Part shown: positions 1-64,000 of the stretch, piece after piece
Position numbering within the stretch: the first letter of the stretch is position 1
How the letters are laid out: each line of letters begins with the position of its first letter
From: Candidatus Levyibacteriota bacterium
GTDB taxonomy: Bacteria > Patescibacteriota > Microgenomatia > Levybacterales > UBA12049
NCBI GenBank assembly: GCA_016199085.1
Contig: JACQHJ010000003.1
Span: forward strand, 38,676-102,675
Reading direction: 5' to 3'
DNA length: 64,000 bases
Notes under the pieces: model-generated
What the model was told of the DNA's origin: nothing
Databases searched by the model: none
The model's input: the letters and a program-made list of their open reading frames with translations, nothing else
Made by a program: the position numbers and the translations under genes

Positions 1-689
1 AAGGATATATTCTAACCCTTATGGCTCTTATCGGAACGACAATTACGCCCTGGGGACAGTTTTTTATTCAAGGCTACGTTGTGGATAAAAAGCTTACCAA
101 AGACGATTTAAAGATTGAAAGAGGAGACGTATTTTTTGGCAGCTTTATAACTAACCTGGTAGCTTTCTTTATCATTATAACTACAGCCGGTGCCTTATTT
201 GCCCATGGCATACAAATTTCTGATGCAAAAGACGCTGCCCTTGCCTTAAGACCATTCTTTGGAGAGTTTGCCACCATTCTTTTTGGCTTTGGGCTTTTAA
301 ATGCATCGCTTTTTGGAGCGGCAATTGTTCCTATCAGCACGTCTTATGTTATAACAGAAGCTTTCGGTATGGAATCAGGACTAAACTACAGCTTTAAACA
401 AGCTCCTGAGTTTTACGGACTTTTTGCAATATCCTTGGTTTTAGGCGGACTTTTTGTAATCTTGCCATTCTTCCCGCTTCTGACAATCTTGGTTGTCTCC
501 CAAGCTATTAATGCGGTTTTACTTATTCCTATTTTTATATTCCTCTATTTGCTTTCAAATGACAAAAAAATCTTGGGTGAATACGCAAGCAATAAGGTTA
601 TGAATATAATAGTACTTCTAGCCTTAATGGCTATTTCCGCAACCGCTCTTATCTTTGTTGCAACAACTATTTTTCCAAACATCTTCTAG
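1..689 (+). CDS. Nramp-family divalent metal transporter (MntH-like), 5'-truncated by the window edge; C-terminal TM6-TM11 portion
   Basis: The reading frame is open from the window start. The segment ALIGTTITPWGQFFIQ aligns to the Nramp TM6 signature region (xIGATVMPHNLYLHS), and the remainder is polytopic and hydrophobic. Confidence 0.55.
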   Translation, partial: GYILTLMALIGTTITPWGQFFIQGYVVDKKLTKDDLKIERGDVFFGSFITNLVAFFIIITTAGALFAHGIQISDAKDAALALRPFFGEFATILFGFGLLNASLFGAAIVPISTSYVITEAFGMESGLNYSFKQAPEFYGLFAISLVLGGLFVILPFFPLLTILVVSQAINAVLLIPIFIFLYLLSNDKKILGEYASNKVMNIIVLLALMAISATALIFVATTIFPNIF

Positions 690-2995
690 AGGAGAAACAT
701 TCGAAGGGTATTTAGCCTAATCTTAAAAGGCACACCGGAAGCAAAAAGTTCTGCAATATACTGTCTTTTTCTAATAACTCTTAAGCTGCTGTATGCAGCA
801 ATTACTGCAACTAAAAGCAGAAATAACATTTGTTCTCTGGTTTGTCCTGCAGTAACTTTATCAAAGTTTTTAGAACCTAAAACCTCCGGTGGGTTTTGAG
901 TATTTGTAGAAAGAGTTGCCAGAGTAGTTTTACCAAAGATCTTAAAATTACTTTGAGCTTGTCCTGAAACCATGTGACCATCTGGGCCAACGTTTCCCTC
1001 TGCGAGTGCTACTGCAAAATATTCGCCCGGGAGCGCATTCTTGGAAAGCACTAAGCCTGTTGAAAGCTTTACAGATCTTCCGCCTGGTATGTCACCAATT
1101 TCAAACAAACCTCCTCCCATATTGACTCCGTCTTTAACTAAGAATAGCTTTAGTTTTGTTCCATAAACCTTTCCAGTTCCAAAGTTTTTTATTTTTACAA
1201 AAAATGTTACAGTATCTCCCGGATACACATATTCTCCTACGTTATTTGCTTGCTCAACGGAAAGTAATCCTCCCTCTTCCTGCTTTTGATCACCTTCGTT
1301 ATTTTCACCATCATTTTTACTTGTTAATTGCTCAGTTGTTTGTTCTTCTTCACTCTCTTTATTCAAGGCATCAAACTCTGCTTTTCCCCCAATATCTCCG
1401 GTCCAATCACCAAAAATATTTAAAAAACCAAAAAAACCTACCGAGTTTATAAAATTGGCATTTACAAAATTAATAAGTGAAACAGCGCTGAATGCATTCC
1501 CTGTATTTATATTTCCGTTTCCATTAATAGTGTTTGACCCACTGTTTGCAAGAGAGGTAACGTTATTTTCAACATAGGCACTGTTATAGATGCTTAAATC
1601 TCCGACACACGTTGAGCACCCACCAGATCCAGCAGGTAGAAAACCTCCTAAGGAGAAGAACATTAGACTTGAACCTCCAAGCTGGGCTGCTAGTCCGTTC
1701 CAGCCTATAAAGTTTCCAATCCAATTTCCCAAAAGATTGATAAACAATCCATATATACTTGTGTTGACAAAATTGGCATTAATTAAATTGAGGTTATTGA
1801 CAATAGAAGCAGCATCTCCGCTAACAATACTTCCATTACCATTAATTGTGTTTTCCCCGCTGTTTGCAGCTGAGTCAACGTTATTTACAACAGTGGCGCT
1901 ATTTGTTGCAACCAAAGACATCCCGCAATCACTGCAAGAAGCAGGTGTAAAATCAGGCAAGATTATGTTGCCGTTAAGCTTTCCGAAAACATTTATGGAA
2001 ACAATATGGATTACAGAATTTACAACCGTAAAGTTAACTTTGTTTAAAAGAGAAACTATGGAATATGCATCACCGCTGTTAATGATTGCCTCAACGCCTG
2101 ATACTCCACCGTTTATCGTGTTTCCTCCTGTATTTGCATAGGAAACTACATTGTTGGAAACAAAAGCATAGTTTTGTAGATTTGTAAAAGAAACGTTTAT
2201 TATTTCATCATCAGGGTGTTGTTGAATCATTTGCGATGCAACTTGAAACGGATCAGAAAGGTTTAAGTTTCCGCTTTCATCCACAAAAATATTTATTGTT
2301 TGATAGACAACTTGGGAATTAACAGAGTTTGTGTTAACAGAATTGTCTACTACTGTTTCAGAAAGTGCATCCCCGCTGTCAATTTCTCCACCACCTGCAT
2401 TTTCTACAGGACAAGAGTTATTGTTGTCATCAACTAGAGGCGTTGCCGAAGGGGTTGCAATCTTATTCTCTCCAGTATTACTGTCTGAATTAATATCGTT
2501 TTCTACATCTCCTTCATTGGCAAGACTTATGGAGTTAGAATTTGAATTATCATTGTTATTACTATTCGAGTTTTCTGTTTGATTATCTGTACTTTCCAGT
2601 TCTGCAGACTCCGTAGCTTGTTCCTCTTGGGGTGTGGGATCAGGAGTTGGGGAAACTTCCTCAGTTGTTGACTGCTCGGTTGGTGATTGTTCATCTGTTG
2701 CATCTTGCGTAGAATCATCTGTTGAATCTGTATTTTCCTCTGGAACAGGAGTTGGATTAATAGTATTATCCCCTGTATCAGATGTTGTTTGTACATCATT
2801 TTCAACTGTACCATCGTTAGTTTCTGTTGTTGCAGAAGTTTCAGAAGTTGGTGTTTCTTCTGTTACAGTTGGCTGTGGGTCCGGTGGTGTTTCATCTGCA
2901 AATACGACAGCAGGTATAACGCTTTGATATAGCATCAAAAATACTATTAAAAGTATTGCCAAACATTTTTTAAATTTTTCTATTTTCCCTGTCAT
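686..2995 (-). CDS. Large secreted repeat-containing surface protein (769 aa). It has an N-terminal signal peptide, a T/S/E/D-rich low-complexity region, three or more N/S/G-rich repeats (consensus V.NNV.S.ANSG.NTINGNG...SG.A.S.V.L...VN.NF), a CSTCVG motif, a DUF11/CARDB-like beta domain and a C-terminal hydrophobic anchor followed by basic residues
   Basis: The translation shows a signal-peptide-like N-terminus, internal repeats visible by eye, and a C-terminal LFLLLVAVIAAY TM segment followed by RKRQ. A sortase gene lies nearby. Confidence 0.6.
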   Translation of the reverse strand: MTGKIEKFKKCLAILLIVFLMLYQSVIPAVVFADETPPDPQPTVTEETPTSETSATTETNDGTVENDVQTTSDTGDNTINPTPVPEENTDSTDDSTQDATDEQSPTEQSTTEEVSPTPDPTPQEEQATESAELESTDNQTENSNSNNNDNSNSNSISLANEGDVENDINSDSNTGENKIATPSATPLVDDNNNSCPVENAGGGEIDSGDALSETVVDNSVNTNSVNSQVVYQTINIFVDESGNLNLSDPFQVASQMIQQHPDDEIINVSFTNLQNYAFVSNNVVSYANTGGNTINGGVSGVEAIINSGDAYSIVSLLNKVNFTVVNSVIHIVSINVFGKLNGNIILPDFTPASCSDCGMSLVATNSATVVNNVDSAANSGENTINGNGSIVSGDAASIVNNLNLINANFVNTSIYGLFINLLGNWIGNFIGWNGLAAQLGGSSLMFFSLGGFLPAGSGGCSTCVGDLSIYNSAYVENNVTSLANSGSNTINGNGNINTGNAFSAVSLINFVNANFINSVGFFGFLNIFGDWTGDIGGKAEFDALNKESEEEQTTEQLTSKNDGENNEGDQKQEEGGLLSVEQANNVGEYVYPGDTVTFFVKIKNFGTGKVYGTKLKLFLVKDGVNMGGGLFEIGDIPGGRSVKLSTGLVLSKNALPGEYFAVALAEGNVGPDGHMVSGQAQSNFKIFGKTTLATLSTNTQNPPEVLGSKNFDKVTAGQTREQMLFLLLVAVIAAYSSLRVIRKRQYIAELFASGVPFKIRLNTLRMFLL

Positions 2996-3096
2996 ATTTT
3001 TTACCTTTCATTTTTCCTTTATTTTTATTTCCTTTCCTCTGTCCAGGGGGAGAGCCCTAAAGTTTGTTGCCCTCCCCAAGGACAAAAAGAAATACT

Positions 3097-3588
3097 TTAG
3101 TTGGGACCAACCTGGTTGTAGTTGACTATACTGTCAACGACTGACACAGAGCTTGCTACTCCAGTTTTTGTACCCTGAAGTAGAACTAAACCTCCAGCGT
3201 TAAGGTTCCCACCTGTGTTTGCATTGGTGTGAACATGGTTGTAAACAAATCCGACATTTCTCTGTTCAATGTCCCCATTTGAAACTCCCAAGTTTACGGC
3301 ACTACCCGCACATCCACAAGTTACTAAATTTGTATTTAGTTGTGTTGAAACTAGTGATGCAGATGATGCGCTTCCGCTATTGATTCCTTGAACACCCGCT
3401 GCGAGAGCGAAGTTAGCGTTTCTTCCGCTGTTTGCACTGGTGTGAACACTGTTTACCACACCTCCAAAGTTGGATTGTTCAATGTCTCCATTTCCAACTC
3501 CAACATTGACTGTTAAAGCTAAGGCAGGAACTGCAGATCCAAATAGTAAAGCTGCTGTTGCTCCTGCTACTGCTAATCTTTTAAACAT
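3097..3588 (-). CDS. Small secreted protein with two copies of the same ANSG-type repeat seen in the 769-aa protein
   Basis: Signal peptide MFKRLAVAGATAALLFGSAVPALA. The repeats VVNSVHTSANSGRN... and VYNHVHTNANTGGN... resemble those in ORF 686..2995. Confidence 0.55.
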   Translation of the reverse strand: MFKRLAVAGATAALLFGSAVPALALTVNVGVGNGDIEQSNFGGVVNSVHTSANSGRNANFALAAGVQGINSGSASSASLVSTQLNTNLVTCGCAGSAVNLGVSNGDIEQRNVGFVYNHVHTNANTGGNLNAGGLVLLQGTKTGVASSVSVVDSIVNYNQVGPN

Positions 3589-3895
3589 TTATATTCACCT
3601 CCTTTCATTTGGGATTATCAATCATTAAATTTAGAGATTGATTGCAACCTGAGGAAAAATTTGAAGAAAATAATTTATCCATAACCTGCCTACGCATCCT
3701 ATAACTTTTTTGAACATTATATGTTACAAAGATTTTTAAACCTTTTTTTATTGATAAGCTAAGGTTTTTAATCATTAATACAAACAAAAAAGGCACCTTT
3801 AATTAATCTTTATTAATTAAGGCGCCTCCGTTTACGGTCAGCGAATATCTATTTTTATAATAATTTCACAAAATTTGTCAAGATATCAATTTAAT

Positions 3896-4063
3896 TTACT
3901 TGGCATTATTAGGCTTCTTTATGTTTTTTTCTGTAATTTGGGTTACTTTAAAATCCTGAATAAAAATTTCTACGCTTCCCCAACCCTTAACGCTTTGGAT
4001 AGAAGATAAAACCTCTTGTTTTAGTTTATCCGATAAGTTCTTTGTGGAATATTGATTAGCCAT
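3896..4063 (-). CDS. Small DUF2292/YezD-like protein (55 aa); not present in the supplied ORF track because it is under 60 aa
   Basis: Manual translation gives MANQYSTKNLSDKLKQEVLSSIQSVKGWGSVEIFIQDFKVTQITEKNIKKPNNAK. The G.GSVEI.IQD.KV.QI segment is the core of the YezD family. Confidence 0.35.
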   Translation of the reverse strand: MANQYSTKNLSDKLKQEVLSSIQSVKGWGSVEIFIQDFKVTQITEKNIKKPNNAK

Positions 4064-4251
4064 AAAAAAAATCCGCTTAGGGCAGATTCGATTGAAATAT
4101 AAACCTTTTCGATAGGTTTGTCAAGGATAACAATGCTGTAAAATAAAACCAACTCTCTTGAATTCTAATTGAGAGTTGGTTTTAAGAATTGCAATTACAG
4201 GATATTTCCTGAATCTTACGGTAAGACATCTATTTGATTTAGCCCTATATT

Positions 4252-4755
4252 TTAATGAGAAAAATATGCACCATACCCATTAGGTGTCGCATTGGCAAAC
4301 CAGAAATGTCCAGGACCCAAGCTTGGATCCATACCTTGATCCATTAATACTGCAAATTGTCCCCAAATGCAGTACCCACCATTTGGTAATGGTGTGTAAT
4401 CTGCTCCGCAAGAACCAACCCAAACAATTTTATAGTGCCAGATGGAACCAGATCCACCCTTTTTACCATTCCACTCATTGTCAGTCCAAGCGTTATAAGG
4501 TGGATTGCTCCAGTTTTCATCATTTCCCCTATCCCATTCGGCGTTCCATTTCATTACAAGTTTATCAGGGGAATAGATTCCCACGCAATTTGCTGCTTGA
4601 CCACCTGCTAGACACCAGCTTGAACCTGTTCCGTTAAAAATTCTGGCTGTATCATTATAACCATATTGGTCAAAACCACCTGCTGCAAAAGCGGACGAAG
4701 CAAAAAGTAAAATTGCAATAGACAAGATTCCAAATAGAGAAAGTTTCTTAAACAT
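4252..4755 (-). CDS. Secreted Trp-rich hypothetical protein with signal peptide
   Basis: N-terminal MFKKLSLFGILSIAILLFASSAFA. The protein is W/G/N-rich, and I recognised no family. Confidence 0.45.
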   Translation of the reverse strand: MFKKLSLFGILSIAILLFASSAFAAGGFDQYGYNDTARIFNGTGSSWCLAGGQAANCVGIYSPDKLVMKWNAEWDRGNDENWSNPPYNAWTDNEWNGKKGGSGSIWHYKIVWVGSCGADYTPLPNGGYCIWGQFAVLMDQGMDPSLGPGHFWFANATPNGYGAYFSH

Positions 4756-4774
4756 TTATTTCACCTCCTTCCAT

Positions 4775-5182
4775 TTATAAATTATTAAATATTCTTTTTA
4801 TAAGATTACTTAAAGTTTCAATAAAACTTTGAATAAAAGATTTCTTGGATAAATTTTCTTTTTGATCATCAACATCAGGCGTAGGAGTTGCTGAATGTGT
4901 AGCAGATTTTGTTGGAGTTGGCTTAACATTAGAAGAATTATCGGAATTAGACTCAACTTTTAATTCGTAAGTTCCGGGACTATCTGCATCCAAGACTTTC
5001 TTCTCCCCATTTGCCTCCACTTCTATATGAGTTTGTACGCTTCCATTTCCCTGAATATTTGTTTCAACTTTAGAATATGAAGAAGCATCACCAGTTTGGA
5101 TATACTGAGAAAAAACCCCAGGTGTAACTAAGAGAAAGAGTAATGAAAAGAAAAGTGTGGTTATTAACGCCCGCCTTTTCAT
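4775..5182 (-). CDS. Secreted hypothetical protein with signal peptide
   Basis: Signal-peptide-like N-terminus. It sits inside the sortase locus. Confidence 0.4.
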   Translation of the reverse strand: MKRRALITTLFFSLLFLLVTPGVFSQYIQTGDASSYSKVETNIQGNGSVQTHIEVEANGEKKVLDADSPGTYELKVESNSDNSSNVKPTPTKSATHSATPTPDVDDQKENLSKKSFIQSFIETLSNLIKRIFNNL

Positions 5183-5221
5183 ATGTTACTTTTTACTCCA
5201 ATATCAAATTTTTGTCAAATT

Positions 5222-5824
5222 TTAGCCTGAAGGGACTGCTGTTACAATTAATCTTTTTTCATCATAAAAACCACTACAGGTATATAGAGTCAGGGTCTCA
5301 TCTTTGGTAGGCTTAATAACTTCAATATTATTTGGATAAACTGCTGTTATTTTATTTACTTTATACCTAAACCATTTATCTTTTGTAAACACATAGATTG
5401 TGTCTCCGAGTTTTACATCTTTTAAGTTTAAAAATAAACCTTCCCTTGCATGCGCAAAAATAACGGTGTTTGACTTATTCCTTGGATTTCCGCTTCCTAA
5501 TCCATAAGAGGCTGTAGTTTCAGAAAGTTCCCAATATCCCTTAACTACTTTTGAGGGAGTTACTTTTAAGTCAATATCTGCCTTTGGGATAAGAATTCTC
5601 ACGGGAATATTTTTGGTTTCTTTTGATTCTAAAAGCTTTTCATTTATAACAATTGGGCTTTTTTCTAAGTTTTTTGAAATTGGAAGTTTATAAGTTAAAA
5701 CAATAAGTGAGGAAAGGATCAGTAAAAGACCCACTAGTTTATATAACAATGGGTGTGAAAAAATATTTTTCTTTGCCTTTTGAAGTTTTTTCAAAAAGGA
5801 GAATCTTTTCTTTGCCTTAGGCAT
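5222..5824 (-). CDS. Sortase family transpeptidase
   Basis: An N-terminal membrane anchor is followed by the catalytic His context IFAHA, the TLxTC motif (TLTLYTCSG) and a downstream conserved Arg (KRLIVTA). Confidence 0.85.
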   Translation of the reverse strand: MPKAKKRFSFLKKLQKAKKNIFSHPLLYKLVGLLLILSSLIVLTYKLPISKNLEKSPIVINEKLLESKETKNIPVRILIPKADIDLKVTPSKVVKGYWELSETTASYGLGSGNPRNKSNTVIFAHAREGLFLNLKDVKLGDTIYVFTKDKWFRYKVNKITAVYPNNIEVIKPTKDETLTLYTCSGFYDEKRLIVTAVPSG

Positions 5825-6284
5825 GTTTTTTGAAAAGTTTAAGACCTAAAATGCTTAAGGAAAGTGCTGCCAGAAGTTGTCCAAATTCAATAAGCATATT
5901 ATTACCGGATCCTGCTGCTGAAAGCCCAAGTACCGCTTGCGTAGGTCCTGATGGAGCACTTGCTCCTCCGTCTGATCTTCCATCGCCTGGTCCTCCACCA
6001 TTTCCACCTCCACCTGGAGTTGTAGTGGGAGTAGGGGTTGGTGCTCCTGTTGTTGGAGTTGGTGTAGGAGTTTCTTGTCCCGGAGTAGGAGTGACTGACG
6101 GCTGTGGTGTGGGAGTACAATCGCAATCTTTTATATTTGTATTTAGCTGGGTCTCTACAACCGTTGTGCTTGTCGCATCTCCTGTAGTTGTTTGCTGATT
6201 CCCTTGGGCAAAAACATCATGGGAAATAAAGGTGAATAAGGAAAGAGCAAAAACTAATATAAATATTTGTGATAAATTCTTCAT
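5817..6284 (-). CDS. Putative sortase substrate: a secreted Pro/Thr-rich protein with a C-terminal hydrophobic segment and a basic tail (…LSAAGSGNNMLIEFGQLLAALSLSILGLKLFKKHA)
   Basis: The likely true start is MKNLSQIFILVFALSLFTFISHDVFA (ATG at 6284). A PT-rich linker is followed by a C-terminal TM and KKHA. The gene overlaps the sortase gene by 8 nt. No canonical LPXTG is present. Confidence 0.55.
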   Translation of the reverse strand: MKNLSQIFILVFALSLFTFISHDVFAQGNQQTTTGDATSTTVVETQLNTNIKDCDCTPTPQPSVTPTPGQETPTPTPTTGAPTPTPTTTPGGGGNGGGPGDGRSDGGASAPSGPTQAVLGLSAAGSGNNMLIEFGQLLAALSLSILGLKLFKKHA

Positions 6285-6330
6285 TTTTAGATTGAGGCAG
6301 TTGAGGCAGTAAGTTTGGCAATTATATGAC

Positions 6331-7479
6331 TTATAAACTAGCTTTGTCAACTGCTAATTTATTAACGTTTATTCCAACGGCTTGTTTCACATTTTTATAC
6401 CCATCTTTTTTTAACAAACCTATCAGTTCCGAGTTAATAAGTGCCGCAGCAGCCGGTCCTTCAAAAATTAATCCTGTAATAAATTGCACAAGAGATGCTC
6501 CCAGTTTTATTTTGTGATATGCGTCTTGCCCGTTAAATACTCCACCGCAGCCAATGATAATTAATTTATCTTTGTAGTTTTTATATGCAAGTTCAATAAG
6601 ACGATTTGAGTCTTCCCAGGTCGGCTTTCCACTGAAATTTCCCACAGGATATTTCGCAGTTTCATTTTTGTCCAAAGTTTTATTATTTCTGTTTTTCTGA
6701 AGGTTTCCAAAAATTACACCATCCATTTTGTTTTTGGAAATAACGTCAAGCAAAGACAGCGCTTCTTTGTCGTTTTTATCAATCGGCATTTTGACAAAAA
6801 TTGGTTTTTTAATATTTAAAGCTTTAATCTTTGTTAAAAGCTCGTCAAGTTTATCAGGATCATAAAAAGTAACCTTTGTATTTAGGTTTGGGCAACTGAT
6901 ATTTAATTCGTAATATTTTGTTTTTAAATCGAATTCTTCGGCTTTTTTAAATGCCGTAACAATATCTTCTACCGCGCTTTCCTGAGTAAACTTTCCCGTA
7001 TTTGTTTGCCCAATGCTAATACCGATTGGAATTTGGAAGTTATAATTTTTAAGCTTATTGCCTACTGCATCAATTCCGTTATTTTTAAATCCTTTGTTAA
7101 CCATTAAGGATTTTGATTTCAAAAGCCTCGCAAGCCTTGGTTTTGGGTTTCCTTCAAAGGCATGGTTTGTAATAGTTCCAACTGTTCCAAAACCAAAACC
7201 TATTGATGGAAGAATCTGCGTAAGAGAGGCGGTATAATCAAATCCTGCAGCAAGACCTATTGGATTTTCAAAAGTTATTCCTTTTATGTTTTGCGAAAGA
7301 ATCGGAGATTTAATATTAAAAATAAAAAAAGCTAGCTTTCTGGTAAGCAGGGTTTTCCCTAAAATCTCTCCATATCTTACTAAAAGATTATGGATTAATT
7401 CGCTGTTAAATAGAAAAATTACCTTAGTTAAAAGATGTTTATAAATATAGTTATAAAACCTAAGCCAGTATTTTTTCAT
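6331..7479 (-). CDS. pyrD: Dihydroorotate dehydrogenase, membrane-anchored quinone-dependent type (class 2)
   Basis: NPIGLAAGFD, FGFGTVGTIT...GNPKPRLARL and ELNISCPN motifs, plus an N-terminal hydrophobic anchor. Confidence 0.8.
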   Translation of the reverse strand: MKKYWLRFYNYIYKHLLTKVIFLFNSELIHNLLVRYGEILGKTLLTRKLAFFIFNIKSPILSQNIKGITFENPIGLAAGFDYTASLTQILPSIGFGFGTVGTITNHAFEGNPKPRLARLLKSKSLMVNKGFKNNGIDAVGNKLKNYNFQIPIGISIGQTNTGKFTQESAVEDIVTAFKKAEEFDLKTKYYELNISCPNLNTKVTFYDPDKLDELLTKIKALNIKKPIFVKMPIDKNDKEALSLLDVISKNKMDGVIFGNLQKNRNNKTLDKNETAKYPVGNFSGKPTWEDSNRLIELAYKNYKDKLIIIGCGGVFNGQDAYHKIKLGASLVQFITGLIFEGPAAAALINSELIGLLKKDGYKNVKQAVGINVNKLAVDKASL

Positions 7480-7890
7480 TTAAACTTTTGGGGCAGGCTC
7501 TTTCTTAAAATCCAGGGCGCAAGAATTTATACAATATCTAAGACCCGTTGTTTCCTTGGGACCATCATTGAATAAATGTCCCAAATGCGATCCGCAATTT
7601 TTACAAACTACCTCAGTCCTTTTCATACCATAGCTTTCGTCATCTTGTAAAAGAATATTTTCCCTGTTAACTGGATTATCAAAGCTTGGCCATCCTGTTC
7701 CTGAATCAAATTTTGTTTCCGAAGAAAAAAGAGACTGTCCACAAGCTGCACAAATATACATTCCGGTTTCATGGTTGTCGTAAAGGTTTCCACTAAAAGC
7801 AGGTTCAGTTCCTTTTTCTCTTAAGACATGGTAAGCTTTAGGCGTAAGCTTTTTCCTCCAGTCTTCTTCTGACATGATTTTGGGGTTCAT
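7480..7890 (-). CDS. msrB: Peptide-methionine (R)-S-oxide reductase MsrB
   Basis: CxxC...GWPSF...[21 protein letters not shown]...GLRYCINS, which is the SelR/MsrB signature. Confidence 0.9.
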
Positions 7891-7906
7891 ATGTGTATTA
7901 TACCAA

Positions 7907-8938
7907 TCATGACAATTTTTTAAAAATTTTAATCTTATTTAAAACAAAAACTATAAATATTGAAGGAAAGAATATCACTACAAATTGAAGTACCGGATTT
8001 TGCAGAATTACGTTTTGTTTTGCTAAAACTAAAACCAGATCCAAAATTATAAAATGGATAAAAAAGATAGCGTAAGAATTTTTACTTATATATAAGTACA
8101 TTTGCTTTAGAACTGCATTTTGCCAAAACCTTAGCTTTCCTATTAACAGAGAAAAACAGGTTAAAGAAAGTCCAAAAAACAAATAGTAAAAATCTGGAGG
8201 ATATTTATGATCATAAAAGTTTAACGATTTACCAAACTTCATGTTTAGAAAATAAAATCCTAAATATAAAAGAAAGAATATTAAGCCAAATATGAAATAT
8301 CTCTTATTTGTCATGAATCCGTTTTCATCATGTTTTCCTTTTAAAGATATAAAAATTGAAAATATTAAAACCAATGACCAGGGAGCTAACATTGTAAAAC
8401 GGTATAAGGAATATGGTGAACCATAAAAAGTAAAAAATAGAGTTATAAAACCAGATAATAAAAGATAACCAGTCATAAACCATTTATTCTTGAAGAAATT
8501 TATAAAGATTGGGAAAAGTAACGTTAGCTCGACAAACAATATTACAAGAAAGTTGTAATTTGTTCCCCCTATTAAAAGTGCCGATTTTGCAATATAGGAG
8601 AGGTCTCTCGAAAGACCCAAGCCTGCAAATAGATTTGGAAAAAGAGTCCAAGGCCCCAAATGAACACCAAGATAAATATAGAAAGGTACTAGAAGCCTTA
8701 TTAATCTTTTCTTGTACCAGGTAAAAGTATTAGATATAGATGTAAATGCATTCTCATAGATTGAGGCGAGAACAAAACCTGAAGCAAAAACAAAAGATAT
8801 TACAAAAAATTGAAGATTGTTCCAAAGAAAAATATTAAAGGGATTTGTGAGACTTCGTGTAAGGATGTGAATTAGAATGACTGCAATAATTCCGAAAGCT
8901 CGCAGAATATCTACCTCGTCAAATCTTTTTCTCTCCAC
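7907..8938 (-). CDS. Acyltransferase family 3 (OafA-like) membrane protein
   Basis: Polytopic membrane protein. The N-terminal [15 protein letters not shown] matches the acyltransferase_3 R/H motif. Confidence 0.55.
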
Positions 8939-8952
8939 ATTTTTATTATACG

Positions 8953-9744
8953 CTATGATCCTGAAATAGCATATCTTGGATAATCAACTACATATACACC
9001 AAGTATTGCTCTTTCTCTGGCAGCATTTCCGAAAGGCAAAGTTAATGTTCTTGACTGTAAGGCACTTTTTCCATTATCTTTTGCAATTTGAGGTTGCATG
9101 GGATTAACTTGCACTTGGTCTTTATCATAAACGACAAGAGCAGGATGGATTAAAACTCTTTGTTCTGGATTAACCCTTGCTCTTGCATGAGAGGCTTTCC
9201 CGTACATTTCAGGAATAGACATTAAATTCTGGTCTGCAAGAGAGACACCGCTCCTTGTAACATCAACGACTGCTGGAGTTGGAGTGTCGGAAACCGTGGG
9301 AGAAGCAAGCCTCCAGACGGGTTTAACGTCATAAGATGGCCTGCCGTCTGATTCGGGTACTTCAATTCTTGGGCCAACAGAACAGGCAACACCCTGCAAT
9401 ACTATTTCTCTTCCTCTAAAATCTGGCTCGAGAGCTTTTAATAAGGGCGTCATTGCGGCAAACCTTGTTATCCTGTCCAGATCACGAGTTAAATTCGTCC
9501 CTTCACATGGACGACCCACTCGCAAAAAATATCTGTATCTTTCATCTGAGGGCATCTGGGCACCTACATATCTAACCCTTGAGCCCTGAATTGAAGCTAT
9601 AAATCTATCCGAAGGAGCTTGGAAATATCTTGCAAGAATTTCCCCATCAGAAACGACATGGGTATCCTTTCCTAAAAGCCTATTAAGCAAACTCTTTCTT
9701 GCAGGTCCTGTTGCTAGGCTAACACCATTTTCAGTCTTTGTCAT
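8953..9744 (-). CDS. Hypothetical protein; GC content visibly higher than its neighbours
   Basis: Long ORF of about 45% GC set in DNA of about 33% GC. I recognised no motifs. Confidence 0.4.
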   Translation of the reverse strand: MTKTENGVSLATGPARKSLLNRLLGKDTHVVSDGEILARYFQAPSDRFIASIQGSRVRYVGAQMPSDERYRYFLRVGRPCEGTNLTRDLDRITRFAAMTPLLKALEPDFRGREIVLQGVACSVGPRIEVPESDGRPSYDVKPVWRLASPTVSDTPTPAVVDVTRSGVSLADQNLMSIPEMYGKASHARARVNPEQRVLIHPALVVYDKDQVQVNPMQPQIAKDNGKSALQSRTLTLPFGNAARERAILGVYVVDYPRYAISGS

Positions 9745-9781
9745 ATCGGGTATTTTACATTATCCTATAGCCATTATCAAG

Positions 9782-10351
9782 CTAAAAGACGACTTTTAGC
9801 TTTGGCCACTTTTTAAGAGTCTTTTTTGTTTTCATTCTTTCTTTAAATACTTTCAAATCTTTTTTAAATTTAGGAGTTGGTCGCAAAATCAGATTTACCA
9901 AATCTTTTATTCCTATTGGCGTTGCTAAGATGAGTTTTCCATTCTTTATTCTTACGCCAATACAGGTTGCAGTCTCTACCCAATTTGATAATCCTTCCTC
10001 TGAGTTTTTATATGGTTTATCGTTATGCATCAAATGCATTCTTGCCTGATTGGTAACGCTCCAATTAATCTTTGGCATTTTTTTCTTTAGAACTTCTTGA
10101 TATCTTTCTTCAGCTTTGGTTGAAAAGGATTTTGCTTCAATCTTATCAAAATCTTTTTTATCAAAGTAGACTACATCTATATCGGGAAGTGGAGTTCTTT
10201 TCCTGTATCCATGCAGACTGTCCCAAACTTTTCCTCTTACAAAACCTGCTCCGACCCACCAATCAGATAAATTAAGCTTGCCAACGATTTTTAATACATC
10301 TATCATCCATTTATCTTTTTCTATAAGAGAGATTATGTCTTTTTTATTCAT
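9782..10351 (-). CDS. Nucleotidyltransferase family protein (DUF925/NTP_transf_6-like)
   Basis: WWVGAGFVRGKVWD...DIDVVYFD resembles the GG...D.D minimal nucleotidyltransferase fold. Confidence 0.45.
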   Translation of the reverse strand: MNKKDIISLIEKDKWMIDVLKIVGKLNLSDWWVGAGFVRGKVWDSLHGYRKRTPLPDIDVVYFDKKDFDKIEAKSFSTKAEERYQEVLKKKMPKINWSVTNQARMHLMHNDKPYKNSEEGLSNWVETATCIGVRIKNGKLILATPIGIKDLVNLILRPTPKFKKDLKVFKERMKTKKTLKKWPKLKVVF

Positions 10352-10368
10352 TAAAAAGTATATGTGTT

Positions 10369-11679
10369 TTAATTACAGGCACTTGAGGGATAATAATTGT
10401 CTGCTTTTGACCCAAACTTTTCTCCTGATCCGTTTTTGCTCATATTATTTCCACAAATCTTTCCCTGAGGCTCTGTTTCTATCTTTAATCCACCCTCTTG
10501 GTTTTGTCTGAAAGTATTGCCGTAGACGTCGTTTCCTATTCCGTAAACTACACTGTCAATCATGTGCCCCCCCAAACGTATGCCAGCGCCCCTGTTTCCA
10601 AAAGTATCGTTATATCTGAATATATTCCTGTCTCCCCTTGCGTCAAGTCCGCCCGAATCTGAATCCATCTGACCGGTGCATGAGTTATATTCGATAATAT
10701 TTTCACTTGAACCTTCTTTTATATCAACACATTCGTTGCCCTGGGTATTGATTGTATTGTGGTGAATAAAGTTTTTTGAAGATTTATCGGCATCTTTGGT
10801 TGGATTTTTTCCATCTCCCCATTGATCAGAAGAAGTACCCAGATATATTCCTTCCCCGTTTTTATTATTGCTTTCAAATTTAAAATCAAATGCACCGCAA
10901 GGACCTACTGCGTTATATGATATCTCGCTTGCCATCACATAGTATCTAAGCCTTATGCACTCTCCTCCGGCGTTTTGAATGACCATTCTTGTTATCTTAA
11001 GACCAGTAAGCGGTGTATATGCTTTTTTACCTAAGACATAAATTAATTTATCTCTGTAGTTTTTTTTATCATTTGGATCCCCTACTAAACCGTCAATCGT
11101 AAACCCCTCCAGGTAAATATTATTGTGATTTATCTCAATAACCCTGGGACCCCCAGATCCTTTTACAATTGCACCCTTTTCGCCCTTTATCGTAATTGGA
11201 GCATCTCCATTGCCATCCCTGACTGTTATAACATTTTGCATATATATCCCATTTGCAAGATTTATTACATCTGAGGGACTTGCAACCGATAGAGCCTTTT
11301 GAATTGTTTTAAAAGAAGAGTTTTTAGATGTTCCAATATTTGAGTCATTACCCGTATTTGGATCGACAAAATAACTTGTACCGACCTTTATTGTATTTGT
11401 GGGAGAATTTGTACCCGATGGATTATTTGTTGGTGTAGAAGTAGCATCTGGGCCCGTCTGAATGTCCTGGGGAATATTTTTACTTGGTTTATTATTTATC
11501 ACCGAAACTACGATTGAAATACCTAAAACAATGATAATTAAAAGTGCTAAAACTTTTATCATATTATTTGGGAATAGTTTGGATTTAACGGTAAGTTTTT
11601 TCTTACGTTTTTTAGATAACTTCTGACGGGACTTTCTTCTTGCCATATTTATTATGTAGAGTATAAACTGGGATTGCAA
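10369..11679 (-). CDS. Membrane-anchored or secreted right-handed beta-helix (pectin-lyase-fold) protein with a Pro/Thr-rich linker
   Basis: A basic N-terminus and TM are followed by a PT-rich region and repeats of the type NGIYMQNVITVRDG / ITIKGEKGAIVKG. Confidence 0.5.
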   Translation of the reverse strand: MQSQFILYIINMARRKSRQKLSKKRKKKLTVKSKLFPNNMIKVLALLIIIVLGISIVVSVINNKPSKNIPQDIQTGPDATSTPTNNPSGTNSPTNTIKVGTSYFVDPNTGNDSNIGTSKNSSFKTIQKALSVASPSDVINLANGIYMQNVITVRDGNGDAPITIKGEKGAIVKGSGGPRVIEINHNNIYLEGFTIDGLVGDPNDKKNYRDKLIYVLGKKAYTPLTGLKITRMVIQNAGGECIRLRYYVMASEISYNAVGPCGAFDFKFESNNKNGEGIYLGTSSDQWGDGKNPTKDADKSSKNFIHHNTINTQGNECVDIKEGSSENIIEYNSCTGQMDSDSGGLDARGDRNIFRYNDTFGNRGAGIRLGGHMIDSVVYGIGNDVYGNTFRQNQEGGLKIETEPQGKICGNNMSKNGSGEKFGSKADNYYPSSACN

Positions 11680-11708
11680 GAAGTGTCAAACACAAAAAGT
11701 CAACCTGT

Positions 11709-12620
11709 TTATAAAATATTCTTTTGCTCAAAGGCAAATTCGTGAAGACCAAGTGCGGTAACAAATTTATTGTTTACGTCAATTACCATCTTTAAAAGTG
11801 ATGCATCAAATCCGTGGGTCGTTGCCCAATAGTAAAAAGCCTGGGTATCTTTTGGCAAGCAACTTCCTTGGAACGGTCCCATATTTCTGATCCCATATTT
11901 TGGATTCCACATTCCCTCACAACTAATTGCAGTGTATTTAAAAATCTTATCTGCATCGACATCAATCTTTGCCGCAATTTCTCGCATCTCATTGTAGAAG
12001 CTTATCTTTGCCGCGTTAAATAGGTTATGGACATATTTTTGCATTTCCGCCTCCATTAATTTACATCTATGCTGTGGGCATGTAAATTTATTCTTATAGA
12101 CGGACTCTAATAGATCTCCTGATTTTTGATCATATTCCCCTATTAAAATTATCCAAGGATTTAGTGTATCATCGTATGCGGTTTCTTCCCGAAGATATTC
12201 CGGATTCATGCAGGCGCCGAAATCTTTACCTGCCTTTTTACCTGAATATTTTTCAATTAATGGAATAACCAGGTTTTGTGTTGTTCCCGGAGGCACTGTG
12301 CTTTTTACAACGACCAGATGATATTTCTTTGTGTTTTTGAGTCTTTTTCCAAGATCCGTTGCTGCTGATTCCAAAGCCTGTAGATTTATTTTTCCTTCTT
12401 TGGTTGGGGTTGGAACGGTAAGCATGGAAATATCGAAATTGTATCCTGAGTCCATAAGTTCATGTCTTTCATAAGCTTTATATCCTTCCCCTCTTAATTT
12501 TTTTACCTTTTCAATATTTCCACCCAAAAATGCAACCTCATAGCCTTTGGCTGCAAAGACTTTTCCCGTTGCCTGTCCTACAATTCCCGGACCAATAATA
12601 CAAATCGTTGGTTTATTCAT
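11709..12620 (-). CDS. UDP-glucose/GDP-mannose dehydrogenase family protein, C-terminally truncated (lacks the UDP-sugar-binding domain)
   Basis: N-terminal Rossmann motif IGPGIVGQA and central catalytic QGSCLPKD motif. The ORF stops at about 303 aa, where homologs run to about 430. Confidence 0.7.
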   Translation of the reverse strand: MNKPTICIIGPGIVGQATGKVFAAKGYEVAFLGGNIEKVKKLRGEGYKAYERHELMDSGYNFDISMLTVPTPTKEGKINLQALESAATDLGKRLKNTKKYHLVVVKSTVPPGTTQNLVIPLIEKYSGKKAGKDFGACMNPEYLREETAYDDTLNPWIILIGEYDQKSGDLLESVYKNKFTCPQHRCKLMEAEMQKYVHNLFNAAKISFYNEMREIAAKIDVDADKIFKYTAISCEGMWNPKYGIRNMGPFQGSCLPKDTQAFYYWATTHGFDASLLKMVIDVNNKFVTALGLHEFAFEQKNIL

Positions 12621-12728
12621 TTTTGAAAACTAAATCCAAAACTTACAGACGTAACTTTCGGGGCAGAAAGATAAGTTATCATATTTTAAAAAATAATTAT
12701 AAAAAATCAAGATGGATTTTTGGCAAAT

Positions 12729-14999
12729 TTAGTTTGCTAAATCTACCATTCCCATCACGTCTTTTCTATTCTTATATAACTGGTTAATACCCAAAATGTT
12801 ACTGACATCTGTTTTTACTTTTGTGTAGATTGCATAAACCCTGCTTTCTCTAATCTGGTTTTGGGCAAGTTTATTGCCAAGAGCGCTGTCTTGGAAATAT
12901 ATTCCGATTCCGTTATTGGTTAACAGATTTTTACTTATTTCATTCAAATCTGATTTTACATATACTCCTACTTTATTTCTGTCAAAAGTATTATTTGTTA
13001 TTAAATTATTATTTGCTTTATCATAAAAATATATTCCGTATAAAACGCTTCCTGAAATGTTATTTTCCACTACTGTGTTTTTATTTGAGGAAACATTTGC
13101 CCTAACACCGTGTCTATTGTTCTTAACGGTATTTCCTAGGACAATGTTATTACTAGATCTCCATAGGGCAATTCCACTGGTATTTCCGGAAACAGTATTA
13201 TTTTCAATAATGTTAAAGTCAGATTTTTCATGAAGCATTATTCCGTGGGATTTATTGTCATAGGAAATATTATCTCTAATTGTGTTATACATGCAGCGTT
13301 TTGAAAAGATTATCCCGTGGGTTCCGTTATTGTGGGCAATATTTTTTTCAACCAAGAACCCGTTTGAATCATCGTGGGGATCCAAACCGTATCTTATATT
13401 GTCATAGAATTCATTACCACGCCAGGTCATTCCCGTTGCGCCGTATGTGTATGCACCGAAATAGTTGTGATGGAATTTACTGTTAATAACTTCACCCGTT
13501 AATAAAACTTTTTTTAATTTCAAACTGGACAATTTCCACGAAATTCCGTATGGAGAAACTGAAATATCTGATTTGGTTGGATATCCAAGATATGAGATGT
13601 CAGAATCGTAAACATCAAGTCTTGAATTGTCTTTTACCATAATGAAGCTTCTTCCGTCAGCCAGTTCAAAATCATAATTTGACTTACTACTATCCCATGA
13701 AGTAACCTTGACTCCATTTATGATGATATCTCCGTTTCGAGATCTTAGCATTGCAAATCCCTTACTGTTACTTTCAAGTTTTAGCCAGGTAACTTCATTT
13801 TTATCAAGTTTTAAAGTTGCACCATCTGCCAGAAAGATTGTCGCCTTGGAAATCCAGACTTTTGGAGACTGCTCTAAGAGATAATTTGCACCGCCTCTTT
13901 GGGCAATATCTGAAAGAGTAAATACTCTTCCTCTTCCGCTTACCAAAAGAGTATTGGTAGATTTATCATAAGTAACACTGGCTGCAGGGACTTCAACCTC
14001 TCTTACAAGACCAAACTCAGGAACCAGTGCAATATCTTTGCCCGGAATCGATATTATCTGCCCGTTAGAAATTGTCCTGTTTGGCGCCTTTGCCATATTG
14101 GCAAAATATAGCTGATCACTGCTTATGCCGTATTCCTGTGCAATAGCTGAAAGAGTTTTATTATCCTTTACTTCTACGCGTTTAGTTAATAAATCCTTAT
14201 TAACGGTTTGCGTTCCCAAAACAGCTGCGCTTGCAATAGTATTTGAATTTGTAATCAATGCCTGTGCCAATATCTGATCTTTCTGTGTATGCGGCATTAA
14301 ATATGTATATTGTTTATAAAGATAAACACCATAGGCTAAAAACAAAACTACCGCCGCTGTGGCAACATATGCAGGAAGAGAGTTAATAAACTTAATATGA
14401 GGAAGCCTTGATTTATCCCATCTTGTTATCCAACCCTGAGTGTTTAACGTAAAGAAAGCATAGATTTTAATAAGTCCAGTAAGAAAAGAGTAGATAACGT
14501 ATCCTGGAAGTATATAAATGTTTTTGGGATCTTTTGATAAATAAGGATGAATTTTAATGGCTCTGCTTGTAAACCACCAGACAAAAATAACTGCGGCTGC
14601 TATCCAAATCCCAAGATACAAAGATACAAAAAAATAAATTGGACTTAGTATTACTACAAATGACTGGAGGAATTTATCTATTTGGAAAAATAAAAGTGCG
14701 GGATGTTTCAGTGGCCACCCATTAAAAATTGCTCCAAGATCCGCTCTCAAACCGTTTCTTGTCCATCTTAGTCTTTGTTTAAGATAAGCTCTTAAACTTT
14801 CCATCCCCGGCGTATAGACGTGTGAATTACTTTGATATGCAACCTTAAAACCTGCTTGTAAAACTAAATAGGTAAGTCTTTTATCATCGCCTGATATAAC
14901 AGGTCTTCCCAAAAACTTCTCATTAACTAATTTTTCAAGCATTGGGGTAATAATTTCTCTTATAAAAAGCTGTTCTTCCTGAAAGACAGACAAGTGCAT
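12729..14999 (-). CDS. C-terminal portion of a processive family-2 glycosyltransferase (chitin/cellulose/hyaluronan-synthase-like). It carries the SGDDKRLT and QRLRW motifs and TM helices, and is fused to a LysM domain and a C-terminal parallel beta-helix repeat domain
   Basis: GDDKRLT and QRLRWTRN (the QxxRW motif), a LysM segment (LSAIAQEYGISSDQLYFAN...ISNGQIISIPGKD), and NosD-like beta-helix repeats. It is contiguous with ORF 14935..15627 through a +1 frameshift. Confidence 0.75.
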   Translation of the reverse strand: MHLSVFQEEQLFIREIITPMLEKLVNEKFLGRPVISGDDKRLTYLVLQAGFKVAYQSNSHVYTPGMESLRAYLKQRLRWTRNGLRADLGAIFNGWPLKHPALLFFQIDKFLQSFVVILSPIYFFVSLYLGIWIAAAVIFVWWFTSRAIKIHPYLSKDPKNIYILPGYVIYSFLTGLIKIYAFFTLNTQGWITRWDKSRLPHIKFINSLPAYVATAAVVLFLAYGVYLYKQYTYLMPHTQKDQILAQALITNSNTIASAAVLGTQTVNKDLLTKRVEVKDNKTLSAIAQEYGISSDQLYFANMAKAPNRTISNGQIISIPGKDIALVPEFGLVREVEVPAASVTYDKSTNTLLVSGRGRVFTLSDIAQRGGANYLLEQSPKVWISKATIFLADGATLKLDKNEVTWLKLESNSKGFAMLRSRNGDIIINGVKVTSWDSSKSNYDFELADGRSFIMVKDNSRLDVYDSDISYLGYPTKSDISVSPYGISWKLSSLKLKKVLLTGEVINSKFHHNYFGAYTYGATGMTWRGNEFYDNIRYGLDPHDDSNGFLVEKNIAHNNGTHGIIFSKRCMYNTIRDNISYDNKSHGIMLHEKSDFNIIENNTVSGNTSGIALWRSSNNIVLGNTVKNNRHGVRANVSSNKNTVVENNISGSVLYGIYFYDKANNNLITNNTFDRNKVGVYVKSDLNEISKNLLTNNGIGIYFQDSALGNKLAQNQIRESRVYAIYTKVKTDVSNILGINQLYKNRKDVMGMVDLAN

Positions 15000-15627
15000 C
15001 TCCGCAAGCAGCTAGAAACGGGTATTCATGTTTATATCGAAGATCGAGTTGGACATCAAAGATCTTTTGAGCAAAGGTCTTGGGATTTAAAACGCTTTGA
15101 TAAGTTGCGACTCCGGCCATCCTTCTGTCATTAAACGGAGGAAGTCCGTTTTGAAGCGTATCGGGTGACCAGATCGTGTCACTATCAACGAGCGCAACGA
15201 TTTCTGATTTTGCCCTTGCTATTCCATCAGCCAAGGCTTGTCTTTTGCCAGGAACTTTTGTAACAATCAAAACTCCCCTTTTAAAGGATTTCTTAAACTT
15301 TTCAAAAATTTGGATACAGGTTTTATCTGTATAATCAATTACCGCAATTATCTCCGAAGGCTTATTATTCCTCCAGGACTCTAAAGCTTTTGTAAATACT
15401 TTTGGATCTTCATTGTAGACCGGAGTCACTATTGAGACTTCTGCCTCATATGGCTTTGTTCTAGGTTTATAATGAAGACCTATTATTTCTTTCATCATCC
15501 AGACAGACCATCTCCAAATCCCTATTACCCCTAAAGGAACAAGAAATGAATATCTGTCCAGATACTGCTCTGACCAAAAGGCAATGTCTGATAAGAATAA
15601 TTGAAAATTAATAATAAGTGCTTCCAT
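14935..15627 (-). CDS. N-terminal portion of the same GT2 glycosyltransferase (DxD motif VDSDT), separated from the downstream part by a frameshift in an A5/T5 homopolymer at about 14965-14969
   Basis: TPVYNED...VDSDT...ACGDALVCLSGRTAFY is a typical GT2 A-domain. The two ORFs overlap by 65 nt in different frames. Confidence 0.75.
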   Translation of the reverse strand: MEALIINFQLFLSDIAFWSEQYLDRYSFLVPLGVIGIWRWSVWMMKEIIGLHYKPRTKPYEAEVSIVTPVYNEDPKVFTKALESWRNNKPSEIIAVIDYTDKTCIQIFEKFKKSFKRGVLIVTKVPGKRQALADGIARAKSEIVALVDSDTIWSPDTLQNGLPPFNDRRMAGVATYQSVLNPKTFAQKIFDVQLDLRYKHEYPFLAACGDALVCLSGRTAFYKRNYYPNA

Positions 15628-16529
15628 TATTTCTTTCTCTTTCTTTTTGTAACTTTATTATTTGTTTTAGTTTTATAAGTAAACGTACTTTGGGCAAATT
15701 TAAAATTAACATTGATATATCTATTTTTATATAAAATAATAAATGCCATAAACACGATAATGCTTAACTGGATAAAATACTTACACCAGAAACTGTCATT
15801 TGGACAAAAACCATTAAGCTTATAAAAAGCTAGGTAGACTAAAAGAGGAATCAGAACTGAATAAATTTGCTTTAGCCTAAGATTTCTTTTGGAGAGATAG
15901 AAAAAGGCCAGTAAAAGCATCATCTCTATCCCAAGAAGCTGGAGTCCCACACAGGTTGAACAATTTAAAGATTGACCCGCTGCGGCAACTAATGGAGCCG
16001 GCGGTGGAGCTTTCTCGTCATCAAATTCTTCTGTTGGGGTAGCCGATGCGCTTGCAACAGCTACTGTTTTATAGATCGATAAGTTTGGCTGTTTAGGACC
16101 AGTAGAGGTAACGCTTTTTCTGTTTGGAAATCCGGGTATTGCTGAAAGTTTGTTGGAAAATTTTCCCGGCTTGCATCCATTTTCTCCCCTAACTTTAAAG
16201 TAATATTTTACTCCGTTTTCAAGTTCCGTAACCGAATAGGTTGTGGTTTTGCCGACATTGGGATTTCCATATTCAAGATTTATTTCATCTCTTGCATAGG
16301 CTACGAGGTAATGAGTAATGGGTTCAGGCGCCGGCTGCCATGTTAAAACAACACTTCTGTCTTTTGCTTCCGCCGATATTAAAACAGGAGGGATTTCAGG
16401 CCTTTGATTTTTGCAACTTAATGCATCAGCCTTTTGTATAAAAATTGGTGCCAATAAAACCGAAAAAAGTAGTATTAATACTACCAATAACTTTTTCCCC
16501 ATAGTATAAAATTGTGACAATTGTAACAT
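15627..16529 (-). CDS. Membrane protein with a signal peptide, a fibronectin type III domain and C-terminal TM helices; shares an NCSTCVG motif with the 769-aa surface protein
   Basis: The FN3-like segment is VVLTWQPAPEPITHYLVAYAR...YYFKVRGENG. The region LVAAAGQSLNCSTCVG precedes the TM helices. Confidence 0.5.
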   Translation of the reverse strand: MLQLSQFYTMGKKLLVVLILLFSVLLAPIFIQKADALSCKNQRPEIPPVLISAEAKDRSVVLTWQPAPEPITHYLVAYARDEINLEYGNPNVGKTTTYSVTELENGVKYYFKVRGENGCKPGKFSNKLSAIPGFPNRKSVTSTGPKQPNLSIYKTVAVASASATPTEEFDDEKAPPPAPLVAAAGQSLNCSTCVGLQLLGIEMMLLLAFFYLSKRNLRLKQIYSVLIPLLVYLAFYKLNGFCPNDSFWCKYFIQLSIIVFMAFIILYKNRYINVNFKFAQSTFTYKTKTNNKVTKRKRKK

Positions 16530-16594
16530 AAACTACAAAAAAATGTCTATAGTCTTTTTGAAGAATATTCAATCTTAATTATTCTTTTTCTTTA

Positions 16595-17230
16595 TTGAAA
16601 TTGTTTTTTTGTTTGTACTATACTTACTTTAACGTGAATGGATTCGTTCTTGTTGCAAATCCTTTTTGGGTAAACTTATTAATACTTATTCCATTCTTTC
16701 TTTTTTATTACTTTAGGAAACACAAGTTAGACATAAGTAGAAATACCTTATTAAAAACCGCAATGTTTGGAACAGCATTTGGTTTTATAGAAGCAGCTGT
16801 TGTTGTCTACCTTCGGGCCGCACTTGGTTTCCTGCCGGGATTTAAGGGTACATTGCCGGATATTTGGAGACAAGCTTCAACTTTTGACTATAATCAACAA
16901 TTGGTTATCAATGAACTTCCGGTAAGTCTTTTTACTGTTGAACTTGTAAGAGAAGCATTCACAATACTGATGCTTTTATCAGTTGCTTTTATTGCAGCTT
17001 ACAAATTTAGGGAAAGAATTGCTGTCTTTCTTTGGGCTTTTGCATTCTGGGATATTTTTTATTATGTATTTTTATACTTAACGGTTCGCTGGCCGATGAG
17101 CCTTACGACACCTGATCTGTTATTCTTAATACCAGTTCCCTGGACTTCCCAAGTCTGGTTTCCAATACTGATAAGTACGCTTACAATTTTTGCTGTTTTT
17201 ATAAACAGTAAAGTCAAGAAAAATGCATAA
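16595..17230 (+). CDS. Polytopic membrane protein, hypothetical
   Basis: Hydrophobic ORF with 5-6 predicted TM segments. Confidence 0.4.
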   Translation: MKLFFCLYYTYFNVNGFVLVANPFWVNLLILIPFFLFYYFRKHKLDISRNTLLKTAMFGTAFGFIEAAVVVYLRAALGFLPGFKGTLPDIWRQASTFDYNQQLVINELPVSLFTVELVREAFTILMLLSVAFIAAYKFRERIAVFLWAFAFWDIFYYVFLYLTVRWPMSLTTPDLLFLIPVPWTSQVWFPILISTLTIFAVFINSKVKKNA

Positions 17231-17621
17231 GCTTAATCTTTTATTTACACTTTCCTCCTTTTCCGTTCTTTTGGTAACCGTTGAAAGATTTTCTTTTACC
17301 GCAAAAATATTACTTCAGCCTTACAGTTTTTTCAGGCTTCATGAAATTATCCAAATGTCAGTACTTATTTTACTAACCGTAATTATTCCCGTACTGATAC
17401 TTAAAGAAATAACCCAAAATTTCAAAAACATCAAACAAAAAGAATTTGTTTTAATTCTTACTTTTATAACAGGCGTTTATTTCTACGCAACGGGAAACGG
17501 AGTTCATGAACTCGCAAGTTTTCTCTTTAACCATTACTGCAATACTATTAAATTTGCAGGAGACCTTTGCGGAGGGTTTTTCTTTAACGATTATTCACCG
17601 GAAATATCTTTTACTTTATAG
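17223..17621 (+). CDS. Membrane protein, hypothetical
   Basis: Hydrophobic ORF that overlaps the upstream gene's stop codon. Confidence 0.35.
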   Translation: MHKLNLLFTLSSFSVLLVTVERFSFTAKILLQPYSFFRLHEIIQMSVLILLTVIIPVLILKEITQNFKNIKQKEFVLILTFITGVYFYATGNGVHELASFLFNHYCNTIKFAGDLCGGFFFNDYSPEISFTL

Positions 17622-17629
17622 GAGGGTTT

Positions 17630-17926
17630 ATGATGGTTGCCTCACTACTACTTTTAGAATTCAAAAGGCCAAATGAAACTTACAAAAAAAAGGATTTTCC
17701 TATAACTATCATAAATGCTGTAATTTATGCTTTCGCAATATTTGCCTATGCAGCTTTTGACAAAGTTTTGGTAGGGATAGTTTATTCATTTATTACTACA
17801 GTTTTTTCCATATATCTTTTTATAAAGATAAGAGAGAATTATCTAAAATATCCTGTAATCACTTATACAACCATAACTTATATATTAGGTACTGTTGCCG
17901 CTTTTATTGTAAGGTTTGTTATGTAG
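17630..17926 (+). CDS. Small membrane protein, hypothetical
   Basis: Three predicted TM segments. Confidence 0.35.
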   Translation: MMVASLLLLEFKRPNETYKKKDFPITIINAVIYAFAIFAYAAFDKVLVGIVYSFITTVFSIYLFIKIRENYLKYPVITYTTITYILGTVAAFIVRFVM

Positions 17927-17990
17927 ATTGTGATGTGTAGTCTTTTGTCATATTGACACATATTCAAAATTTGATGATATACTGTAATCC

Positions 17991-18209
17991 ATGAACACTG
18001 CCACAAAAATTTTAGATAATGGGTATAATAACAAGTTCGAGCAAATTATGAGATTGCTTAATTACATTGGGCTTAAGTTAGACCTTATGCATCTGGAGAA
18101 TAGATTATGGCACGAATATCCGAATGAAATGAGCAAGGAGAGAAAAAGGTTATGTAGGAGATGGTTAGAGGAAGGATTCGTAAAATGCAAACATGAATCT
18201 GAGAGTTGA
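17991..18209 (+). CDS. Hypothetical small protein
   Basis: ORF only. Confidence 0.25.
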   Translation: MNTATKILDNGYNNKFEQIMRLLNYIGLKLDLMHLENRLWHEYPNEMSKERKRLCRRWLEEGFVKCKHESES

Positions 18210-18348
18210 TAATACCGTCGGAACTAATAAAATTCATGAATTAGATAAAACTACCAAAAACCACGAGGCACGAATAACAAAACTTGAATCCCCGAATTGA
18301 AAATTTTGGATTTACTACTTTACTTGAAAGATAAAAGGGTATTAAATA

Positions 18349-18615
18349 ATGTTGATGGTAAAGTTTGGATATTTTTGGAGCGTTATTATTGTTTTTCTAA
18401 TGGCTTTCCTTTTATGGCTTAATTTCTCCAATAGTCTTGAGTATGTAAAAATTAGAAAATATCCTACGATTACTCCTAGTTCCAATGTAACCTGTAAAAA
18501 TTTCCTGACACAAAAAGACGCACAGGATTTTTTTACTGCAAACGGAGGACCTGGTATCGATAAGTATAATTTAGACGGAGATAAAGATGGAAAAGTTTGC
18601 GAGAGTTTGCCTTAA
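18349..18615 (+). CDS. Excalibur calcium-binding domain protein with N-terminal TM/signal
   Basis: CKNFLTQKDAQDFFTANGGPGIDKYNLDGDKDGKVCE matches the Excalibur DxDxDGxxCE motif. Confidence 0.6.
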   Translation: MLMVKFGYFWSVIIVFLMAFLLWLNFSNSLEYVKIRKYPTITPSSNVTCKNFLTQKDAQDFFTANGGPGIDKYNLDGDKDGKVCESLP

Positions 18616-18908
18616 ATAAAATGATACATTTACCTAAAAAATCAAGAGAGTACCCTTTTTACATTTTAGTTTCCTGGCTAGCTCTTTGGGGAGCATACTT
18701 TCTAATGAATACCTTTATTACCCTTACCAATTTAACCCCAGATGGAAAATATGTACAAAAGGCAGACGACAGACCTTACTTTGTAACAGTAGGAGCCGAA
18801 CTTAAATATTCTTTTGTCTCATCAGGGGTTATCATTGGCTTTGGAACAATAATCGGGGGAAGCGTACTTGCTCTTAATAAATACTATAAGGAGAAAAAGA
18901 AGAAATAA
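18597..18908 (+). CDS. Small membrane protein, hypothetical
   Basis: Two hydrophobic segments and a K-rich tail. Confidence 0.35.
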   Translation: MREFALNKMIHLPKKSREYPFYILVSWLALWGAYFLMNTFITLTNLTPDGKYVQKADDRPYFVTVGAELKYSFVSSGVIIGFGTIIGGSVLALNKYYKEKKKK

Positions 18909-19009
18909 ATTATCTATTCATCTTTACCAAAACTACACCCGCAACCAGAATCTGAAGTAATGAATTTATAGACCAGCATGCAACCATTGAGAACGATATT
19001 GGAAACGTG

Positions 19010-19327
19010 CTATATGAAATTATCATTCCGGGAGTAATTCCGATAAGGAAAAAAAACAAGACCAAATGCAAAACCTCTTCTCAGGGATCTATCATCTTTA
19101 AAAAGAACTTTAATATAATCCCAAGCAATTGCCAGAAAAAATCCAAATACAAAGGGGTTGGCAAAATAGATTAGCATTAAAGGATCTGTCCATGGTCTGA
19201 AAAGGTGTACATTCTCATACTCTTTGGCAAGACCCGGAATAAATGTATTTGAAACGTATCCGCATAAAAGTGAAACGATCAACATACAAACTCCGGCAAT
19301 AAATCCGGGCAGAATAATTCTTTTCAT
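19010..19327 (-). CDS. Small membrane protein, hypothetical
   Basis: Hydrophobic ORF. Confidence 0.35.
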   Translation of the reverse strand: MKRIILPGFIAGVCMLIVSLLCGYVSNTFIPGLAKEYENVHLFRPWTDPLMLIYFANPFVFGFFLAIAWDYIKVLFKDDRSLRRGFAFGLVFFPYRNYSRNDNFI

Positions 19328-19482
19328 ACTAATGCACTCCCTTAATATTTACTAGATGAAGATAATCGTATTTGTCTTTTTGAGAAAGCCTGTCAAATCT
19401 ATCAGAAAATATAAATTGTATTTTTCTTACTTTTTGAAGAATTGACTGTTTATCCATTACTCCCCATTTCTTAATCATATTT

Positions 19483-19887
19483 TTATTTCGTAATAAAGTG
19501 TCTAAATGTTGATATTGCCCAAAGAACAAGAATGGTTACTGTAAGAAGGGTAAATGCCAATTCTGTCCCTGTTACCAAACCATAAATAATTAAAATCAAT
19601 GCTAAAAAGCCTAATACACCTGCTGCCATTACCAAAACACTTGATCCCGAGGAAAACCCAGGAGACGAAGCGCACATTAAAATGCCAAAAAACGCCAGAA
19701 GTAAGATTCCCGCCCTATAACCCGAAATTAGAGGAACATCTATTCCTTTTGTCATAGCAAAATAAAGACCAAGCGTAAGTAGCGCCAAAAGCGTTGTGGA
19801 TAAATCCTTCCACGTAAGCGACATATTTTCCCCTAACCAAAGCCCATAATAACAACCGGAAGCTAAAGACTCAGTGATAATTGTCAC
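19483..19887 (-). CDS. Membrane protein, hypothetical
   Basis: Four predicted TM segments. Confidence 0.4.
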   Translation of the reverse strand: MTIITESLASGCYYGLWLGENMSLTWKDLSTTLLALLTLGLYFAMTKGIDVPLISGYRAGILLLAFFGILMCASSPGFSSGSSVLVMAAGVLGFLALILIIYGLVTGTELAFTLLTVTILVLWAISTFRHFITK

Positions 19888-19915
19888 CCAAAGAATTTAA
19901 AAAAATGAGGAATTT

Positions 19916-20566
19916 TTAGGAGTAATGCTTTACTTTTTCCTTTAGTTTATCCGTATCCACCAAAAGCTGTTTTTTATTGCTTTCAACAATTTTCTCTTTG
20001 TGCATTTTCTCAAACTGTCTGCTTACGGTTTCCCGCCTTAATCCTAGCCAGCTTGCAATATCGTCATGCTGAAGAGGAATGGTTATTAGTACTTTTTTGT
20101 CTTTCTTTTCACCAAACTTATCGCAAAAATACAATAAAAGCCCTGCAATCCTATTATATGCATCTTCAAAAACAAGCGACTCTATTCTAAGGGATAGACC
20201 TGATATAGCATCTGAAAAACGGGTAGCAAGATCAAGTAAGACTTCATTATCGCTTTCAACAAACTCCATAACTTTCTCAACCGGAGCTTTAACCGTCTCT
20301 ACGTTTTCCAAAGCCTCAAAATAATATTTGCCGTAAACTTTGCTAAGCAGGATCATAATCGGGAAAAATGAACCCGGTCTGAAGATATGCAAAGTTACTT
20401 CCTGACCGTCGGGTGAGATAGCATACATCCTCACTTTTCCCCTTTTTAAAAGGAATACGTTTTGTATTTGTCCGTCTGGATGAATAATGGTCTTTCCTTT
20501 GGTAAAACTTACTTGGGGAAACTTAGAAAAAAACTTATCAATTTTATCAACAGCGTTTTGTTGCAT
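19916..20566 (-). CDS. Crp/Fnr family transcriptional regulator
   Basis: An N-terminal cNMP-binding-like beta-roll is followed by a C-terminal HTH, DIASWLGLRRETVSRQFEKM. Confidence 0.8.
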   Translation of the reverse strand: MQQNAVDKIDKFFSKFPQVSFTKGKTIIHPDGQIQNVFLLKRGKVRMYAISPDGQEVTLHIFRPGSFFPIMILLSKVYGKYYFEALENVETVKAPVEKVMEFVESDNEVLLDLATRFSDAISGLSLRIESLVFEDAYNRIAGLLLYFCDKFGEKKDKKVLITIPLQHDDIASWLGLRRETVSRQFEKMHKEKIVESNKKQLLVDTDKLKEKVKHYS

Positions 20567-20594
20567 AATCTCAAGTCAAAGTATACAGCTATAA

Positions 20595-20606
20595 ATGACA
20601 ATTGTC
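20595..20606. promoter_or_regulatory. Perfect 12-bp palindrome TGACAATTGTCA in the divergent intergenic region between the Crp/Fnr regulator and the Nudix gene; candidate operator
   Basis: Seen directly in the sequence. Dyad symmetry like this is typical of Crp/Fnr-type sites. Confidence 0.3.
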
Positions 20607-20645
20607 ACTATTGAACTTTTATAAACTTAGAGCTATTATCTTTTC

Positions 20646-21038
20646 ATGCAACCAACCCATGCAGGCGGAATAATCGTAAACCTAAAAGGGGAAATTCTTT
20701 TAGTCTTAAATAAGCTGGGATATTGGACTTTTCCAAGAGGACATATTGAGAAAAACGAAGATATTTTAGAAGCTGCCAAAAGAGAAGTAAAAGAAGAGAC
20801 AGGAGTAGAAAACTTAGAATATGTAGGAGCTCTTGGAACTTATGAAAGAAGAAGGTTAAATAAACCTGAGGTTATAATGGTAACCCAGATGTATTTATTT
20901 AAAACCTCCCAGGATAAAGTTCAATCCCAGGATGATCAAAATCCTGATGCGAAATGGTTTAGAAAAGAAAATGTAGTAAATGCTCTTACCGCCCAGGGAG
21001 ACAAAGATTTCTTCACACAAAAACAAAACCTACTTTGA
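20646..21038 (+). CDS. NUDIX hydrolase
   Basis: Nudix box GHIEKNEDILEAAKREVKEETGV. Confidence 0.8.
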   Translation: MQPTHAGGIIVNLKGEILLVLNKLGYWTFPRGHIEKNEDILEAAKREVKEETGVENLEYVGALGTYERRRLNKPEVIMVTQMYLFKTSQDKVQSQDDQNPDAKWFRKENVVNALTAQGDKDFFTQKQNLL

Positions 21039-21665
21039 TTTAAGTTTATATTTTAACCAATCTCCGCCGTTATATCTGTTTCTTCCTTTAACATGCCAGT
21101 CATGCGGATCAGATGTCTGAATTTGATCCCAAAGCTTCTTAGCTGATTTTGTAAATAGTCTGTCTCGTACGGCATATTTTCTGCTTCCCCGCCACTTTTT
21201 CCTTAAAGGAACTCCCATAGACTCCTGCTCTTTAAGTTCAAGGTCAACATCTAAACCGTCTGCATCTTTTACTATTTTTGATTCCACTGATTTTCTTTCT
21301 TCGTATTCTTTCCAAAGAGTCAGAAATTCTTGCTCAAATAAAGTCTCAAATAGCATGTCCTTTATTCCCAGATCTTCTGCTCTCTGTACATATTGGCGCG
21401 AAAGATAATCAACGTCTCCGGCTCTGCTTTCTGCAATGTCATGGATAAGAGCCATTTTCATAATCTTATCCGTATCTTTAACCTTTTCCATCTTTGCAAT
21501 TAGCAGTGCCATCCAGATAACTCTTAAATGATGCTCTGCCAGATTTTGAAAATTGGGATTAAAAAAACGTTGCCAGCTTCTTGGGATAAATCTTAGACAT
21601 CCAATTTCATACAAAAGTTCGAGGTTTCTTTTAAATGACTTTTTCATATAAGGGATATATAACAA
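21030..21665 (-). CDS. HD-domain phosphohydrolase (YfbR-like 5'-deoxynucleotidase family)
   Basis: HHLRV...ALIHDIAESRAGD shows the H...HD...D metal-binding pattern. Confidence 0.65.
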   Translation of the reverse strand: MLYIPYMKKSFKRNLELLYEIGCLRFIPRSWQRFFNPNFQNLAEHHLRVIWMALLIAKMEKVKDTDKIMKMALIHDIAESRAGDVDYLSRQYVQRAEDLGIKDMLFETLFEQEFLTLWKEYEERKSVESKIVKDADGLDVDLELKEQESMGVPLRKKWRGSRKYAVRDRLFTKSAKKLWDQIQTSDPHDWHVKGRNRYNGGDWLKYKLKSK

Positions 21666-21737
21666 TATTGTCAGTAAAACACAATAGTTTTGTTTTTAGA
21701 CTTTTCTAATATTTACCAAGGAGTATAATATTTATTA

Positions 21738-22454
21738 ATGAGATTAAAAGCAATTCTTGTCATTTTCGTATCTCTTTTTGTTTTTTCTTTTGTTTTTTGG
21801 TACTTTAATCAAGAAAATAAAAACGTAAATATGATAAACAAAAATTCAGGAAATGGGATCACTTATGTTGCTATAGGCGATTCATATACTATTGGTTATG
21901 GTGTAAACGAAGATGAGAGATGGCCGAATGTCTTAACCGAAAATTTAAAAAAAGAGGGGATTGAAATCAGTTTGGTTTCTAACCCTTCCGTTTCGGGATA
22001 TACGGTAAGAGATGTTATTTACTTTGAACTGCCAGAGGTTGAAAGAATTAAACCTGATTTTGTAACCGTTCTGATTGGAGCAAATGACAGTTTTGGTCAA
22101 AAAGAGATAGGTTTATACCAAAAAGATTTAGTAGAACTTTTGGATAAACTTGAGGATATGCTGCCAAATCCTAAAAATATCGTTTTAATTACCATCCCCG
22201 ACTATTCAGTATCTATCCAAGCTGCAGGATTTCCTAAAAATGAATTAGTCAGACTTATCAGTCAATATAACAACGTAATTAAAAAAGAGGCTAACAAAAG
22301 AGGACTTATGGTTGCCGATATATTTCCTGTCAGTAAGAATATGACTAAAGCAAGTGATTATACTTCGGATGGCTTGCACCCTTCGGCAATAGGTTATTTA
22401 AAATGGGAGAGAGTGATCTTTCCGGTTGTTTTTGATTTATTAAAGGATAAATAA
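21738..22454 (+). CDS. SGNH/GDSL hydrolase family lipase/esterase with N-terminal TM
   Basis: GDSL motif VAIGDSYTIGYG and C-terminal DGLHPS (DxxH). Confidence 0.8.
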   Translation: MRLKAILVIFVSLFVFSFVFWYFNQENKNVNMINKNSGNGITYVAIGDSYTIGYGVNEDERWPNVLTENLKKEGIEISLVSNPSVSGYTVRDVIYFELPEVERIKPDFVTVLIGANDSFGQKEIGLYQKDLVELLDKLEDMLPNPKNIVLITIPDYSVSIQAAGFPKNELVRLISQYNNVIKKEANKRGLMVADIFPVSKNMTKASDYTSDGLHPSAIGYLKWERVIFPVVFDLLKDK

Positions 22455-22485
22455 GTGCTTCCAAATTTATCTAAAATAGGGTATA

Positions 22486-22932
22486 ATGATAGCAATGCAT
22501 AAAGATTTTTATGCAAGCGGATTTCTTTATCACCCCAAGACCCAGCAAATTCTCTTGCAACAAATAACTTCTACAAGCGATAGCCCATCTTGGACCTTAC
22601 TTGGAAAAAACTCTACTAAAGGCAGATCCGGACAAGAAGTTTTGAAAGAACTTTTACAGGAAGTCCTAAATCTTAAAATAAAAATCGATAAGATAAAAGA
22701 GGTTTATTCATATTTTTCCAAAAAATTTAACCAAGATCACAATATCTATTACGTGGAGGTAAAAAGGCTCTATAGAAAATCCCCTTTAGAAAATACTACG
22801 GTCTCATGGTTTACGTTTAAACAAATACAAAAATTAAATGTTTCAGAACAAACAAAACAGGATATTATCATAGGTCAAAGAGTTATCGATTCCTCTATTA
22901 GAAAAAGTTTGGGACAAAGAACGATCGGATAG
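22486..22932 (+). CDS. Hypothetical protein, possibly a Nudix-fold protein with a degenerate Nudix box
   Basis: GKNSTKGRSGQEVLKELLQEVLNL sits at the position of a Nudix box but lacks the catalytic glutamates. Confidence 0.3.
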   Translation: MIAMHKDFYASGFLYHPKTQQILLQQITSTSDSPSWTLLGKNSTKGRSGQEVLKELLQEVLNLKIKIDKIKEVYSYFSKKFNQDHNIYYVEVKRLYRKSPLENTTVSWFTFKQIQKLNVSEQTKQDIIIGQRVIDSSIRKSLGQRTIG

Positions 22933-22943
22933 TAAGTGAAAAC

Positions 22944-24383
22944 TTAGGGCAATTTATTTTCCAGAAGTTTTTGATAAAGATTTAAATACTCTTTGGCATT
23001 TTTTCTCCAGGAAAAATCACTGGAAAGCGCGTTTTCAACCATAGTTTCGTAAGCTTTTTTATCATTTTTCCACATTTGGGCTGCCTTTAATACTTTTTGT
23101 TCCAAAGCTTCAGAGGTATATGCGGAAAACAGAAAACCGTTGAAACCGTCTTTAATAGAATCTTTAAGCCCTCCGGTTTTGTGAGCAATTGGAATTGTTC
23201 CAAAAAGCATGGCTATCATCTGTATTAGTCCGCATGGTTCATACTTTGAGGGAATAACGATAAAATCCGAACCAGCGTATATCTGATGGGCGAGTGTATC
23301 GTCGAATTTAAAACTGCAGGAAATATATTTTGGGTAGAAAGTAGAAAGCCATGTGAATCTTTCTTCCCACGCTCTTTCTCCGGTTCCCAAAATTACAAAC
23401 TGGAATTTGGTCTGATCAACGCGTCTTAACATTCTATGTAAAATCTCCAGTCCTTTTTGTTCTTCTGAAAGCCTTCCTACAAAACAAAACATGGGAATAT
23501 TTTTATCTACCTTTAAGCCTAGCTTTTTCTGCAAAAATTCTTTATCAAGTGGCTTACCCTCTTTCCAATTGTAATATTCTATTTCTCCGTCAGTACGCTT
23601 CTCCTTTGGTCCGTAAGGAAACCTAACCGCAGGATTTCTTGCAGTATGACGCCAGTCCGTATCTATTCCATTTAAAATTCCATAAATTAGCCCCTCTTTT
23701 CCTCTAAGTATCTCATGAAGACCGGATCCGAATTCTTCCGTAAGGATTTCTCTGGCATATGTGGGACTGACTGTTGTGATAATATCCGAATGGATAATTG
23801 CTTCCTGCAAAAAGTTAATTTGTCTTGATTTAATTTCCCATTGAAGTATTTTACAAAGATGTGGATCTAGACCCATTTTCTTAATAAGATCAACCGATCC
23901 TTTTCCCTGGTGTGCAAGATTATGAATTGTCAGCATTATCTTAAGGGGTAGTTTTTCCTGTCTTATTAAAAGAGGAACAAGACCACCATGGTAGTCGTTT
24001 ACGTGGACAATGTCTATGTTCCAGTCCAGAATCTTGGTTTTAAGAAGTTCAACGACTGCTTTATCAAAAAAAGCCCAAGTCTCTACAGGAATTACTACGT
24101 TAAGATATTTTTTGTTTTTTAAAAAATATCCAATAACCTTCGTATAGGGATTTAAGGCCTGCCAGACCTCAACCTTTGTGCTTTTTCCTGCATATATAAA
24201 GCTATAACTTCCTATTTTTGTTTTTTTGTTTCTTCCGAATTTTGAGACTTTGTAGTAGGGGGTGATAACGCGGATATCGACATTTAATGCTTTTAGGGCA
24301 CCTGGTAATGATCTTGCTATATCTCCAAGTCCTCCCAGTTTGAAAAATGGATCATTTTCCCAGACAACAAAGAGTACATTCAT
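22944..24383 (-). CDS. glgA: Glycogen/starch synthase (GT5, ADP-glucose type)
   Basis: N-terminal KLGGLGDI (the KTGGLGDV motif), about 480 aa in length, and a C-terminal GT-B domain. Confidence 0.85.
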   Translation of the reverse strand: MNVLFVVWENDPFFKLGGLGDIARSLPGALKALNVDIRVITPYYKVSKFGRNKKTKIGSYSFIYAGKSTKVEVWQALNPYTKVIGYFLKNKKYLNVVIPVETWAFFDKAVVELLKTKILDWNIDIVHVNDYHGGLVPLLIRQEKLPLKIMLTIHNLAHQGKGSVDLIKKMGLDPHLCKILQWEIKSRQINFLQEAIIHSDIITTVSPTYAREILTEEFGSGLHEILRGKEGLIYGILNGIDTDWRHTARNPAVRFPYGPKEKRTDGEIEYYNWKEGKPLDKEFLQKKLGLKVDKNIPMFCFVGRLSEEQKGLEILHRMLRRVDQTKFQFVILGTGERAWEERFTWLSTFYPKYISCSFKFDDTLAHQIYAGSDFIVIPSKYEPCGLIQMIAMLFGTIPIAHKTGGLKDSIKDGFNGFLFSAYTSEALEQKVLKAAQMWKNDKKAYETMVENALSSDFSWRKNAKEYLNLYQKLLENKLP

Positions 24384-24385
24384 AT

Positions 24386-25564
24386 TTATTCCATAAAGGT
24401 TAGGGCAATACCCTTTTTATTGGCTCTACCTGTTCTTCCGATTCTATGTACATAGTCATCATATGTTGCCGGCATATCAAAATTTATCACATGGCTTACA
24501 TTTGGTATATCCAAGCCTCTTGACGCAACATCCGTTGCAATCAAAACCGAAATTTCATTGCTTTTAAACTGTTCCAAAGCCCTTTGTCTTTGTCCCTGGC
24601 TTTTATTGCCATGGATTACACCAGCTTTTATTCCCCTTCTTAAAAGCTCATTGGTAAGTCTTTGCATTCCCCATTTAGTCCTTCCGAAAACCAATACTTT
24701 TTCAAACTCTTGCAAAGACAGTAAATCATGCAACTTATCTATTTTATCATGTTTTTCTATTTTTATTACCCTTTGTTCTATATTTTCGGCTGTTATCTGT
24801 TTTTCAACGGAAACTGTAACGGGATTTGTTACAAATGACGACAATATTTCTTTTACTTTAGGAGATATTGTTGCAGAGAAAAAAAGAGACTGACGGTTTG
24901 GACTTAGAAGAGAAATAAAATATTTAATATCCCCTATAAAACCAATATCAACCATTCTATCCGCTTCATCTAAAACAACGTTATTAAAAGTTGATAAAAC
25001 AAGGCTTCTTTCCCCAATTAACTCTTTTATTCGCCCAGGTGTTCCAATAACGAAATTAATGTTTTGTCTTAGTTCATTTTTTTGCCTCCATAGACTCATT
25101 CCGCCTATACAAAGTACAGCTTTTATACCAAGGCCTTTAGAAAAATCTCTTAATTCTTCCTGAATTTGTAAAGCAAGTTCTCTGGTTGGCGTTATAATTA
25201 AAACTTTTTGGTTTCTGTTAAGAAAGACTTTGTTTATTAAAGGGATTAAGAAAGCTGCTGTTTTACCCGTTCCCGTATTGGCTATACCGATTAAATCTTT
25301 GCCCATTAAAATGTGGTCAATCGCTTGATCTTGTATTGGTGTGGGAACAGCATATTTCTTGGCTGAAATATTTGCCTTTAACTCACTAACAATTGCAAAA
25401 TCCGAAAAACCGTTTCTTGGAGAATAGTTTTCTTCTAAGCTTTCCTTTTTATTGCTTCCTATAATCTCAACAGCTCTAATTGCTTCCAGAAGTTGCCTGT
25501 TTGGAAGTTTTTTGGGCACAAAACGCCTGTTTTGCTTATGTCTTGGGTAAAACTTTTTGTACAT
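24386..25564 (-). CDS. DEAD-box ATP-dependent RNA helicase
   Basis: Motif I ANTGTGKTAAF, DEAD (VLDEADRM), SAT, and HRIGRTGR. Confidence 0.9.
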   Translation of the reverse strand: MYKKFYPRHKQNRRFVPKKLPNRQLLEAIRAVEIIGSNKKESLEENYSPRNGFSDFAIVSELKANISAKKYAVPTPIQDQAIDHILMGKDLIGIANTGTGKTAAFLIPLINKVFLNRNQKVLIITPTRELALQIQEELRDFSKGLGIKAVLCIGGMSLWRQKNELRQNINFVIGTPGRIKELIGERSLVLSTFNNVVLDEADRMVDIGFIGDIKYFISLLSPNRQSLFFSATISPKVKEILSSFVTNPVTVSVEKQITAENIEQRVIKIEKHDKIDKLHDLLSLQEFEKVLVFGRTKWGMQRLTNELLRRGIKAGVIHGNKSQGQRQRALEQFKSNEISVLIATDVASRGLDIPNVSHVINFDMPATYDDYVHRIGRTGRANKKGIALTFME

Positions 25565-25770
25565 AAATTTAGATTAAAAGAATAAAGCTGCTTAAAAAAA
25601 TGTGGATTAGAGGAAAGATACTGATTTCTAAAAAATGTGTAAAGTTACTTATCTTGTACTAATCGAAAATATTTAAAGCAGATGTATTATCTCAATCTGC
25701 CTTTACTATTTAGTATTATACCAGTTAATAAGGCATAAGTCAATAACACTATGGGATTAAACGGAAAAGG

Positions 25771-26085
25771 TTAGCGTGTGAATAATATAAGCAGGATCAA
25801 GGCTACGAGAGTAATTGCAGAAAATGAGATAAGGGTATAGGTAATTAGCGATATTGCTTCTTTCTTCTTGCCGTCCACATACATTTGAGCTGGTTGTCCA
25901 AAGATTAAAAATCCTGTTAAAGCTGCCGAAAACACAAAAAGAAGTAGCATTGCAATGGGTACAATAAACATGTTTGCTCTTCCTATTTTTATAAGAGATC
26001 CATAATACATAAATATTCCAACTGCGACTATATAAAGGGCTGTTAATGAAGCGTTGATGAAACCCTTTTTCTGTAACTGACTCAT
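25771..26085 (-). CDS. Small membrane protein, hypothetical
   Basis: Three predicted TM segments. Confidence 0.35.
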   Translation of the reverse strand: MSQLQKKGFINASLTALYIVAVGIFMYYGSLIKIGRANMFIVPIAMLLLFVFSAALTGFLIFGQPAQMYVDGKKKEAISLITYTLISFSAITLVALILLILFTR

Positions 26086-26136
26086 ACCGGCATTATATCA
26101 CTTTTTGTAAATATGCAATTTATCGCGTCGTACAAT

Positions 26137-27537
26137 CTATTTAATAGACAAAAATTGAGCATAGATAACATAGAGGCTAAATCCTCCATAGAACAAAAAT
26201 GCTAGAGCCATCACGCCAATCCTAAAAAATGATGGACGGATTGATTTTTCAAGTGAGGTCATATTAAGCCAAAGAACCAACCCAGTATGGACAAACATAG
26301 CAATAGCATTAAGTACGGCTGCTATGATTACAAGCTGCAGCGGTTCAGTAAAACCCAAAAGCAATATAATAATTCCCGCAATAATTTGTAGCCATAAGAC
26401 CAAATAATACAAAGGGCGAATGTTTTTTTCTTTTAGTCTTCCAAAAGCACCCAAAATTACATTCTCCGATAAAATCCTGCTCGTTGCATCAAATACTCCA
26501 AGCTGTGTTCCAAATAATGTAAGCGAAACGATTAAAAGGAAGAATGTCCCAACAGCGGGAAAGATTCTCTCACCGATAAATCTTGCCTCATGAATAATAA
26601 AGTTAACTCCCTGTTCAATTCCCGGCTGTCCGAAAACAGCTGAGTAAGAAAGAAGGGAAAGAAGAAGTATTGTAATCGATCCCGTGAGCCAAAAGATTAG
26701 AAAATGTTCGATATTAATATTCCTCCACCATAAATTAAATCTTTTGGTGTTCTCTGCAGTTTCTTCAAACTTAGTCCCTGTTATAGAGATTTCTTCACTT
26801 TTTCCCGTAAGTAAACTTGTAATTCTTCCTGCATACTTTCCCATACCATACCCTTTCTCCTTAATATAAAAAGACTGGGCTAGGTTAAGATTGCCTCCTG
26901 CACCTGCATAGGCGAGTGCTGCTAGAAAAGTAGCGATACTAATGCCTGCCGGAAGAAAAAGGAATCCCTCGCCAACCCCAACCGTACCCAAAAACAATGC
27001 GGTTAAGTCTTGTGGCTTGGCAAGAATAAAGCTCAGGATAAAAATTGAAGGAACGCCTATTAAGATGATAGTTTTCTGGAATACCTCAAGTGTTTTATAA
27101 AGAATTGGTCCCAATGAAAGAATTACCCCAATTAGAATTAAAAGGACTATGGCCAAATAATGAGAGTCCCCAATTCCAATAATGGTGCCTAAAAACTTGG
27201 CGGATGACGCGATTATTCCTGGCCACATCCAGGGAATAAACGTTGATATAAGAAACCAAAACGAAATTAATTTAAGTTTTCGGGAAAGACCTACAAAAAT
27301 ACTTTCACCATGAGCCAGCGCATATCTTTCTATTTCCATATTGATGAAAAACTGGAAAGTTATCCCAAGCAATGCTCCCCAAATAATTCCTAAACCGTAA
27401 TTTGCGCTAAGATAAGGCCAAAGAATTACCTCACCGCTTCCTAAACCCAGCGCCAGAAGAATAAAACTTGGACCTATTAATTTCCTTAACGACAAAGGGT
27501 CGGGCAAGAGATTAACCGATAAAGATTTAAGAGACAT
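26137..27537 (-). CDS. Polytopic membrane transporter, distantly Nramp-like (11-12 TM)
   Basis: GLGSGEVILWPYL near TM1 and AGAGGNLNLAQSFYIKEKG near TM6 resemble the Nramp DPGN/MPH regions. The match is divergent. Confidence 0.4.
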   Translation of the reverse strand: MSLKSLSVNLLPDPLSLRKLIGPSFILLALGLGSGEVILWPYLSANYGLGIIWGALLGITFQFFINMEIERYALAHGESIFVGLSRKLKLISFWFLISTFIPWMWPGIIASSAKFLGTIIGIGDSHYLAIVLLILIGVILSLGPILYKTLEVFQKTIILIGVPSIFILSFILAKPQDLTALFLGTVGVGEGFLFLPAGISIATFLAALAYAGAGGNLNLAQSFYIKEKGYGMGKYAGRITSLLTGKSEEISITGTKFEETAENTKRFNLWWRNINIEHFLIFWLTGSITILLLSLLSYSAVFGQPGIEQGVNFIIHEARFIGERIFPAVGTFFLLIVSLTLFGTQLGVFDATSRILSENVILGAFGRLKEKNIRPLYYLVLWLQIIAGIIILLLGFTEPLQLVIIAAVLNAIAMFVHTGLVLWLNMTSLEKSIRPSFFRIGVMALAFLFYGGFSLYVIYAQFLSIK

Positions 27538-27631
27538 AAGCTAATTATATAAGGCCTATTAATATTTTACCAATCGATACATCTAAAAAAATGGCTGCTT
27601 ACTAGTTGCACTCATCTGTTATAATCCAAAT

Positions 27632-28420
27632 ATGGGATTTCTTCAAGAAGGAGATCCTGCCCGCTATCATCTTGCTACTACCGAAAGCGGACTTGATATT
27701 GCTGTTCACAAAAAGGCGCTACCTAAGCCTTCTGATATTGATACTAGGCAAGCCAGTAGGCTCGCTAGGTATCTAAAACTTCCTGGCGATTTAGTTCTTC
27801 CATCTGCCGATCATGAATGGGGTTTTGGTCCTGTTCTTAGACAAATAGAAAGCCCTCATCCTGATTGGGTACTTTATTCCTGCGATCTTCCCCAAGGTCA
27901 ACAAAGGAATATAGGAAAGACCGGTGTTGCACAATCGACAACTCTATCTCTTTTATTTGAATTATTGGAAAGGGAAGGAAAGGAAACTGATTCTGTGGTA
28001 CAACAACACCAAACTGTTAATGTAATGGTCAACGGGATAGGAGTTCCCGAAGGATTTGGCTTAATTGCACACTTAAATCCTCCTCTTCTTTCTTGGCTTG
28101 GCGAAAATATGTCTGATCCCGTTTCCGAAGTTATTACCGATGCAATGATAAAAAGTTTTCATAAAATGTATGGGAGTAAACCTTCGATTTATGATGCACG
28201 AGAATTTTACGTTGATTGGCAAGAATCAGGACTATTGTTTACCTCAGTTCCTAGGGCGTTTTTTAATACTGCTCGTGGAACCGTTATTCCAGGAATGGGT
28301 TATGATATGACAACAAATAACTCTGATTTTCCGCATCAACAACTCTCTTTACTAGTAGGACTTGCAAAAATTGAAGAACTTGCAACCGGAGAATATTTCA
28401 GAAAAGCTCCCCAAGCTTAA
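27632..28420 (+). CDS. Hypothetical protein; GC-richer than its neighbours
   Basis: Long ORF with no recognisable motifs and anomalous composition. Confidence 0.4.
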   Translation: MGFLQEGDPARYHLATTESGLDIAVHKKALPKPSDIDTRQASRLARYLKLPGDLVLPSADHEWGFGPVLRQIESPHPDWVLYSCDLPQGQQRNIGKTGVAQSTTLSLLFELLEREGKETDSVVQQHQTVNVMVNGIGVPEGFGLIAHLNPPLLSWLGENMSDPVSEVITDAMIKSFHKMYGSKPSIYDAREFYVDWQESGLLFTSVPRAFFNTARGTVIPGMGYDMTTNNSDFPHQQLSLLVGLAKIEELATGEYFRKAPQA

Positions 28421-28726
28421 GTATTTAATTATTTTCTAAAGATTTATTAATATCGTAGTCTGTTTTAGGATCTTCCATTGATGCTCTCACGCTGGTTTAA
28501 GCCGCCAAATGAAAAATTACATTGGGCTTAACATCTTTTACGACTTTGTATAGTTGTTCAGAATTTCTAATGTCAACGTTATAAAATTTTGAACGAGGGT
28601 TAAGGTTTTGAGAGCTTCCCTTGCTTAAATTATCTACTACTGTTACCGCATAATCTAAACCCATAATGCATCTTGAATATGCGATCCAATAAAACCAGCG
28701 CCTCCTGTAATTAAAGCTTCTTTCAT
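28421..28726 (-). pseudogene. Remnant of an NAD-dependent epimerase/dehydratase (GalE/RmlB-like). Only about the N-terminal 95 codons remain, with a 1-nt frameshift and an in-frame TAA replacing a conserved Gln codon
   Basis: Manual translation gives MKEALITGGAGFIGSHIQDAL, then a frameshift, then MGLDYAVTVVDNLSKGSSQNL...VIFHLAA, then a stop, then TSVRASMEDPKTDYDINKSLENN. The rest of the gene is absent. Confidence 0.6.
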
Positions 28727-28846
28727 TCAGAATATTATAAGATAAATATATTTAAATAACAAATTTAGTACATAATTATTTTTTGTTATTTTAGCAATTA
28801 AAGATTTATTTAAATATTAAATTATGCTAGTATTATAAGATTAAAT

Positions 28847-30004
28847 ATGTCGAGAGAAATTAAAGAACTATCGGGTGTGAATAATAGGCCTGATATTTTG
28901 TTTGCACATAGAGATCTTGCCACAATTGATAGGGGCGGTATTTGTGTTCTTTTTAAATCATTATCTGCAGGCTTAGCGTCAAAAGGTTATAAAGTTCATT
29001 TACTAAGTACAAGAGATATATCTTTGGAGGGAGTATCAGTTCATAGGTTACCTGACATCGAAGATCCAAGAAAATATTCCCAGGTTGTCACTGAAGCAGT
29101 TGAAGATATTGATCCTTTAATAGCTGAGTGTTCAACTTGGAGGTATGAATTACTAGACTATTCAAACAGGCATGGTAGAAGATCTAGGTTAGTAGTAAGA
29201 GCTGACCCAAGTGCAGAGACATTATTTCAAAATGCTGAACATCATTCAGAAGGTGAAAGAGTTCTTTGTGCAAATGCGGATCTTATTTTAGCAGTAAGTG
29301 ATTTTGCTAAACGCGACATACAAACAAGATATGGTGTAAGTGACGACAAGATTCATGTGGTTTATAACGGAATTCCAGTAGTGGAAACTCCTACTCAAAA
29401 TTCAACTATAACATCAGGAGAAATTTTACATCCTGAATTAAATGATGCACAAAGAATACAAAGCTTAAGACTCCAAGATGTTTTAAAACCACAAAGGATT
29501 AATATTATTTGGATAGGAAAGCCAACAAGCATGAAGGGTTTCGATTTTTTAGAAGCTTTGGTTGCAAACGCTACGGATGAATTTAATTTTGTTGTTAACT
29601 TAGGTTATTCTCCCAACGAGATTATGTGGAAAGATGAAAATTATAGAAAATGTACATTTATTAGAGGTTTGAGCAAAAGCGACCAAGCAAAATTGATTAG
29701 TGGATCCGATGTGCTTTTGTCAACTTCTCGATTTGAAGGATTTGGTATTGTGGTTGCAGAAGCACTCCAGTTTGGAGTTCCTGCAGTGATAAACCTAGGG
29801 TGTGAAGTATTTAATGAATTTAAAGATATAAATGGAGTAAGTTTAGTAGATGTACTTAATCTGGAAAAAGTATACTCGACGCTAAGAGCAAGTAAACTTT
29901 TAAAAACTAGGTCATCCCTGCTTCCAGATTTTTTCACTCAAAATCAAATGGTTAATAAAAGCCTGGAATATTATCAAGAACTCTTAGGGTCTAACAAATC
30001 ATAA
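28847..30004 (+). CDS. Glycosyltransferase family 1/4 (GT-B)
   Basis: C-terminal SRFEGFGIVVAEALQFGVPAV (the EX7E motif). Confidence 0.8.
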   Translation: MSREIKELSGVNNRPDILFAHRDLATIDRGGICVLFKSLSAGLASKGYKVHLLSTRDISLEGVSVHRLPDIEDPRKYSQVVTEAVEDIDPLIAECSTWRYELLDYSNRHGRRSRLVVRADPSAETLFQNAEHHSEGERVLCANADLILAVSDFAKRDIQTRYGVSDDKIHVVYNGIPVVETPTQNSTITSGEILHPELNDAQRIQSLRLQDVLKPQRINIIWIGKPTSMKGFDFLEALVANATDEFNFVVNLGYSPNEIMWKDENYRKCTFIRGLSKSDQAKLISGSDVLLSTSRFEGFGIVVAEALQFGVPAVINLGCEVFNEFKDINGVSLVDVLNLEKVYSTLRASKLLKTRSSLLPDFFTQNQMVNKSLEYYQELLGSNKS

Positions 30005-30027
30005 GCTTATAGTTTATGATATAATAT

Positions 30028-32817
30028 GTGCTCATGAGCGCTATTGAAACACAAAGTGGGCAACATGGAATTGATTATTCTCATTATCCACATTTACATG
30101 TAGAAGATTCTCCAAGAAAAGTAATGGAGATTAAATCGGTCATGCCTGCAAACTTTAGAGCAAGAGGATTAATGGATATAGGTTGCGATGCAGGAGTAAT
30201 AACAAAATCTGTTGGACAACTAATAGGGGCTGAAAGGGTTGACGCCGTAGAACCGTCAGAGGACGCCATTTCCTATGCTAGGGATAATTTACAAATATTT
30301 CCATATGGTCAAGTGCACCATATGGAATTTACAAAATTTAATCCAAGCAATAAGCCAGACCTTACTATGCTCATAGATGTGTTAGAGCATTTAGATAATC
30401 CAGCTGAAGCACTTAAAAAAGCAGCTGCTCTTACAAGATTTTCAATTATTAGAACTCCACTTGAGGGGAGCATGGCCGTACAGATTCACCAAAGATTATT
30501 CGGAGAAGATATACAAGCTTTAATGGAGCAAAGATATGGGCATATTCATCACTATACAAAGCAAGGATTAAAAGACTTAATTGAAGATAACGGATTTGAT
30601 ATTGTAAGAGAATCTATTACAAGAATTCCTCAAGGGGCAACAATTTTAGATAGAAGAATAAGTAAAATATTAGAATCGACAGTTTGGAGGTTGTTAAGAA
30701 GTAAATATCCTGACTTATGGGGAGGGTTTTATGTTGCGTTTGCAAAAAGTAGAGAAAGACAAGTTTTAGAAGATGATGTATATCAAAAAATACAAGGTGC
30801 AATAAATCAAGTTTTAGGAGAGTCAAACGTAGTTTCTGTTATTGTATTTGGATCAACAACGGCTGATAGAGACAAAACTCACTCAGATTATGATTTCACT
30901 GTAATTGCTCGCGATTTAAATAGAGACATTAATCAGAGAGAGCAAGCTTCACCTACGATAAAAAAAGTTCTTCAAGATGAGGGAATAAAACAACTATGTG
31001 CGTTCAATATTTACTCTCCTGAAGAATTTGCCTCAGCTGCAAGAAAGGGATCTTGGTTGGTTGAGACTATGAAGACAAACAATAGGATTGTATATGATCC
31101 TGAAGGATTTATGGCTATGGCTTTAGGTGTTACAGCTCCAAACGTTTCTCAAACAGGAGAATTTTCATGGAATGGAGTATCCCACGAGTCAGAGACTCAT
31201 GTACAAGAGGTAATTCAAAGATATAATCGGTTATCACATATAATCTCTCCTATTGACCAAAAAATGGCTAACTACTATAGAAGAGAGGCAATAAGAGGTC
31301 AATTAATATTGAGACTATTTGAGCACGGTGAATATGATACTAGAGGGTCAATTTTTTCACTTGCAAAGAAATTAAGGTATAAGTATGGAGCGCAGCTAGA
31401 TCTACAAAACTTACAGGTTGAAGATTTTTATCAAGAGATTGAGGGTAAGAAAAGAATATTAGATTATGATAGTTCAAATCTTCATTTAAGAATTGCAGAT
31501 GAATTAAATGCTCAAGGATTACATTTAGATGCTCTTGCCCACACTTACCATGCATTAAAAGCAGTTTATTTAAGGTCATTACATAAAAGCGGAAGGTATA
31601 TCGTTGAAGGAGAAATAACTCAATTATTTGTTAAAGAATTTGCTCATATTTTACCTAAAGAAGTAGTTGACTTAATTTTTGCAAATTCATTCAAAGCAGA
31701 ACAAATACTAGGAAGGTCAGGATTTACAACTTTCGACTTAGATAAAGAAGGCTCACCGCTATATGAAGATCAAGTTAACCAAGGGAACAATTACGAGACA
31801 ATTCAAAATAATCTAAGATCAATTATTAATAGTTTGGGCGCAAAAGAAGAAATCTTAAAAAGCAGCACTTCTCCTAAAATTTCCATAGTAATTGCAACAT
31901 ATAATAGGCCTGATAAGATCATTAACTGCATAACAGCTTTAAATACTTTATTAATTCCCGATGATCAAGTAGAGTTAATCGTTGTTAACGATGGATCTAC
32001 TGCCGAATACGATGAGGCATCAATTATTAACTCAAGTAAATTTCCTGTTAAATACGTTGCAAAAGAACACTCAGGAATATGTGGAACAAAAAATGAAGGA
32101 ATTCATCAAAGCCAAGGCGATTATGTAGCGTTTTTAGATGATGACATGGTTACCTCTCCATTCTGGTTAATCAATTTAGTGGCTGGTTTTAAAAACGAAA
32201 GAATTGCAGGAGTAGGATCAACAAACCTAACATATCCTGATAATAACCCAATCTCTGAATATGCTGATTATAGGGAATTAGCTAGGAGAGCATTCAAAGA
32301 CGAATCAGGTGAAATATTAAATGTTTTAACAGGAAGCGCCTGTATTAGAAGAGACGTTTTGCTTCAAGTTGGAGGGTTCAACATGAGACAGTCAGAGCTT
32401 GGTGTAGGATTTGGTGGAGACGATGTTGACTTAACATGGAGAATTAGAAATGCCGGATATTCATTAAATCATGTTAATGAAGCAGTGTGCTTCCATAATC
32501 ATAGGGCAGATCTTGGGTCACTAATTAAGCAGCATGTTGGGTACGGTGAAGGAACAATGTTTCATTGTCTTGATACACAAAGAGATCCTGAATCATTGGG
32601 TATTCCGAGTCCTGACTACATCTCAGTAGCCAAAGACTTATTGGCATATACCTATCTTGAAGTGCCCAAAAGAATGATTAGATCATATAAAGACGGATTA
32701 GGCTTAATAAGATCACTTCAGTATCCTTTATTAGACTTATTAAGAAGGGGAAGTTATGATGTAGGTATACTAAAAGCAAAAAGATTTAAAACAGCCTTAG
32801 ACAAATTTAATAAATAA
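30028..32817 (+). CDS. Multidomain fusion: class I SAM-dependent methyltransferase, then a Pol-beta-type nucleotidyltransferase domain, then a helical domain, then a family-2 glycosyltransferase
   Basis: DIGCDAGVIT (methyltransferase motif I), VIVFGSTTADRDKTHSDYDFTVIA (GS...DxD nucleotidyltransferase motif), and a C-terminal ISIVIATYNRPD...VVNDGS...FLDDD GT2 A-domain. Confidence 0.7.
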   Translation: MLMSAIETQSGQHGIDYSHYPHLHVEDSPRKVMEIKSVMPANFRARGLMDIGCDAGVITKSVGQLIGAERVDAVEPSEDAISYARDNLQIFPYGQVHHMEFTKFNPSNKPDLTMLIDVLEHLDNPAEALKKAAALTRFSIIRTPLEGSMAVQIHQRLFGEDIQALMEQRYGHIHHYTKQGLKDLIEDNGFDIVRESITRIPQGATILDRRISKILESTVWRLLRSKYPDLWGGFYVAFAKSRERQVLEDDVYQKIQGAINQVLGESNVVSVIVFGSTTADRDKTHSDYDFTVIARDLNRDINQREQASPTIKKVLQDEGIKQLCAFNIYSPEEFASAARKGSWLVETMKTNNRIVYDPEGFMAMALGVTAPNVSQTGEFSWNGVSHESETHVQEVIQRYNRLSHIISPIDQKMANYYRREAIRGQLILRLFEHGEYDTRGSIFSLAKKLRYKYGAQLDLQNLQVEDFYQEIEGKKRILDYDSSNLHLRIADELNAQGLHLDALAHTYHALKAVYLRSLHKSGRYIVEGEITQLFVKEFAHILPKEVVDLIFANSFKAEQILGRSGFTTFDLDKEGSPLYEDQVNQGNNYETIQNNLRSIINSLGAKEEILKSSTSPKISIVIATYNRPDKIINCITALNTLLIPDDQVELIVVNDGSTAEYDEASIINSSKFPVKYVAKEHSGICGTKNEGIHQSQGDYVAFLDDDMVTSPFWLINLVAGFKNERIAGVGSTNLTYPDNNPISEYADYRELARRAFKDESGEILNVLTGSACIRRDVLLQVGGFNMRQSELGVGFGGDDVDLTWRIRNAGYSLNHVNEAVCFHNHRADLGSLIKQHVGYGEGTMFHCLDTQRDPESLGIPSPDYISVAKDLLAYTYLEVPKRMIRSYKDGLGLIRSLQYPLLDLLRRGSYDVGILKAKRFKTALDKFNK

Positions 32818-32832
32818 AGATACAATTAACAA

Positions 32833-33393
32833 ATGATTATTACTTCATATTTTGTTGGAATTTTACTTGATGATATATTTATTGATTTGTATAATGAAAT
32901 AGGTCAATATTTATCAGACAATAAAATTAAACATTTAATTACTCTTCAAAATAAATCTAGTCTACATATTACACTTTATTATTTTAAGAAAGATATTGAT
33001 AAAGAAACTATAAGCAGTATTCTACTTGATATAAAAACAATTAAGATTCCTCTTATTAAAATTGATGAGGTTAAATATTTTAAGAATAATAATAAATATT
33101 TGTTATGTTACTTAAATTGCGATAAGCAGAAAATTTTTGAAAAAATAAATTCTTATTTTGCGCAAAAATACAAAAATGATCAAGTATTAGATAATCAATA
33201 CCAATATATTCCTCATATTTCATTTTTTAAGATAAACGATCAAATTAATTTTTTAAGACATAAAGAATCAATCGAAAAAATTATATACAAACATATTAAA
33301 TTAATAGATAATAAAAGAGTATTAGACTCAGTTAGGCTATTTAAGGTTAATTCAAAAACAGACCCAGAAACTCAAATCCCCATGTATACTTGA
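32833..33393 (+). CDS. 2H phosphoesterase superfamily (LigT-like) protein
   Basis: Two H-x-T/S motifs, SLHITLYYF and PHISFFK, spaced as in the 2',5' RNA ligase family. The gene is very AT-rich. Confidence 0.45.
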   Translation: MIITSYFVGILLDDIFIDLYNEIGQYLSDNKIKHLITLQNKSSLHITLYYFKKDIDKETISSILLDIKTIKIPLIKIDEVKYFKNNNKYLLCYLNCDKQKIFEKINSYFAQKYKNDQVLDNQYQYIPHISFFKINDQINFLRHKESIEKIIYKHIKLIDNKRVLDSVRLFKVNSKTDPETQIPMYT

Positions 33394-33435
33394 AATCTAT
33401 TGTTGTATTTGCTATACTATAGGTTAAATTTTGGT

Positions 33436-34257
33436 ATGAATGTTAAAATTAACAATATAATAGCGTCAAATAAAAAGCCTTTTATTTTAATTGCAGGGCC
33501 CGATTCGATTGAGTCATTAGACCATGCAATGCTTATGGCTAAGAGCATTAATAAAATTGCAAAACAATTTCAAATTCCCTATGTATTTAAAGCTTCATAC
33601 GATAAGGCAAATAGAACTTCTGTTACTTCTTTCCGTGGGGTCGGTATGGAAGAAGGAGTAAAAATTCTAACTAAAATTCAAGACACTCTTAAAATTCCGG
33701 TTACGACTGATGTCCATACCGTAGAACAGGCAGAATATGTTGGTAAATTTATAAATTTAATACAAGTGCCAGCGCTTTTAAGCAGGCAGACGGACTTATT
33801 AGTTGCAGCAGGAAAAACAAAAAAGGCAGTGAATATTAAAAAGGGACAATTTATTGCACCTCAAAATGCAAATAACTTAATAGGAAAAGTTACATCGACG
33901 GGAAATACAAACGTATTAATAACAGAAAGAGGAACAACCTTTGGTTACAATGATGTAGTAACTGATATGCGTGGATTAGAAATAATGAAAAGGTTCGGTT
34001 ACCCAGTAATATTTGATGCTTCCCATACAGTTCAATTTCCATCAAATCTAGGAAATAAATCAGGTGGAGATAGAAGTTTAATTCCAGCTTTAGCAAAAGC
34101 AGCAATTGCTGTTGGAATTGCGGGCATATTCATGGAGATACATAATAATCCTTCCAAGGCACCTGTAGATGGATTAAGTTCTTTAGATTTGAAGGATCTT
34201 AAAGGATTATTGAGAACATTAAAGTCTATAGATAAAATAGTTAAGAATTATGAATAA
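33436..34257 (+). CDS. kdsA: 3-deoxy-8-phosphooctulonate (Kdo-8-P) synthase
   Basis: KASYDKANRTSVTSFRGVGMEEGVKIL matches KdsA FKSSFDKANRSS..SYRGPGLEEGMKIF. The length is about 275 aa. I placed the start at the MNVKINN ATG at 33436. Confidence 0.85.
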   Translation: MNVKINNIIASNKKPFILIAGPDSIESLDHAMLMAKSINKIAKQFQIPYVFKASYDKANRTSVTSFRGVGMEEGVKILTKIQDTLKIPVTTDVHTVEQAEYVGKFINLIQVPALLSRQTDLLVAAGKTKKAVNIKKGQFIAPQNANNLIGKVTSTGNTNVLITERGTTFGYNDVVTDMRGLEIMKRFGYPVIFDASHTVQFPSNLGNKSGGDRSLIPALAKAAIAVGIAGIFMEIHNNPSKAPVDGLSSLDLKDLKGLLRTLKSIDKIVKNYE

Positions 34258-34864
34258 AGATTTAATAATAAAAGCTGGAAAAGCAGTGCTAAAAAATGCT
34301 GCAAGAAATATATTAATTACAGAAAAGAAACTAGACAATAATTTCGTTGAAGCAGTAAATATTCTAAAACGAAGAAAGGGTAAGATAATTGCTGTTGGTA
34401 TTGGGAAATCAGGGATAATAGCTAATAAATTTTCTTCAACTATATCTAGTACAGGAAACCTTTGCATATTCGTTCACCCAACCGAAGCATTTCACGGAGA
34501 CTTTGGAAAAATTAATGAAAAAGATGTCTTAGTAATTTTTTGCCATAGTGGTGAAACAAAAGAAATTATCGATTTCTTAATGTTTTGTAAACAAAAAAAT
34601 AAAAATATTAAGATTATATCTATTACCTCAAAATTTGATTCAACTATTTCACTTATGTCAAATGTAACTTTAACTACTTGGGTAGAAGAAGAGCATGCAG
34701 ATCCAAGATTTAAGTTGATTCCGACAACAAGTGCTTCTGTAACATTGGCCTTATCAGATGCTTTAATAATATCTCTGCAGACAATTAACAAATTTCAAGC
34801 ACATAGATTCTATAAAAATCACCCTGGAGGACATATTGGTGAAATATCAAGAAACTATAATTAA
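34250..34864 (+). CDS. SIS-domain arabinose-5-phosphate isomerase (KdsD/KpsF-type, single SIS domain without CBS)
   Basis: GKIIAVGIGKSGIIANKF...FVHPTEAFHGDFGKI...FCHSGETKEI closely follows the KdsD SIS motifs (GKSG, FVHPGEAAHGDLG, SNSGES). Confidence 0.75.
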   Translation: MNKDLIIKAGKAVLKNAARNILITEKKLDNNFVEAVNILKRRKGKIIAVGIGKSGIIANKFSSTISSTGNLCIFVHPTEAFHGDFGKINEKDVLVIFCHSGETKEIIDFLMFCKQKNKNIKIISITSKFDSTISLMSNVTLTTWVEEEHADPRFKLIPTTSASVTLALSDALIISLQTINKFQAHRFYKNHPGGHIGEISRNYN

Positions 34865-35525
34865 TAACTCCCTACCTAAATCATTCATTTTTGACATGGA
34901 TGGTGTATTAATTGATAGTGAGTCTGCCTGGGTTCCTTTCCAAGATGCATTCTCAACCTCATTATTTGGCCTAGAAATATATAAAAAAGTTGGTGCCTCA
35001 GTAGGAATAACAATAAACGACATTTATAAAAAGGCAAGTAGATTTGGTTTTTCAATGAATATGGATCAATATTATTCTAGATATGATCAGCAAGCAATTG
35101 AGGTGTATAAAAATGCTAAGCCGACAAAGGAAATAAAGAAATTGGTAACTTTCTTAAAACATAGGGGATTTAAAATAGGGCTTGTTTCATCCTCAAGAAA
35201 AACTTGGATTAAATTTGTACTAAATAAACTCGATTTAGAAGGGCTATTTGATGACATTTTATCTATAAATGATGAGAAAATTGAATCAAAACCAAAACCA
35301 ACTGCATATAGCAAAATAATTAACAAACTTGGTGTAAAAGAATCTCAGGCTATTGTTCTAGAAGATACAAATAATGGAATTAATTCTGCTAAAAAAGCTG
35401 GTGCAATTGTAATAGGTTTTCAAGAAAATATTCCTAATAATTACATACAGAAAAACGCTGATTACTATGCTATCAATGTAAATGATGTTATAAATGTTGT
35501 AAATAGATTAATAGATGGCAGGTGA
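34836..35525 (+). CDS. HAD-superfamily hydrolase (subfamily IA), candidate sugar-phosphate phosphatase
   Basis: Motif I FIFDMDGVLIDSE plus downstream HAD motifs. It overlaps the stop codon of the kdsD-like gene. Confidence 0.75.
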   Translation: MVKYQETIINNSLPKSFIFDMDGVLIDSESAWVPFQDAFSTSLFGLEIYKKVGASVGITINDIYKKASRFGFSMNMDQYYSRYDQQAIEVYKNAKPTKEIKKLVTFLKHRGFKIGLVSSSRKTWIKFVLNKLDLEGLFDDILSINDEKIESKPKPTAYSKIINKLGVKESQAIVLEDTNNGINSAKKAGAIVIGFQENIPNNYIQKNADYYAINVNDVINVVNRLIDGR

Positions 35526-36339
35526 AAGAAAAGATTTACCAACTCCAAAGCTTGCAACTGCAAGAGATGCATATGATTCATATGCTAAATACTATGACGA
35601 ATCAACTAATTGGTTTGATCAAGATCTTCCTTTTTATTCCAGATTACTGCAAACAACTGTACCGCCGTTTATTGAAGTAGGCTGTGGAACTGGACGAGTA
35701 CTCAATTACTTATTGACATCATCTGGAGCTAATAAACCAAAGGGGGAATCTCCTGCCTACATAACTGGTGTTGATATATCAGAGGAGATGCTTGAAGTTT
35801 GTAGAAGAAAAGCTAAAAAATTTATTGATAAAAAAGTATTAATATTAATAAATCATGATCTCGCTGAAGAACCGTTGCCAGATGTAAGTTTTAATGCTGC
35901 GCTTGTGACATTTTACGTTATGAACTATATACCGGAGGAATTACAAGCTAGATTTTTAGAAAATATTTATTCAATGTTAAATCCTAGAGGAATTATAGCA
36001 ATAAATTTATTCTATCCTAGAATACAAAGAGAACCATCTATCGCAAATGCATGGAAAAGCCATTCTATACCCACGCGCGAAGGACCAGTTTCTTTCGATG
36101 AAAGACAAAGATTAATAGAAGACGTAGAAGAAAGAGAGCTAATATTTAATCCAACCATGTTTGGAGGTGAAAGAATTTTCTTAAGGAGATTTTATATTTC
36201 TCCAACCAAGGGGAAAACGTTGCTTGAGCAAGCTGGTTTTACTGACGTAGAGCACTTAAAAGGTTTTAATAGGCACAACCTTGGAAATTTCGAGGAAGAT
36301 CCCAATTCTTATAGCTTTACATTAATTGCTAGAAAATAA
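35515..36339 (+). CDS. Class I SAM-dependent methyltransferase
   Basis: Motif I EVGCGTGRV. Confidence 0.7.
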   Translation: MAGERKDLPTPKLATARDAYDSYAKYYDESTNWFDQDLPFYSRLLQTTVPPFIEVGCGTGRVLNYLLTSSGANKPKGESPAYITGVDISEEMLEVCRRKAKKFIDKKVLILINHDLAEEPLPDVSFNAALVTFYVMNYIPEELQARFLENIYSMLNPRGIIAINLFYPRIQREPSIANAWKSHSIPTREGPVSFDERQRLIEDVEERELIFNPTMFGGERIFLRRFYISPTKGKTLLEQAGFTDVEHLKGFNRHNLGNFEEDPNSYSFTLIARK

Positions 36340-36465
36340 AATTTAACGTCTGATATCTTGAGTTATGCGACGATTTTGGTCAGCTTAGAAGCGAAAAAAC
36401 AAATTTTTGAGTAATACAGGCTATATATTGCTAGTCTAAAGCGGTCTCGTGTAGCGCTCGAATAC

Positions 36466-36500
36466 AGTTGTGCTGAGCATACCGCTCTCGACCCATTACA
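36466..36500. repeat. Intergenic repeat copy A (consensus about tTGtGCTGAGCATaCCGgTCTaGAACC), one of three
   Basis: Seen directly by aligning 36468-36500, 37168-37200 and 37706-37740. Confidence 0.5.
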
Positions 36501-36552
36501 TCATTATAGCGGTCGGGCTGAAGCTGAATAAGGCAATATCAGAATATTTAAT

Positions 36553-37137
36553 TTATGGCTTAATTTTAATACCTGACTTTTCCAAAAGAGGAATTATAAT
36601 TTCCATTGGCAATCCATGAGTAAGACCTGTTAATGAACCGTTAACTTTTGAAATTGTTGTTAATCCATATGTATTTGCAGGACAAAATGCACCAGACCAA
36701 GTAAGCACGGGGTATTTATTTATAACTTCTTCTATCTCTTCTTCACTAAACTTTCTTGTTGAAAAATCAACTACAATACATGTTGAGAAATCAATACTAT
36801 TTTGTTTATCTAAATAACAAACACCTGCATAAAGCTTAGAATTTTCATTCCCGGATTCTTCTCGCAGCATTTGTTTTGCTTCTTCAATAGTTTGAGGCTT
36901 TTCATAGACTTTTCCATTATGAACTGCAAAAGAATCTGCCGAAATAATTATTCCTTTATGTTTCATAGCGACATTTTCAGCTTTTGCTCGGGCTATTTTT
37001 TCTGCCCTCTTTGCTAAATCGCTATCTCTTATTAATTTTTCATCTATATTGGCTGGAATAATTTCATAGGGGATATTTAATACATCCATTAACATTTTTC
37101 TGTTGGCTGAGCCCGAAGCTAAAATAATTCTTTGCAT
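36553..37137 (-). CDS. maf: Maf-like nucleoside triphosphate pyrophosphatase
   Basis: N-terminal IILASGSANRKMLM (the Maf signature) and a length of about 190 aa. Confidence 0.8.
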   Translation of the reverse strand: MQRIILASGSANRKMLMDVLNIPYEIIPANIDEKLIRDSDLAKRAEKIARAKAENVAMKHKGIIISADSFAVHNGKVYEKPQTIEEAKQMLREESGNENSKLYAGVCYLDKQNSIDFSTCIVVDFSTRKFSEEEIEEVINKYPVLTWSGAFCPANTYGLTTISKVNGSLTGLTHGLPMEIIIPLLEKSGIKIKP

Positions 37138-37165
37138 TTTATTTAAAATTATTATTTATCAAAAC

Positions 37166-37200
37166 CACGTTTTTGTGCTGAGCATACCGGTCTAGAACCG
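37166..37200. repeat. Intergenic repeat copy B
   Basis: The sequence tgtgctgagcataccggtctagaacc is seen directly. It lies 30-60 bp upstream of the maf start. Confidence 0.5.
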
Positions 37201-37214
37201 TTTTGTCGTTATAA

Positions 37215-37664
37215 CTACTTGTCTAGTTTGAATATGCTTATATCTTCTTCTGATAAATTATCCTTCTCCCAAAATTTGAGCCTGTGCCAAATAGTTTGTC
37301 CTTTCATATCTTTTTGAATTGCGACTACTAGCTTTTTATAGAAATCGTCACTATCGCCGCCTGCTGGTTTTTTGCTAGAATGCGCAGCGATAAATTTATT
37401 AGCTAAGCGAATAACAGTTGCCGAAGCATAAAGGGGAGCATGAGTATAAAGTTCTTCCATGAAATTCTTTTGTCTTTCCTTATCAATCCATCCCTCAAAA
37501 AAACCAATTATATTTTCGAGAAATTTTTTATATTGATCTTCTTTCCTTTCTCTTGCGTAAAGCTCCCGCTCTCTGTTTCTTTCGAATCGATCATTAAGAT
37601 ATGCGCCAATAAGGCCACCCAATCCTAACGATCCGACTAGGGCAATAAGTATTTCAGAATTCAT
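37215..37664 (-). CDS. Hypothetical protein with N-terminal TM
   Basis: ORF only. Confidence 0.4.
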   Translation of the reverse strand: MNSEILIALVGSLGLGGLIGAYLNDRFERNRERELYARERKEDQYKKFLENIIGFFEGWIDKERQKNFMEELYTHAPLYASATVIRLANKFIAAHSSKKPAGGDSDDFYKKLVVAIQKDMKGQTIWHRLKFWEKDNLSEEDISIFKLDK

Positions 37665-37705
37665 TTATTATTAAAACTGCAGACACGCTCATGATTGTGT
37701 TTGTT

Positions 37706-37765
37706 TTTGCTGAGCATCTCGGTTTAGAACCACCTTATCTTTATTGCTATTCTAGATTGCCTACT
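37706..37765. repeat. Intergenic repeat copy C, followed by an att-like TATTCTAG...CCTACT segment
   Basis: The sequence tttgctgagcatctcggtttagaacc...gctattctagattgcctact is seen directly. Confidence 0.5.
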
Positions 37766-38321
37766 CTTGTTTAACGCCTATTGTGCGTTGAGACTCTAAT
37801 TTATTGGCCGCTTCTAAAAAAGATGCTCTATCATTCAAGTCTATATCTTTACTCATTTCCTTAAAACTTTCTAATTGTTCTTTTGTTTGAGCTATTAAGA
37901 TGTCTTTATGTTTTAGATAAAACCACAGACGAAATGCAGTCATGAAGCCTGTAATCTCAATGGTTAACTCTTGATACATCCTAATATCGTCCCAGATAAC
38001 AAATTCGCTTGATGCTGGATTAAATCTCAGTAATTTATCAGGATCACTATTTGCATGTTTAAAAAAATTATAGGGTTCATTAAGTTTTTTTAGCACAAAG
38101 GCCTGTTTCTCTGGTTTTATGTATCCATCCATCTGGGATTTAAAAGATTTTATGCCTGAGGCTTTTCCTATTCCAGATAGTATTTCTTCGGCAGCGCAAG
38201 CAGAAAGGTGAATTATTACAAAATCTCCATAATTAAAAAACAATTTAATAGCATGCTCTAATTCTCTTTTTGCAACATCTAGCTTTGAGACGTTTATGAT
38301 TTTTTTAGTTTCTTCGTCCAT
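37761..38321 (-). CDS. Hypothetical protein
   Basis: ORF only. Confidence 0.4.
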   Translation of the reverse strand: MDEETKKIINVSKLDVAKRELEHAIKLFFNYGDFVIIHLSACAAEEILSGIGKASGIKSFKSQMDGYIKPEKQAFVLKKLNEPYNFFKHANSDPDKLLRFNPASSEFVIWDDIRMYQELTIEITGFMTAFRLWFYLKHKDILIAQTKEQLESFKEMSKDIDLNDRASFLEAANKLESQRTIGVKQE

Positions 38322-38333
38322 ATACTATTCAAT

Positions 38334-38422
38334 CTTGCTGGCTACTTACGAAAAATGTCGAACTTCGTTTCTTAAATAGTCGCTTCGCTCCTACTATTTT
38401 AGAGCTCGGCCTCGCCTCGCTC
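38334..38422. repeat. Inverted repeat X (89 bp), a perfect reverse complement of 43622..43710; begins with the 7-bp core CTTGCTG
   Basis: Direct base-by-base comparison of the two segments. Confidence 0.9.
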
Positions 38423-38439
38423 TTTTGTATTTTTTGCCA

Positions 38440-38900
38440 GAACGAACAAACCTTTTCGCGCGATTTTTATTATACCAAATAACCCGCCCGCCCGACGGAA
38501 AGGAGCGGCGACCCCGCCTTTATGCGAGAGGACTTCCTAGGGGAAGTCTCGCCAGTATCTTTACTTTTTTAAAACTCTTTACAGTCTCTTACTCGCCCCG
38601 CTTCGGCGGGGCTAAATTTCTTCTAACTTAAAACCGCCTGCAGTCAGCGGGGTACTTCCGCTTTTCGCCCCCGCCGATGTTATTCTACCCCCTATTTAGT
38701 TTACGATCTTTGGGATAAACCATATTGGCTCGCCCCGCAAGGTTTCAAGTAAAAGAAGTTTCCGCGGGGCTCGCTTTGGTCGGACTGCCTATACCAAGTC
38801 GGTGGTAAATAAAGTTTTCCTAACGGCAGTTCTCCTTTTAAGGGCGTAATCCTCACGGTGCGGGGGCGGCGGACGCTGCCAATCATTTTTGTCTGAAAAA
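38440..38900 (+). ncRNA. Candidate structured non-coding RNA of unknown class. It is a GC-rich island of about 460 nt in AT-rich DNA with multiple perfect hairpins, including a UUCG tetraloop (GCCCCGC-UUCG-GCGGGGC)
   Basis: There is no plausible ORF; the six-frame ORFs are R-rich artefacts. Hairpins include gacttcc-tagg-ggaagtc, gccccgc-ttcg-gcggggc, and gccccgc...gcggggc. Confidence 0.3.
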
Positions 38901-38988
38901 TTTGACGATAACAGACATTAATAGCTTACAAACTTACGTGAGATAACAGCCTCAAATATACTACATTCAGCCTATTTAATAGTATATC

Positions 38989-39017
38989 TTGACAATAATA
39001 GTAAGATATGTTATAAT
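38989..39017 (+). promoter_or_regulatory. Perfect sigma70-type promoter TTGACA-17 bp-TATAAT, 7 nt upstream of the ATG of the first operon gene (a near-leaderless transcript)
   Basis: TTGACA at 38989-38994, a 17-nt spacer, TATAAT at 39012-39017, and an ATG at 39025. Confidence 0.6.
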
Positions 39018-39024
39018 ACAAGCC

Positions 39025-39243
39025 ATGAAAGAAGATAGAGCACAAAGATTTAAGAGAATCGCCACATATAGAACAAACGAGGTCTTGGATAAGCTCAGGC
39101 TCTTAGGGAATCTCTCCAACAAAGCTAATTATGAATATACAGAGGACGAGGTAAACAAAATATTTTCAGCTATAGAGATTCAGTTAAGAATTGCTAAGGC
39201 TAAATTTTCTTCTTCAAAGAAAAAGAAAGAGTTTTCGCTATGA
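39025..39243 (+). CDS. Small hypothetical protein (72 aa), first gene of the four-gene operon
   Basis: The ORF from the ATG at 39025 overlaps the next gene by 4 nt (ATGA). Confidence 0.45.
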   Translation: MKEDRAQRFKRIATYRTNEVLDKLRLLGNLSNKANYEYTEDEVNKIFSAIEIQLRIAKAKFSSSKKKKEFSL

Positions 39244-39845
39244 GTAATGAAGAATTAACAAATGTTGATATCGTCTTGTACTCGCTTTATTTGCTTGGTG
39301 GTAGTAGAAGAAAGATTTTTACCGAAGATATCGCCAAAAAGTGTTTTGAATTAGCACAAGATCGTTTTTCTTGGAGAAGATATCCAGAATACCCAGATAT
39401 TGAGCCTGCAAGAAAATCTTTAATGGAAGCAAGAAACCAGAAAGACTTAATAAGCGGCAGGGCAGGAGAAGTTAAGGGTACAAAACCATCTGATGGATGG
39501 ATTTTCTCTCCTGAAGGTGTGTTCTGGATAGAAAAAAATAAATCACGTATTGAAAAAGCGCTAGGCAAAAAACAAAAACCTATCAAGAGAACAGAACTTT
39601 CCAAAAAAATTGCCGAGCTTGAATCTTCAAGCGCATTCTTAGAATTTTTGAAAGAAAAGACGTGCAACAATATCAAAGCTTATGAATTCACTGATTTTCT
39701 AAACGTTAGCCTTGATACCCCATCATCAGTAATCAAGAGTAGAATTCAAACTGTTAAGGCTCTTGCAGCATCAGAAAAAAGAGAAAAACTTCTTACATTT
39801 ATTGCGCTTTGCGAAAAAAATTTTTCCAAATTAATTAATAATTAA
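39240..39845 (+). CDS. Hypothetical protein (201 aa), second gene of the operon
   Basis: Translationally coupled to both flanking genes. Confidence 0.5.
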   Translation: MSNEELTNVDIVLYSLYLLGGSRRKIFTEDIAKKCFELAQDRFSWRRYPEYPDIEPARKSLMEARNQKDLISGRAGEVKGTKPSDGWIFSPEGVFWIEKNKSRIEKALGKKQKPIKRTELSKKIAELESSSAFLEFLKEKTCNNIKAYEFTDFLNVSLDTPSSVIKSRIQTVKALAASEKREKLLTFIALCEKNFSKLINN

Positions 39846-39846
39846 C

Positions 39847-42096
39847 ATGAATCCAAATTCTAATATAATTTTTGGCCAACCACAAAAATTTGATATATCT
39901 GATAGATACTTTCTTCAAACAGCTGAGAGCGCAATGAAAGGAGATGTAATAAGGGGGTTAGTTGAATTAATTACCAATGCTGATGACAGTTACGAAGAAG
40001 TTGAGTCAAAAGGATTAACTAGTAGCGGGAAAATACTCATTGAAATAATAAGAAAAAAGCAAGGCAAAAATAGTTTAATTAAGGTCGTTGATAAAGCTGA
40101 AGGAATGAAGCTGGAAGAAATGGTTATTAAGTTAAAAAGGGTTGGGGGGATGACAAGCCATTTTATTGAAAGCAAAGGATTAAAAACGAGAGGATTAATG
40201 GGTAGAGGTAGCAAAGAATGTGTGGTTTTTGGTCCTTTAACTTTCAAATCAATAAAAGACAATATTTATTCTGAAGTTGTTTTAAAAAAACCTGCAATCT
40301 TTATTCCGCAAATCGAAAGACCTGTAACAGAAGTCGACAGAGTAAAGCTAGATATTAAAGGGAATGGAACAGTTGTGGAATTAAAAGTTGAACCACATTT
40401 TCAAATTCCGAGCCATAACTCTTTAGTAGAGAATTTACCAAAATATTACAGTCTGAGGGATATTACATCCAATCCCAAAAGAATAATTGAGTTAAGTGAC
40501 GGTAAAAGATCTGATAGGCTAGTTTACAATCCTAAAAAAGGCACTGTTGTACTAGATGAAGTAATTAATGTTATGGAATATCCTGGCGCGCAGGCTCATC
40601 TCATTCTAATAAAAACGCCTGAATCAATTGAGGTTGAAAGTAATTCTCCTTTTTGGGAAGGTGGAATATTAATTCAAAGCGGGCATGCAGTTCACGGCGT
40701 AACGGGATTCACTAGAGATATCGAGAATAATCCTTATTTTGTACATTATTTTGGAAGATTGGTTTGTACTTATATTGATATTCTTGCAATAGAATATGAA
40801 GAATATGAAAAAAATAATCAAGCGCATACCGCGTTAAACCCATCGAGAATTATCGAACCATTAAGAAAGGAAGGATTATTCTCTAACCATCCCTTTACTA
40901 AGATTTTGTATAGAGAAGCTTCACGGAGAATAAAAAATCTTTTGAAAAAAGACGAGGAACTCTCTACCTCAATGATTAAAGAAATAGAAAATAAAAAAAC
41001 AAAAGATAGACTCAAAAGGCTGGCTGACGCAGTTAGCAGGTTTATTAAAGAAAGGACTGAAGATTTGGAAATAGAAGATGATAACTATCTTTCTGGTTCT
41101 GACATTCCCGTTGGTGGGATGATTGTGATACCTGGTGGACTTAGAGTTCCAATTGGTGAAGAAAAAAGGTTTTATGTTTATGTTAAACCAAAAATACAAC
41201 AGGATAGATTTGTTACGCTTTTTACTCAGTCCAGCGCAATAGCCCTAAGCTCTAAAAAGGAAGAGCTAATTGAAAGGAATGATGGAACTTTTTACGCCCA
41301 GTTCTCTGTAAAAGGAGTTGATTATGTCAATGACGCTATAGTTAAGGTAAATTGGTCGAATATAGAAAATAATGTTCCTGTTTCAGTAATTAAAAAGGAA
41401 GAAGATCATCCATTTATTACTGACTTCTCTTTTGAAAAAAATAAATATAATTTACGTGAAGGTAAACAGAAGGATATTTATTTATTGGCTAAATGGCCTG
41501 ATTTTGTCCACGGATGGGCGGAATGTACTATTGAGACAAACAAAAATGAATTTTTAACAGTTTTGGGTAATAAAACTAGATTAAAATATAAACGATTTAA
41601 CGATGGGACACAGATGGCCATAGGAAAAGTCAAAATATATGGGGTAAAAACGGGAGGCCCAACCATAATTAAAACGTCTATAAATAATAAAACAGTGCAA
41701 ACAGAAATAAATGTTCTTCCAAAATTGGAGTTAGGACATAATATCGAGATCAAATTGGTTGATGAAGAAGCGGGAGCACAGAGAGCAGTTTGGGATGGGG
41801 ACATTTTAAAAATAAATACGAGACATAAAACTATTCATAGATATTCCGGTCCACCACCTGACTATTTAGGACAAGATTCAATTCATTTTCATTTGTTGTT
41901 GGCAGAATTGATAGCAGATAATGTAGCTAGGCGAGTTTTAGAATTAAATGCTGAAAAAAATATACATAAATATCAAGATATGGATATATATGGTTTTTAT
42001 GATATACACAGAAAGTATGTAAATGATTTCTTAGAAGTTGCCCATAACATTCAAATTCCCGATAATGAACTTGTAAATATTGTCCTTAATTCTTAG
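39847..42096 (+). CDS. Large protein (749 aa) with a putative N-terminal GHKL-type (Bergerat-fold, MORC/Hsp90/MutL-like) ATPase domain, then a coiled coil and a beta-rich C-terminal region
   Basis: N-box-like ELITNADDS, G1-box-like VVDKAEGMKLEEM (a degenerate DxGxG), and G2-like TRGLMGRGSK. I recognised nothing in the remainder. Confidence 0.5.
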   Translation: MNPNSNIIFGQPQKFDISDRYFLQTAESAMKGDVIRGLVELITNADDSYEEVESKGLTSSGKILIEIIRKKQGKNSLIKVVDKAEGMKLEEMVIKLKRVGGMTSHFIESKGLKTRGLMGRGSKECVVFGPLTFKSIKDNIYSEVVLKKPAIFIPQIERPVTEVDRVKLDIKGNGTVVELKVEPHFQIPSHNSLVENLPKYYSLRDITSNPKRIIELSDGKRSDRLVYNPKKGTVVLDEVINVMEYPGAQAHLILIKTPESIEVESNSPFWEGGILIQSGHAVHGVTGFTRDIENNPYFVHYFGRLVCTYIDILAIEYEEYEKNNQAHTALNPSRIIEPLRKEGLFSNHPFTKILYREASRRIKNLLKKDEELSTSMIKEIENKKTKDRLKRLADAVSRFIKERTEDLEIEDDNYLSGSDIPVGGMIVIPGGLRVPIGEEKRFYVYVKPKIQQDRFVTLFTQSSAIALSSKKEELIERNDGTFYAQFSVKGVDYVNDAIVKVNWSNIENNVPVSVIKKEEDHPFITDFSFEKNKYNLREGKQKDIYLLAKWPDFVHGWAECTIETNKNEFLTVLGNKTRLKYKRFNDGTQMAIGKVKIYGVKTGGPTIIKTSINNKTVQTEINVLPKLELGHNIEIKLVDEEAGAQRAVWDGDILKINTRHKTIHRYSGPPPDYLGQDSIHFHLLLAELIADNVARRVLELNAEKNIHKYQDMDIYGFYDIHRKYVNDFLEVAHNIQIPDNELVNIVLNS

Positions 42097-42138
42097 CTGT
42101 GAAGAGAGAGTAACGAGGATATAATCCAGTTAGAATTT

Positions 42139-43425
42139 ATGCCAAAGAAATCATACAGAATAGGTGAATTACCTCAAGAGCTTAAAACAAAAAGTGTTTT
42201 TTATTACGTTAACGAAAAGCAAGGTTTAAAAGTAAAATCAAAAGAAGTATTCAAAAATGGAGAAAAAGTTGTTCACTATCCATTTAAAAGGGATGGCACT
42301 CCTAAATATAGAAATATAAGAAAAATTACATATGAAAATATGCCAGAGAATTTACCAAGAGGATTTTATAAAGAATGGACTAAAGGTTATGGTTTTACTC
42401 GTGTATATAATCCCTTAATTTATCGACTTGATGATGCATTAAAAATTCAAGAAGTTATAGTTAGCAAAAACATAATCACAAAATTTGAAAATGGAAAACT
42501 ATATTTGAACTCTGATAAATTAGACTCATCTTATCCCAAAATAGATTTGCTTTTAAAAAAACACAATGTTGAAATTGATAATTTAGCTAATGATATTTTG
42601 TCGAAGTATTTCCCTCAAACTTTCAAGAATAAATCTCAGAAATACATAAAAGGAAGCTTAGCGCAATTTATAGATAAAAATGTAACTCAAATCTCTGATT
42701 TATCAGAAGCAGACACGCAATCCTTATTTGATCTTGCCTCTAGAATTTCAAAAGATGATTTTCTAGAAAGTAAAACCAGTGTATTAAAGACTAAAGAAAA
42801 AATTGAAGAAGTTTATATTGAAGAAGTAATTGAAGAATTTGAAAAATTATTATCTAGAAAGAATTTGACTAAAAATTTAGAAGAAAGATGGCAGAAGTTT
42901 TTTACGCAATATAATTGGATCTTTTCTCAATTATTTTCATTTCCAGTTTTAATTTTTAAAGATAAGGCTTATGTGGGAGGGAAAGGTATAGAAAATGCAA
43001 ATGGGAAAATCTCTGATTTTATCTACAAAAATAAATTAACAAACAATATTGCTTTTATAGAAATTAAGACTCATAAAACTCCAATACTTATTGATAAACC
43101 ATATAGAGGAAATGATGTTTATTCTGTAAGTAAAGACATGAGCGGAGCTGTTAATCAGGTATTAGATCAAAGAGATAATTTTCAGAAAGAATTTTATTCT
43201 CTTAAATCTAAAAGTAAAAATAAGAATTTTGAATCTTACAATTCTAAGTGTATCATTATCACTGGTAGCTTAAGTAAGCTCTCGGAAGAAGAAAAGAAAT
43301 CCTTTGATTTAATGAGAAGCAATAGTAGAGATGTAGACATAATCACATTTGACGAAGTGTTAGAGAAAATTAAAGGACTAGAATCTTTACTTTTTGGTTC
43401 TAAGCAAAAATCTACTGCAAATTAA
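42139..43425 (+). CDS. Protein (428 aa) with a C-terminal DUF4263/Shedu-like PD-(D/E)xK nuclease domain
   Basis: DFIYKNK...IAFIEIKTHK (D...ExK), QVLDQ...Y, and C-terminal IIITGS...DIITFDEV resembling the DUF4263 C-terminus. Confidence 0.45.
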   Translation: MPKKSYRIGELPQELKTKSVFYYVNEKQGLKVKSKEVFKNGEKVVHYPFKRDGTPKYRNIRKITYENMPENLPRGFYKEWTKGYGFTRVYNPLIYRLDDALKIQEVIVSKNIITKFENGKLYLNSDKLDSSYPKIDLLLKKHNVEIDNLANDILSKYFPQTFKNKSQKYIKGSLAQFIDKNVTQISDLSEADTQSLFDLASRISKDDFLESKTSVLKTKEKIEEVYIEEVIEEFEKLLSRKNLTKNLEERWQKFFTQYNWIFSQLFSFPVLIFKDKAYVGGKGIENANGKISDFIYKNKLTNNIAFIEIKTHKTPILIDKPYRGNDVYSVSKDMSGAVNQVLDQRDNFQKEFYSLKSKSKNKNFESYNSKCIIITGSLSKLSEEEKKSFDLMRSNSRDVDIITFDEVLEKIKGLESLLFGSKQKSTAN

Positions 43426-43500
43426 TACACCTTGCGTTATTGTAAAAGTTTTGTTTTTTGCTATAGTAAAACGGTAGTCAAACTTTTCTTTTCGGTTTTT

Positions 43501-43553
43501 TAATGGCCGCATTGGACAGATCCGAAAAGGGTTTGACTACACCAGTGCGGCCA
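43501..43553. other. 13-bp-stem hairpin (aatggccgcattgg...ccagtgcggccatt) immediately downstream of the operon; candidate terminator or recombination site
   Basis: Inverted repeat with one mismatch and a 24-nt loop, seen directly. Confidence 0.3.
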
Positions 43554-43621
43554 TTTGAGTACTTTAAAATTTTTGCGTTTTTCTCCCAAAGACGATTTGG
43601 GAACGAGTCGACAGTTTTTGA

Positions 43622-43710
43622 GCGAGGCGAGGCCGAGCTCTAAAATAGTAGGAGCGAAGCGACTATTTAAGAAACGAAGTTCGACATTTTTCGTAAGTAG
43701 CCAGCAAGCT
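43622..43710. repeat. Inverted repeat X' (reverse complement of 38334..38422)
   Basis: Direct comparison. Confidence 0.9.
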
Positions 43711-43809
43711 AGAATAATTAAACCTACGAGGACCTAAACCCTCCGCCGGAAAACTTTCAGAAAGAACGGCAAATCCGGCCTTTTTGAAATCAGCAGACAG
43801 TCGTCGAAA
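43704..43809. repeat. Inverted repeat Y' (reverse complement of 45245..45349; 93 bp perfect plus an extension with 2 mismatches). It abuts and overlaps X' at the shared core CAGCAAG
   Basis: Direct comparison. Confidence 0.9.
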
Positions 43810-43849
43810 GAAAAAGAAGAGAAAAACGCAAAAATTTAAGAATAAGAAC

Positions 43850-45406
43850 ATGATTAAATACATAGCATACTGTAGGAAATCAACAGATGAACCGGACAGA
43901 CAAATTTTGTCTATTGAAGCTCAAGTTGCCGAACTTGAGGAATTCGCCGCAAAAGAAAATTTGAAAATTGTTTTATTTATTACCGAAAGTAAAACCGCCA
44001 AAGAGCCGGGAAGAGAAAAATTTGCTCAAGTTTTAGAAATGATAGAAAAAGGAGAAGCAAGCGGCATAATCTCCTGGCATCCTGATAGATTAGCCAGAAA
44101 TTCTGTTGATGGCGGAAAGATTATCTATTTACTTGATACCGGAAAACTTTTGGATTTAAAATTTCCCTCTTTTTGGTTTGAGAATACTCCACAAGGAAAA
44201 TTTATGTTATCGATCGCCTTTGGGCAGAGTAAGTATTATGTCGATAATCTTTCCGAAAATGTTAAAAGAGGAAACAGGCAAAAATTGAGACGCGGTGAAT
44301 GGCCTAATCAAGCGCCTTTTGGTTATTTAAATATAAATAAGAAAATCGAAGTTGATAAAAAACGAGCAAGGTTTGTTAAAAAGGCATTTCAACTTTACTC
44401 AACCGGTGCTTATGGTTATGCCGATATCCGCAAATTTTTCACTCAAAACAAAATTTTCAATAAATCAGGCCATAAACTTCACTTAGATAAAATAAAAAAG
44501 ATTTTAACAGACCCTTTTTATTATGGCCTGATGAAGTTTTGCGGCGAATTATACGAAGGAAGCCACCTGCCCCTAATTTCTAAGAAACTTTTTGATAAAT
44601 GCCAAGAAATTGTTAAGCTAAAGAGCAGGAAAGTTAAAAATAATAAACATCTTTTTAATTTCTTGGGAATGATTAAATGCGGCGAGTGTGGCTCTATGAT
44701 TACTGCCGAAAAACATACAAAGATTTACAAAAGAACTAATAGAAGGGTTGAATATGTTTATTACCGCTGCTCCAAAAAGAAAGGTAAATGCTTGCAAAGA
44801 TATATTAGTAAAGAAGAAATTGAGGAACAGATAAGAAATATCCTTTTGCAAGCTTCTTTAACCCAATTCGCCGCCAAAAAGTTTCTTGAATGGGCAGAAA
44901 AAGACATAGCCAAAGAAAAACAACAATCATCAAGCGTTACTTTGGATTACAAAGACCAAATTAAAGATACTGATGAAAAACTAGAGCGGTTACTTGATGG
45001 TTATTTAGATAAGGTTATTTCTCCCGAAGATTACCAAAAGAAAAAGAACGAACTTGTTGATACAAAATCGGTTATTAACTCCAAAATTAAGGATATTTCT
45101 ACAAACGGAGTTGAATGGCTCGAACCTTTTCAAGAATTCGTAAATAACGCACTGCAGTGCGGAAAAATCGCACGGGCAAAAAATACAAACGAAGAATTGG
45201 CATTCTTCGCAAAAACTGTCGGCTCGAACTTCTCTTTACTCAATCGGCGACTGTCGGCTGATTTCAAAAAGGCCGGATTTGCCGTTCTTTCTGAAAGTTT
45301 TCCGGCGGAGGGTTTAGGTCCTCGTAGGTTTAATTATTCTAGCTTGCTGTCGGACTTGGATTCGAACCAAGATTACCAGATTCAGAGTCTGGATGCCTAC
45401 CATTAG
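43850..45406 (+). CDS. Large serine recombinase (resolvase catalytic domain, recombinase domain, zinc ribbon and coiled coil)
   Basis: YCRKSTDEPDRQ...SIEAQ (catalytic Ser context), SWHPDRLARN, recombinase-domain GEWPNQAPFGYLN, and zinc ribbon CGECGS...YYRCSKKKGKC. The start is set at the ATG at 43850, because the upstream part of ORF 43784 lies in the inverted repeat. The last 50 codons are encoded by repeat Y and the antisense of tRNA-Gln. Confidence 0.9.
   Translation: MIKYIAYCRKSTDEPDRQILSIEAQVAELEEFAAKENLKIVLFITESKTAKEPGREKFAQVLEMIEKGEASGIISWHPDRLARNSVDGGKIIYLLDTGKLLDLKFPSFWFENTPQGKFMLSIAFGQSKYYVDNLSENVKRGNRQKLRRGEWPNQAPFGYLNINKKIEVDKKRARFVKKAFQLYSTGAYGYADIRKFFTQNKIFNKSGHKLHLDKIKKILTDPFYYGLMKFCGELYEGSHLPLISKKLFDKCQEIVKLKSRKVKNNKHLFNFLGMIKCGECGSMITAEKHTKIYKRTNRRVEYVYYRCSKKKGKCLQRYISKEEIEEQIRNILLQASLTQFAAKKFLEWAEKDIAKEKQQSSSVTLDYKDQIKDTDEKLERLLDGYLDKVISPEDYQKKKNELVDTKSVINSKIKDISTNGVEWLEPFQEFVNNALQCGKIARAKNTNEELAFFAKTVGSNFSLLNRRLSADFKKAGFAVLSESFPAEGLGPRRFNYSSLLSDLDSNQDYQIQSLDAYH
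45245..45349. repeat. Inverted repeat Y, ending in the core CTTGCTG, which overlaps the 3' end of tRNA-Gln
   Basis: Direct comparison with 43704..43809. Confidence 0.9.
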
Positions 45407-45417
45407 CAGATCCGACA
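45347..45417 (-). tRNA. tRNA-Gln (anticodon CUG), 71 nt, CCA not encoded
   Basis: Manual cloverleaf: acceptor UGUCGGA/UCCGACA (U1:A72), D-stem UGCU/GGCA with loop AAUGGUA, anticodon stem CCAGA/UCUGG with loop CUCUGAA, T-stem CUUGG/CCAAG with loop UUCGAAU, and discriminator G. Confidence 0.8.
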
Positions 45418-45526
45418 ATGCACTACAATTTTACTAGAATTTATGTTAAAAAGCTAATAAATTTTATGTCGCACAATAATATTGATACTTTTCAAAAGGG
45501 GAGTGGATTTTGTAAAACGATAATTC

Positions 45527-46591
45527 ATGCTAAAAAATAAAAATCTTCTAATCATTGCTCTAATTGCGATTGTTAATGCCTTAGGCTATGGAATAATCAT
45601 ACCCATCCTCTACTCTTATTCAATTAAATTTGGCCTGTCTGACTTTGATAACGGGCTACTCTTCTCTCTTTTTTCAATCTGTCAGTTTGCGTCAACTCCG
45701 ATTATCGGAAGACTATCTGACAAATACGGCAGAAAACCTCTTTTAATAATATCCCTAGCTGGAACAGCTTTGTCTTTTTTCATGACAGCTTTTGCACCAA
45801 GCGCTGCAATTTTATTTCTAGCAAGAGCCTTAGATGGAATTACGGCAGGAAATATTCCCGTAGCATCAGCTGTAATTTCCGATACGACAGAGCCAAAAGA
45901 CAGAGCTAAGGGTTTTGGGATAATAGGAGCATCTTTTGGGTTTGGATTTATTTTCGGTCCCGCAATATCTGCATTTACCGTAGGCCTTGGAGCTTCAATT
46001 CCCTTTATCATAGCGGGAATAATAACGCTTATTGCAGTAGCCCTTACCTGGGTTTTCCTACCTGAAACAAACAAACACATAGGAGAAGTAAAGCATGGAA
46101 AACTCTTTGATTTTCCAAAACTTATCCATGCTGCGATAGACCCCAATGTTGGGCCAACGCTTCTTATTATGCTTGTTTATTCATTTTCTTTTGGAATGTT
46201 AATCTATGCTTTCCAGCCTTATTCTGTAAAAGCAATGCATTTATCCGCAAATGAAATTTCAGGATTATTCACTTTGTTTGGAGCCGTAGGACTTGTTACC
46301 CAGATTCTTCTTCTACCAAGAATTGCGAGAATCTTAGGCGAAAAAAATACATTTAAGTTTTCATTGATACTTATGGCTTTGGCTTTCCTGGGTATTTTTT
46401 TAACTACAAATTTAATTCTATTTGTAATCTTCTCCGTTCTTTTTGGCTTTTCCAATTCATTTGTCCAGCCTTTAATCCAAACAATACTTTCCAAAGAAAC
46501 AGATGAAAAAAGCCAAGGGTCAATCATGGGAATAAGCGCATCTTATATGAGTATCGGAACAATACTGGGCCCTATTGGGGAGGCGCAATAG
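45527..46591 (+). CDS. MFS transporter. The C-terminus continues in another frame to about 46703; the frameshift is at the G4 run at 46577-46580
   Basis: MFS motif GRLSDKYGRKPLL and 10 or more TM segments. If the G4 run is read as G5, the ORF continues ...LGPIGGGAIATIGIAYPYFAGAIASLVCLALT... Confidence 0.75.
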   Translation: MLKNKNLLIIALIAIVNALGYGIIIPILYSYSIKFGLSDFDNGLLFSLFSICQFASTPIIGRLSDKYGRKPLLIISLAGTALSFFMTAFAPSAAILFLARALDGITAGNIPVASAVISDTTEPKDRAKGFGIIGASFGFGFIFGPAISAFTVGLGASIPFIIAGIITLIAVALTWVFLPETNKHIGEVKHGKLFDFPKLIHAAIDPNVGPTLLIMLVYSFSFGMLIYAFQPYSVKAMHLSANEISGLFTLFGAVGLVTQILLLPRIARILGEKNTFKFSLILMALAFLGIFLTTNLILFVIFSVLFGFSNSFVQPLIQTILSKETDEKSQGSIMGISASYMSIGTILGPIGEAQ

Positions 46592-46700
46592 CAACGATTG
46601 GCATTGCCTATCCATATTTTGCCGGAGCAATTGCATCTTTAGTTTGCCTTGCGTTAACTTCACAAATCTTAAGAAAAGGAATTAAAAAAGAATCTGCTTT

Positions 46701-47930
46701 CTAGCTTTGCAGATTCTTAATAAGGTGATCTTTACCGTAAATTTGATTTAACTCAAGTATTCCAATCCCAGATTCTTTTCCAGTCATCAGAAAAAATATT
46801 GTTTTAAATGAAATATCATTTTCTTTGCTAAATTGCCTCATTGCTGCAAGTAATTCCTCATCTTTCCACTTTTCTCCCATTTTTTCGTTTAAAAAGTTAA
46901 GGAGTTTTCGGGCAATTTCTTTTTCTTTATCTGTTTTTTCTCTTGCAGGATTTTTATCTACCAAAGCTTTAAAATCCAATAGAGTCTTCATTCTGGATTT
47001 GGCTGCATTTACAATTTCTTTTGCTTTTTCACTTCTTAAAACATCTAACACATCCTTATCATTACTATAAAACTCTTCCAATCTTTTATCTAAATCATTT
47101 ATACTTCTTATCCAAACCCCGTTTAACCATTCAAATTTTGCCTGATCAAAAATAGGATTTGCCGTATTTATATCTTCCAACTTAAATAGCTTCACCATTT
47201 CGTCTAAGGAAAGCTGTTCTCTTTTTCCTCCAGGATTCCAGCCTAAGAATGCCATATAGTTTAAGATTGTTTCCTTAAGATACCCTTCTTTTTTGTAATC
47301 CAGAGCTGATTTTGCACCGTGTCTTTTAGAAAGTTTTTTCTTATCGGCTCCTAAAATAACAGGCAGGTGGACAAACTGCGGCGGTTCCCAGCCAAAACTC
47401 TCATATAAATATAAATGCTTGGGGGTTGAAGAAATCCATTCCTCTCCTCTAAAGACATGTGAAATTTCCATTAGATGGTCATCTACCACATTTGCCAGGT
47501 GATAAGTTGGAAAACCGTCTGACTTAAGGACAACAAAGTCCTCCTGTGTCTTTCCGCCAAAACTTATCTTTTTATTGCCTACCAGATCTGTCCAGGAAAA
47601 AGTCTTCTCACCTGGCACTTTTACAAAGACTGCTCCTTGACTTTCATAAGCAATACCTTTATCAACTAGCTCCTTTGTGTATTTTTTGTATAATTCTAGC
47701 CTTTGGGATTGGTAAATAATCTCACCTGTCGGCTTAATACCCAGCCACTCTAAAATCTCAAGCAAGGCCTCAATCGAGCCTTTAACGAGCCTTTTTTGAT
47801 CGGTGTCTTCAATACGTAGAATAAACTCGCCATTATTTTTCTTTGCAAAAAGATAGTTAAAAAGCGCTGTTCTTGTTCCTCCTATATGTTGTATTCCTGT
47901 GGGGCTTGGAGCGTATCTCACTCTTACCAT
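46701..47930 (-). CDS. gltX: Glutamate--tRNA ligase (short form, about 409 aa)
   Basis: RYAPSPTGIQHIGGTRTALFNYLFAK...ILRIEDTD (HIGH region) and KLSKR (KMSKS). Confidence 0.9.
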   Translation of the reverse strand: MVRVRYAPSPTGIQHIGGTRTALFNYLFAKKNNGEFILRIEDTDQKRLVKGSIEALLEILEWLGIKPTGEIIYQSQRLELYKKYTKELVDKGIAYESQGAVFVKVPGEKTFSWTDLVGNKKISFGGKTQEDFVVLKSDGFPTYHLANVVDDHLMEISHVFRGEEWISSTPKHLYLYESFGWEPPQFVHLPVILGADKKKLSKRHGAKSALDYKKEGYLKETILNYMAFLGWNPGGKREQLSLDEMVKLFKLEDINTANPIFDQAKFEWLNGVWIRSINDLDKRLEEFYSNDKDVLDVLRSEKAKEIVNAAKSRMKTLLDFKALVDKNPAREKTDKEKEIARKLLNFLNEKMGEKWKDEELLAAMRQFSKENDISFKTIFFLMTGKESGIGILELNQIYGKDHLIKNLQS

Positions 47931-47970
47931 ATGCTTGCATTGTACAGTAATCTTTTTCTATACTCAATAT

Positions 47971-49014
47971 ATGTTCACTCTTAGTGATGCTTCCAAAGAG
48001 GTTAAGGGAATTTTGAAATGGGGACTTGTAATAATCATTCTAATTAGCCTTGCTTTTGCAATTTTTAGGATAGGACTTATCGTAAAAGAAATGCTCTATC
48101 CGACTCCGCCGCCGCCGCCAACGGTTTTATTCAGTAAGCTTTCGCAAATTGTTTTTCCTTCCAATGCAACAGTGGAAAAACTTGAGTTTAAAATAAAGAC
48201 TATTTCCGGATCCCTTCCCCAAACTGAGTCGCAGATAAGCGTATATAAGATATTTACCCCAAAACCCGATCTTTTGGCCCTGGATAGAATAAAACAAACA
48301 GCCAAGAAAGGTAAATTTGATAACGGACCATATAAAGTCTCCGAAACTGTTTTTGATTTTTCCACAAACGAAGATATCGTAAAAACGATAAGAATTAACA
48401 CTGAAGATTTCAATTTCCAGGTAACGAGTAATTACCTACAAAACGAAGATGCAGTATCAGGAAGAAACATTCCCGATGAGAAAAAGGCAATTGAAATGGC
48501 CAAAGACTATTTTTCTAATCTTGGCTACGGCTCAGGAGATCTGGATTTTGAAAACCCGTTGGTAAATATGCTAAGTATTGAAAACGGTAGGTTTGTAAAA
48601 GCAACAAGTCTTTCCAATACAAAACTTGTCCAAGTTAACTTTTATAAACAAAATATTGACGACCTTCCCGTCTATAACGAAAGACCGACCGAATCAAACG
48701 TCAATGTTATTATAGCTGGAGGCAATTCTGCCCAGATTGTTGCAGCAATCTTTATTAACCCTGATCTTTCAGAAGAGTCTTCCACTTATCCTCTAAAAAC
48801 AGTCGGACAGGCTTTTGAAGAGCTAAAAAACGGCAAAGCCTATATCGCGTCATATTTCGGAGAAAAACCTGAGGTTTCCATAACTGATGCTTATCTCGCT
48901 TACTATTTGGGGAGGAATGAAAAAAACTATGTAATGCCGGTCATTGTCTTTGTTGGAGACGACGGGTTTTATGCTTATGTCTCAGCGGTTAGGGATGAAT
49001 GGATAGGAAACTGA
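47971..49014 (+). CDS. Hypothetical membrane-anchored protein (N-terminal TM, PPPPP linker)
   Basis: ORF only. I chose a start that avoids the overlap with gltX; it may lie further upstream at 47899. Confidence 0.4.
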   Translation: MFTLSDASKEVKGILKWGLVIIILISLAFAIFRIGLIVKEMLYPTPPPPPTVLFSKLSQIVFPSNATVEKLEFKIKTISGSLPQTESQISVYKIFTPKPDLLALDRIKQTAKKGKFDNGPYKVSETVFDFSTNEDIVKTIRINTEDFNFQVTSNYLQNEDAVSGRNIPDEKKAIEMAKDYFSNLGYGSGDLDFENPLVNMLSIENGRFVKATSLSNTKLVQVNFYKQNIDDLPVYNERPTESNVNVIIAGGNSAQIVAAIFINPDLSEESSTYPLKTVGQAFEELKNGKAYIASYFGEKPEVSITDAYLAYYLGRNEKNYVMPVIVFVGDDGFYAYVSAVRDEWIGN

Positions 49015-49966
49015 GATTGTTGTGGACGAGGTCTAATAGTTTTTGCGTATCCTCAAATCTATTCTCGCTTCCCATAACTACAATGATAAGAGTTTTCCCC
49101 TGTTCAATTTTTGAAGTTACTAAAACTTCCCCAGCTTCCTGGGTATAGCCTGTTTTTACTCCGTTTACGCCCTCAACACCTAGAAGTTTATTTAAATTCT
49201 CTACTCTATAGACAAAGGTACCGGTCGTATCCGTTATTATTTTCTCTTTGGTTGAAACAACAGTTGCAATTAATTTGTTTTGTATCGCAAACGAAGCAAG
49301 CCTTGCAAGATCAAATGGCGTCGTATAGTTTTGGGCATCCAATAGTCCCGCACTATCGCCGTAGTGTGTATTCAAAAGCTCTAAGTCTTTGGCTTTTTGG
49401 TTCATCTGTTCTACAAAGCTCCCATTTCCGTCTTTGTAGTTTTGGGAGATTGTAAAGGCAGCGTCATTGGCAGAGGGTAAAAGCATTGCGTATAAAAGGT
49501 TTTCCAGAGTTATTCTCTCGTTTTGGACAAGACCTAGTATCGACCCTTCCCTGCTTGCAATTCTAACTGTAAGTATATCTTCCGGCTTAAAATGATCAAG
49601 GGCTGTTAAAGCCGTCATAAGCTTGGTCGTTGAGGCTGGAGAAAACCTTAAATCAGGGTTTTTAGAAAAAAGGACGACTTTTGAATCAGCATCCATGATT
49701 ATTGCCCCTGTTGCAGAAATTTTAGGGACAAATTCAGTTTTTATAACAGGGTATTTAAAGCTTGTATTTGTATTAATAGGAGAGGTAAAGGTAACGTTTT
49801 TCTCTATCCAGATTTTAAGCAGTAAGTTTGCAATAAAAAGGATTAAAAAACCTGCAAACAAAAGGGCGGGCAGGATAAAATATATGTATTTAAACTTACT
49901 GTTTTGCAGAAAACTTTTCATCAACTCTTTCCATATCGCGTGGGAAAATACTAGCTTCTCTGACAT
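48989..49966 (-). CDS. D-alanyl-D-alanine carboxypeptidase (S11 peptidase, PBP5-like)
   Basis: SxxK (ASTTKLMT) and SxN (LPSANDAAF) motifs, plus an N-terminal TM. Confidence 0.85.
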   Translation of the reverse strand: MSEKLVFSHAIWKELMKSFLQNSKFKYIYFILPALLFAGFLILFIANLLLKIWIEKNVTFTSPINTNTSFKYPVIKTEFVPKISATGAIIMDADSKVVLFSKNPDLRFSPASTTKLMTALTALDHFKPEDILTVRIASREGSILGLVQNERITLENLLYAMLLPSANDAAFTISQNYKDGNGSFVEQMNQKAKDLELLNTHYGDSAGLLDAQNYTTPFDLARLASFAIQNKLIATVVSTKEKIITDTTGTFVYRVENLNKLLGVEGVNGVKTGYTQEAGEVLVTSKIEQGKTLIIVVMGSENRFEDTQKLLDLVHNNLSFLSIHP

Positions 49967-51245
49967 TTGAAAGTGATAATATCTGCATAGTCATTCTCTC
50001 CGCTCCGAAAGCAAAACCTCCTTCAGGAGGAACTCCAAACCTAAATGCTTCTAGAAACATGGAGATTTTGGCTGGGTCCATTTTCCAGAGCTTAACGTGT
50101 TCCATAAGCTGGTTGTAATCATTGATTCTTCTTCCGCCCGACAGCCATTCAAGGCCGCGGCAGAGTAAATCCATTCCTTCGTTAAACTCCGGGTTTTTGG
50201 GGTTTGGATAGACATAGAAAGGTTTGTTTCTTGTATGATAGCCGTAGATAAAGACAAAATCCGAGCCTGATTCCTCTTTTATAATTTCGCAAATCTCCCT
50301 TTCATCTTCAGGATTTAAGTCTTTTTGGCCCCTGACGTCTCTTTTGAAATGTTTAAATATCTTTTCCTGAGCTTGACTGAGGCTAATTGAGGGTGTTTTG
50401 TCAATCATTACAGGAAGAGTTGTCTTAAAAAGACTAAGCTCCTTTTTACATTTCTTTTCTACTCTTTCTAAAATAAACCTAACCGTATTTTCAGCCATGT
50501 CCCGAACATCCTCCCAGGAGTCTATAAAAGCCATTTCAGCGTCCAATGACACTACTTCGGCCAAATGCCTTGTCGTAACGGATGGTTCTGCCCTAAAGAT
50601 CTTATTGACGCTAAAAACCCTTTCGAATGCAGACATGACTATTTGCTTATAAAGCTGCGGGCTCTGTGTTAGATAGGCTTTGTGGTCAAAGTAACTTACC
50701 TCAAATACCTCAGCTCCACCCTCAGCAACTGCCGGAGCAATGCTTGGTGCCTGGAATTCCATAAAACCCTCTCCTTTTAGGTATTCCCTAAATGCATCGA
50801 TAATAACAGCCTGGACTTTAAAAATAGCCTGGATCTTGGGGTGTCTTAGCGTCAAGGCTCTATGATCCAAAAGTGTTGGAAGTTCAAGGTTAAGCTCGTC
50901 TGAGCCCATATCAAAAGGGAGAGTATCAGCCTTGGCTATGACCTTAATATCTGTTGCCTCAAGTTCGACATTTCCGCTCTCAAGGTTGGTATTGGCAGCT
51001 TTACCCGGCCTCTCATTGACTTTACCCTCAATCTCAACCACATATTCAGGTTTTAACTTCTGGGCGGCCTTATACGAAGCCTCTGAAACTGTAGGATTAA
51101 CCACAACCTGAATTATTCCGCTTCTGTCTCTTACATCTAAGAAAATGAGCTTGCCGTGGTCTCTTCTGATCCTTACCCAGCCTGCAATTTTAATTGTTTT
51201 ACCTATGTGTTTATTTGCTTCTGAGGCTAAAACCCTTTGTTTCAT
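49896..51245 (-). CDS. aspS: Class IIb aminoacyl-tRNA synthetase, most likely archaeal/eukaryal-type aspartate--tRNA ligase (AsnRS not excluded)
   Basis: Motif 2 FRAEPSVTTRHLAEVVSLDAEMAF and motif 3 GGFAFGAERMTMQIL, plus an N-terminal OB anticodon-binding domain. The start is placed at MKQRV; the ORF track's upstream extension begins with TTG. Confidence 0.8.
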   Translation of the reverse strand: MKQRVLASEANKHIGKTIKIAGWVRIRRDHGKLIFLDVRDRSGIIQVVVNPTVSEASYKAAQKLKPEYVVEIEGKVNERPGKAANTNLESGNVELEATDIKVIAKADTLPFDMGSDELNLELPTLLDHRALTLRHPKIQAIFKVQAVIIDAFREYLKGEGFMEFQAPSIAPAVAEGGAEVFEVSYFDHKAYLTQSPQLYKQIVMSAFERVFSVNKIFRAEPSVTTRHLAEVVSLDAEMAFIDSWEDVRDMAENTVRFILERVEKKCKKELSLFKTTLPVMIDKTPSISLSQAQEKIFKHFKRDVRGQKDLNPEDEREICEIIKEESGSDFVFIYGYHTRNKPFYVYPNPKNPEFNEGMDLLCRGLEWLSGGRRINDYNQLMEHVKLWKMDPAKISMFLEAFRFGVPPEGGFAFGAERMTMQILSLSNVREASIFPRDMERVDEKFSAKQ

Positions 51246-51277
51246 AACCTCTAAATGATACCACTTGACTGGTATCC

Positions 51278-51306
51278 TTGACAAGCTGTAGAGCTAGTGA
51301 TATGAT
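51278..51306 (+). promoter_or_regulatory. Candidate promoter TTGACA-17-TATGAT, directed rightward toward ORF 51424/51532
   Basis: Seen directly. Two hairpins follow it: cttccaaatggaag, and cttccaaaaaggaag followed by TTTTTT. Confidence 0.35.
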
Positions 51307-51531
51307 CTGATATTGTGAGTATTAATTTGAGACAACTTTCCAAGAGATTTAATATTATGTAACTTCCAAATGGAAGCCATTTTGTTGCGCTTCCAAAAAG
51401 GAAGTTTTTTAATGTCAAAAATATGAATATATACGAAGGGTCAACATTTACGCCGGAAGATCAAGCACCAGGTGATAAAGAACCAGGTTCTGCAGTTATG
51501 GCAAAATTAAAAAAAAACTTATAGAAAAGCT

Positions 51532-51921
51532 TTGAGAGGACTCGGGGTAGATAAGGCTGATGTTGCGAGATTACTTAGAGTAATGGGAGACCCAGAAGCT
51601 AGAGCCAGAAGAGCTGCCGAAGAGGGCACAATTGAGATGGATGAAGTATTCGAGCCGGGAAGAGCACAAGATTATGTTTTCAGCTTTGTTAATGAAGACG
51701 GTGGCAATCAACGCACCGTTCCTGCAAGCCGAACGCTTCTTATGGGAATAGAAGATTTGAGAGAAGTTGGAAGATGCGGAACCCGCGTTGCAAGAAAAGT
51801 ACAGCAAGGTTCAGGCATCGTATATGACGCAGTACATGAAGCAACTCAGGCTGCAAAAAGTTTGGCAGAAATAAGGGTAGCTGGTGGTGGAAACGGCGCG
51901 AAAGTTTTACCACGCAAATAA
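51532..51921 (+). CDS. Hypothetical protein, GC-richer than surroundings. It may start at the ATG at 51424 if one A is removed from the A9 run at 51503-51511
   Basis: The ORF track start at 51532 is TTG. An upstream 33-codon ORF ends just after the A9 run, and a -1 shift in that run fuses the two into one ORF. Confidence 0.4.
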   Translation: MRGLGVDKADVARLLRVMGDPEARARRAAEEGTIEMDEVFEPGRAQDYVFSFVNEDGGNQRTVPASRTLLMGIEDLREVGRCGTRVARKVQQGSGIVYDAVHEATQAAKSLAEIRVAGGGNGAKVLPRK

Positions 51922-51923
51922 AA

Positions 51924-53561
51924 CTATAATTTCCTTATATCTTTCACTTTTAACTGTAATCTTTTATTCCCATTCCACTCGTTTTCCTCAAGAGTATAGA
52001 CCACGTCAACAACGTCTTTAATTTTAAAGGAGTTTAATTCACCCATTCCAAATGCAATAGCATCAAGCCAAAAGCTGGAATATTTAGGTTTTAAGCCAAG
52101 TTTAAGATGTTTTCCGTCTTTTCCGATTATCCTTAAGCTTTCAACGGTAAGATTTCTAGTAACAAAGGTGGGCTCTGGGTTTGCCATGCCAAACGGTTTA
52201 AACTTACAAACCAATTCATAAGTTTTAAAGTTAATAAGCTCACTGGGTAATTCCAGATCAATATTTAATACTCTTTCCAGAGTTTTCTTTTTTAGAAGCT
52301 TTGCCGCGAGTTTATAAAGTTTTTGTTCTAAAAGATCTAGGTTCTTTGTTTCCACCGTAAATCCTGCAGCCATAGGATGTCCGCCGACATCAACCAAAAG
52401 GTCTGATGCTTCTCTTAAAAACTCAATGATATTAAATCCCTTGACCGATCTAACAGAAGCCTTGCTGTAAACTTTTCCTTTTGAGATAACAATTGAAGGA
52501 AGATAAAACTCCTCAACCAGTCTTCCGGCAACCAAACCGATTATCCCCTCCCTATAAGACTCATCCGCAATAAACAAAAGGTTATTGATAATTTTTGTCT
52601 TTGCCATATCTTTTGCATGAATTAACGCTTCTGTCGTAAATCTTTGTCTTTCAAAATTGGTGTCAGATAACGCTTTTGCCAAAATATCAGCTCTTTGACG
52701 ATCTTTTGTACAAAGAAGCCTTAATGAATCCATTGCGCTTGAGAGTCTTCCCATGGCATTTAAACGTGGAGCAATAATATGCCCAATCTCGTAAACATCA
52801 ATTGACCCACTCTCTATTACCGCACTTCTAAAAAGAGACAAAAGACCTATGCGTTTTGTTTTTCTTAAAGCCTCTAGGCCAAAATAGACAAAGATCCTGT
52901 TAGCATAAGTTAAGGGCACTAAGTCCGCAATTGTTGCCAAAACTACAAGTTCCAAATGATTATCCTCTTTTTCTTTTTTAAGTTGTTTGGACAAAAGATA
53001 GGCAACGCCGGCTCCGCATAAAAGAGTCGTATGGACAATTGAATACGCATTTGGATTTTTTTTAGATGGAACATGGTGATCGGTGATAATAACGTCTATT
53101 CCCAATTTAACCGCATATTCAACTGCGTCATTTGCAACAATACCGTTATCAACGGTTATGATTAGATCAATCTCGGGAATAGTTTTTAGTAAATTATCAA
53201 TTCCTTTTACCGAAAGCCCATATCCTTCTTCAAATCTACTTGGTATATAGGGAAGAACTTTTGCGCCGATATCATTTAAGGTTTCCCAGAGAATGGCGGT
53301 CCCACAAATTCCGTCTACGTCATAGTCTCCAAAAACAATTATTTGTTTTTTCTTGCTAACTGCCCTTTTTATTCTCTCGGTTGCCTTTTTAAGCTGCCTT
53401 TTATCAATCCCCACGCTTTCTATTGTCACTTCAGATAATTTCGGAGACAAAAATTTTTGCTTTTGAATCTTTGTTTTTAATCCTCTGTTTTCCAAAAGAA
53501 TGTCTAAAAGTTTTTCTTCTGATAAATCTTTTTTACTATTTATTATGTTCCATTTCTTCAT
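51924..53561 (-). CDS. recJ: Single-stranded-DNA-specific exonuclease RecJ (DHH/DHHA1)
   Basis: FGDYDVDGICG and IITDHH motifs, and a length of about 545 aa. Confidence 0.85.
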   Translation of the reverse strand: MKKWNIINSKKDLSEEKLLDILLENRGLKTKIQKQKFLSPKLSEVTIESVGIDKRQLKKATERIKRAVSKKKQIIVFGDYDVDGICGTAILWETLNDIGAKVLPYIPSRFEEGYGLSVKGIDNLLKTIPEIDLIITVDNGIVANDAVEYAVKLGIDVIITDHHVPSKKNPNAYSIVHTTLLCGAGVAYLLSKQLKKEKEDNHLELVVLATIADLVPLTYANRIFVYFGLEALRKTKRIGLLSLFRSAVIESGSIDVYEIGHIIAPRLNAMGRLSSAMDSLRLLCTKDRQRADILAKALSDTNFERQRFTTEALIHAKDMAKTKIINNLLFIADESYREGIIGLVAGRLVEEFYLPSIVISKGKVYSKASVRSVKGFNIIEFLREASDLLVDVGGHPMAAGFTVETKNLDLLEQKLYKLAAKLLKKKTLERVLNIDLELPSELINFKTYELVCKFKPFGMANPEPTFVTRNLTVESLRIIGKDGKHLKLGLKPKYSSFWLDAIAFGMGELNSFKIKDVVDVVYTLEENEWNGNKRLQLKVKDIRKL

Positions 53562-53610
53562 AAATGCTTTTTTAAAGATTTCTTTGCTATACTATACCAA
53601 GAGAAGGATT

Positions 53611-54966
53611 ATGATTCCAGATGAAGTTTTAAAGATATATAAAAAACTCCAAGAGGCAGGGTTTGAAGTTTTTTTTGTCGGTGGAAGTGTTAGAAATCTT
53701 CTTTTAAAACGTCTGGTTAAAGACTGGGATCTAACCACAAACGCAACGCCCCAGGAAATTCTCAAAGTATTCCCCAAGGGTTTTTATGACAACGAGTTTG
53801 GAACCGTTGGCGTTCCCTACCAGATAGGAAAAGAGAGAAAAGTTGCCGAAGTAACGACATTTCGAACCGAAAAAAGTACAAGCCCGACGCATAAACCAGA
53901 CAGGGTTTTGTGGGGAAAGACAATTGAAGAAGATTTGGCAAGAAGGGATTTTACTATTAACGCCATTGCCCTTTCCCTGGTTGGTAAATCAAATTCTTTT
54001 GAAATGATTGATCCGTATAACGGAGAGTCAGATTTAAAGACAAAGACTATAAAGGCGGTCGGAGTTGCTAGCCAAAGATTTAAGGAAGACGCATTAAGAT
54101 TAATGCGGGCAATAAGAATTGCAACCGAGCTAGAATTTAAAATTGAGAAAAAAACCTTTGAACAGCTTGTTAAAGACGCTCACCTTTTAGAACATATTTC
54201 CAAAGAAAGAGTCCAAATTGAACTTTTAAGAATATTATCTTCTGATAATGGCTACGGCGGAGTAATACTTTTATACAAAAGCGGACTTTTAAAACACATA
54301 ATTCCTGAACTATTAGAAGGAGTCGGAGTTTCCCAGGCAAGACCCGGAAGACATCACAAAGACGATGTGTTTACGCATAACCTTTTGTCACTTAAGTTTT
54401 GCCCTTCCAAAGATCCGATCGTTAAATTTGCGGCATTAATCCATGACATCGGAAAACCAAAGGTAATGGGAAAAGATGAGAAAGGACTTGTTATTTTCCA
54501 TAACCACGAAGTGGAAGGCGCAAAAATTGCAGAAAAGATTTGTGAAAGACTTAAGTTTTCCAAAAAGGACAAAGAAAAAGTAGTAACATTAATCCGCTAT
54601 CATATGTTTTCGGTTAATGAAAACATTACCGATTCTGCTGTCAGAAGATTTATTCGAAAAATTGGTGTTGAAAATGTAAAAGATATGATGGATTTAAGAG
54701 TTGGAGACAGACTTGGCGGAGGAACTCAAACTGCACAAAGCTGGAGACTTAAACTCTTTAAAGAAAAGATAGGGAGTCAACTTAAACCCGGTCCTTTTTC
54801 AATTAATGACCTAAAAGTTGATGGAAATGATATAATGAAATTACTACAGATAAAACCAGGTCCCAAAGTTGGGGACATATTAAAGAAATTATTTGAAGAG
54901 GTAGACCAAGATTTATCAAAAAATAATAGAGAGTATCTCCTCGGCCGCATAAAGGATCTCGCCTAA
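53611..54966 (+). CDS. cca: CCA-adding enzyme / poly(A) polymerase family with HD domain
   Basis: FFVGGSVRNLLL...DWDLTT (class II nucleotidyltransferase head) and the HD motif IHDIGK. The start is placed at the ATG at 53611 after an AGAAGGA ribosome-binding site. Confidence 0.85.
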   Translation: MIPDEVLKIYKKLQEAGFEVFFVGGSVRNLLLKRLVKDWDLTTNATPQEILKVFPKGFYDNEFGTVGVPYQIGKERKVAEVTTFRTEKSTSPTHKPDRVLWGKTIEEDLARRDFTINAIALSLVGKSNSFEMIDPYNGESDLKTKTIKAVGVASQRFKEDALRLMRAIRIATELEFKIEKKTFEQLVKDAHLLEHISKERVQIELLRILSSDNGYGGVILLYKSGLLKHIIPELLEGVGVSQARPGRHHKDDVFTHNLLSLKFCPSKDPIVKFAALIHDIGKPKVMGKDEKGLVIFHNHEVEGAKIAEKICERLKFSKKDKEKVVTLIRYHMFSVNENITDSAVRRFIRKIGVENVKDMMDLRVGDRLGGGTQTAQSWRLKLFKEKIGSQLKPGPFSINDLKVDGNDIMKLLQIKPGPKVGDILKKLFEEVDQDLSKNNREYLLGRIKDLA

Positions 54967-54981
54967 TCTGTTTCGTATTAT

Positions 54982-55899
54982 ATGTCTCAAAAAGTACTTG
55001 AGGTAAAAAACCTTACTAAAAAATTTGGCAAATTTACTGCCGTTAACAATATCTCTTTCGAAATCAGAGAGGGAGAGATATTGGGTTTGCTTGGTCCGAA
55101 CGGAGCAGGCAAAACCACAACAATTCATATGCTTTTGGATGTTATGGATCCAACAAGCGGAACTATTTCCTATTTTGGAAAAAATCTAAAGGAGAAAAGA
55201 AGTGAAATATTAAAGCAGGTTAATTTTTCATCGGCCTACATTTCCCTTCCCTGGCTTTTTACGGTTGAAGAGGTCTTGCGAGTCTATGCAAACCTTTATG
55301 AAGTTCCACATAAGGAATACAGAATAAAAAGGCTTTTATCTGAATTTGAAATAGAGCACTTGAGAAAAAAAACTATTCATATGCTATCAGCCGGAGAAAT
55401 GGCAAGGCTGCTTCTTACAAAAGCGTTTATAAATTACCCAAGAATTATTCTTTTGGACGAACCGACTGCATCCTTAGATCCGGATATTGCAGTAAAAATA
55501 AGAGAATTTTTAAGAAGACAGCAGAAAGAATATAAAGTAAGCATGCTTTTTACCTCACACAACATGGCAGAGGTTGAAGAGATGTGTGACAACATTGTCT
55601 TTTTAAATAACGGCAAGATTATTGCCAAAGACAAACCCGAGAATTTGTCAAAACAGATTCCGGAATCCGAAGTTGAGTTTATTACAAAACACATAGAAGA
55701 AACCAAAAAGTTTTTAAATTCTCAACAGATTTCTTTTGTACAAAACAGAAATACTTTTAGGATAAACATTAAAACCAAAGAGATTTCAAGATTTCTAACG
55801 CTTATGGCAAGCCAAAATTTGGAATATGAAGATATAAGTATTAATAAACCAAACTTGGAAGATTATTTTCTTAAAATGTCTGAGAGGAGAAATCTATGA
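54982..55899 (+). CDS. ABC transporter ATP-binding protein (ABC-2 type)
   Basis: Walker A GPNGAGKTT, signature LSAGEMARL, and Walker B ILLDEPTASLD. Confidence 0.9.
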   Translation: MSQKVLEVKNLTKKFGKFTAVNNISFEIREGEILGLLGPNGAGKTTTIHMLLDVMDPTSGTISYFGKNLKEKRSEILKQVNFSSAYISLPWLFTVEEVLRVYANLYEVPHKEYRIKRLLSEFEIEHLRKKTIHMLSAGEMARLLLTKAFINYPRIILLDEPTASLDPDIAVKIREFLRRQQKEYKVSMLFTSHNMAEVEEMCDNIVFLNNGKIIAKDKPENLSKQIPESEVEFITKHIEETKKFLNSQQISFVQNRNTFRINIKTKEISRFLTLMASQNLEYEDISINKPNLEDYFLKMSERRNL

Positions 55900-56681
55900 A
55901 CATTAATAGAATAATGGCAATGGTTCAAAGATATTTTTATAATGTCAAACACAGTTACGACAGATTAACTGATATGTTTTACTGGCCAATGATGGATTTA
56001 TTAATCTGGGGACTAACTGGACTTTATTTTGCAAAACTTGGCGGAGATTCCCAGCATGCGACAACTGTGCTTTTAACAGGAATAATATTTTGGATTGTTA
56101 CCTGGAGAGCTCAATATGAGATAACAACCAATTTACTTTCTGAAATGTGGGACAGAAACCTTGTTAATATTTTTGCCTCTCCTTTGACTGTCTATGAATG
56201 GATCTCTGCTGTCACAATCTTTGGAGGATTAAAAATGATCATTAGCCTTTTGTTTTCAGCAGGCGTTGCATTTTTACTTTACCAATATGCATTTTTGCAG
56301 TTTGGCTTATGGCTTTTCCCAATTGTCGTAAGCCTTGTAATAACAGGCTGGGCTGCGGGATTCGTAGTTGCGGCAATTATCATCAGATTTGGAATGAAAG
56401 TCCAGACCATTGCCTGGGCAGGAGCATATTTAATAGCTCCTTTTTCAGCACTTTACTACCCTATCTCGGTACTTCCCGACTGGGCACAAAAAGTAGCGCT
56501 AATTTTTCCGTCAAGCTATATTTTTGAAGCAATGAGACAGCATATTTTTACAAACACAATCTCTGTTGACAAAATTGTGATAAGTTTTGCAATTAATCTT
56601 GTATTTCTGGTATTATCAATTTGCCTATTTGTCCTTAGCTTTAATAAAAGCAAACAAATGGGACTGGGAAGACTTATTTAA
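55896..56681 (+). CDS. ABC-2 type transporter permease
   Basis: Six TM segments. It overlaps the ATPase gene stop codon. Confidence 0.7.
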   Translation: MNINRIMAMVQRYFYNVKHSYDRLTDMFYWPMMDLLIWGLTGLYFAKLGGDSQHATTVLLTGIIFWIVTWRAQYEITTNLLSEMWDRNLVNIFASPLTVYEWISAVTIFGGLKMIISLLFSAGVAFLLYQYAFLQFGLWLFPIVVSLVITGWAAGFVVAAIIIRFGMKVQTIAWAGAYLIAPFSALYYPISVLPDWAQKVALIFPSSYIFEAMRQHIFTNTISVDKIVISFAINLVFLVLSICLFVLSFNKSKQMGLGRLI

Positions 56682-56684
56682 CTT

Positions 56685-57137
56685 ATGGATAAAGCAAAAC
56701 TACAGGAAGAACTTAAAAACTCAATGCTTTCTAAAAACGAGCTTAAGACCTCAGTCTTAAGAATGCTTCTTTCTGCAATTAATTATTATGAAATCCAAAA
56801 AGGCGGAGCAGGATATAGCGCAACCGAAGAAGACGTTGCCTCAGTCATCGGATCCCAGGCAAAACAAAGAAGAGATTCTATTGAGGAATATACCAAAGCA
56901 AACCGCCCCGAGCTTGCGGGAAAAGAACAAATGGAGCTTGAGATCTTACAAACCTATATGCCTAAGCAAATGAGTAAAGAGGAAGTTAAAAAACTAGTTG
57001 TTGAGGCAATCTCCCAGACAGGTGCCTCAACAATCCAAGACATGGGAAAAGTTATGGGAGCATTAATGCCTAAGGTTAAAGGGAAAGCTGATGGAGGAAT
57101 GGTTAGTAATCTTGTAAAACAAGCGCTTACTTCTTAA
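56685..57137 (+). CDS. yqeY: GatB/YqeY domain protein
   Basis: Full-length similarity to the YqeY family (LK..MLS..E..T.VLRML.SAI...E...). Confidence 0.8.
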   Translation: MDKAKLQEELKNSMLSKNELKTSVLRMLLSAINYYEIQKGGAGYSATEEDVASVIGSQAKQRRDSIEEYTKANRPELAGKEQMELEILQTYMPKQMSKEEVKKLVVEAISQTGASTIQDMGKVMGALMPKVKGKADGGMVSNLVKQALTS

Positions 57138-58029
57138 ATCTTCTATTTATCAAATCCTGCCAGACAACTAGAATCGGAGCCGCATTAAAGATTGATGAAT
57201 AAGTACCGCTAATTATTCCTATTAAAAGGGCAACTACAAACCATCTGATTGTTTCTCCTCCGAAAAGCAAAAGTGCAAATAACACCAAAACTACTGTTAA
57301 AGACGTATTAAATGACCTGTCCAAGGTCTGCAGTATGGAATCATTAACTGTTTGTTCAAAATCTTGCCCTCCGACTTTTTTAAGGTTTTCTCTAATCCTG
57401 TCAAAAACAACAATTGTATCATGGACGGAAAAACCGATAACGGTAAGTACCGCTGTTACAAATAAGCTGTCAATTTCAACACCAAAGATTTGACCAAGTA
57501 TTGAAAAAAACCCTATCAAAACCAGTACATCATGAATTAAAGCAACAATTGCCGCAATTCCAAACCTAAAGCTACTTGTCGGCTTTGGAACTTTCCTAAA
57601 AGACCAGGTGATATATAAAACTATTAAGAAAGATGCTATAACAAGTCCTTTTAAGGCATTAAGGGTTGTTTCTCCTCCGATTGTTGGACCTACCGTTTCA
57701 TATTGAGATTGCTTAAACTCTCCTATCCTTGCCTTAAGATCTGATATTAAAAACTCGTCCTCAGATTGACTTATAGGCCTTGTTCTTACAAAGACGTCTT
57801 TTTGGGCTCTTTCAAGCGTTGCCACTTTTATTTTCTTCTCGGCAAAAGTGTCTTCAATACCTTTTATCTGTTGATCTGTTATAGGCTTTTCAAAAGTTAA
57901 GGTAAGCCTTGATCCTCCTGTGAATTCAATTGATAAATTTAAACCGTAAAGATACAAAGAAATTAGACCCGGAATGATAATTATTGTCGAAATTATAAAA
58001 TACCAATATTTTTTACCTATTATATTCAT
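57127..58029 (-). CDS. secF: Protein translocase subunit SecF
   Basis: N-terminal ...LNLSIEFTGGSRLTL, six TM segments, and a length of about 300 aa. Confidence 0.9.
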   Translation of the reverse strand: MNIIGKKYWYFIISTIIIIPGLISLYLYGLNLSIEFTGGSRLTLTFEKPITDQQIKGIEDTFAEKKIKVATLERAQKDVFVRTRPISQSEDEFLISDLKARIGEFKQSQYETVGPTIGGETTLNALKGLVIASFLIVLYITWSFRKVPKPTSSFRFGIAAIVALIHDVLVLIGFFSILGQIFGVEIDSLFVTAVLTVIGFSVHDTIVVFDRIRENLKKVGGQDFEQTVNDSILQTLDRSFNTSLTVVLVLFALLLFGGETIRWFVVALLIGIISGTYSSIFNAAPILVVWQDLINRRFKK

Positions 58030-58031
58030 AT

Positions 58032-59324
58032 TTATCTATAGATTAATCTTAAGAAAGTTCTGGTAATAACAATTGCTGAAAACATTGAAATTAAAACACC
58101 GATTGCCAAAACTAAAGCAAATCCTTTGACTATTCCTGTTCCAAAAGAGTATAAGACAAGACATGTAATTAAAGTTGAGATGTTTGAATCCCTGATTGAT
58201 GTCCAAGCTCTTGAGAACCCAAGTTCAATTGCCACATCTTTTGATTTATCCGCTCTTAACTCTTCCTTCATTCTTTCAAAGATTAAAATGTTTGCATCAA
58301 CTGCCATTCCTATTGAAAGAATAAAACCTGCAATACCGGAAAGTGTCAAAGTTATTCCGTAAGGAGTTAGGGAACTTAGTTTAAAAATGGCAAGAGTAAA
58401 AAGAGTGTATAAAACCAAAGCAATACTTGCCACAACGCCAAGTCTTCCGTATAAAACAACCATAAAAATGACTATTATTATAAAACCGACAATTCCCGCA
58501 AATAGACTTTTCTCCAAAGACTGGGCACCAAGTGTCGGAGCAATTACGCTACTGGAAAGAATTTTAAGAGGAACGGGAAGTGCTCCCGCATTTAGCTGCG
58601 TACTTAACGCATTAGCCGTATCTATTGTAAAGCTTCCCGTAATAACTGCGTCTCCTGTTAGAATTGCCTGCTGGACTGTTGGCTGTTCTATTAATTGATT
58701 ATCCAAAACAATTGCCACGGGTTTTCCGATATTTCTTTTTGTAATGTCGGCAAACTTTTTGGTTCCATCTGACGTAAACTGAAGTGTGACCTGAGGCTTT
58801 CCGGTATTTGGATCAAAGGAAACGCTTGTCTGTTTTATGTCTGCACCGCTTAGGTTTGTTTGCACAAAGTTTGGCTGGGCTGAAGGACTAGCTGTTGCAG
58901 ATCTACTTGCCTCTTGCTCCCAAAACGTCAACTGGGCTGTTGTTCCTATAAGGCTTCTTACCTGTTGTGTATCAGTAACTCCGGGCAGTTCAACAATTAT
59001 CCTGTAATCATTATTGACAACAGATGTTTGGACAATAGGCTCTGATACTCCAAATAAATTTACCCTTCTATCAATAACTACTTTAGCGCTTTCCAAAGCA
59101 GATGTTTTTTGAGTTGAAGAAATCTTTGCCATATCGGCCTGGAGAATAAGACTTGTACCGCCTTCTAGGTCAAGACCTTTTCTAAAGACTAGTTCTTTTT
59201 GAATATTTAATTTTTCAAAAACAATATTGGGGTCAAACTTGCCAATCTTTGGCAGGTTAAAAAATACTGCCAAAACCGTAAGAACAATAATTAACCAAAA
59301 AAGGTAGCGCGGAGATCTTCTCAT
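58032..59324 (-). CDS. secD: Protein translocase subunit SecD
   Basis: Periplasmic domain with LDLEGGTSLIL and the C-terminal six-TM SecDF core. Confidence 0.9.
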   Translation of the reverse strand: MRRSPRYLFWLIIVLTVLAVFFNLPKIGKFDPNIVFEKLNIQKELVFRKGLDLEGGTSLILQADMAKISSTQKTSALESAKVVIDRRVNLFGVSEPIVQTSVVNNDYRIIVELPGVTDTQQVRSLIGTTAQLTFWEQEASRSATASPSAQPNFVQTNLSGADIKQTSVSFDPNTGKPQVTLQFTSDGTKKFADITKRNIGKPVAIVLDNQLIEQPTVQQAILTGDAVITGSFTIDTANALSTQLNAGALPVPLKILSSSVIAPTLGAQSLEKSLFAGIVGFIIIVIFMVVLYGRLGVVASIALVLYTLFTLAIFKLSSLTPYGITLTLSGIAGFILSIGMAVDANILIFERMKEELRADKSKDVAIELGFSRAWTSIRDSNISTLITCLVLYSFGTGIVKGFALVLAIGVLISMFSAIVITRTFLRLIYR

Positions 59325-59896
59325 GAAAGCATACTCTCTTCATCACCGATAAGCATCACTCTTGAACCAGCCAGGATTGATAGAATAAACGGATCCCTTT
59401 TTTTCTTTCTGAAATCAAATTCATCTTCAGTCATAACCGTATAGTTAATTTCAGTTGCAAGTCTTTTCTCTTCCTCCCTAACTAAAAGTGCAAGCTCGGG
59501 CAGAACAACCGTTCCGACAACCAATAAATCTACTTCATCGGGTTGGTCTTTTATTTTTCTTAGGAATCTGCCGGAAAACATGGCATATTTTATTTTTCCA
59601 AGCTTGACTTTATTTTTTAGGACTTGTTCTCCAAGACCGATATTTTTAGATCCGATTCGAAGTAAATCAAAATAGAAGGGATAGTTTTTGGAAAGAGAGT
59701 AGTAGACTCTGTTTGCCCTGGGTTCTTTGTTTAAAATCCCTTTTCCTTCTAAGAACGCAAGCTCCCGTCTTACAGCATTAATCTCATCCTTCGTTCTTCT
59801 AACTAACTCTCTTACGTGGAACATCTCTGTGGGATTTGCCAAAAAGACATTTAAAAGTTTTACCCGGGATTTTGATGTAATAAGATCTGAAAACAT
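59321..59896 (-). CDS. Hypothetical protein with N-terminal winged-helix-like region
   Basis: HVRELVRRTKDEINAVRRELAFLEGKGIL. I did not recognise a family. Confidence 0.35.
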   Translation of the reverse strand: MFSDLITSKSRVKLLNVFLANPTEMFHVRELVRRTKDEINAVRRELAFLEGKGILNKEPRANRVYYSLSKNYPFYFDLLRIGSKNIGLGEQVLKNKVKLGKIKYAMFSGRFLRKIKDQPDEVDLLVVGTVVLPELALLVREEEKRLATEINYTVMTEDEFDFRKKKRDPFILSILAGSRVMLIGDEESMLS

Positions 59897-59966
59897 ATTT
59901 TGTTCTTTTTATAGGCAGCGTTGAAGATACTATACAACAAAGTTAAAGGCTTGTAAATAATCTTTC

Positions 59967-61142
59967 CTACTTTACACTAAATTCGCCGTCAGTTGCTAAA
60001 ACCTCAAACCAGATGGGCCCCCTGTTGAAGGTTATTTCCTTACCTTTAGTATCCGTAAGTATTGTTCTTGAAGTTCTGTTGGCTTTTTTCCAGGTTGCGT
60101 CAATTCTTTCCCCGTTTTTTAGAACAACTGCTTTTCCTGTTCCCTTGGTCTGGTACAAAAGGTGTACATTATTCTCATAACCGTCATTGGCATTCGATTC
60201 TTTCATCAGCAGAATGACTACATTTTTTGCGCTTAATTGTTTTTTGTTATTCAAATCTGTATGTGGTTTCCCTCCGTTACTTCTAAGATATGTATTTGTC
60301 TTTGGATCATATTTCCAATCAACTCCGTATTGCGGATTATCCCAAAAGTTAATGTGTATGGCTTGTGTTACCGGCCTTTCCGAGACAGGTGCATCTTCAG
60401 CGAACTTATATTCTACGAATTTCTTATCCCAAGGACTGCCGTCCTCTGAAACGTTTGTCAGTTTTCTTGTCGCTGCGGCATAGTTCCAAAGCTTTGTCAG
60501 CGTTGAATACATAGTGTGTTCTGTGGCAACAGTACGACCTAGCCTGTCATAATCTCTCCAAAAGGTAGGAAAGCCAATGGAGAATTGGTTTAGGTCATTA
60601 TATGCCGTCCAACCGTAGTCTGAAAGCTGGGAGAGTGCATCTGCAGGTCCTGGTTGATTTGCTCCTCCAACGTGGGCATATAAAGGATAGTCTGCGTATT
60701 CTGATGCAAAATCCATAAAGTATGTTCTGGCGGACCTTACTGGTCCTATTTGCCCGCTGTCTTGGCAATAGTACATTGCCAGAAATCGTGTTATTCCGCC
60801 TTCTGCCACCGCTTCATAGATAACGTCTGCTCCAAAAAGACCCGATTGTGGCCTTGATTCCTGATGGTTTTCTATCATGACTCCTAGAGGTCTGTGCTGC
60901 TGCCACCAAGCTTCTTGTTGCTTAGAATACATTGCTCCGTTTAAAGGACACTCCTGGGTCCTAGGGAGTTTGGGATCGAATGTTACCTGACCGTTAGTGC
61001 TAACCGTTGGGGCGGGAAGAGGAGTACTGATTATATTTTTGGAGATTGTCTGGGAGAAGATAAGGTAAGAGGCGCCTGCGGACAGGAAATATAGGGAAAG
61101 GGCCAGAATTAAAAAAAGTGTTGTATTTTTATTTAACTTCAT
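59967..61142 (-). CDS. DUF3048 domain-containing secreted or lipo-protein (YerB-like)
   Basis: Signal peptide, then PLGVMIENHQESRPQSGL...ADVIYEAVAEGGITRFLAMY, which is characteristic of DUF3048. Confidence 0.65.
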   Translation of the reverse strand: MKLNKNTTLFLILALSLYFLSAGASYLIFSQTISKNIISTPLPAPTVSTNGQVTFDPKLPRTQECPLNGAMYSKQQEAWWQQHRPLGVMIENHQESRPQSGLFGADVIYEAVAEGGITRFLAMYYCQDSGQIGPVRSARTYFMDFASEYADYPLYAHVGGANQPGPADALSQLSDYGWTAYNDLNQFSIGFPTFWRDYDRLGRTVATEHTMYSTLTKLWNYAAATRKLTNVSEDGSPWDKKFVEYKFAEDAPVSERPVTQAIHINFWDNPQYGVDWKYDPKTNTYLRSNGGKPHTDLNNKKQLSAKNVVILLMKESNANDGYENNVHLLYQTKGTGKAVVLKNGERIDATWKKANRTSRTILTDTKGKEITFNRGPIWFEVLATDGEFSVK

Positions 61143-61603
61143 TTGGCAGTTTGTGATCCGTTTAGAACTTTACGTTCTTCCTCAGAGAGATCGTACTCTA
61201 CTCCTTTTCCGTTTTTAACCTTCTTAGCATACCATCTTGTACCGGATCTTGAATAGAGGGCTGAGATTATTACTCCCGTGTCTTGTCTGTCTACAAGCGA
61301 CAAAATAAAACTCTGGTCTCCTCCCGTATCCTTAAAAGGATTGAACCTTAAAAGGCCGATTTTCTGGATGTGTAATAAACCGTCCTTTTCTAATTTTAAT
61401 GAATAATCCTTTAAATAGTCAATATCCTTTTTATTAACTTCAGTCTCTCTTAGAAGCTCTTCTAAGACAGTTTTAAGGCTTTTGGTCGATACGCCTTTTG
61501 TGATTCTATTATAGTGGCTTAAAATCTTTGCGAAGAAAAAGCTTAACGTGACAAGCCAAACAAAGATTACGGCAATACTTAAAAAGAGGAAATTGTCCAG
61601 CAT
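61139..61603 (-). CDS. DUF4446 family membrane-anchored protein
   Basis: N-terminal TM, then GLLRFNPFKDTGGDQSFILSLVD...SRSGTRWYAKKV, which is typical of DUF4446. Confidence 0.6.
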   Translation of the reverse strand: MLDNFLFLSIAVIFVWLVTLSFFFAKILSHYNRITKGVSTKSLKTVLEELLRETEVNKKDIDYLKDYSLKLEKDGLLHIQKIGLLRFNPFKDTGGDQSFILSLVDRQDTGVIISALYSRSGTRWYAKKVKNGKGVEYDLSEEERKVLNGSQTAK

Positions 61604-61666
61604 AATATCTACTTATATTAGCCTCTTGACAGCCATGATGTCAATAGTGTAATCTAGCCTCTATAC

Positions 61667-61939
61667 ATGGCTAAAAGAAGAAAAACAAGGGAACAGAAAA
61701 AACTTTCAGATTTACGCCATACCTTTACACATCAAATAGTTACTAATACTTTTGAGACTAGGCCCTCTTCTACCCAAATTTCACCTAAAGTTATTGCAGT
61801 GGCTACGTCAAACTATCCATATCTTGTTAAGGATCTTTCCAAGACTTTTATCCTTACCGCTTCTATAATCGGACTTCAGATACTTTTATTTATATCCTTA
61901 AAAACTCACTTAATTAAAATTCCGGGAATTTCGTATTAA
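61667..61939 (+). CDS. Hypothetical small protein
   Basis: ORF only. Confidence 0.25.
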   Translation: MAKRRKTREQKKLSDLRHTFTHQIVTNTFETRPSSTQISPKVIAVATSNYPYLVKDLSKTFILTASIIGLQILLFISLKTHLIKIPGISY

Positions 61940-61963
61940 ATTGAAAGGAGGTGACTTAAATCT

Positions 61964-62107
61964 ATGGCAACAATGTATTGTGTAAAATGTAGAGCAAAGA
62001 GAGACGATCCTAACGCAGAGAAGGTAACCATGAAAAATGGAAAACCAGCTCTTAAGGGAAAGTGTCCAGTCTGTGGTACAGGAATGTACAAGATCGGAGC
62101 TTCCTAA
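61964..62107 (+). CDS. Small zinc-ribbon protein (47 aa; CxxC...CPxCG), not in the ORF track
   Basis: Strong Shine-Dalgarno AAAGGAGGTGA placed 8 nt upstream of the ATG. Translation is MATMYCVKCRAKRDDPNAEKVTMKNGKPALKGKCPVCGTGMYKIGAS. An intrinsic terminator follows. Confidence 0.6.
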   Translation: MATMYCVKCRAKRDDPNAEKVTMKNGKPALKGKCPVCGTGMYKIGAS

Positions 62108-62132
62108 TTTTTCTTTGTCTTTAAGAGATAAT

Positions 62133-62166
62133 AAAAAACCCCTCGCCAATTTGGAAGGGGTTTTTT
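62133..62166 (+). terminator. Rho-independent terminator (GC hairpin ccccTcgCC-aatt-GGaaGGGG followed by TTTTTT)
   Basis: Seen directly, downstream of the zinc-ribbon ORF. Confidence 0.55.
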
Positions 62167-62198
62167 GTATGAAAGCTATGCTATACTCGAAATGATTA

Positions 62199-63215
62199 AT
62201 GATTATGGAAATGGGAGAAGGACTTCCCGTAAGTACACCCACAACGGGAAGAAATGAATATAGAGTCGGAGAGGCAAATATTGGTGTTTCCTGGAGAGTC
62301 TTTGAACCTCAAGGACCAAAACCTGAACAAGATGGAACTGGGAAAGCAGTTATCTATATCCCAGGCTGGTCTATAACAGAAAAGGCAAAATCAGTAGAAG
62401 CATTGGGCCAGGCATTTGCAGATTATGCACTTGTCCCCGTATACGCTGTTGATACCAAATCAGATAGAATTGGCCAGAGTTCTTTATCCCAGGAAGCTGA
62501 AGCAGTACGTCAAGACATAGAACAAAGGAAATTAGACAAAATAACAATAGTTGGTAATTCACAAGGCGGAGCCGAGGCAATTCATCTTGCCTCTCTCTTA
62601 CAGCAACAAAATCCCGAAGTAACAATTGAAGGATTGGTTCTTCTTGATTCAATAGGACTGTATCGTCAGAAAGGATCCCAACTTTTAGCTAACTATGCTA
62701 AAGATGTGATTGGAACTACGGTTAAAACCGGGGTGGAGGTTGGAAAAGCTTTACTTCGCCGTCCTTTAATGAGACATGGAAACCGGATGCTTTCTCAAAT
62801 GCGAAGTTATGCTCCAGATGCTATTTCTGAAATACTAAGAGAAGTTGCACAGTTTCAGACTCGTTGGCCAGGAAAAACCGTAAGCGAGATAAGAGAAATG
62901 GTTAGGGATATATCCCCCATAACAGGAGAGATTGCAGCTCCCATTGTTATTGTTCAGGGAGCAAATGATACAGTCTCAAATCCAAGTACAATAATCCCTC
63001 CTCAATCACCCGAAGATGAAGAAAAAGGGTATATCAGAAATATCAACGAAAGAGAACGATTTCTTAAAGAAACTGTATTCCCAAATAGCCCTTCTGTGAT
63101 GATGGTTGTTGCAGAAAGAATAGGAGTACACAGCGTAAGTTATCTTAGACCAGAATCCGTTGCTAGATCTTCTTTATATTTACTAAAGGGGGGCCTAAGA
63201 GTTCCAACGAAATAA
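62199..63215 (+). CDS. Alpha/beta hydrolase fold protein
   Basis: Nucleophile elbow IVGNSQGGAEA (GxSxG) and the overall alpha/beta hydrolase layout. Confidence 0.7.
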   Translation: MIMEMGEGLPVSTPTTGRNEYRVGEANIGVSWRVFEPQGPKPEQDGTGKAVIYIPGWSITEKAKSVEALGQAFADYALVPVYAVDTKSDRIGQSSLSQEAEAVRQDIEQRKLDKITIVGNSQGGAEAIHLASLLQQQNPEVTIEGLVLLDSIGLYRQKGSQLLANYAKDVIGTTVKTGVEVGKALLRRPLMRHGNRMLSQMRSYAPDAISEILREVAQFQTRWPGKTVSEIREMVRDISPITGEIAAPIVIVQGANDTVSNPSTIIPPQSPEDEEKGYIRNINERERFLKETVFPNSPSVMMVVAERIGVHSVSYLRPESVARSSLYLLKGGLRVPTK

Positions 63216-63351
63216 GCTATTCACAACATGGATCTTTATATCCACAACTTGGGCAATACGCGTCTCTACTTCCTGGCATATCGCCCATTTGGGTTTGACA
63301 CATAGGGCAAGGCTTTGTTCTTAAATCTCTTTTCTTACTTATACTTTCCAT
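63214..63351 (-). CDS. Possible small zinc-ribbon protein (45 aa; CPMC...CPSCG), not in the ORF track
   Basis: Manual translation of the reverse strand gives MESISKKRDLRTKPCPMCQTQMGDMPGSRDAYCPSCGYKDPCCE. It overlaps the ends of both neighbouring genes. Confidence 0.3.
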
Positions 63352-64000
63352 CTATATCTTCAATAATATCAATAATTTCCAATAGGTTGTCAATTTTTTT
63401 AAAAGCAAGTCGTTCCAGTTTTTCATCTTTTATTTTATATAAAATTCCTCTTTTAGTAAACCTGAAAGCATCCATATCATTATATGCATCTCCTATAAAA
63501 AGCGAATCTTGAGGAGAAATATTTAAAAGTTTACAGATAGATTTTATTTCGACAACTTTTGCCTTAGGATCTTCGTCAACACACTGAAATCTTACAAAAT
63601 TATCATTCTTATCAAATACCATGGTGATATTTGCGCGCCAGTATTTGATACTAAAATGCCTTGCTACTTTTGAAACGTACTCTCCGGTACCGCTTGAGAT
63701 AATTGCAATTTCAATATCACGGCTTTTAATATATTCGACAAGTTTTTTTCCCTCCTTATTGATTGTATAATTTTTAAGATCAACAATTTCCTCAAACTTT
63801 TTTCTGTTGAGACCTGCCTTCTTATAGTAGTCTTCAATGTTTTTATTCCACTTATCAAAAGGGAGTTTGTTGCTATAATAATCTAGATACCACTTTAAAT
63901 CTAATTTTTCCGAGATACCTGTTGCTTTTGCAAGTTTTCCCCAGGGGTTTCCAAAAAGAAGGATACCGTCGCAGTCAAAGAAAACTATTTTTACTTTCAT
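63335..64000 (-). CDS. HAD-superfamily hydrolase (subfamily IB, phosphoserine-phosphatase-like); the start codon sits at the window edge
   Basis: Motif I FFDCDGIL and downstream HAD motifs (SSGTGEY, GDAYNDMDAF). Confidence 0.75.
   Translation of the reverse strand: MKVKIVFFDCDGILLFGNPWGKLAKATGISEKLDLKWYLDYYSNKLPFDKWNKNIEDYYKKAGLNRKKFEEIVDLKNYTINKEGKKLVEYIKSRDIEIAIISSGTGEYVSKVARHFSIKYWRANITMVFDKNDNFVRFQCVDEDPKAKVVEIKSICKLLNISPQDSLFIGDAYNDMDAFRFTKRGILYKIKDEKLERLAFKKIDNLLEIIDIIEDIDGKYK

Follow-up and report, generated by a model that had tools for sequence, protein, structure and literature searches.

Kdo is a signature sugar of lipopolysaccharide (LPS) and of some capsules, and its canonical CMP-Kdo pathway runs through KdsD, KdsA, KdsC and KdsB and then WaaA or KpsS/KpsC. 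To our knowledge, the formation of CMP-Kdo by KdsB is regarded as the sole way to activate Kdo, CPR bacteria are thought to be without LPS, and their envelope chemistry is almost unknown; a literature search gave us no paper on Kdo in CPR bacteria or Patescibacteria. Outside diderm bacteria, Kdo has a genomic precedent in an island of the Gram-positive Bacillus coahuilensis m2-6, which carries kdsB, kpsC, kdsD, kdsC and kdsA (PMC4744853). In addition, an arabinose-5-phosphate (A5P) isomerase without CBS domains is attributed to C. tetani by a report cited in PMC11301363 (Cech et al. 2017, J Bacteriol 199:e00246-17). The gene module described here suggests an undescribed use of Kdo in a bacterium that shows no sign of an outer membrane.

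The window, by which we mean the whole 64-kb stretch of DNA analysed, encodes a KdsA that is identical (100% identity and coverage) to P0001, a MAG protein named 'Candidatus Levybacteria bacterium' with the lineage Patescibacteria group; Microgenomates group; Ca. Levyibacteriota. The initial annotation had described a CPR-like genome, which this NCBI name and lineage bear out. It had also reported three contiguous, overlapping genes at 33436-35525, set within a glycosyltransferase cluster, and monoderm-type envelope genes. We found all three ORFs on the + strand at these positions, a GT4 gene and a GT2-containing gene upstream of them, and the sortase, LysM, DUF3048 and DUF4446 genes elsewhere in the window (Table 1). 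The rest of the window is rich in surface-glycan genes.

Table 1. Positions of the features located in the window, with the matches on which each assignment is based
Feature	Position	Strand	Basis
Sortase	5222-5824		
LysM protein	12729-14999		
GT4-family glycosyltransferase, first operon gene	28847..30004	+	Pfam Glyco_transf_4 48 bits, Glycos_transf_1 38 bits
929 aa fusion: SAM methyltransferase + NTase-HEPN + GT2	30028..32817	+	Pfam/NCBIfam domains
Fusion domain 1: class I SAM-dependent methyltransferase, residues ~40-194	30145..30609	+	Methyltransf_23 55.7 bits
Fusion domain 2: Pol-beta-type nucleotidyltransferase (NTase) + HEPN-like helical domain, residues 235-610	30730..31857	+	
Fusion domain 3: GT2 (GT-A) glycosyltransferase, residues ~616-843	31873..32556	+	Glycos_transf_2 (PF00535) 75 bits
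LigT-type 2H phosphoesterase, 186 aa, GC 0.21	32833..33393	+	Profile match to LigT structures
kdsA, Kdo-8-phosphate (Kdo8P) synthase, 273 aa from ATG	33436..34257	+	NF003543, TIGR01362, PDB matches
Single-SIS-domain A5P isomerase, KdsD/KpsF type, 204 aa	34250..34864	+	TIGR00393, PDB, catalytic residues
HAD-IA phosphatase, 229 aa, TTG start, candidate Kdo8P phosphatase	34836..35525	+	HAD_2 103 bits
SAM-dependent methyltransferase, 274 aa, last operon gene	35515..36339	+	Methyltransf_25/12/11
DUF3048 protein	59967-61142		
DUF4446 protein	61139-61603		

The trio belongs to an operon of seven co-directional genes (28847-36339, + strand) with intergenic distances of -29 to +42 nt. Specifically, the GT4 gene ends 23 nt before the next gene, the SIS gene overlaps kdsA by 8 nt, the HAD gene overlaps the SIS gene by 29 nt, and the terminal methyltransferase gene overlaps the HAD gene by 11 nt. 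A promoter/terminator scan revealed no terminator-like site on the + strand inside the operon; its promoter-like sites, 39 seen compared with 43 expected, were uninformative. The GT4 protein, which carries a short GT4-conflict Pfam match, has an ortholog (57% identity) at the same position in loci L017/L018 only, and the 274 aa methyltransferase has no ortholog in the related loci, which have a different methyltransferase of 221 aa. A Shedu gene and a serine recombinase gene lie 6-9 kb downstream of the operon, and no att-like direct repeats joining tRNA-Gln to an island boundary were found.

Sequence comparison identifies the KdsA of the window, whose start is the same as that of P0001, as a genuine Kdo8P synthase of predicted catalysis and not a DAHP synthase. 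It scored 376 bits with NCBIfam NF003543 (cutoff 242) and 359 bits with TIGR01362 (cutoff 314), compared with 135 bits for the best DAHP-synthase model (cutoff 335). The top 40 of its 45 PDB sequence matches were Kdo8P synthases (E 3e-80 to ~1e-57), and the five DAHP synthases ranked after them at E 1e-22 or weaker. Residues K57, N59, R60, K136, R165, H197, Q200, E234 and D245 were invariant or near-invariant (at least 120 of 121 homologs), and the active-site residues line up with those of solved Kdo8P synthase structures, KANR(S/T) being the A5P-binding motif. The first metal-ligand position is Cys in the metal-dependent class and Asn in the metal-independent class of Kdo8P synthases (PMC3052366). 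The protein has neither: where 3FS2 has its Cys and 1O60 its Asn, the alignment shows Asp23 (in 'IAGPDSIES'), and position 23 is Asp in 107 of the 121 homologs and Cys in 14. Because Asp-type genes also occur in complete KdsB-KdsD clusters, we regard Asp23 as a variant within the KdsA family and not as grounds for exclusion. One might argue for a DAHP synthase or another paralog, in a cluster unrelated to Kdo, from the Pfam family PF00793 that both kinds of synthase have in common and from the replacement of the canonical Cys or Asn. A DAHP-synthase identity was rejected on the HMM scores and PDB E-values, and the KANR(S/T) motif with the near invariance of every other active-site residue, the presence of the Asp-type clade in complete KdsB-KdsD-KdsA clusters, and the translational coupling of a dedicated A5P isomerase to kdsA further reduce the probability of this reading to a negligible level. 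The initial identification of kdsA was thus confirmed, equivalog cutoffs being exceeded, and the placement with DAHP synthases of which it had warned was not found.

The SIS protein matched TIGR00393 with 144 bits (cutoff 203.7) over positions 1-151 of the 268 of this KpsF/GutQ model; it therefore has no CBS pair, and it stops directly after HPGG. The motifs GIGKSG and FVHPTEAFHGDFG, quoted in the initial annotation, are present, and the equivalents of E. coli KdsD K59, H88, E111, E152 and H193 are all kept, as they are in four orthologs. Its best PDB matches were 3ETN (E 1e-30), 5UQI and the SIS domain of E. coli KdsD (2XHZ). Having neither tandem C-terminal CBS domains nor a full-length TIGR00393 score, it agrees with the subgroup without CBS domains of which 3ETN and 5UQI are examples. 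The motifs, the partial model coverage and the retention of five of five catalytic residues agree with the earlier call of a KdsD-type single-SIS A5P isomerase lacking the CBS pair.

For the HAD protein, the best NCBIfam matches were HAD-IA sugar phosphatases (HxpB and the beta-PGM family), and motifs I-IV are intact, with DMDGVLIDS, SSS, K and EDxxxG conserved. It showed no similarity to E. coli KdsC in tblastn and does not fall in the HAD-IIIA YrbI/KdsC subfamily. Orthologs follow kdsA or the SIS gene in L010, L020, L023-25, L031, L035 and L036. Gene context makes this protein a plausible candidate for a Kdo8P phosphatase non-orthologous to KdsC; the substitute for KdsC that had been suggested on first reading is consistent with the HAD-IA matches and the intact motifs, its substrate being assigned from the gene context.

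No KdsB had been noticed in the window, and tblastn and Pfam scans of its ~65 ORFs agreed, detecting no KdsB (PF02348), WaaA or KdsC within the 64 kb; nor did the scanned ORFs contain Glycos_transf_N or Capsule_synth Pfam domains, by which KpsC/KpsS would show. Similarly, the flanking DNA available for 13 NTase-type loci (up to 10 kb) contained none of these three genes in any locus. KdsB was detected in the positive controls L001, L003, L005, L012 and L034. A scan of species-representative genomes with the KdsA protein gave nine loci, of use mainly as diderm controls. In the diderm controls L003 and L005 it adjoins KdsA together with KdsC, and the KdsB-type loci L001, L012 and L034 have no NTase. 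Among the 120 best KdsB relatives listed with the L012 KdsB as query (at least 56% identity), no sequence had a CPR name, the named ones being mostly from Chlamydiae and Verrucomicrobia, plus one with a Marsarchaeota label. The Kdo-containing surface glycan or capsule envisaged in the initial annotation did not gain support, the conserved module having no CMP-Kdo synthetase, Kdo transferase of the WaaA (GT30) or KpsC/KpsS (GT107) type, flippase, polymerase or exporter.

The fusion protein contains no TM-like segments, and its full-length orthologs (47-62% identity) are encoded directly upstream of 2H-kdsA in L017, L010, L020, L022, L023, L025 and other loci. The methyltransferase domain is missing from the stand-alone or shorter family members P0241, P0244 and P0248. 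In the GT2 domain, the motifs DDGS and LDDDM, the latter supplying the GT-A DxD, are invariant in four orthologs. The nearest NCBIfam model of this domain is that of the MftF-type GT (127 bits, under its cutoff), an enzyme that glycosylates a small molecule; this nearness counts against the reading favoured below.

The NTase part has the motif FGS-x10-DYD, which fits hG[GS]-x9-13-DxD plus a further catalytic carboxylate. Among 18 family members, D53, D55, S42 and F40 were at least 90% conserved and K78, N93 and D123 were invariant. The HEPN-like helical domain follows C-terminally in the same chain, with E295, E324, Q325 and R329 invariant and Q298 and D336 at least 90% conserved. Matches to PF18765 and NTP_transf_2 were weak, and PDB profile searches matched MNT, ANT(3'') and KNTase. 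An AF2 model based on an 18-sequence alignment, which replaced a 3-sequence model (pLDDT 55, fold search not significant), had the Hailong HalB defence NTase as its top Foldseek match and also matched MNT-HEPN toxin-antitoxin proteins. The fold of the domain resembles that of the O-nucleotidyltransferases of aminoglycosides and lincosamides, enzymes that attach NMP to hydroxyl groups of sugars. An exhaustive HMMER search found 39 cluster representatives of the family at E ≤ 1e-3 among 1.84 billion, compared with only two proteins recovered by a word-index search of the NTase region. The domain is usually fused to GT2 and methyltransferase domains, and members on the same contig as a KdsA were confirmed for the pairs P0245/P0007 and P0244/P0030 and implied, by contigs of identical length, for P0248/P0010 and P0250/P0014.

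Single-sequence matches of the 2H enzyme were weak; a profile of six orthologs matched the 2'-5' RNA ligase/LigT structures 1VDX and 2FYH (E 8e-8) and also 2D4G (E 9e-4), the two HxT/S motifs falling in register, and SLH[ITV][TS]L and PH[IV][ST] are kept in all seven orthologs aligned. The 2H gene always lies between the fusion gene and kdsA. This slot is occupied by the 2H enzyme in most loci, by an AP-type protein (PF01663) in L031 and L036, and by a weak PHP-like protein in L019. Since three unrelated folds fill it, a phosphoesterase step would appear to be required.

We found the KdsA module in ~11 related lineages of low GC. A gene order of fusion, 2H, (methyltransferase), kdsA, (SIS), (HAD) is shared by the window, L017/18/21, L010/11, L020/28/29, L022, L023-25 and L030; L019 has the same parts as separate genes beside kdsA-SIS, and L031, L035 and L036 have them in convergent operons. 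L010, L022, L023 and L025 have no SIS gene, the HAD gene of L017 is degenerate, and L019 has none. This counts against the reading favoured below, since such genomes must obtain A5P or phosphatase activity from elsewhere or use Kdo-8-P directly. NTase-HEPN accompanies KdsA in every locus with enough flanking DNA, and a LigT-type 2H enzyme in most. The constant partners of KdsA, not remarked on in the initial annotation, are NTase-HEPN and a phosphodiesterase, not SIS or HAD, and that NTase-HEPN and 2H stay with KdsA suggests that the steps after Kdo synthesis depart from the canonical ones. In L010, L020, L031, L035 and L036 the module is linked to a SerC-like class-V aminotransferase (best PDB match 3FFR, E 1e-74) that the window does not have. 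The conserved core contains no flippase, polymerase, exporter, membrane or lipid-carrier gene, all conserved proteins being predicted to be soluble.

The reading that we favour, and to which we give a little short of an even chance, is that the trio makes Kdo and that the NTase-HEPN-GT2 fusion activates and transfers it, KdsB being unused. The CBS-less SIS isomerase would convert ribulose-5-P into A5P, KdsA would use A5P and PEP to form Kdo-8-P, and the HAD-IA phosphatase would yield Kdo. Given the equivalog-level KdsA, the SIS residues and the phosphatase gene that follows, these first three chemical steps are most likely identical to those of the canonical pathway. NTase-HEPN would then nucleotidylate Kdo (or Kdo-8-P or a derivative), standing in for KdsB; the fused GT2 would move the activated unit onto a glycan, glycolipid or small-molecule acceptor, and the methyltransferases would decorate the product. 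Conjecturally, the 2H enzyme may hydrolyse a phosphodiester or cyclic-phosphate intermediate or by-product. All substrates downstream of Kdo-8-P, that of the HAD enzyme, and what the final product is and where it resides are what we infer. We know of no Pol-beta-fold NTase that makes glycosyl donors, and the known CMP-Kdo synthetases have a different fold. A more far-reaching proposal, tentative and in our estimate rather unlikely, is that Microgenomates-type CPR bacteria possess a KdsB-independent route to Kdo glycoconjugates. Here NTase-HEPN would turn Kdo (or Kdo-8-P) into a nucleotide-linked donor, the GT2 would represent a novel kind of transferase for Kdo or Kdo-phosphate, and the cycle would be completed by a phosphodiesterase (2H, AP-type or PHP-like), with the product, a Kdo-containing molecule, in an outer-membrane-less cell and the Asp-type KdsA forming a third, undescribed active-site class of Kdo8P synthase.

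The canonical pathway may instead operate from dispersed genes. A conventional KdsB and a Kdo transferase would then be encoded at other places in the genome, and the fusion and the 2H enzyme would never act on Kdo but would build or decorate other parts of the same or another glycan. The window covers 64 kb of a 182 kb contig, and kdsB may sit in the other 118 kb or elsewhere; fragmentation of gene clusters is common in CPR bacteria. KdsB-linked Kdo clusters do occur on contigs labelled Patescibacteria (L033, like L034 and L012), indicating that KdsB is available to this radiation, and the dispensability of SIS and HAD in some clusters indicates that pathway genes can be located elsewhere. 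However, KdsB is missing from the flanks (up to 10 kb) of all ~11 fusion-type lineages, it adjoins KdsA in every KdsB-type locus as well as in the diderm controls, and the 120 best KdsB relatives listed include no CPR name. In addition, members of the very rare NTase-HEPN family occur almost exclusively next to KdsA, a pattern not easily accounted for unless they act on a KdsA-derived compound. On balance, we consider a dispersed canonical pathway unlikely, although it has a substantial chance.

Kdo-8-P could also lead not to an envelope glycan but to a soluble metabolite, such as a nucleotidylated or glycosylated sugar acid, or, in the aminotransferase loci, 2-amino-3-deoxy-octonate. In the latter variant the 2-keto acid would be transaminated and then dephosphorylated by HAD, like the SerC/SerB steps of serine synthesis. 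We judge such an outcome improbable: the window has no aminotransferase, its remainder abounds in surface-glycan genes, the operon begins with a GT4 gene in the window and in L017, and we know of no precedent compound. In its favour stand the predicted solubility of the conserved proteins with no flippase, polymerase or exporter in the core, the nearness of the GT2 to a GT acting on a small molecule, the linkage of the SerC-like aminotransferase in five loci, and the small-molecule substrates of the ANT and LinB-type relatives. A reading of the HalB- and MNT-like NTase, HEPN, 2H and glycosyltransferases as an anti-phage or toxin-antitoxin-type module beside a Shedu island was rejected after a PADLOC scan, which gave no defence-family match for GT4 or 2H and only generic methyltransferase-level or marginal NTase matches for the fusion. 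It would account for the Foldseek matches to Hailong HalB and MNT-HEPN proteins, for the GT4-conflict match, and for the Shedu and recombinase genes downstream. Nevertheless, no Rx4-6H RNase motif is conserved behind the invariant Arg of the HEPN-like domain, known defence systems do not resemble a module so tightly linked to three enzymes of sugar metabolism, and in other loci the module is not beside defence genes, so that a defence role is highly improbable.

Its consistent pairing with KdsA, never with KdsB, makes the very rare NTase-HEPN-GT2 fusion a candidate for a new chemistry of sugar-acid activation and for a new family of transferases. The recurrence of a Kdo8P synthase module in many Microgenomates lineages indicates a place for Kdo, or a derivative of it, in the biology of CPR bacteria, and Kdo analogues may offer a handle for labelling or detecting uncultured CPR cells. 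The Asp-type Kdo8P synthases are also relevant to a subject of long study, the switch of this enzyme family between metal-dependent and metal-independent forms.

Compared with the canonical CMP-Kdo pathway of diderms, the module has an equivalog-level KdsA, a SIS protein with the KdsD catalytic residues and a phosphatase gene that follows. It differs in that no KdsB, KdsC-type (HAD-IIIA) phosphatase or known Kdo transferase occurs in the window or in the ~11 orthologous clusters, the isomerase is without a CBS pair, KdsA has Asp and not Cys or Asn at the metal site, and the envelope genes of the host, a CPR bacterium, are of the monoderm type. The SIS protein shares a single SIS domain of ~200 aa and the catalytic residues with the CBS-less A5P isomerases (B. 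fragilis 3ETN, 5UQI and the C. tetani enzyme), which include its best sequence matches (E 1e-30). Unlike these, it is translationally coupled to kdsA, and we know of no Kdo context for the C. tetani enzyme. The NTase-HEPN domain is only 10-17% identical to ANT(4')/KNTase, ANT(3'')(9)/AadA, AAD(9), LinB and the MNT-HEPN pairs; it has a larger helical part with motifs of its own (GE[IV]TQ and FKAEQxLGRSG), is fused to GT2 and methyltransferase domains, and is linked to kdsA, not to resistance or toxin genes.

The KdsB-linked clusters labelled Patescibacteria (L033, and similarly L012, L034 and L001) have a KdsA of the same Asp-type clade (61-62% identity) and are also without KdsC, a histidine phosphatase taking its place. 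Unlike the module, they contain KdsB, a KdsD of full length that includes the CBS domains, Wzx-type flippases and a conserved but uncharacterised protein of ~480 aa, and no NTase-HEPN, 2H or GT2 fusion; their GC content (0.52-0.68) is much higher and their taxonomy is uncertain. Like the island of B. coahuilensis, the module places Kdo genes in an LPS-less bacterium, in a deviant low-GC region beside glycosyltransferases, but in place of the kdsB, kdsC and kpsC of that island it has the NTase-HEPN-GT2 fusion and the 2H enzyme.

We found that the kdsA, SIS and HAD genes form the distal part of an operon (28847-36339) whose seven genes are closely spaced and all run in one direction, with intergenic spacing from -29 to +42 nt. 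As the initial annotation had described, the three are contiguous and overlapping, with kdsA and the SIS gene sharing 8 nt and the SIS and HAD genes 29 nt. The call of kdsA also held, since the protein scored above the cutoffs of both NCBIfam NF003543 (376 bits, cutoff 242) and TIGR01362 (359 bits, cutoff 314), and it is 100% identical to a metagenome-assembled NCBI protein named 3-deoxy-8-phosphooctulonate synthase [Candidatus Levybacteria bacterium]. The alternative that kdsA encodes a DAHP synthase was rejected, because the best model of that family reached just 135 bits (cutoff 335) and because, among solved structures, the best 40 of the 45 matches listed were Kdo8P synthases (E 3e-80 to ~1e-57), with DAHP synthases ranking after them (E ~1e-22).

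The SIS protein was confirmed as a single-SIS, KdsD-type isomerase; it lacks the CBS pair, since its match is limited to the N-terminal 151 of the 268 positions of the KpsF/GutQ model. Among solved structures it is closest to two CBS-less isomerases, 3ETN and 5UQI, and to the SIS domain of E. coli KdsD, and it keeps the equivalents of K59, H88, E111, E152 and H193 of the latter, the catalytic residues of that enzyme. CBS-less isomerases have been described previously (Cech et al. 2017, as cited in PMC11301363). The HAD protein is, as proposed, a HAD-IA member, HxpB/beta-PGM-like with motifs I-IV intact, and is not related to KdsC.

No convincing transmembrane topology was found in any of the seven operon proteins, and PADLOC gave no support for reading the operon as a defence system. 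The GC3 of the operon genes is 0.14-0.23 versus ~0.25-0.40 for most flanking genes, which is mild evidence of a foreign or atypical origin. The source (Patescibacteria group, Microgenomates group) carries in the window all four monoderm-type markers noted in the initial annotation, sortase, LysM, DUF3048 and DUF4446, together with housekeeping genes for GltX, AspRS, RecJ, the CCA-adding enzyme and SecDF; Pfam scans of ~65 window ORFs revealed no outer-membrane or LPS genes.

Coordinates of features (in the window unless a locus of another genome is named)
Feature	Coordinates	Strand	Remarks
Operon gene 1, GT4 glycosyltransferase			
Operon gene 2, 929 aa fusion protein	30028-32817	+	N-terminal class I methyltransferase; NTase-HEPN (residues 235-610); GT2 part with conserved DDGS and LDDDM motifs
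Operon gene 3, 186 aa ORF			LigT-type 2H phosphoesterase
Operon gene 4, kdsA	33436-34257	+	
Operon gene 5, SIS	34250-34864	+	
Operon gene 6, HAD	34836-35525	+	
Operon gene 7, SAM methyltransferase			
41 nt element, three copies	36468-36508, 37173-37213, 37705-37745		68-100% identity
Shedu SduA gene	42139-43425		PADLOC, 295 bits; in island
Large serine recombinase	43784-45406		In island
tRNA-Gln(CTG)	45346-45417		Strand opposite to serine recombinase
756 aa ORF	12729-14999	-	GT2 profile positions 182-230, then LysM, then NosD/beta-helix region
230 aa ORF	14935-15627	-	GT2 profile positions 3-171
PF06042 (NTP_transf_6) nucleotidyltransferase	9782-10351	-	
KdsB-type cluster, L012	6693-12323		
KdsB-type cluster, L034	7596-12274		
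KdsB-type clusters, L033, L001, L002			

Elsewhere in the window, a probable integrated island (37215-45417) includes five ORFs without family matches, and its serine recombinase ORF extends 61 nt into the tRNA gene; a search for an att-like direct repeat of the island found none. Between the operon and the island, the copies of a 41 nt element (pattern TTGTGCTGAGCATACCG.TCT.GA.CC..., with the near-palindrome TGCTGAGCA) occupy successive intergenic gaps around a Maf gene and a 149 aa ORF. The overlapping 230 aa and 756 aa ORFs (12729-15627) look like one GT2-LysM-beta-helix gene, putatively split by a frameshift (sequencing error, pseudogene or recoding). In addition, the PF06042 nucleotidyltransferase, which is not related to KdsB or to the NTase-HEPN family, is part of a distinct surface-glycan cluster that also encodes an Acyl_transf_3 protein, a DUF1565 beta-helix protein and a UDP-glucose dehydrogenase.

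A single tblastn panel served to score the neighbourhoods of the relatives of KdsA and of the fusion in other genomes (the L-numbered loci). The window shares the order fusion, 186 aa ORF, kdsA with L017/18/21, L010/11, L020/28/29, L022, L023-25 and L030, which are all the loci having DNA available downstream of the fusion. SIS was missing from L010, L022, L023 and L025, HAD was absent from L019, and the L017 HAD was a 52 aa remnant fused to nitroreductase-like sequence. In L019, NTase and GT2 were separate genes in a divergent operon adjoining kdsA-SIS; in L031, L035 and L036, kdsA-SIS-HAD converged on an operon with an NTase homolog, either stand-alone or GT2-fused, and a SerC-like aminotransferase. 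The conserved unit is therefore KdsA, the NTase-containing protein and a phosphoesterase, not the kdsA-SIS-HAD trio of the initial annotation.

A SerC-like class-V aminotransferase (best PDB match 3FFR, E 1e-74) was linked to the kdsA/NTase module in L010, L011, L020, L031, L035 and L036, and was absent from the window. Because Kdo8P is a phosphorylated 2-keto acid and this enzyme is repeatedly linked, there is a hint that in these lineages the product may be an amino derivative. In L020 (1-20007), the module as a whole was flanked by conjugation-type genes (TrbC/T4SS pilin, TraG/VirD4-like ATPase and Replic_Relax), suggesting that it can travel on a mobile element.

The middle region of the fusion has the architecture of the aminoglycoside/lincosamide O-nucleotidyltransferases. 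Its Pol-beta NTase signature is intact (FGS-x10-DYD), a profile search matched MNT, ANT(3'') and KNTase, and Foldseek agreed, using an AlphaFold2 model (18-sequence alignment; pLDDT 90.2, pTM 0.90). In the family sequences inspected, the HEPN-like domain lacks an Rx4-6H RNase motif downstream of its invariant Arg. Within this domain E295, E324, Q325 and R329 are invariant, and conservation is at least 90% at Q298 and D336; such polar residues would fit a pocket for a polar small molecule. The family is rare: when 1.84 billion cluster representatives were searched exhaustively with HMMER, only 39 relatives were recovered at E<=1e-3, and 21 when the threshold was E<=1e-10. Most of the closer ones were fused to GT2, some also to the methyltransferase. 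Co-occurrence of NTase-HEPN and KdsA on one contig was verified for the database protein pairs P0245/P0007 and P0244/P0030, and is implied for P0248/P0010 and P0250/P0014 by contigs of equal length. To our knowledge, this NTase-HEPN-GT2 family has not been described.

The 186 aa ORF encodes a LigT-type 2H phosphoesterase. Both of its HxT/S motifs are kept in seven of seven aligned orthologs, and a six-sequence profile matched 1VDX and 2FYH, two structures of 2'-5' RNA ligases, at E 8e-8. In L031 and L036 the 2H enzyme is replaced by an AP-superfamily phosphodiesterase (PF01663), whose gene immediately precedes kdsA, and in L019 the slot holds a weak PHP-like protein. These swaps suggest that cleavage of a phosphoester is a required step whose enzyme has undergone non-orthologous displacement.

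On sequence grounds, a route from Ru5P to A5P and on to Kdo8P is strongly supported, and gene context points to the HAD protein as the enzyme that would dephosphorylate Kdo8P. The best reading of the remainder, which we put forward tentatively, is that the NTase-HEPN domain would nucleotidylate Kdo or a derivative as a functional analogue of KdsB, that the fused GT2 would transfer the activated sugar, that the methyltransferases would add decorations to the product, and that a phosphodiester would be the substrate of the 2H, AP-type or PHP-like enzyme. Its main rival, a conventional kdsB encoded elsewhere in the genome, appears somewhat less likely to us. The absence of KdsB from the window, already noted in the initial annotation, was borne out by tblastn with two KdsB queries (E. 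coli and a second one), and E. coli KdsC and WaaA likewise gave no match there. KdsB, KdsC and WaaA were also found in none of 13 NTase-type loci within the available flanks (up to 10 kb); KdsB and KdsC adjoin KdsA in the diderm controls L003 (Endomicrobium) and L005 (Elusimicrobia), and the tblastn method therefore does detect them. A soluble small molecule as the product is a real possibility, albeit a small one: the core proteins are predicted to be soluble, the nearest match of the GT2 is the MftF type, and the SerC-like aminotransferase accompanies the module in five lineages, though not in the window.

In KdsA, residue 23 ('IAGPDSIES') lines up with the Cys that serves as metal ligand in metal-dependent enzymes and with its Asn counterpart in metal-independent ones. 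Of 121 relatives, 107 have Asp at this site, among them those from complete KdsB-KdsD clusters, and Cys is confined to relatives at ~60% identity or less; the other ligands and the residues that bind substrate vary little or not at all. In an approximate neighbour-joining tree without bootstrap support, the Asp clade was nested within Cys-type enzymes and the window fell in a crown group with other fusion-type loci. We know of no description of Asp-type Kdo8P synthases. Since the literature found mentions Cys and Asn forms alone (PMC3052366), the Asp type may be a third, undescribed active-site class.

The KdsB-type loci L001, L012, L034 and partial L033 carry, in this order, KdsB, a histidine phosphatase, KdsD with CBS, KdsA and a ~480 aa protein, and no NTase was found in them. 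In these clusters KdsA is Asp-type, the histidine phosphatase occupies the KdsC slot, and the conserved ~480 aa protein, which has no Pfam match, is a candidate Kdo transferase. L012, L001 and L002 share a conserved, uncharacterized 282 aa protein, and Wzx flippases lie near the clusters in L012 and L034. Because L033 is labelled 'Patescibacteria group bacterium' at NCBI, canonical CMP-Kdo clusters may also occur in CPR; the taxonomy of these loci is uncertain, since their GC is 0.52-0.68 and the named relatives of their KdsB, among the matches listed, are mostly from Chlamydiae and Verrucomicrobia. The literature searched yielded no report of Kdo genes in CPR. A Gram-positive precedent is provided by Bacillus coahuilensis m2-6, in which one island contains kdsB, kpsC, kdsD, kdsC and kdsA (PMC4744853).

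Follow-up and report, generated by a model that had tools for sequence, protein, structure and literature searches.

The attC sites of integrons carry an R'' box (RYYYAAC) and an R' box (GTTRRRY), with crossover inside R' and TTRRRY after each site, and NUDIX, GNAT and similar cargo is typical of integron cassettes. At the 3' end of staphylococcal rlmH, SCC arrays are built by Ccr large serine recombinases, and units that lack a recombinase are mobilised in trans. IMEX, such as those of the CTX-phi arrays at dif, make use of the host site dif and the enzyme XerCD. Bacteria of the candidate phyla radiation (CPR) have tiny genomes, and little is known of how they acquire genes. Tandem islands at tRNA genes are delimited by partial-tRNA att repeats, as described under the Islander concept (PMC4383910) and for the tycheposons of Prochlorococcus (bioRxiv 10.1101/2020.12.28.424599). 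Here we describe element E, a sharply bounded 40-nt site that tags single-gene cassettes behind tRNA-Gln in several candidate phyla.

The window, by which we mean the whole 64-kb stretch of DNA that was analysed, holds three co-oriented copies of the repeat (Table 1). That three copies occur here had been proposed in the initial annotation and is borne out: a 24-nt degenerate core, TGCTGAGCATMYCGSTYTMGAMCC, has exactly three matches in the 64 kb, all on the + strand (36471-36494, 37176-37199 and 37708-37731), against a chance expectation of 0 (none in 100 dinucleotide shuffles). A profile made from relatives also found only 3 copies within the window. The length of 27-35 bp given earlier has to be revised; a repeat search stretched the family to 46 nt, with 74-76 % identity among the window copies, and a position matrix built from 42 copies gives a unit of 40 nt. 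The copies stand immediately 3' of minus-strand genes, one copy to a gene, giving three genes and three repeats. The first base of copy B doubles as the final base of the stop codon in the gene at 37215-37664, the maf start codon stands 38 nt past the CAGCA end of the same copy, and copies B and C end 38-43 nt ahead of the next start codon. Copy C is both the tRNA-proximal and the most divergent of the three. The sequence beside it, TATTCTAG-ATTG-CCTACT at 37748-37770, is present as the initial annotation had it, but its likeness to the attP of the neighbouring island is weak and of doubtful meaning.

Table 1. Features of the repeat array, the adjoining island and the tRNA-Gln gene in the window
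Feature	Coordinates	Strand	Remarks
Element E, copy A	36471..36510	-	reads GCTATAATGATGTAATGGGTCGAGAGCGGTATGCTCAGCA on the - strand; nhmmer E=5e-13; tRNA-distal, last of the array; after maf, facing a convergent methyltransferase gene
Cassette gene 1, Maf-like nucleotide pyrophosphatase (maf)	36553..37137	-	PF02545, 1e-31
Element E, copy B	37176..37215	-	GTTATAACGACAAAACGGTTCTAGACCGGTATGCTCAGCA; nhmmer E=6e-14
Cassette gene 2, 149-aa hypothetical protein	37215..37664	-	no Pfam or PADLOC match
Element E, copy C	37708..37747	-	GCAATAAAGATAAGGTGGTTCTAAACCGAGATGCTCAGCA; nhmmer E=3e-9
Sequence next to copy C	37748..37770	.	TATTCTAGATTGCCTACT...; weakly resembles the reconstructed attP of the serine-recombinase island
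Cassette gene 3, 186-aa hypothetical protein	37761..38321	-	homologues in L079, L073
Distal direct repeat	38326..38340	.	TATTCAATCTTGCTG; attR-type junction of the serine-recombinase island
7-kb island at the tRNA-Gln 3' end	38341..45334	.	
Island cargo, Shedu SduA	42139-43425		
Island cargo, 201-aa and 749-aa unknown proteins			
Large serine recombinase of the island	about 43850-45406		
Proximal direct repeat	45335..45349	.	TATTCTAGCTTGCTG; attL-type junction; overlaps the last 4 nt (CAGC) of tRNA-Gln
tRNA-Gln(CTG)	45346..45417	-	array anchor; E copies co-oriented, on its 3' side

The E family was collected by a pattern scan of genomes and a scan of metagenomes, followed by the profile on fetched slices. 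The genome scan yielded 23 low-GC loci with the extended motif, mostly from Levy-, Woese-, Ames- and Gottesmanbacteria, and the metagenome scan at least 120 further loci, bringing the total to at least 212 copies. Since the same 40-nt element is found in at least 140 Microgenomates (CPR) loci, the repeats are not local debris. Matches in high-GC genomes (Pseudomonas, Halomonas and others) were coding or chance matches without the extended motif, and the three matches from a pattern scan of viral contigs were all chance coding matches at 48 % GC. The metagenome matches accompanied by DDE transposases (L085, L092 and L117) lie within coding sequence and appear to be due to chance; these loci are most likely among the three without a profile match.

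The arrays are strongly polar. Among the matches listed, mixed orientation occurred in 0 of 44 multi-copy loci, the median E-E spacing was 1083 bp, exactly one ORF lay in 45 of 72 E-E intervals, and 88 of 120 genes (73 %) were co-directional with E, the other 32 being opposite. Among the same matches, tRNA-Gln made up 38 of the 62 tRNAs scored in E loci, and E was downstream of and co-oriented with tRNA-Gln in 35/37 cases, to which the window adds another. The cargo is diverse and accessory (NUDIX in eight instances and GNAT in four, beta-lactamase-like, HAD, HD, Fic and PIN proteins, methyltransferases). Of the E copies in first place behind the tRNA, 7/35 were of a long form, versus 2/28, which is not a significant enrichment. 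In the CPR literature on integrons, cassettes and tRNA islands we found nothing that describes E arrays; the hotspot at tRNA-Gln looks undescribed so far.

On the gene strand E reads GCTATAAgGAtnaAAtGGgTCtAGACCGgtATGCTCAGCA. The 42-copy matrix has the consensus GCTATAAgGA...ATGCTCAGCA and the invariant positions GG..TC.AGACCG..ATGCTCAGC, and about 25 positions hardly vary among about 160 distinct copies, which come from several candidate phyla. The palindromes GGTCTAGACC and TGCTCAGCA, both short, lie inside the element. Information content is close to 0 beyond the 40 nt and drops most sharply past CAGCA, so that E has a hard conservation edge at ...CAGC(A/C)A, the counterpart of the tRNA 3' end. 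E terminates in CAGCCA or CAGCAA, as do tRNA-Gln genes, whether or not CCA is encoded; the base after CAGC is concordant between E and the local tRNA in 33/65 comparisons, which is suggestive at best. RNA and ssDNA folding and alifold gave no consensus fold, and our own counts over 159 distinct copies revealed no covariation, either in the T-stem or in any other stem. For both strands of the three window copies, ssDNA folds did not outperform those of shuffled sequences, with z between -1.2 and +1.05. Rfam searches of the window and 17 related loci, at gathering or E-value thresholds, matched tRNAs only and nothing at E; Rfam contains no attC model. The lack of structure and covariation suggests that E is recognised at the DNA level, as a double-stranded site.

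E is colinear with the final 40 nt of tRNA-Gln. The resemblance of TTGCTG/GTGCTG to a recombination core, pointed out in the initial annotation, finds a simple counterpart here, TGCTG being the reverse complement of CAGCA, with which tRNA-Gln ends, and the GAACC segment described as placed like a tRNA T-arm is indeed in register with the T-loop. Only a T-loop-like GG(T/G)TCnAGACC and the terminal CAGC(A/C)A are common to both sequences in register. The proposed alignment of the repeats to the tRNA-Gln 3' half gave 17-19/40 identical positions, about 45 %, and nhmmer with the E profile found no tRNA-Gln match (E>1), so the element is not a near-copy. The profile scores +26 to +64 bits on E copies versus about -20 bits on tRNA-Gln. 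Among tRNAs it nevertheless scores tRNA-Gln above the others (-19.8 versus -28.5 bits), and its best register is the 3' end in 27 of 38 tRNA-Gln genes. These values point to a weak mimicry of the tRNA-Gln 3' half by E.

Comparison of related loci places the junction at the same edge. Between the empty locus L097 and the occupied locus L106 the alignment runs as far as the tRNA-Gln 3' end and resumes at the last bases of E; L106 therefore carries an insert, which is 1782 bp long, holds two genes and no recombinase, ends in E and has a 4-nt CAGC overlap. This is the one clean empty/occupied pair, and it could in principle reflect a deletion rather than an insertion. Locus L030 is also occupied relative to L097. 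The native tRNA-downstream spacer, ACGGACTATAACCCTAAAGCT, stands directly after E in L023, L030 and L106, and the homology between L028 and L033 stops exactly at the E end. Overall, the interval -10..+9 around the E end contains 40 homology endpoints, 6.3 times as many as at random, compared with about 0-7 in each 10-nt bin nearby. Synteny, which the initial annotation had put forward as a check for a variable island, shows just such an island: the 5' flank of tRNA-Gln is conserved in relatives and the 3' side is different in each. Locus L143, for example, is 81 % identical to the window on the 5' side of the tRNA, and behind its tRNA-Gln it has only the spacer and E. With the 35/37 geometry, the empty/occupied pair and the breakpoint cluster, the earlier view that these are att-type junctions at a tRNA-Gln hotspot, separating single genes, is supported.

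We consider E to be, probably, the element-borne arm and crossover core of the attachment site for tRNA-Gln cassettes. The evidence for this reading is the family membership of the copies, their polarity, the anchoring at tRNA-Gln, the position of the junction and one empty/occupied pair. Each repeat would be a 40-nt double-stranded DNA recognition element, and an inserted unit would usually comprise one accessory gene and one E at its 3' end. Insertion would take place at the extreme 3' end of the tRNA-Gln gene, with crossover within ...CAGC(A/C)A. The tRNA would stay intact at every insertion while E was placed at the far junction and older inserts were pushed outward, and the outcome would be a polar, co-oriented array of the form tRNA-Gln-[gene-E]n. 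Read outward from the tRNA, the window would thus hold the serine-recombinase/Shedu island as the newest insert, then gene 3 with copy C, gene 2 with copy B, and maf with copy A. Prior to insertion of that island, tRNA-Gln adjoined gene 3.

Since the cassettes carry no recombinase, they would have to be mobilised in trans. We infer that E is a still-active site, and we likewise infer the choice of enzyme: the leading candidate for the mover of the cassettes is the tRNA-Gln-specific large serine recombinase of the same hotspot, a family whose att core is CAGCAAG. In the window and in L150 a serine recombinase separates tRNA-Gln from the E array, and in L029, where the slice does not reach tRNA-Gln, one adjoins the array. 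CAGCAA is found in L150 only at the tRNA end and in two E copies, and the tRNA junction and the E2 junction of this locus have 14 nt in common, CAGCAAGGTTGGAT. Unlike that of L150, the far end of the window island is a non-E arm (similarity to E not significant, p about 0.88). Relatives of the recombinase overlap a convergent tRNA-Gln in 5/5 further contexts. Five other tRNA-Gln islands with a serine recombinase contain no E, and none of them proved to have an E-like arm at its far end.

Only 3 of about 143 E loci contain a serine recombinase; the slices around the matches are short, so distant recombinase genes would be missed. The top families in Pfam summaries of 150 + 144 neighbouring ORFs include no recombinase enriched near the arrays, and the sole recombinase-type family among these 294 ORFs was that of the DDE transposases from apparent chance matches. 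Recurrent 320-345-aa ORFs and a clustering of 869 ORFs likewise gave no recombinase near the arrays, the recurrent families being house-keeping flanks such as a DEAD-box helicase. Among 40 window ORFs (small ORFs in part), no tyrosine recombinase or IntI was found, only the serine recombinase. Attachment sites of large serine recombinases are 40-50 bp long, with an imperfect dyad symmetry about the crossover dinucleotide. In a manual half-site comparison on the consensus of the 42-copy matrix, the 40-nt E was symmetric about TCnAGA at 10/18 positions, with the crossover mapping to the 3' edge and not to the centre. Conservation is restricted to one side of the inferred crossover, which is unusual for a double-strand recombinase site, given that such a site requires two half-sites. 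The recombinase may see a similar half-site in E and in tRNA-Gln.

SCC arrays resemble this arrangement in that elements with and without a serine recombinase accumulate one after another at a single conserved gene's 3' end, each marked off by co-oriented direct repeats. They differ in that the target encodes a protein, the repeats, ~18 bp long, are the same sequence as the target end, a unit spans many kb and the relation of enzyme to site is proven. IMEX share with E arrays the recombinase-less elements, a site that imperfectly mimics a host sequence and the tandem co-oriented arrangement, whereas E has no dif-like 11-6-11 organisation. A broader proposal is that Microgenomates capture genes by a system analogous to integrons but mechanistically unrelated to them, combining a trans-acting recombinase, a tRNA-mimicking 40-bp E and insertion at the CCA end. 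This proposal is tentative, and we think it possible rather than probable; the enzyme would then be the tRNA-Gln-specific large serine recombinase, or one that needs just one conserved half-site.

The alternative closest to the attachment-site reading is that E is inert, a leftover distal junction of a decayed integrase island that derives from a displaced tRNA-Gln 3' fragment and has no function. Tandem islands anchored at tRNA genes, with scattered partial tRNAs, are known, for example from Prochlorococcus, and E arrays share with them the tRNA hotspot, the outward displacement of older inserts, the scattered co-oriented att repeats and, in some cases, large serine recombinases. Complete serine-recombinase islands at the same site, the colinearity with the tRNA-Gln 3' half and the higher score of tRNA-Gln relative to other tRNAs are also what such scars would lead one to expect, as are the displaced, decayed tRNA-Gln fragments present in related arrays. 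Those true fragments, however, differ in appearance from E. In tRNA islands the repeats reproduce the 3' end of the host tRNA almost exactly, and each element normally brings its own integrase; E, at ~45 % identity, is a distinct family, and its units are about 1 kb, single-gene and recombinase-free, with crossover at the extreme tRNA 3' end. The initial annotation had taken the repeats for decayed tRNA-Gln 3' fragments, and this is not supported: copies from different phyla are far closer to each other than to any tRNA-Gln, and the same ~25 positions are conserved everywhere, so E did not arise by neutral decay of local tRNA copies. Nor do recombinase pseudogene fragments lie beside E copies; the arrays are compact, with E 36-43 nt from the next start codon, and the tRNA-proximal window copy, supposedly the youngest, is the most divergent. 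We regard inert scars as unlikely. A role at the RNA level would make E the tRNA-like 3' end of cassette transcripts, where it would signal processing or stability or be recognised by a reverse transcriptase that copies cassettes back into DNA at the tRNA-Gln end. Such a role would accord with the span of E, which covers exactly the positions that in a tRNA lie between anticodon loop and CCA end, with its frequent CAGCCA terminus, with conservation that is one-sided and breaks off abruptly at the 3' edge, as the terminus of an RNA would, and with the co-directionality of most cassette genes with E. It is very improbable given the lack of covariation in the T-stem or any stem, of a consensus fold and of an Rfam family; one gene in four runs antisense to E, and no reverse transcriptase was seen among the ORFs neighbouring the arrays.

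The likeness to an attC cluster lacking its integrase (CALIN), in which single-strand folds would be recombined by an IntI-type tyrosine recombinase encoded elsewhere, is extensive. In both, polar arrays of co-oriented recombination sites place a repeat at the 3' end of a mostly single, mostly co-directional, promoter-poor and highly diverse accessory gene, crossover is at the 3' edge of the repeat, and the cassettes are without a recombinase. Yet E lacks the R''/R' boxes, has nothing conserved past the crossover (position +2 onward) and forms no single-strand hairpin, its ssDNA folds being no better than shuffles and free of covariation; what is conserved across phyla is its sequence and not its structure, the opposite of attC. 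Its anchor is the tRNA-Gln 3' end, which it partly mimics, instead of attI, and no tyrosine recombinase was present among the 40 scanned window ORFs. Such a cluster is thus scarcely credible as an explanation. Least credible of all is a promoter or operator shared by the downstream genes, which the initial annotation had offered as its alternative. On the gene strand E does start with a TATAAT-like box and contains the two palindromes, and 38-43 nt separate copies B and C from the start codon that follows. However, the last T of the -10-like hexamer is found in just 15/42 copies, scanning the gene strand for promoters and terminators gave nothing at E, and only three clustered copies exist in 64 kb. 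Copy A and many relatives stand between convergent genes with nothing to drive, others lie between divergent ones, and the orientation of E follows the array even though 32/120 genes, among the matches listed, run opposite.

If E is active, tRNA-Gln would be a dedicated integron-like capture hotspot with a site chemistry unlike that of integrons. Under the broader proposal it would also be the first system of cassette arrays that does not depend on IntI/attC, and these reduced genomes would gain genes largely through it. The recombination of E with the tRNA-Gln end offers a concrete, testable substrate, with a candidate enzyme family of thousands of members. If E were instead a fossil junction, a major hotspot of integration would still have been mapped, along with CAGCAAG as the att core of a very large family of tRNA-Gln-specific serine recombinases. 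E is also a simple sequence tag for accessory-gene arrays in metagenomes.

As for the cassettes of the window itself, homologues of maf, gene 2 and gene 3 were sought in other E loci and none were found. No close relative of the genome could be used for direct synteny: the window Maf protein is not on record, and relatives of the flanking methyltransferase do not exceed 49 % identity. A homologue of gene 3 stands directly after tRNA-Gln in L079, and another lies near tRNA-Pro in L073.

The three intergenic repeats reported in the initial annotation are confirmed: the core TGCTGAGCATMYCGSTYTMGAMCC matches the plus strand of the window at 36471, 37176 and 37708, has no match in 100 shuffles, and belongs to a repeat family that reaches 46 nt at 74–76% identity in a repeat search of the window. 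Read on the gene strand (R orientation), each repeat sits behind the stop codon of a single gene. Copy A starts 42 nt past the maf stop, copy B shares one base with the gene 2 stop codon, and copy C starts 13 nt past the gene 3 stop. The next start codon lies 43 nt from the end of copy C and 38 nt from that of copy B; no gene follows copy A, since the methyltransferase gene beyond it is convergent and turns its 3' end towards it.

Features of the window, in order of position
Feature	Position	Strand	Remarks
DEAD-box helicase	24386-25564		
Sugar-modification cluster	28847-36339		GC about 31%
Copy A	36471-36510	minus	40-nt element
maf	36553-37137	minus	gene 1
Copy B	37176-37215	minus	40-nt element
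Gene 2	37215-37664	minus	149-aa hypothetical
Copy C	37708-37747	minus	40-nt element
Copy C flank	37748-37770		
Gene 3	37761-38321	minus	186-aa hypothetical
Direct repeat, distal	38326-38340		TATTCAATCTTGCTG
Island	38341-45334		7 kb
Hairpin-rich segment	38342-38900		distal island end
Shedu SduA defence protein	42139-43425		island
Uncharacterised proteins			island; 749 and 201 aa
Large serine recombinase	about 43850-45406		island
Direct repeat, tRNA side	45335-45349		TATTCTAGCTTGCTG
tRNA-Gln(CTG)	45346-45417	minus	sole tRNA of window
tRNA 5' flank	45396-48831		

The repeats are members of a large family. Scanning one genome per species for the 18 invariant bases gave 69 matching loci, 46 of them high-GC chance or coding matches; the other 23, of low GC, carried a much longer common motif and came mostly from Levy-, Woese-, Ames- or Gottesmanbacteria or Microgenomatus, with a few MAGs under other labels. 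With a profile made from these 23 loci, more copies came to light in them, as many as seven in an 8-kb slice and on one strand only within each locus; a metagenome scan gave at least 120 further loci. Among the matches listed, there are at least 212 copies in at least 140 loci. Orientation is mixed in none of the 44 multi-copy loci listed; in the loci listed, spacing between copies has a median of 1083 bp (interquartile range 609–1515), 45 of 72 intervals hold exactly one ORF (≥60 aa), and 88 of 120 intervening genes are co-directional with the element (32 opposite). A position matrix from 42 copies defines the element as exactly 40 nt, GCTATAAgGAtnaAAtGGgTCtAGACCGgtATGCTCAGCA, with information content falling to about zero on either side. 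The cassettes, usually one gene with an element at the 3' end, encode diverse accessory functions, including NUDIX (8), GNAT (4), beta-lactamase-like, HAD, HD, Fic, PIN, methyltransferase and GH130-like proteins and many unknowns, a cargo whose "house-cleaning enzyme" flavour maf fits. No recombinase stands out among the recurrent gene families near arrays.

Several peculiarities of the family were also noted. About 18% of copies (36/198) carry a conserved 5' extension of ~100 nt (L016 3240-3358, L019 3029-3150, L026, L028, L029, L033, L034, L043, L068 and others, where L-numbers denote loci fetched from other genomes or metagenomes). Its repeats, TGAGACA / GTCTCATTT-GTCTCATTT / TTTAGCCTCA, look like binding sites for accessory proteins; the extension gave neither a fold nor an Rfam match. 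A diverged variant, TGnTGCTCCGTG...GTTAGAAyCyATTA, adjoins a short conserved coding remnant in L030 (about 2440-2485) and L064 (about 5500-5560). The profile misses this variant, and arrays may therefore hold more copies than were detected. Low-GC contigs labelled Bathyarchaeota (L009), Nanoarchaeota (L014), Bacteriovorax (L033), Dormiibacterota (L066) and Gammaproteobacteria (L025, L027, L039, L040, L064) also carry the element, and one cassette is common to L009 and L039 at 81% identity; the assignment to such unrelated taxa probably reflects mis-binning or mislabelling of CPR contigs and not cross-domain spread.

The arrays are anchored behind tRNA-Gln. Of the 23 genome loci, 7 contain tRNA-Gln according to ARAGORN, and in the 120 metagenome loci listed it was identified 30 times, against 19 for all other tRNAs combined; overall, tRNA-Gln makes up 38/62 tRNAs scored in element loci. 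The element lies 3' of tRNA-Gln and co-oriented with it in 35/37 cases, with a median of 994 bp from the tRNA end to the first copy; in the two exceptions (L094 408-570, L161 2583-3121), a copy lies 5' of tRNA-Gln and is directed away. In L123 and L143, nothing but a 32-nt spacer and one element comes after tRNA-Gln. L143 is from a relative of the window organism, with 81% identity across window positions 45396-48831 of the tRNA 5' flank, which encodes an MFS transporter, GluRS-like protein, carboxypeptidase, AspRS-like protein, RecJ and CCA-adding enzyme. This flank is syntenic in L079, L205 and L143 and the 3' side differs in each, placing maf and its neighbours in a variable region behind tRNA-Gln, the point of the synteny check suggested in the initial annotation.

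Comparisons between loci indicate that the 3' end of the element is a recombination junction. The empty locus L097 aligns with L106, which matches L030, to the last tRNA-Gln base, and the alignment picks up again where an element is about to end; L106 thus has 1782 extra bp between the tRNA CAGC and the native spacer. The insert terminates in an element, shares 4 nt (CAGC) between its two junctions, and contains two genes without a Pfam recombinase domain. The native spacer ACGGACTATAACCCTAAAGCT follows intact tRNA-Gln in L097, L123 and L143, decayed tRNA-Gln fragments in L039, L086, L103, L112 and L144, and the element in L023, L030 and L106. L028/L033 homology stops exactly at the element's end, where the cassette common to L009 and L039 begins. 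Across all locus pairs, 40 homology endpoints fall at -10 to +9 nt of the 3' end, compared to about 0–7 in each neighbouring 10-nt bin, a 6.3-fold excess over random positions.

The initial annotation had interpreted the repeats as decayed att/tRNA-Gln scars or, alternatively, as a promoter or operator. The element is colinear with the terminal 40 nt of tRNA-Gln, a stretch between the anticodon loop and the CCA position; GG(T/G)TCnAGACC takes the place of the T-loop and CAGC(A/C)A stands at the end. In the larger set copies finish in CAGC(A/C/T), and in 63% of them the next base is A; the resulting CAGCCA or CAGCAA resembles the ends of tRNA-Gln genes that do or do not encode the CCA. The best matrix register coincides with the tRNA 3' end in 27/38 tRNA-Gln genes. 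Consensus identity is 19/40 to the window tRNA-Gln (counted by hand) and averages 17/40 across tRNA-Gln genes; matrix scores average -19.8 bits for tRNA-Gln, -28.5 for other tRNAs and -31.5 for random DNA, and nhmmer with the element profile did not report tRNA-Gln at E≤1. The likeness is therefore real but weak. Set against the +26 to +64 bits of true copies, it speaks against recent decay and fits mimicry or very old derivation. True decayed tRNA-Gln 3' fragments look different: they read aaaaaGGTTyTAATgtgg...CCCGyAGyA, followed by ACGGACTATAACCCTAAAGCT and then a copy (L039 about 2470-2565; L086, L103, L112, L144, L016), and are evidence for a second insertion class with crossover inside the tRNA body. 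The promoter or operator alternative can draw on a TATAAT-like box, but the last T of this box is not conserved (15/42 copies), copies sit between convergent and between divergent genes, orientation is constant within arrays whatever the gene orientation, and a promoter/terminator scan of the gene strand was empty at the copies; we discarded it, along with a terminator. The element is no known or evident RNA either: Rfam gives no match, a consensus fold is lacking, the single-sequence fold has z = -0.8, and neither the T-stem nor the two short palindromes show covariation among 159 distinct copies. Canonical attC sites are likewise unsuitable, since the RYYYAAC/GTTRRRY boxes are absent and nothing is conserved past the crossover; single-strand DNA folds were no better than shuffles and, unlike in attC, sequence rather than structure is conserved. 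Viral contigs yielded no copy of the element.

The element is best read as the arm and core that the inserted DNA contributes to an attachment site, a conserved family-wide site in place of decayed scars; this reading retains the original idea of att sites and repeated integration at a tRNA-Gln hotspot. Small recombinase-free cassettes would use this site to insert at the extreme tRNA-Gln 3' end, some larger islands may use the same type of site, and insertions would pile up as a polar array behind the tRNA. Because conservation lies on one side only of the inferred crossover, which is unusual for a double-strand recombinase, we infer rather than observe the enzyme's identity and continued activity of the site. 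The arrays resemble, as a variant, tRNA-anchored tandem islands, integron/CALIN-like cassette arrays and SCC-like serine-recombinase arrays. Our literature search turned up no account of comparable arrays, or of integrons, from these phyla.

In the window, a Shedu defence island separates gene 3 from tRNA-Gln, and it was integrated at the tRNA 3' end by its large serine recombinase, the only recombinase among 40 ORFs scanned. Imperfect direct repeats of 15 nt bound the island; on the opposite strand the core CTTGCTG reads CAGCAAG, a heptamer that takes in the final tRNA-Gln bases. Before the insertion tRNA-Gln lay directly against gene 3, giving the ancestral order tRNA-Gln, gene 3, C, gene 2, B, maf, A. 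The recombinase frame enters the convergent tRNA-Gln by 60 nt, and its C-terminal tail is thus encoded across the junction. An overlap of the gene's 3' end with a convergent tRNA-Gln recurs in every context fetched (L201-L206, L079, L150, L029), 5/5 further ones included, which makes this a family of tRNA-Gln-end-specific integrases with core CAGCAAG. The family is very large in CPR bacteria: no fewer than 7952 relatives score E<1e-40. Its recombinase adjoins an array in L029. In L150 it has tRNA-Gln on one side and the array on the other, and there the recombinase-bearing segment is limited by the tRNA and a copy of the element. CAGCAA occurs just three times in 7.2 kb of L150, at the tRNA end and in two copies, and 14 nt, CAGCAAGGTTGGAT, are common to the tRNA and second element junctions. 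A strict link between element and recombinase is opposed by the lack of the element in five other recombinase islands at tRNA-Gln and by the window island's far arm, which is not element-like. The proposed likeness of the copy C flank to the reconstructed attP of this island is present but weak, and nothing is built on it. About 550 nt at the distal island end are non-coding and GC-rich, with several strong hairpins (e.g. gccccgccgaagcggggcgag) and no Rfam match.

The closest gene 3 homologue (74% identity; L073-L078, 10001-10567) adjoins tRNA-Pro, between an abhydrolase gene and ribosomal S9/L13 genes and with no copy of the element, so gene 3 moves from one tRNA-linked site to another. With the last repeat on one side and the helicase gene on the other, the window carries a low-GC sugar-modification cluster (GT4, a 929-aa methyltransferase-GT2 fusion, KDO8P-synthase-like, SIS, HAD, methyltransferase). 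Since helicase orthologues lie just past the last copy of the L114 array, with one small ORF between, and within the L039 array, this cluster may belong to the same variable region as the repeats.

Follow-up and report, generated by a model that had tools for sequence, protein, structure and literature searches.

For large serine recombinases (LSRs), the zinc-ribbon-domain motif is shifted by 5 bp between attP and attB (PMC3783163). Gin/Hin systems use small invertases, whereas the enzyme described here is an LSR of 518 amino acids. Our literature searches found no description of an LSR element that keeps a second, inverted copy of its attachment site, in agreement with the sequence-only reading of this DNA, which had called the arrangement non-standard for LSRs. 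Here, we show that positions 38334–45349 of the window (the whole stretch analyzed, 64,000 nucleotides) are an integrated mobile element of ~7 kb in Candidatus Levybacteria (CPR/Patescibacteria), inserted in tRNA-Gln at nt 71–73 and mobilized by an LSR. In this element, sites A and C are attL and attR, respectively; between them, immediately 5' of the LSR gene, site B repeats attP intact and in inverted orientation.

38334..38340, plus strand: core of site A, CTTGCTG; attL-like, flank/core/X
38341..38422, plus strand: X arm, left copy, with P'-type half-site TTACGAAAAATGTCGAAC; perfect inverted repeat with 43620–43701
43620..43701, minus strand: X' arm (X inverted), left half of internal site B
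43702..43708, minus strand: core of internal site B, CAGCAAG (reverse complement of CTTGCTG)
43709..43820, minus strand: Y arm, left copy; inverts the recombinase 3' coding end; perfect to 43794, imperfect to 43820
43823..43835, plus strand: U motif AAAACGCAAAAAT, immediately before the recombinase start codon
43850..45406, plus strand: LSR gene, 518 aa (Pfam Resolvase, Recombinase, Zn_ribbon_recom)
45189..45210, minus strand: terminator-like hairpin and T-run, antisense in the recombinase 3' region; consensus match only
45231..45342, plus strand: Y' arm, right copy, P-type left arm of attR; perfect from 45257
45343..45349, plus strand: core of site C, CTTGCTG; attR-like, Y'/core/tRNA; overlaps tRNA nt 71–73
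45347..45417 (Rfam, 58.1 bits; 45346–45417 in ARAGORN), minus strand: tRNA-Gln, anticodon CTG; target of integration, the T-arm serving as attB-type half-site

The three junctions are as first claimed, namely flank/CTTGCTG/X at A, Y'/CTTGCTG/X at B (in reverse complement, an intact attP-like site) and Y'/CTTGCTG/tRNA at C. Since A, B, and C correspond to attL, attP, and attR, the nested inverted repeats are the arms common to attL and attP (X) and to attP and attR (Y). Pair X is indeed a perfect inverted repeat, 89 bp long with the 7-bp core counted in, but its right arm had been placed 2 nt off; the corrected coordinates are 38334–38422 and 43620–43708. Pair Y exists as well, although the ~100–106 bp proposed for it are not fully perfect: 93 bp pair perfectly, core included (43702–43794 and 45257–45349), and imperfect pairing continues to 43820/45231 (119 nt, 93%). 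All other inverted repeats between 36 and 47.5 kb are at most 30 nt long and at most 88% complementary. CTTGCTG occurs 7 times in the window versus 6.2 expected; the core alone is not rare, and the significance of the layout therefore rests on the arms. The left X arm also carries an alternative recombinase tail with a stop codon, and a GC-rich segment.

At site C, the core spans tRNA-Gln nt 71–73 and 4 trailer bases. The LSR open reading frame passes through Y' and the core and then reads the tRNA gene in antisense for 19 codons. Of the last 50 codons, all previously ascribed to Y, about 29–37 do come from Y', while the core gives 2 and the tRNA antisense strand the last 19. Y' encodes residues ~461–498, and an AlphaFold2 model predicts long coiled-coil helices with a disordered tail at residues 473–518. 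The ending ...DSN... of many LSR homologues is T-loop antisense. The terminator-like hairpin lies ~135 nt downstream of tRNA-Gln, and the U motif is found on either side of site B.

Next to attL lies a gene that is the native downstream neighbor of tRNA-Gln.

37761..38321, minus strand: host gene, 186 aa, function unassigned; its ATG is 12 nt from the attL core

The unoccupied tRNA-Gln locus that had been proposed as a check was found in related genomes (L166 and L168–L170), where a homologue of this gene lies 8–46 nt downstream. Elsewhere, tRNA-Leu and tRNA-Val are separated by 6 nt in L037, and in locus L028 it is precisely this gap that the second element occupies; likewise, tRNA-Phe and tRNA-Val are adjacent in L013 and L014, and the element of L058 lies between them. 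A TCGAA motif begins at +13 on the tRNA side and at +17/18 on the X side; in 78 of 82 loci it lies 4 or 5 bp further from the crossover in X, in agreement with the published 5-bp shift and with the logic of serine integrase sites. When free, the element would be a circle, with its Y'/core/X junction serving as attP; the LSR would recognize the tRNA T-arm GGATTCGAACC as an attB-type half-site and the T-arm-like motif of X, 4–5 bp further out, as an attP-type one. The host flank shows no conservation across the family loci. Its half of attB would be essentially unrecognized, so that an occupied attR could be targeted again, giving tandem arrays; tandem insertions at an occupied site are present in L109, L016, L021, and L081. 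Neither a circular form nor an excision junction was observed for this element or its relatives, the 80 metagenome loci included no circular contigs, and we identified no recombination directionality factor.

Of 161 related loci, which come from independent assemblies, most have the same layout, X-cargo-X' followed by Y-recombinase-Y' and a tRNA. A second, inverted attachment site is thus kept by well over a hundred relatives in ultra-small (CPR) bacteria. Three complete genomes (CP011210, CP011214, and OZ246414) have this architecture, and in CP055307 the Y pair is reduced to 44 bp. Among 80 genome loci, the Y pair surrounds the LSR in 63 and X and Y are nested in 36, the remaining ones being truncated contigs or having cargo of >10 kb; the 80 metagenome loci show the same layout. 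The tRNA lies exactly at site C in 97 loci. In every related locus where the sequence is present, including those with Y only, an X-type half-site adjoins Y. The LSRs are 48–92% identical and target at least 11 different tRNAs, and typical arm lengths are ~75 nt for X and ~90 nt for Y. These results show that the nested att layout is the rule in a large, previously undescribed LSR family, and the proposal of a tRNA-targeting integrative element with an internal att site is supported family-wide. Arms within one element have a median identity of 0.99, versus 0.63–0.95 with the closest distinct element; sequence comparison thus leads us to infer that they undergo concerted evolution.

The cargo between the X copies measures 5197 bp, as expected from the 5.2 kb first noted. 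Upstream of attL, the window also contains tRNA-mimic pseudo-sites, here called D1.

38989..39017, plus strand: cargo operon promoter, perfect sigma-70 type, TTGACA-17-TATAAT with TG
39025..43425, plus strand: cargo genes, four open reading frames
39025–39243: small open reading frame
39240–39845: gene, 201 aa
39847–42096: gene, 749 aa
42139–43425: Shedu SduA homologue (PADLOC E = 2.6e-88; Pfam SduA_C)
43426..43619, strand not assigned: "rt" module at the right end of the cargo arc, kept in at least 30 loci
36467..36512, plus strand: D1a, core-like TGTGCTG then tRNA T-arm mimic, attB-type spacing, 3' of a Maf gene
37172..37217, plus strand: D1b, TGTGCTG/AGCATACCGGTCTAGAACC, between the Maf gene and a 149-aa gene
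37704..37749, plus strand: D1c, TTTGCTG/AGCATCTCGGTTTAGAACC, between the 149-aa and 186-aa genes

The first three cargo genes had no family or PDB match. The rt module contains an inverted copy of the U motif (43569–43581), the motif TTCGAGCCGACAGTTT, and one hairpin. Whether D1a belongs with the element is uncertain. Next to related elements, single genes are arrayed with D1 mimics of attB-type spacing that all face the same way; these arrays have one cassette gene only in common; two LSRs adjoin D1 in place of a tRNA, and D1 sites were seen with tRNA-Gln elements only.

An assembly artefact had also been considered; here, repeats would have led a metagenome assembler to join the integrated (attL/attR) and the excised (attP) form wrongly. 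In its favor, the genome was assembled from a metagenome, the repeats of 89–119 bp are near assembler k-mer sizes, and many related contigs stop at them. However, the inner end of the Y repeat has mismatches, arm identity spans 85 to 100% with decayed examples, the architecture recurs with different sequences in JGI, ENA, and NCBI data from different assemblers, and closed genomes have it. The imperfect repeat ends and the recurrence across different groups' assemblies refute the artefact, whose chances we put near zero. The other proposal, an invertible segment of the shufflon or Gin/Hin type, would be a phase-variation switch in which the LSR flips both the cargo (A × B) and the LSR gene itself (B × C), the tRNA being an incidental neighbor. 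It is formally possible: inverted sites with one common core bound both segments, the cargo arc of L021 has the opposite orientation, and contigs often break at site B, because of mixed orientations or just of the repeat itself. Against it, cargo orientation is 33 standard versus this 1 flipped, and the LSR 3' end adjoins the tRNA in 97 loci, while a tRNA upstream of the LSR was found in none. The element is thus not a freely flipping switch. In addition, relatives with empty sites identify the unit as an insertion, the cargo has its own promoter while none was found at the repeats, and the enzyme belongs to the large serine integrases, its half-sites being spaced as in attP and attB, all of which makes inversion by design distinctly improbable. 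Even less credit is due to an origin from two independent modules, fused or inserted side by side, of which X...X' would be a non-autonomous cargo unit and Y...Y' an IS-like unit with the LSR; both would have a palindromic circle junction. Terminal inverted repeats on each arc would fit, as would cargo that differs wholly where the backbones are otherwise related (the breakpoints being at X and at the rt module), and X arms that are 95–98% conserved versus about 85% for the LSR. Yet an LSR unit lacking the X' half-site beside Y was never found, the window holds no further X...X' unit, and the crossover dinucleotide is non-palindromic in many loci. Fusion of palindromic-arm circles would also give cores in the same orientation, whereas the core of B is the exact reverse complement of those of A and C.

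Other explanations concern what site B does. It could be a working second attP, for integration of the circle in either orientation, for integron-like capture of DNA that carries tRNA-like sites, or as an accessory site that takes the place of a directionality factor in excision. In favor of this role, B is present throughout the family in complete form and its arms stay identical to the functional ones, there are the D1 arrays and the two LSRs that adjoin a D1, and minimal elements have no evident directionality factor. Nevertheless, B is consumed in no locus, no cassettes lie between X' and Y, no integrant has a tRNA beside the LSR 5' end, and the 186-aa gene at attL is a native neighbor and not a captured cassette; the single gene shared by the arrays and the restriction of D1 to tRNA-Gln elements also speak against this role, which we consider rather unlikely. 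A neutral, functionless duplication homogenized by gene conversion would account for the lack of any B recombination product. Recombination can homogenize inverted repeats this close, and RecA is present in these lineages (found in a relative). It is hard to reconcile with the maintenance of B across such divergent LSRs and 11 different tRNA targets, with the conserved motifs placed symmetrically around B, and with 190 bp that, if functionless, should often vanish from genomes of about 1 Mb; we regard it as improbable.

Our best explanation as a whole, an LSR insertion at tRNA-Gln with an inverted attP copy and the workings proposed here, has a probability of about 0.55. As attP lies inside the LSR 3' end, integration would swap the X-encoded tail (ending in LLATYEKCRTSFLK and a stop codon) for 19 tRNA-antisense codons; it would also set the LSR gene head-on to the tRNA promoter. 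We tentatively prefer, as possible and not as probable, that integration disables the LSR and thereby locks the insertion, B being a stand-by gene 3' end and attP. On rare occasions, the ~90-bp Y repeats would mediate an inversion that gives the LSR gene an X tail again and re-arms the enzyme; the identity of the arms would be maintained by gene conversion. In this off-switch idea, the tail, which is predicted to be disordered, would have to affect LSR activity, and conservation of the X-tail peptide cannot be told apart from constraint that acts on the X half-site as DNA. Were attR open to an incoming attP, B × C inversion would be expected too, and the absence of such inversion of the LSR arc is explained only by assuming that the resident enzyme is switched off. 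The D1 pseudo-attB sites also count against the best explanation: they are inverted relative to B and within 6 kb of it, yet no recombination with B has occurred. Compatible with the stand-by role, but doubtful, is that B acts as an operator for self-regulation of the LSR and of a divergently placed cargo module, for which ~50 bp would suffice, versus two identical arms of ~80–90 bp.

Just inside attL, the cargo arc begins with a conserved segment.

38423..38890, minus strand: GC-rich region, candidate structured RNA of ~440 nt

It contains the motif AAAAATCGCGCG and, near 38465–38477, an outward-facing TGGTATAAT. The candidate RNA had no Rfam match. The region is conserved in several loci (L001, L041, L047, L057, L080, and others), it folds with a z-score of −2.8 (minus strand), and it shows covariation, with 16 pairs changed on both sides versus 7.0 ± 1.9 in shuffles.

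According to our base-by-base comparison, the window contains two long inverted-repeat pairs, X and Y, which abut at a single point. The main features of the element are the following.

38334-38422 and 43620-43708, inverted: X arms, perfect over 89 bp, 7-bp core included
43702-43794 and 45257-45349, inverted: Y arms, perfect over 93 bp, core included
43850-45406, plus strand: ORF of the large serine recombinase (LSR), 518 aa, with Resolvase, Recombinase and Zn_ribbon_recom domains
45347-45417, minus strand: tRNA-Gln(CTG), the core covering nt 71-73

Pairing of the Y arms extends with five mismatches to 43820/45231 (119 nt, 93%), and no further inverted repeat in these 11.5 kb exceeds 30 nt in length or 88% complementarity. 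The sequence-only reading had described both long pairs correctly but not their exact bounds, the right arm of X and the length of perfect Y pairing (93 bp only) being corrected here. The core itself, CTTGCTG, occurs 7 times in the window against 6.2 expected; it is not over-represented alone, and the repeat signal resides in the arms, not in the core. The three junctions read as that account had them: flank-core-X at the attL-like site A, Y'-core-X (in reverse complement) at the internal site B, an inverted copy of attP, and Y'-core-tRNA at the attR-like site C.

The element is an insertion. On its left, a host gene encoding 186 aa starts 12 nt from the core of site A. In related loci from other assemblies (L166 and L168-L170), an intact tRNA-Gln without insertion is followed after 8-46 nt by a homologue of this gene, so that the empty site which the sequence-only reading had proposed to look for does exist, in relatives at 43-58% protein identity. 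One of these loci (L168) also has the GltX and MFS synteny seen on the right side of the window tRNA. The predicted empty attB of the window reads ...TATACTATTCAAT, then CTTGCTG, then TCGGACTTGGATTCGAACC. Other members of the family show the same relation: the second element of L028 (13021-15345) occupies precisely the space that separates tRNA-Leu from tRNA-Val, which are 6 nt apart in L037, and the element of L058 sits between tRNA-Phe and tRNA-Val, a pair that is adjacent in L013 and L014.

The LSR ORF crosses Y' and the core and then runs through 19 codons of the antisense strand of the tRNA gene, which places attP inside the recombinase ORF, as in an integration-dependent switch. The tail of the protein differs by form, being tRNA antisense when integrated and X-encoded as attP. 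In the attP configuration the protein would end in ...LLATYEKCRTSFLK followed by a stop codon, and the frame is kept at site B on the minus strand. Homologues are often 518 aa long and end in ...LLxxDSN..., where DSN is the translated antisense tRNA T-loop (GAT TCG AAC); since such tails occur in many homologues, tRNA read-through is a family trait. An exact look-up did not find the LSR protein of the window in the protein collection, and an Rfam search of 37.5-46 kb gave no match besides the tRNA. Because it overlaps the tRNA gene, the window LSR gene was probably left uncalled or called differently, and annotation pipelines may systematically miss or truncate the family. The 186-aa neighbour protein is on record as P0121 (Candidatus Levybacteria, HY344_02390).

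The LSR family is very large in CPR/Patescibacteria, with Microgenomates lineages predominating: 376 genomic matches were confirmed in one scan, and there are at least 550 in metagenomes. We fetched 80 loci of species-representative genomes and 80 metagenome loci, plus nine reached via neighbouring proteins, and analyzed them by self-BLAST, ARAGORN and tBLASTn. A Y-type inverted pair surrounds the LSR gene in 63 of the 80 genome loci, and the complete nest (X-cargo-X', Y-LSR-Y', minus-strand tRNA) is present in 36 of them; loci lacking the full nest mostly have a contig end just upstream of the LSR or a cargo above 10 kb. In every Y-only locus that retains the adjoining sequence, an X-type half-site is found there, and the internal site B is universal in the family. 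A tRNA lies exactly at site C in 97 loci. The family targets tRNAs of at least 11 types (Gln, Pro, Glu, Lys, Val, Ile, Leu, Trp, Ser, Phe and Gly). Several MAGs of about 1 Mb have two or three paralogues of the element, which occupy different tRNAs (JADHUT01, with L026, L049 and L066; MFJZ01, with L034 and L035; MHCL01, with L005 and L051; L013; L028), and in L013 and L028 the paired elements are less than 5 kb apart in one tRNA cluster.

Misassembly of a repeat, one of the explanations raised for the window, is excluded, because the layout recurs across projects, assemblers and closed genomes (CP011210, CP011214 and OZ246414; CP055307 keeps only a 44-bp Y pair) and because arm identity ranges across loci from 85 to 100%, with visibly decayed examples. 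The proposal of a tRNA-targeting integrative element that carries an internal att site was right, and this arrangement is the signature of the family. We read it as an LSR element integrated at its tRNA target, in which a spare inverted attP is conserved (probability about 0.9). The arrangement apparently marks a widespread LSR family without earlier description: in full-text literature, mostly outside subscription journals, we found neither a tRNA-targeting LSR family in CPR bacteria nor an integrated LSR element that keeps an inverted attP.

By domain and half-site-spacing tests the enzyme is a large serine integrase. Pfam searches identified the catalytic resolvase domain with its serine nucleophile (PF00239, E=2.2e-21) as well as the recombinase and zinc-ribbon domains (PF07508, E=4.5e-12; PF13408, E=1.9e-10), and R9 and S11 of YCRKSTDE are invariant among 24 homologues. 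PDB matches cover resolvase domains only. The AlphaFold2 model, with a mean pLDDT of only 65, contains long helices at 339-386 and 392-419. Matches in annotated phage and plasmid LSR collections do not exceed 29% identity and IMG/VR viral contigs contain no LSR relative, which leaves no known phage or plasmid setting from which to draw. All NCBIfam matches fall far under their cut-offs. Among them, the IS607 match is confined to the catalytic domain (31.7 bits, cut-off 110), and with this partial match and a tRNA-specific target an IS607-type transposase was rejected, such enzymes being small, with a helix-turn-helix at the N-terminus and low target specificity. A Hin/Gin-type invertase was discarded on the length of the protein and its integrase-type C-terminal domains. 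No tyrosine recombinase is present and the direct repeat consists of the 7-bp core only, which argues against a tyrosine-integrase island; an integron with IntI and attI does not agree with a serine enzyme.

Junctions were aligned for 46 non-redundant loci. The shared core measures 4-11 bp, and tRNA nt 71-73 are part of it in every case. Conservation across the family is strong in the X arm (GTTTAC.AAAAAAT.TCGAAC), which mimics the antisense T-loop of a tRNA. The distance from the core to the start of TCGAA is 13 nt in the tRNA half and 17-18 nt in X, and this outward shift of 4-5 bp in X was seen in 78 of 82 loci. In serine integrases, the motif of the zinc-ribbon domain lies 5 bp nearer the centre in attB than in attP (PMC3783163); by this hallmark X is a P'-type and the tRNA a B'-type half-site. 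The shift concerns the right half-sites alone, since there is little or no motif on the left: Y', the 3' coding end of the LSR, shows weak conservation that is confounded with coding, and the host flank half shows none in the alignment. The two-sided recognition of half-sites with imperfect dyad symmetry that characterizes serine integrases was not found, and the alignment suggests that the enzyme recognizes essentially one side of attB.

Such one-sided recognition agrees with the tandem arrays. In L109, L016, L021 and L081 an outer junction is of the type Y'-core-X, the expected product of an incoming attP and a resident attR (Y'-core-tRNA). Homologues with an X-type tail were considered as flipped or circular forms and rejected, the inspected contigs being tandem arrays (L081, L109) or ending inside a repeat (L032). 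L016 also contains, within 6310-11540, a chimeric LSR with a window-type body (75% identity), whose last ~75 residues and Y' arm come from a second subfamily; its site B retains the first-subfamily Y arm, and a Y' remnant of subfamily 2 lies on the flank side of its attL.

Just upstream of the LSR start codon we found a conserved 13-nt motif, U (AAAACGCAAAAAT), with an inverted copy inside the rt module, a conserved stretch of ~190 bp located where the cargo arc ends on the right, so that U motifs symmetrically bracket site B. Used as a marker of cargo orientation, the motif gave 33 standard loci and 1 flipped (L021), with 11 loci lacking the marker. The LSR arc was flipped in 0 loci against 97, and a tRNA on the plus strand before the LSR was found in none. 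Phase-variable segments usually appear in both orientations across assemblies. Inverted crossover sites do flank a segment here, as in Hin/Gin systems, but the two orientations expected in populations were not seen when looked for across assemblies rather than reads; the Gin/Hin-like invertible segment that had been offered as a reading does not fit the essentially fixed orientation of both arcs. The element is no free-running inversion switch, and any inversion would have to be rare or transient. Isomerization of the 2-micron kind is likewise incompatible with the 33:1 ratio. L025 was discarded as evidence of a rearranged or flipped state: the locus is complex, and a remnant of a second LSR lies beside its tRNA.

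The arms evolve in concert. Within an element, X/X and Y/Y identity has a median of 0.99 over 80-90 nt and reaches 100% in about half of 59 loci; identity to the arm of the closest distinct element is typically 0.63-0.95. Identity is 0.9 or more up to ~60 nt (X) or ~80 nt (Y) from the core and falls to background by ~110-120 nt. Conservative site-specific recombination cannot transfer the sequence of one arm to its partner, so an ongoing copying process must maintain their likeness, and gene conversion between the inverted repeats is the simplest candidate.

The cargo is a swappable cassette. Related backbones, with LSR DNA ~85% identical, carry wholly different cargo, and the breakpoints lie just inside the left X arm, itself 95-98% identical, and at the rt module. 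Minimal elements have a cargo arc of 556-740 bp with one small ORF, unrelated between elements, which is usually directed away from B and lies downstream of the inverted U motif. The left part of the element and its cargo contain the following features in the window.

38423-38890, minus strand: conserved GC-rich region of ~440 nt with long-range helices, just inside attL
38989-39017: cargo promoter, perfect sigma-70-type
39025-43425: cargo, encoding Shedu SduA and three further proteins that match no family
39240-39845: cargo protein of 201 aa
39847-42096: cargo protein of 749 aa

The first ATG of the cargo lies ~8 nt past the -10 hexamer. The 84-, 201- and 749-aa proteins had no match in family and PDB searches, which for the latter two covered Pfam, NCBIfam, PADLOC and PDB; these two, encoded directly upstream of SduA, may be its partners or a separate defence system.

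Homologues of the GC-rich region were located in five loci:

L001, 208-660
L047, 3585-4095
L057, 1177-1705
L080, 4604-5057
L041, 615-1063

Among six sequences, 16 of 63 predicted pairs are changed on both sides, compared to 7.0 +/- 1.9 in shuffles, and 93% of cells are paired, compared to ~50% with the partners slid. G-U pairs favour the minus strand, and the region has no Rfam match. The region is a candidate new structured RNA, present in a subset of elements. Within the same stretch, an extended -10-like sequence (TGGTATAAT, 38465-38477, minus strand) points outward across attL toward the 186-aa gene, which is displaced from its position directly behind the tRNA, and a family-conserved motif (AAAAATCGCGCG..AAAAAA, 38440-38465) faces outward likewise. 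The element may supply an outward promoter to displaced host genes.

To the left of the window element lie tRNA-mimic pseudo-sites, D1, with the consensus GCTG followed by AGCAKNNCGGTCTAGAACC. In each, the att core is joined to a mimic of the tRNA T-arm at attB-type spacing. The sites include an in-frame TAG for an incoming LSR and always lie on the LSR-sense strand. Their positions are these:

Window: 36467-36512, 37172-37217 and 37704-37749
L100: 2291, 4126, 4582, 5133, 5554, 11497 and 12067
L116: 33, 893 and 1360
L017/L097: 1798, 2396 and 8018
L026: 4132 and 4187
L028: 4787 (single)
L115: 3282

A copy stands 3' of each of several consecutive single genes of the same orientation, giving integron-like arrays in the window, L100 (five cassettes), L116, L017 and L026; in L100 and L115 the LSR adjoins D1 in place of a tRNA. 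Among the loci seen, D1 is confined to tRNA-Gln-type elements, and when tRNAs of other types were scanned generically for such mimic sites, none turned up. The integron-like reading of these arrays seems weakened, because the gene on the attL side is the native tRNA-Gln neighbour and only one cassette gene is common to different arrays.

The free form of the element would be a circle, closed by a Y'-core-X junction that acts as the integrating attP and carrying B as an identical attP in inverted orientation. Integration would swap the C-terminal tail of the LSR and set its gene head-on to the tRNA promoter. This tail could be a stability or activity tag, since AlphaFold2 predicts disorder for the last 46 residues (473-518). 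If an occupied attR is usable by an incoming attP, as the tandem arrays suggest, recombination of B with C in cis should invert the LSR arc, and it does not. The two would be reconciled most simply if the resident LSR were inactive after integration, which would make integration self-locking. B would then be the sole intact chromosomal copy of Y with the X tail and stop codon, and if the arc between the ~90-bp Y repeats inverted on rare occasions, the LSR gene would regain an X tail and the enzyme would be re-armed; recombination between the Y repeats would also account for the homogenized arms. We propose self-locking integration with B as a reset copy of the LSR 3' end only tentatively, and the specific role that this gives to the spare site is doubtful.

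Other roles for B have to be weighed against this one. It could be an operator that the LSR uses to repress its own gene together with the divergent module, a rather unlikely alternative that is compatible with self-locking. In Tn3/gamma-delta, res lies between the divergent tnpA and tnpR and the recombinase represses both, though res is a resolution site with three subsites; the likeness is that B lies between inverted U motifs, and a regulatory role drawn from it is conjecture. B might instead be a second working attP. In serine integrases, attP x attB recombination runs one way and a directionality factor reverses it; as an accessory site, B might replace this factor, for which minimal elements gave no conserved candidate. 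It might also serve as a landing pad for cassettes or be a neutral duplication. Two further ideas were rejected. Had two mini-circles with palindromic sites fused, the core at B would have the opposite orientation to the one observed, and deletion between inverted sites through a palindromic crossover dinucleotide does not suit minimal cores such as GTGA and GTGG, which have none at the shared positions. A broader reading, which we consider improbable, would make the family a serine-recombinase counterpart of the integron coupled to a self-locking integrase. The LSR would be active only while the X arm closes its gene and would insert at tRNA T-arms and D1 sites; D1-ended single-gene cassettes would be captured and shuffled beside the X arm, and the inverted attP would replace the directionality factor, either as the reset 3'-end copy or as a third synaptic site.

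Large serine integrases (A118/LI, Bxb1, phiC31, SPbeta SprA, SCCmec CcrAB, XisF) have the same three-domain enzyme with a coiled-coil insert, a short shared core, attL/attR hybrids and the ~5-bp P-versus-B motif shift. Unlike them, the present LSR family targets the T-arm and 3' end of many tRNAs with one attB half conserved, and its attP lies inside the recombinase 3' end with repeated arms of ~75-90 bp; an inverted intact attP is kept, and a directionality factor is not evident. tRNA islands with tyrosine integrases (Islander-type, tycheposons) share integration at the tRNA 3' end, tandem arrays, several elements per genome and small variable cargo including defence genes, but here the enzyme is a serine recombinase, insertion produces just a 4-11-bp core instead of a long direct repeat of the tRNA 3' segment, and crossover is at nt 71-73. 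Hin/Gin/Cin/Pin, Min and shufflons likewise combine serine chemistry with inverted sites beside or around the recombinase gene, and hin sits within its own invertible segment. Hin-type invertases, however, are small (~190 aa), with a C-terminal helix-turn-helix, 26-bp sites, a Fis-bound enhancer and both orientations common, whereas the orientation here is essentially fixed and the unit is an insertion.

In the integration-dependent immunity described for mycobacteriophages and Gordonia phages, attP lies in the 3' end of the repressor gene and integration strips a degradation tag (PMC3694055, PMC9635641). An attP in a gene 3' end and a C-terminus swapped on integration are common to both systems, but there the repressor is split and the integrase is a tyrosine enzyme, whereas here the recombinase itself is split. 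The circle proposed for the free form would resemble the yeast 2-micron plasmid (Flp/FRT) in having two inverted ~190-bp site-bearing repeats and two unique arcs. Flp is a tyrosine recombinase and the 2-micron isomers are at equilibrium, whereas one isomer dominates here, and LSRs are not known to recombine attP with attP. The D1 arrays are likewise reminiscent of integrons in having promoter-less single genes in one orientation, each with a conserved ~45-nt site, beside a recombinase; they differ in that there is no tyrosine IntI, D1 mimics a tRNA T-arm and has no attC-like folding, the attL-nearest gene is the native tRNA neighbour, and cassette capture is putative.

Large serine integrases are valued because they use two short sites and work in one direction, and how direction is set or reversed is the central question of the field. 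The present family shows apparently one-sided recognition of the tRNA T-arm, a universal RNA-gene feature, with retargeting among at least 11 tRNAs. It is unusual in placing the attachment site in its own gene and in keeping an extra inverted attP whose arms co-evolve with the working ends; the novelty is a serine-integrase integrative element with this unexplained conserved feature. Any of the candidate roles of B (reset copy, auto-repression, third synaptic site) would, if true, be a new control principle. In the ~1-Mb genomes of CPR/Patescibacteria, with up to three elements each, the family is a major vehicle of accessory genes, and the window element carries a Shedu defence gene.

Many carrier MAGs (L001, L011, L014, L019, L021 and others) bear the title "uncultured Gammaproteobacteria", "Pseudomonadales" or "Saccharibacteria", yet they resemble Microgenomates in gene content and in the relatives of their LSR, and the taxon labels of these records look unreliable. 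In L161, an 8.6-kb contig, a 2.1-kb terminal inverted duplication (1-2126 and 6486-8610, 99%) holds LSR, Y and rt module at both contig ends, and either this locus is a composite of two LSR units in inverted arrangement or the assembly folded back at a repeat.
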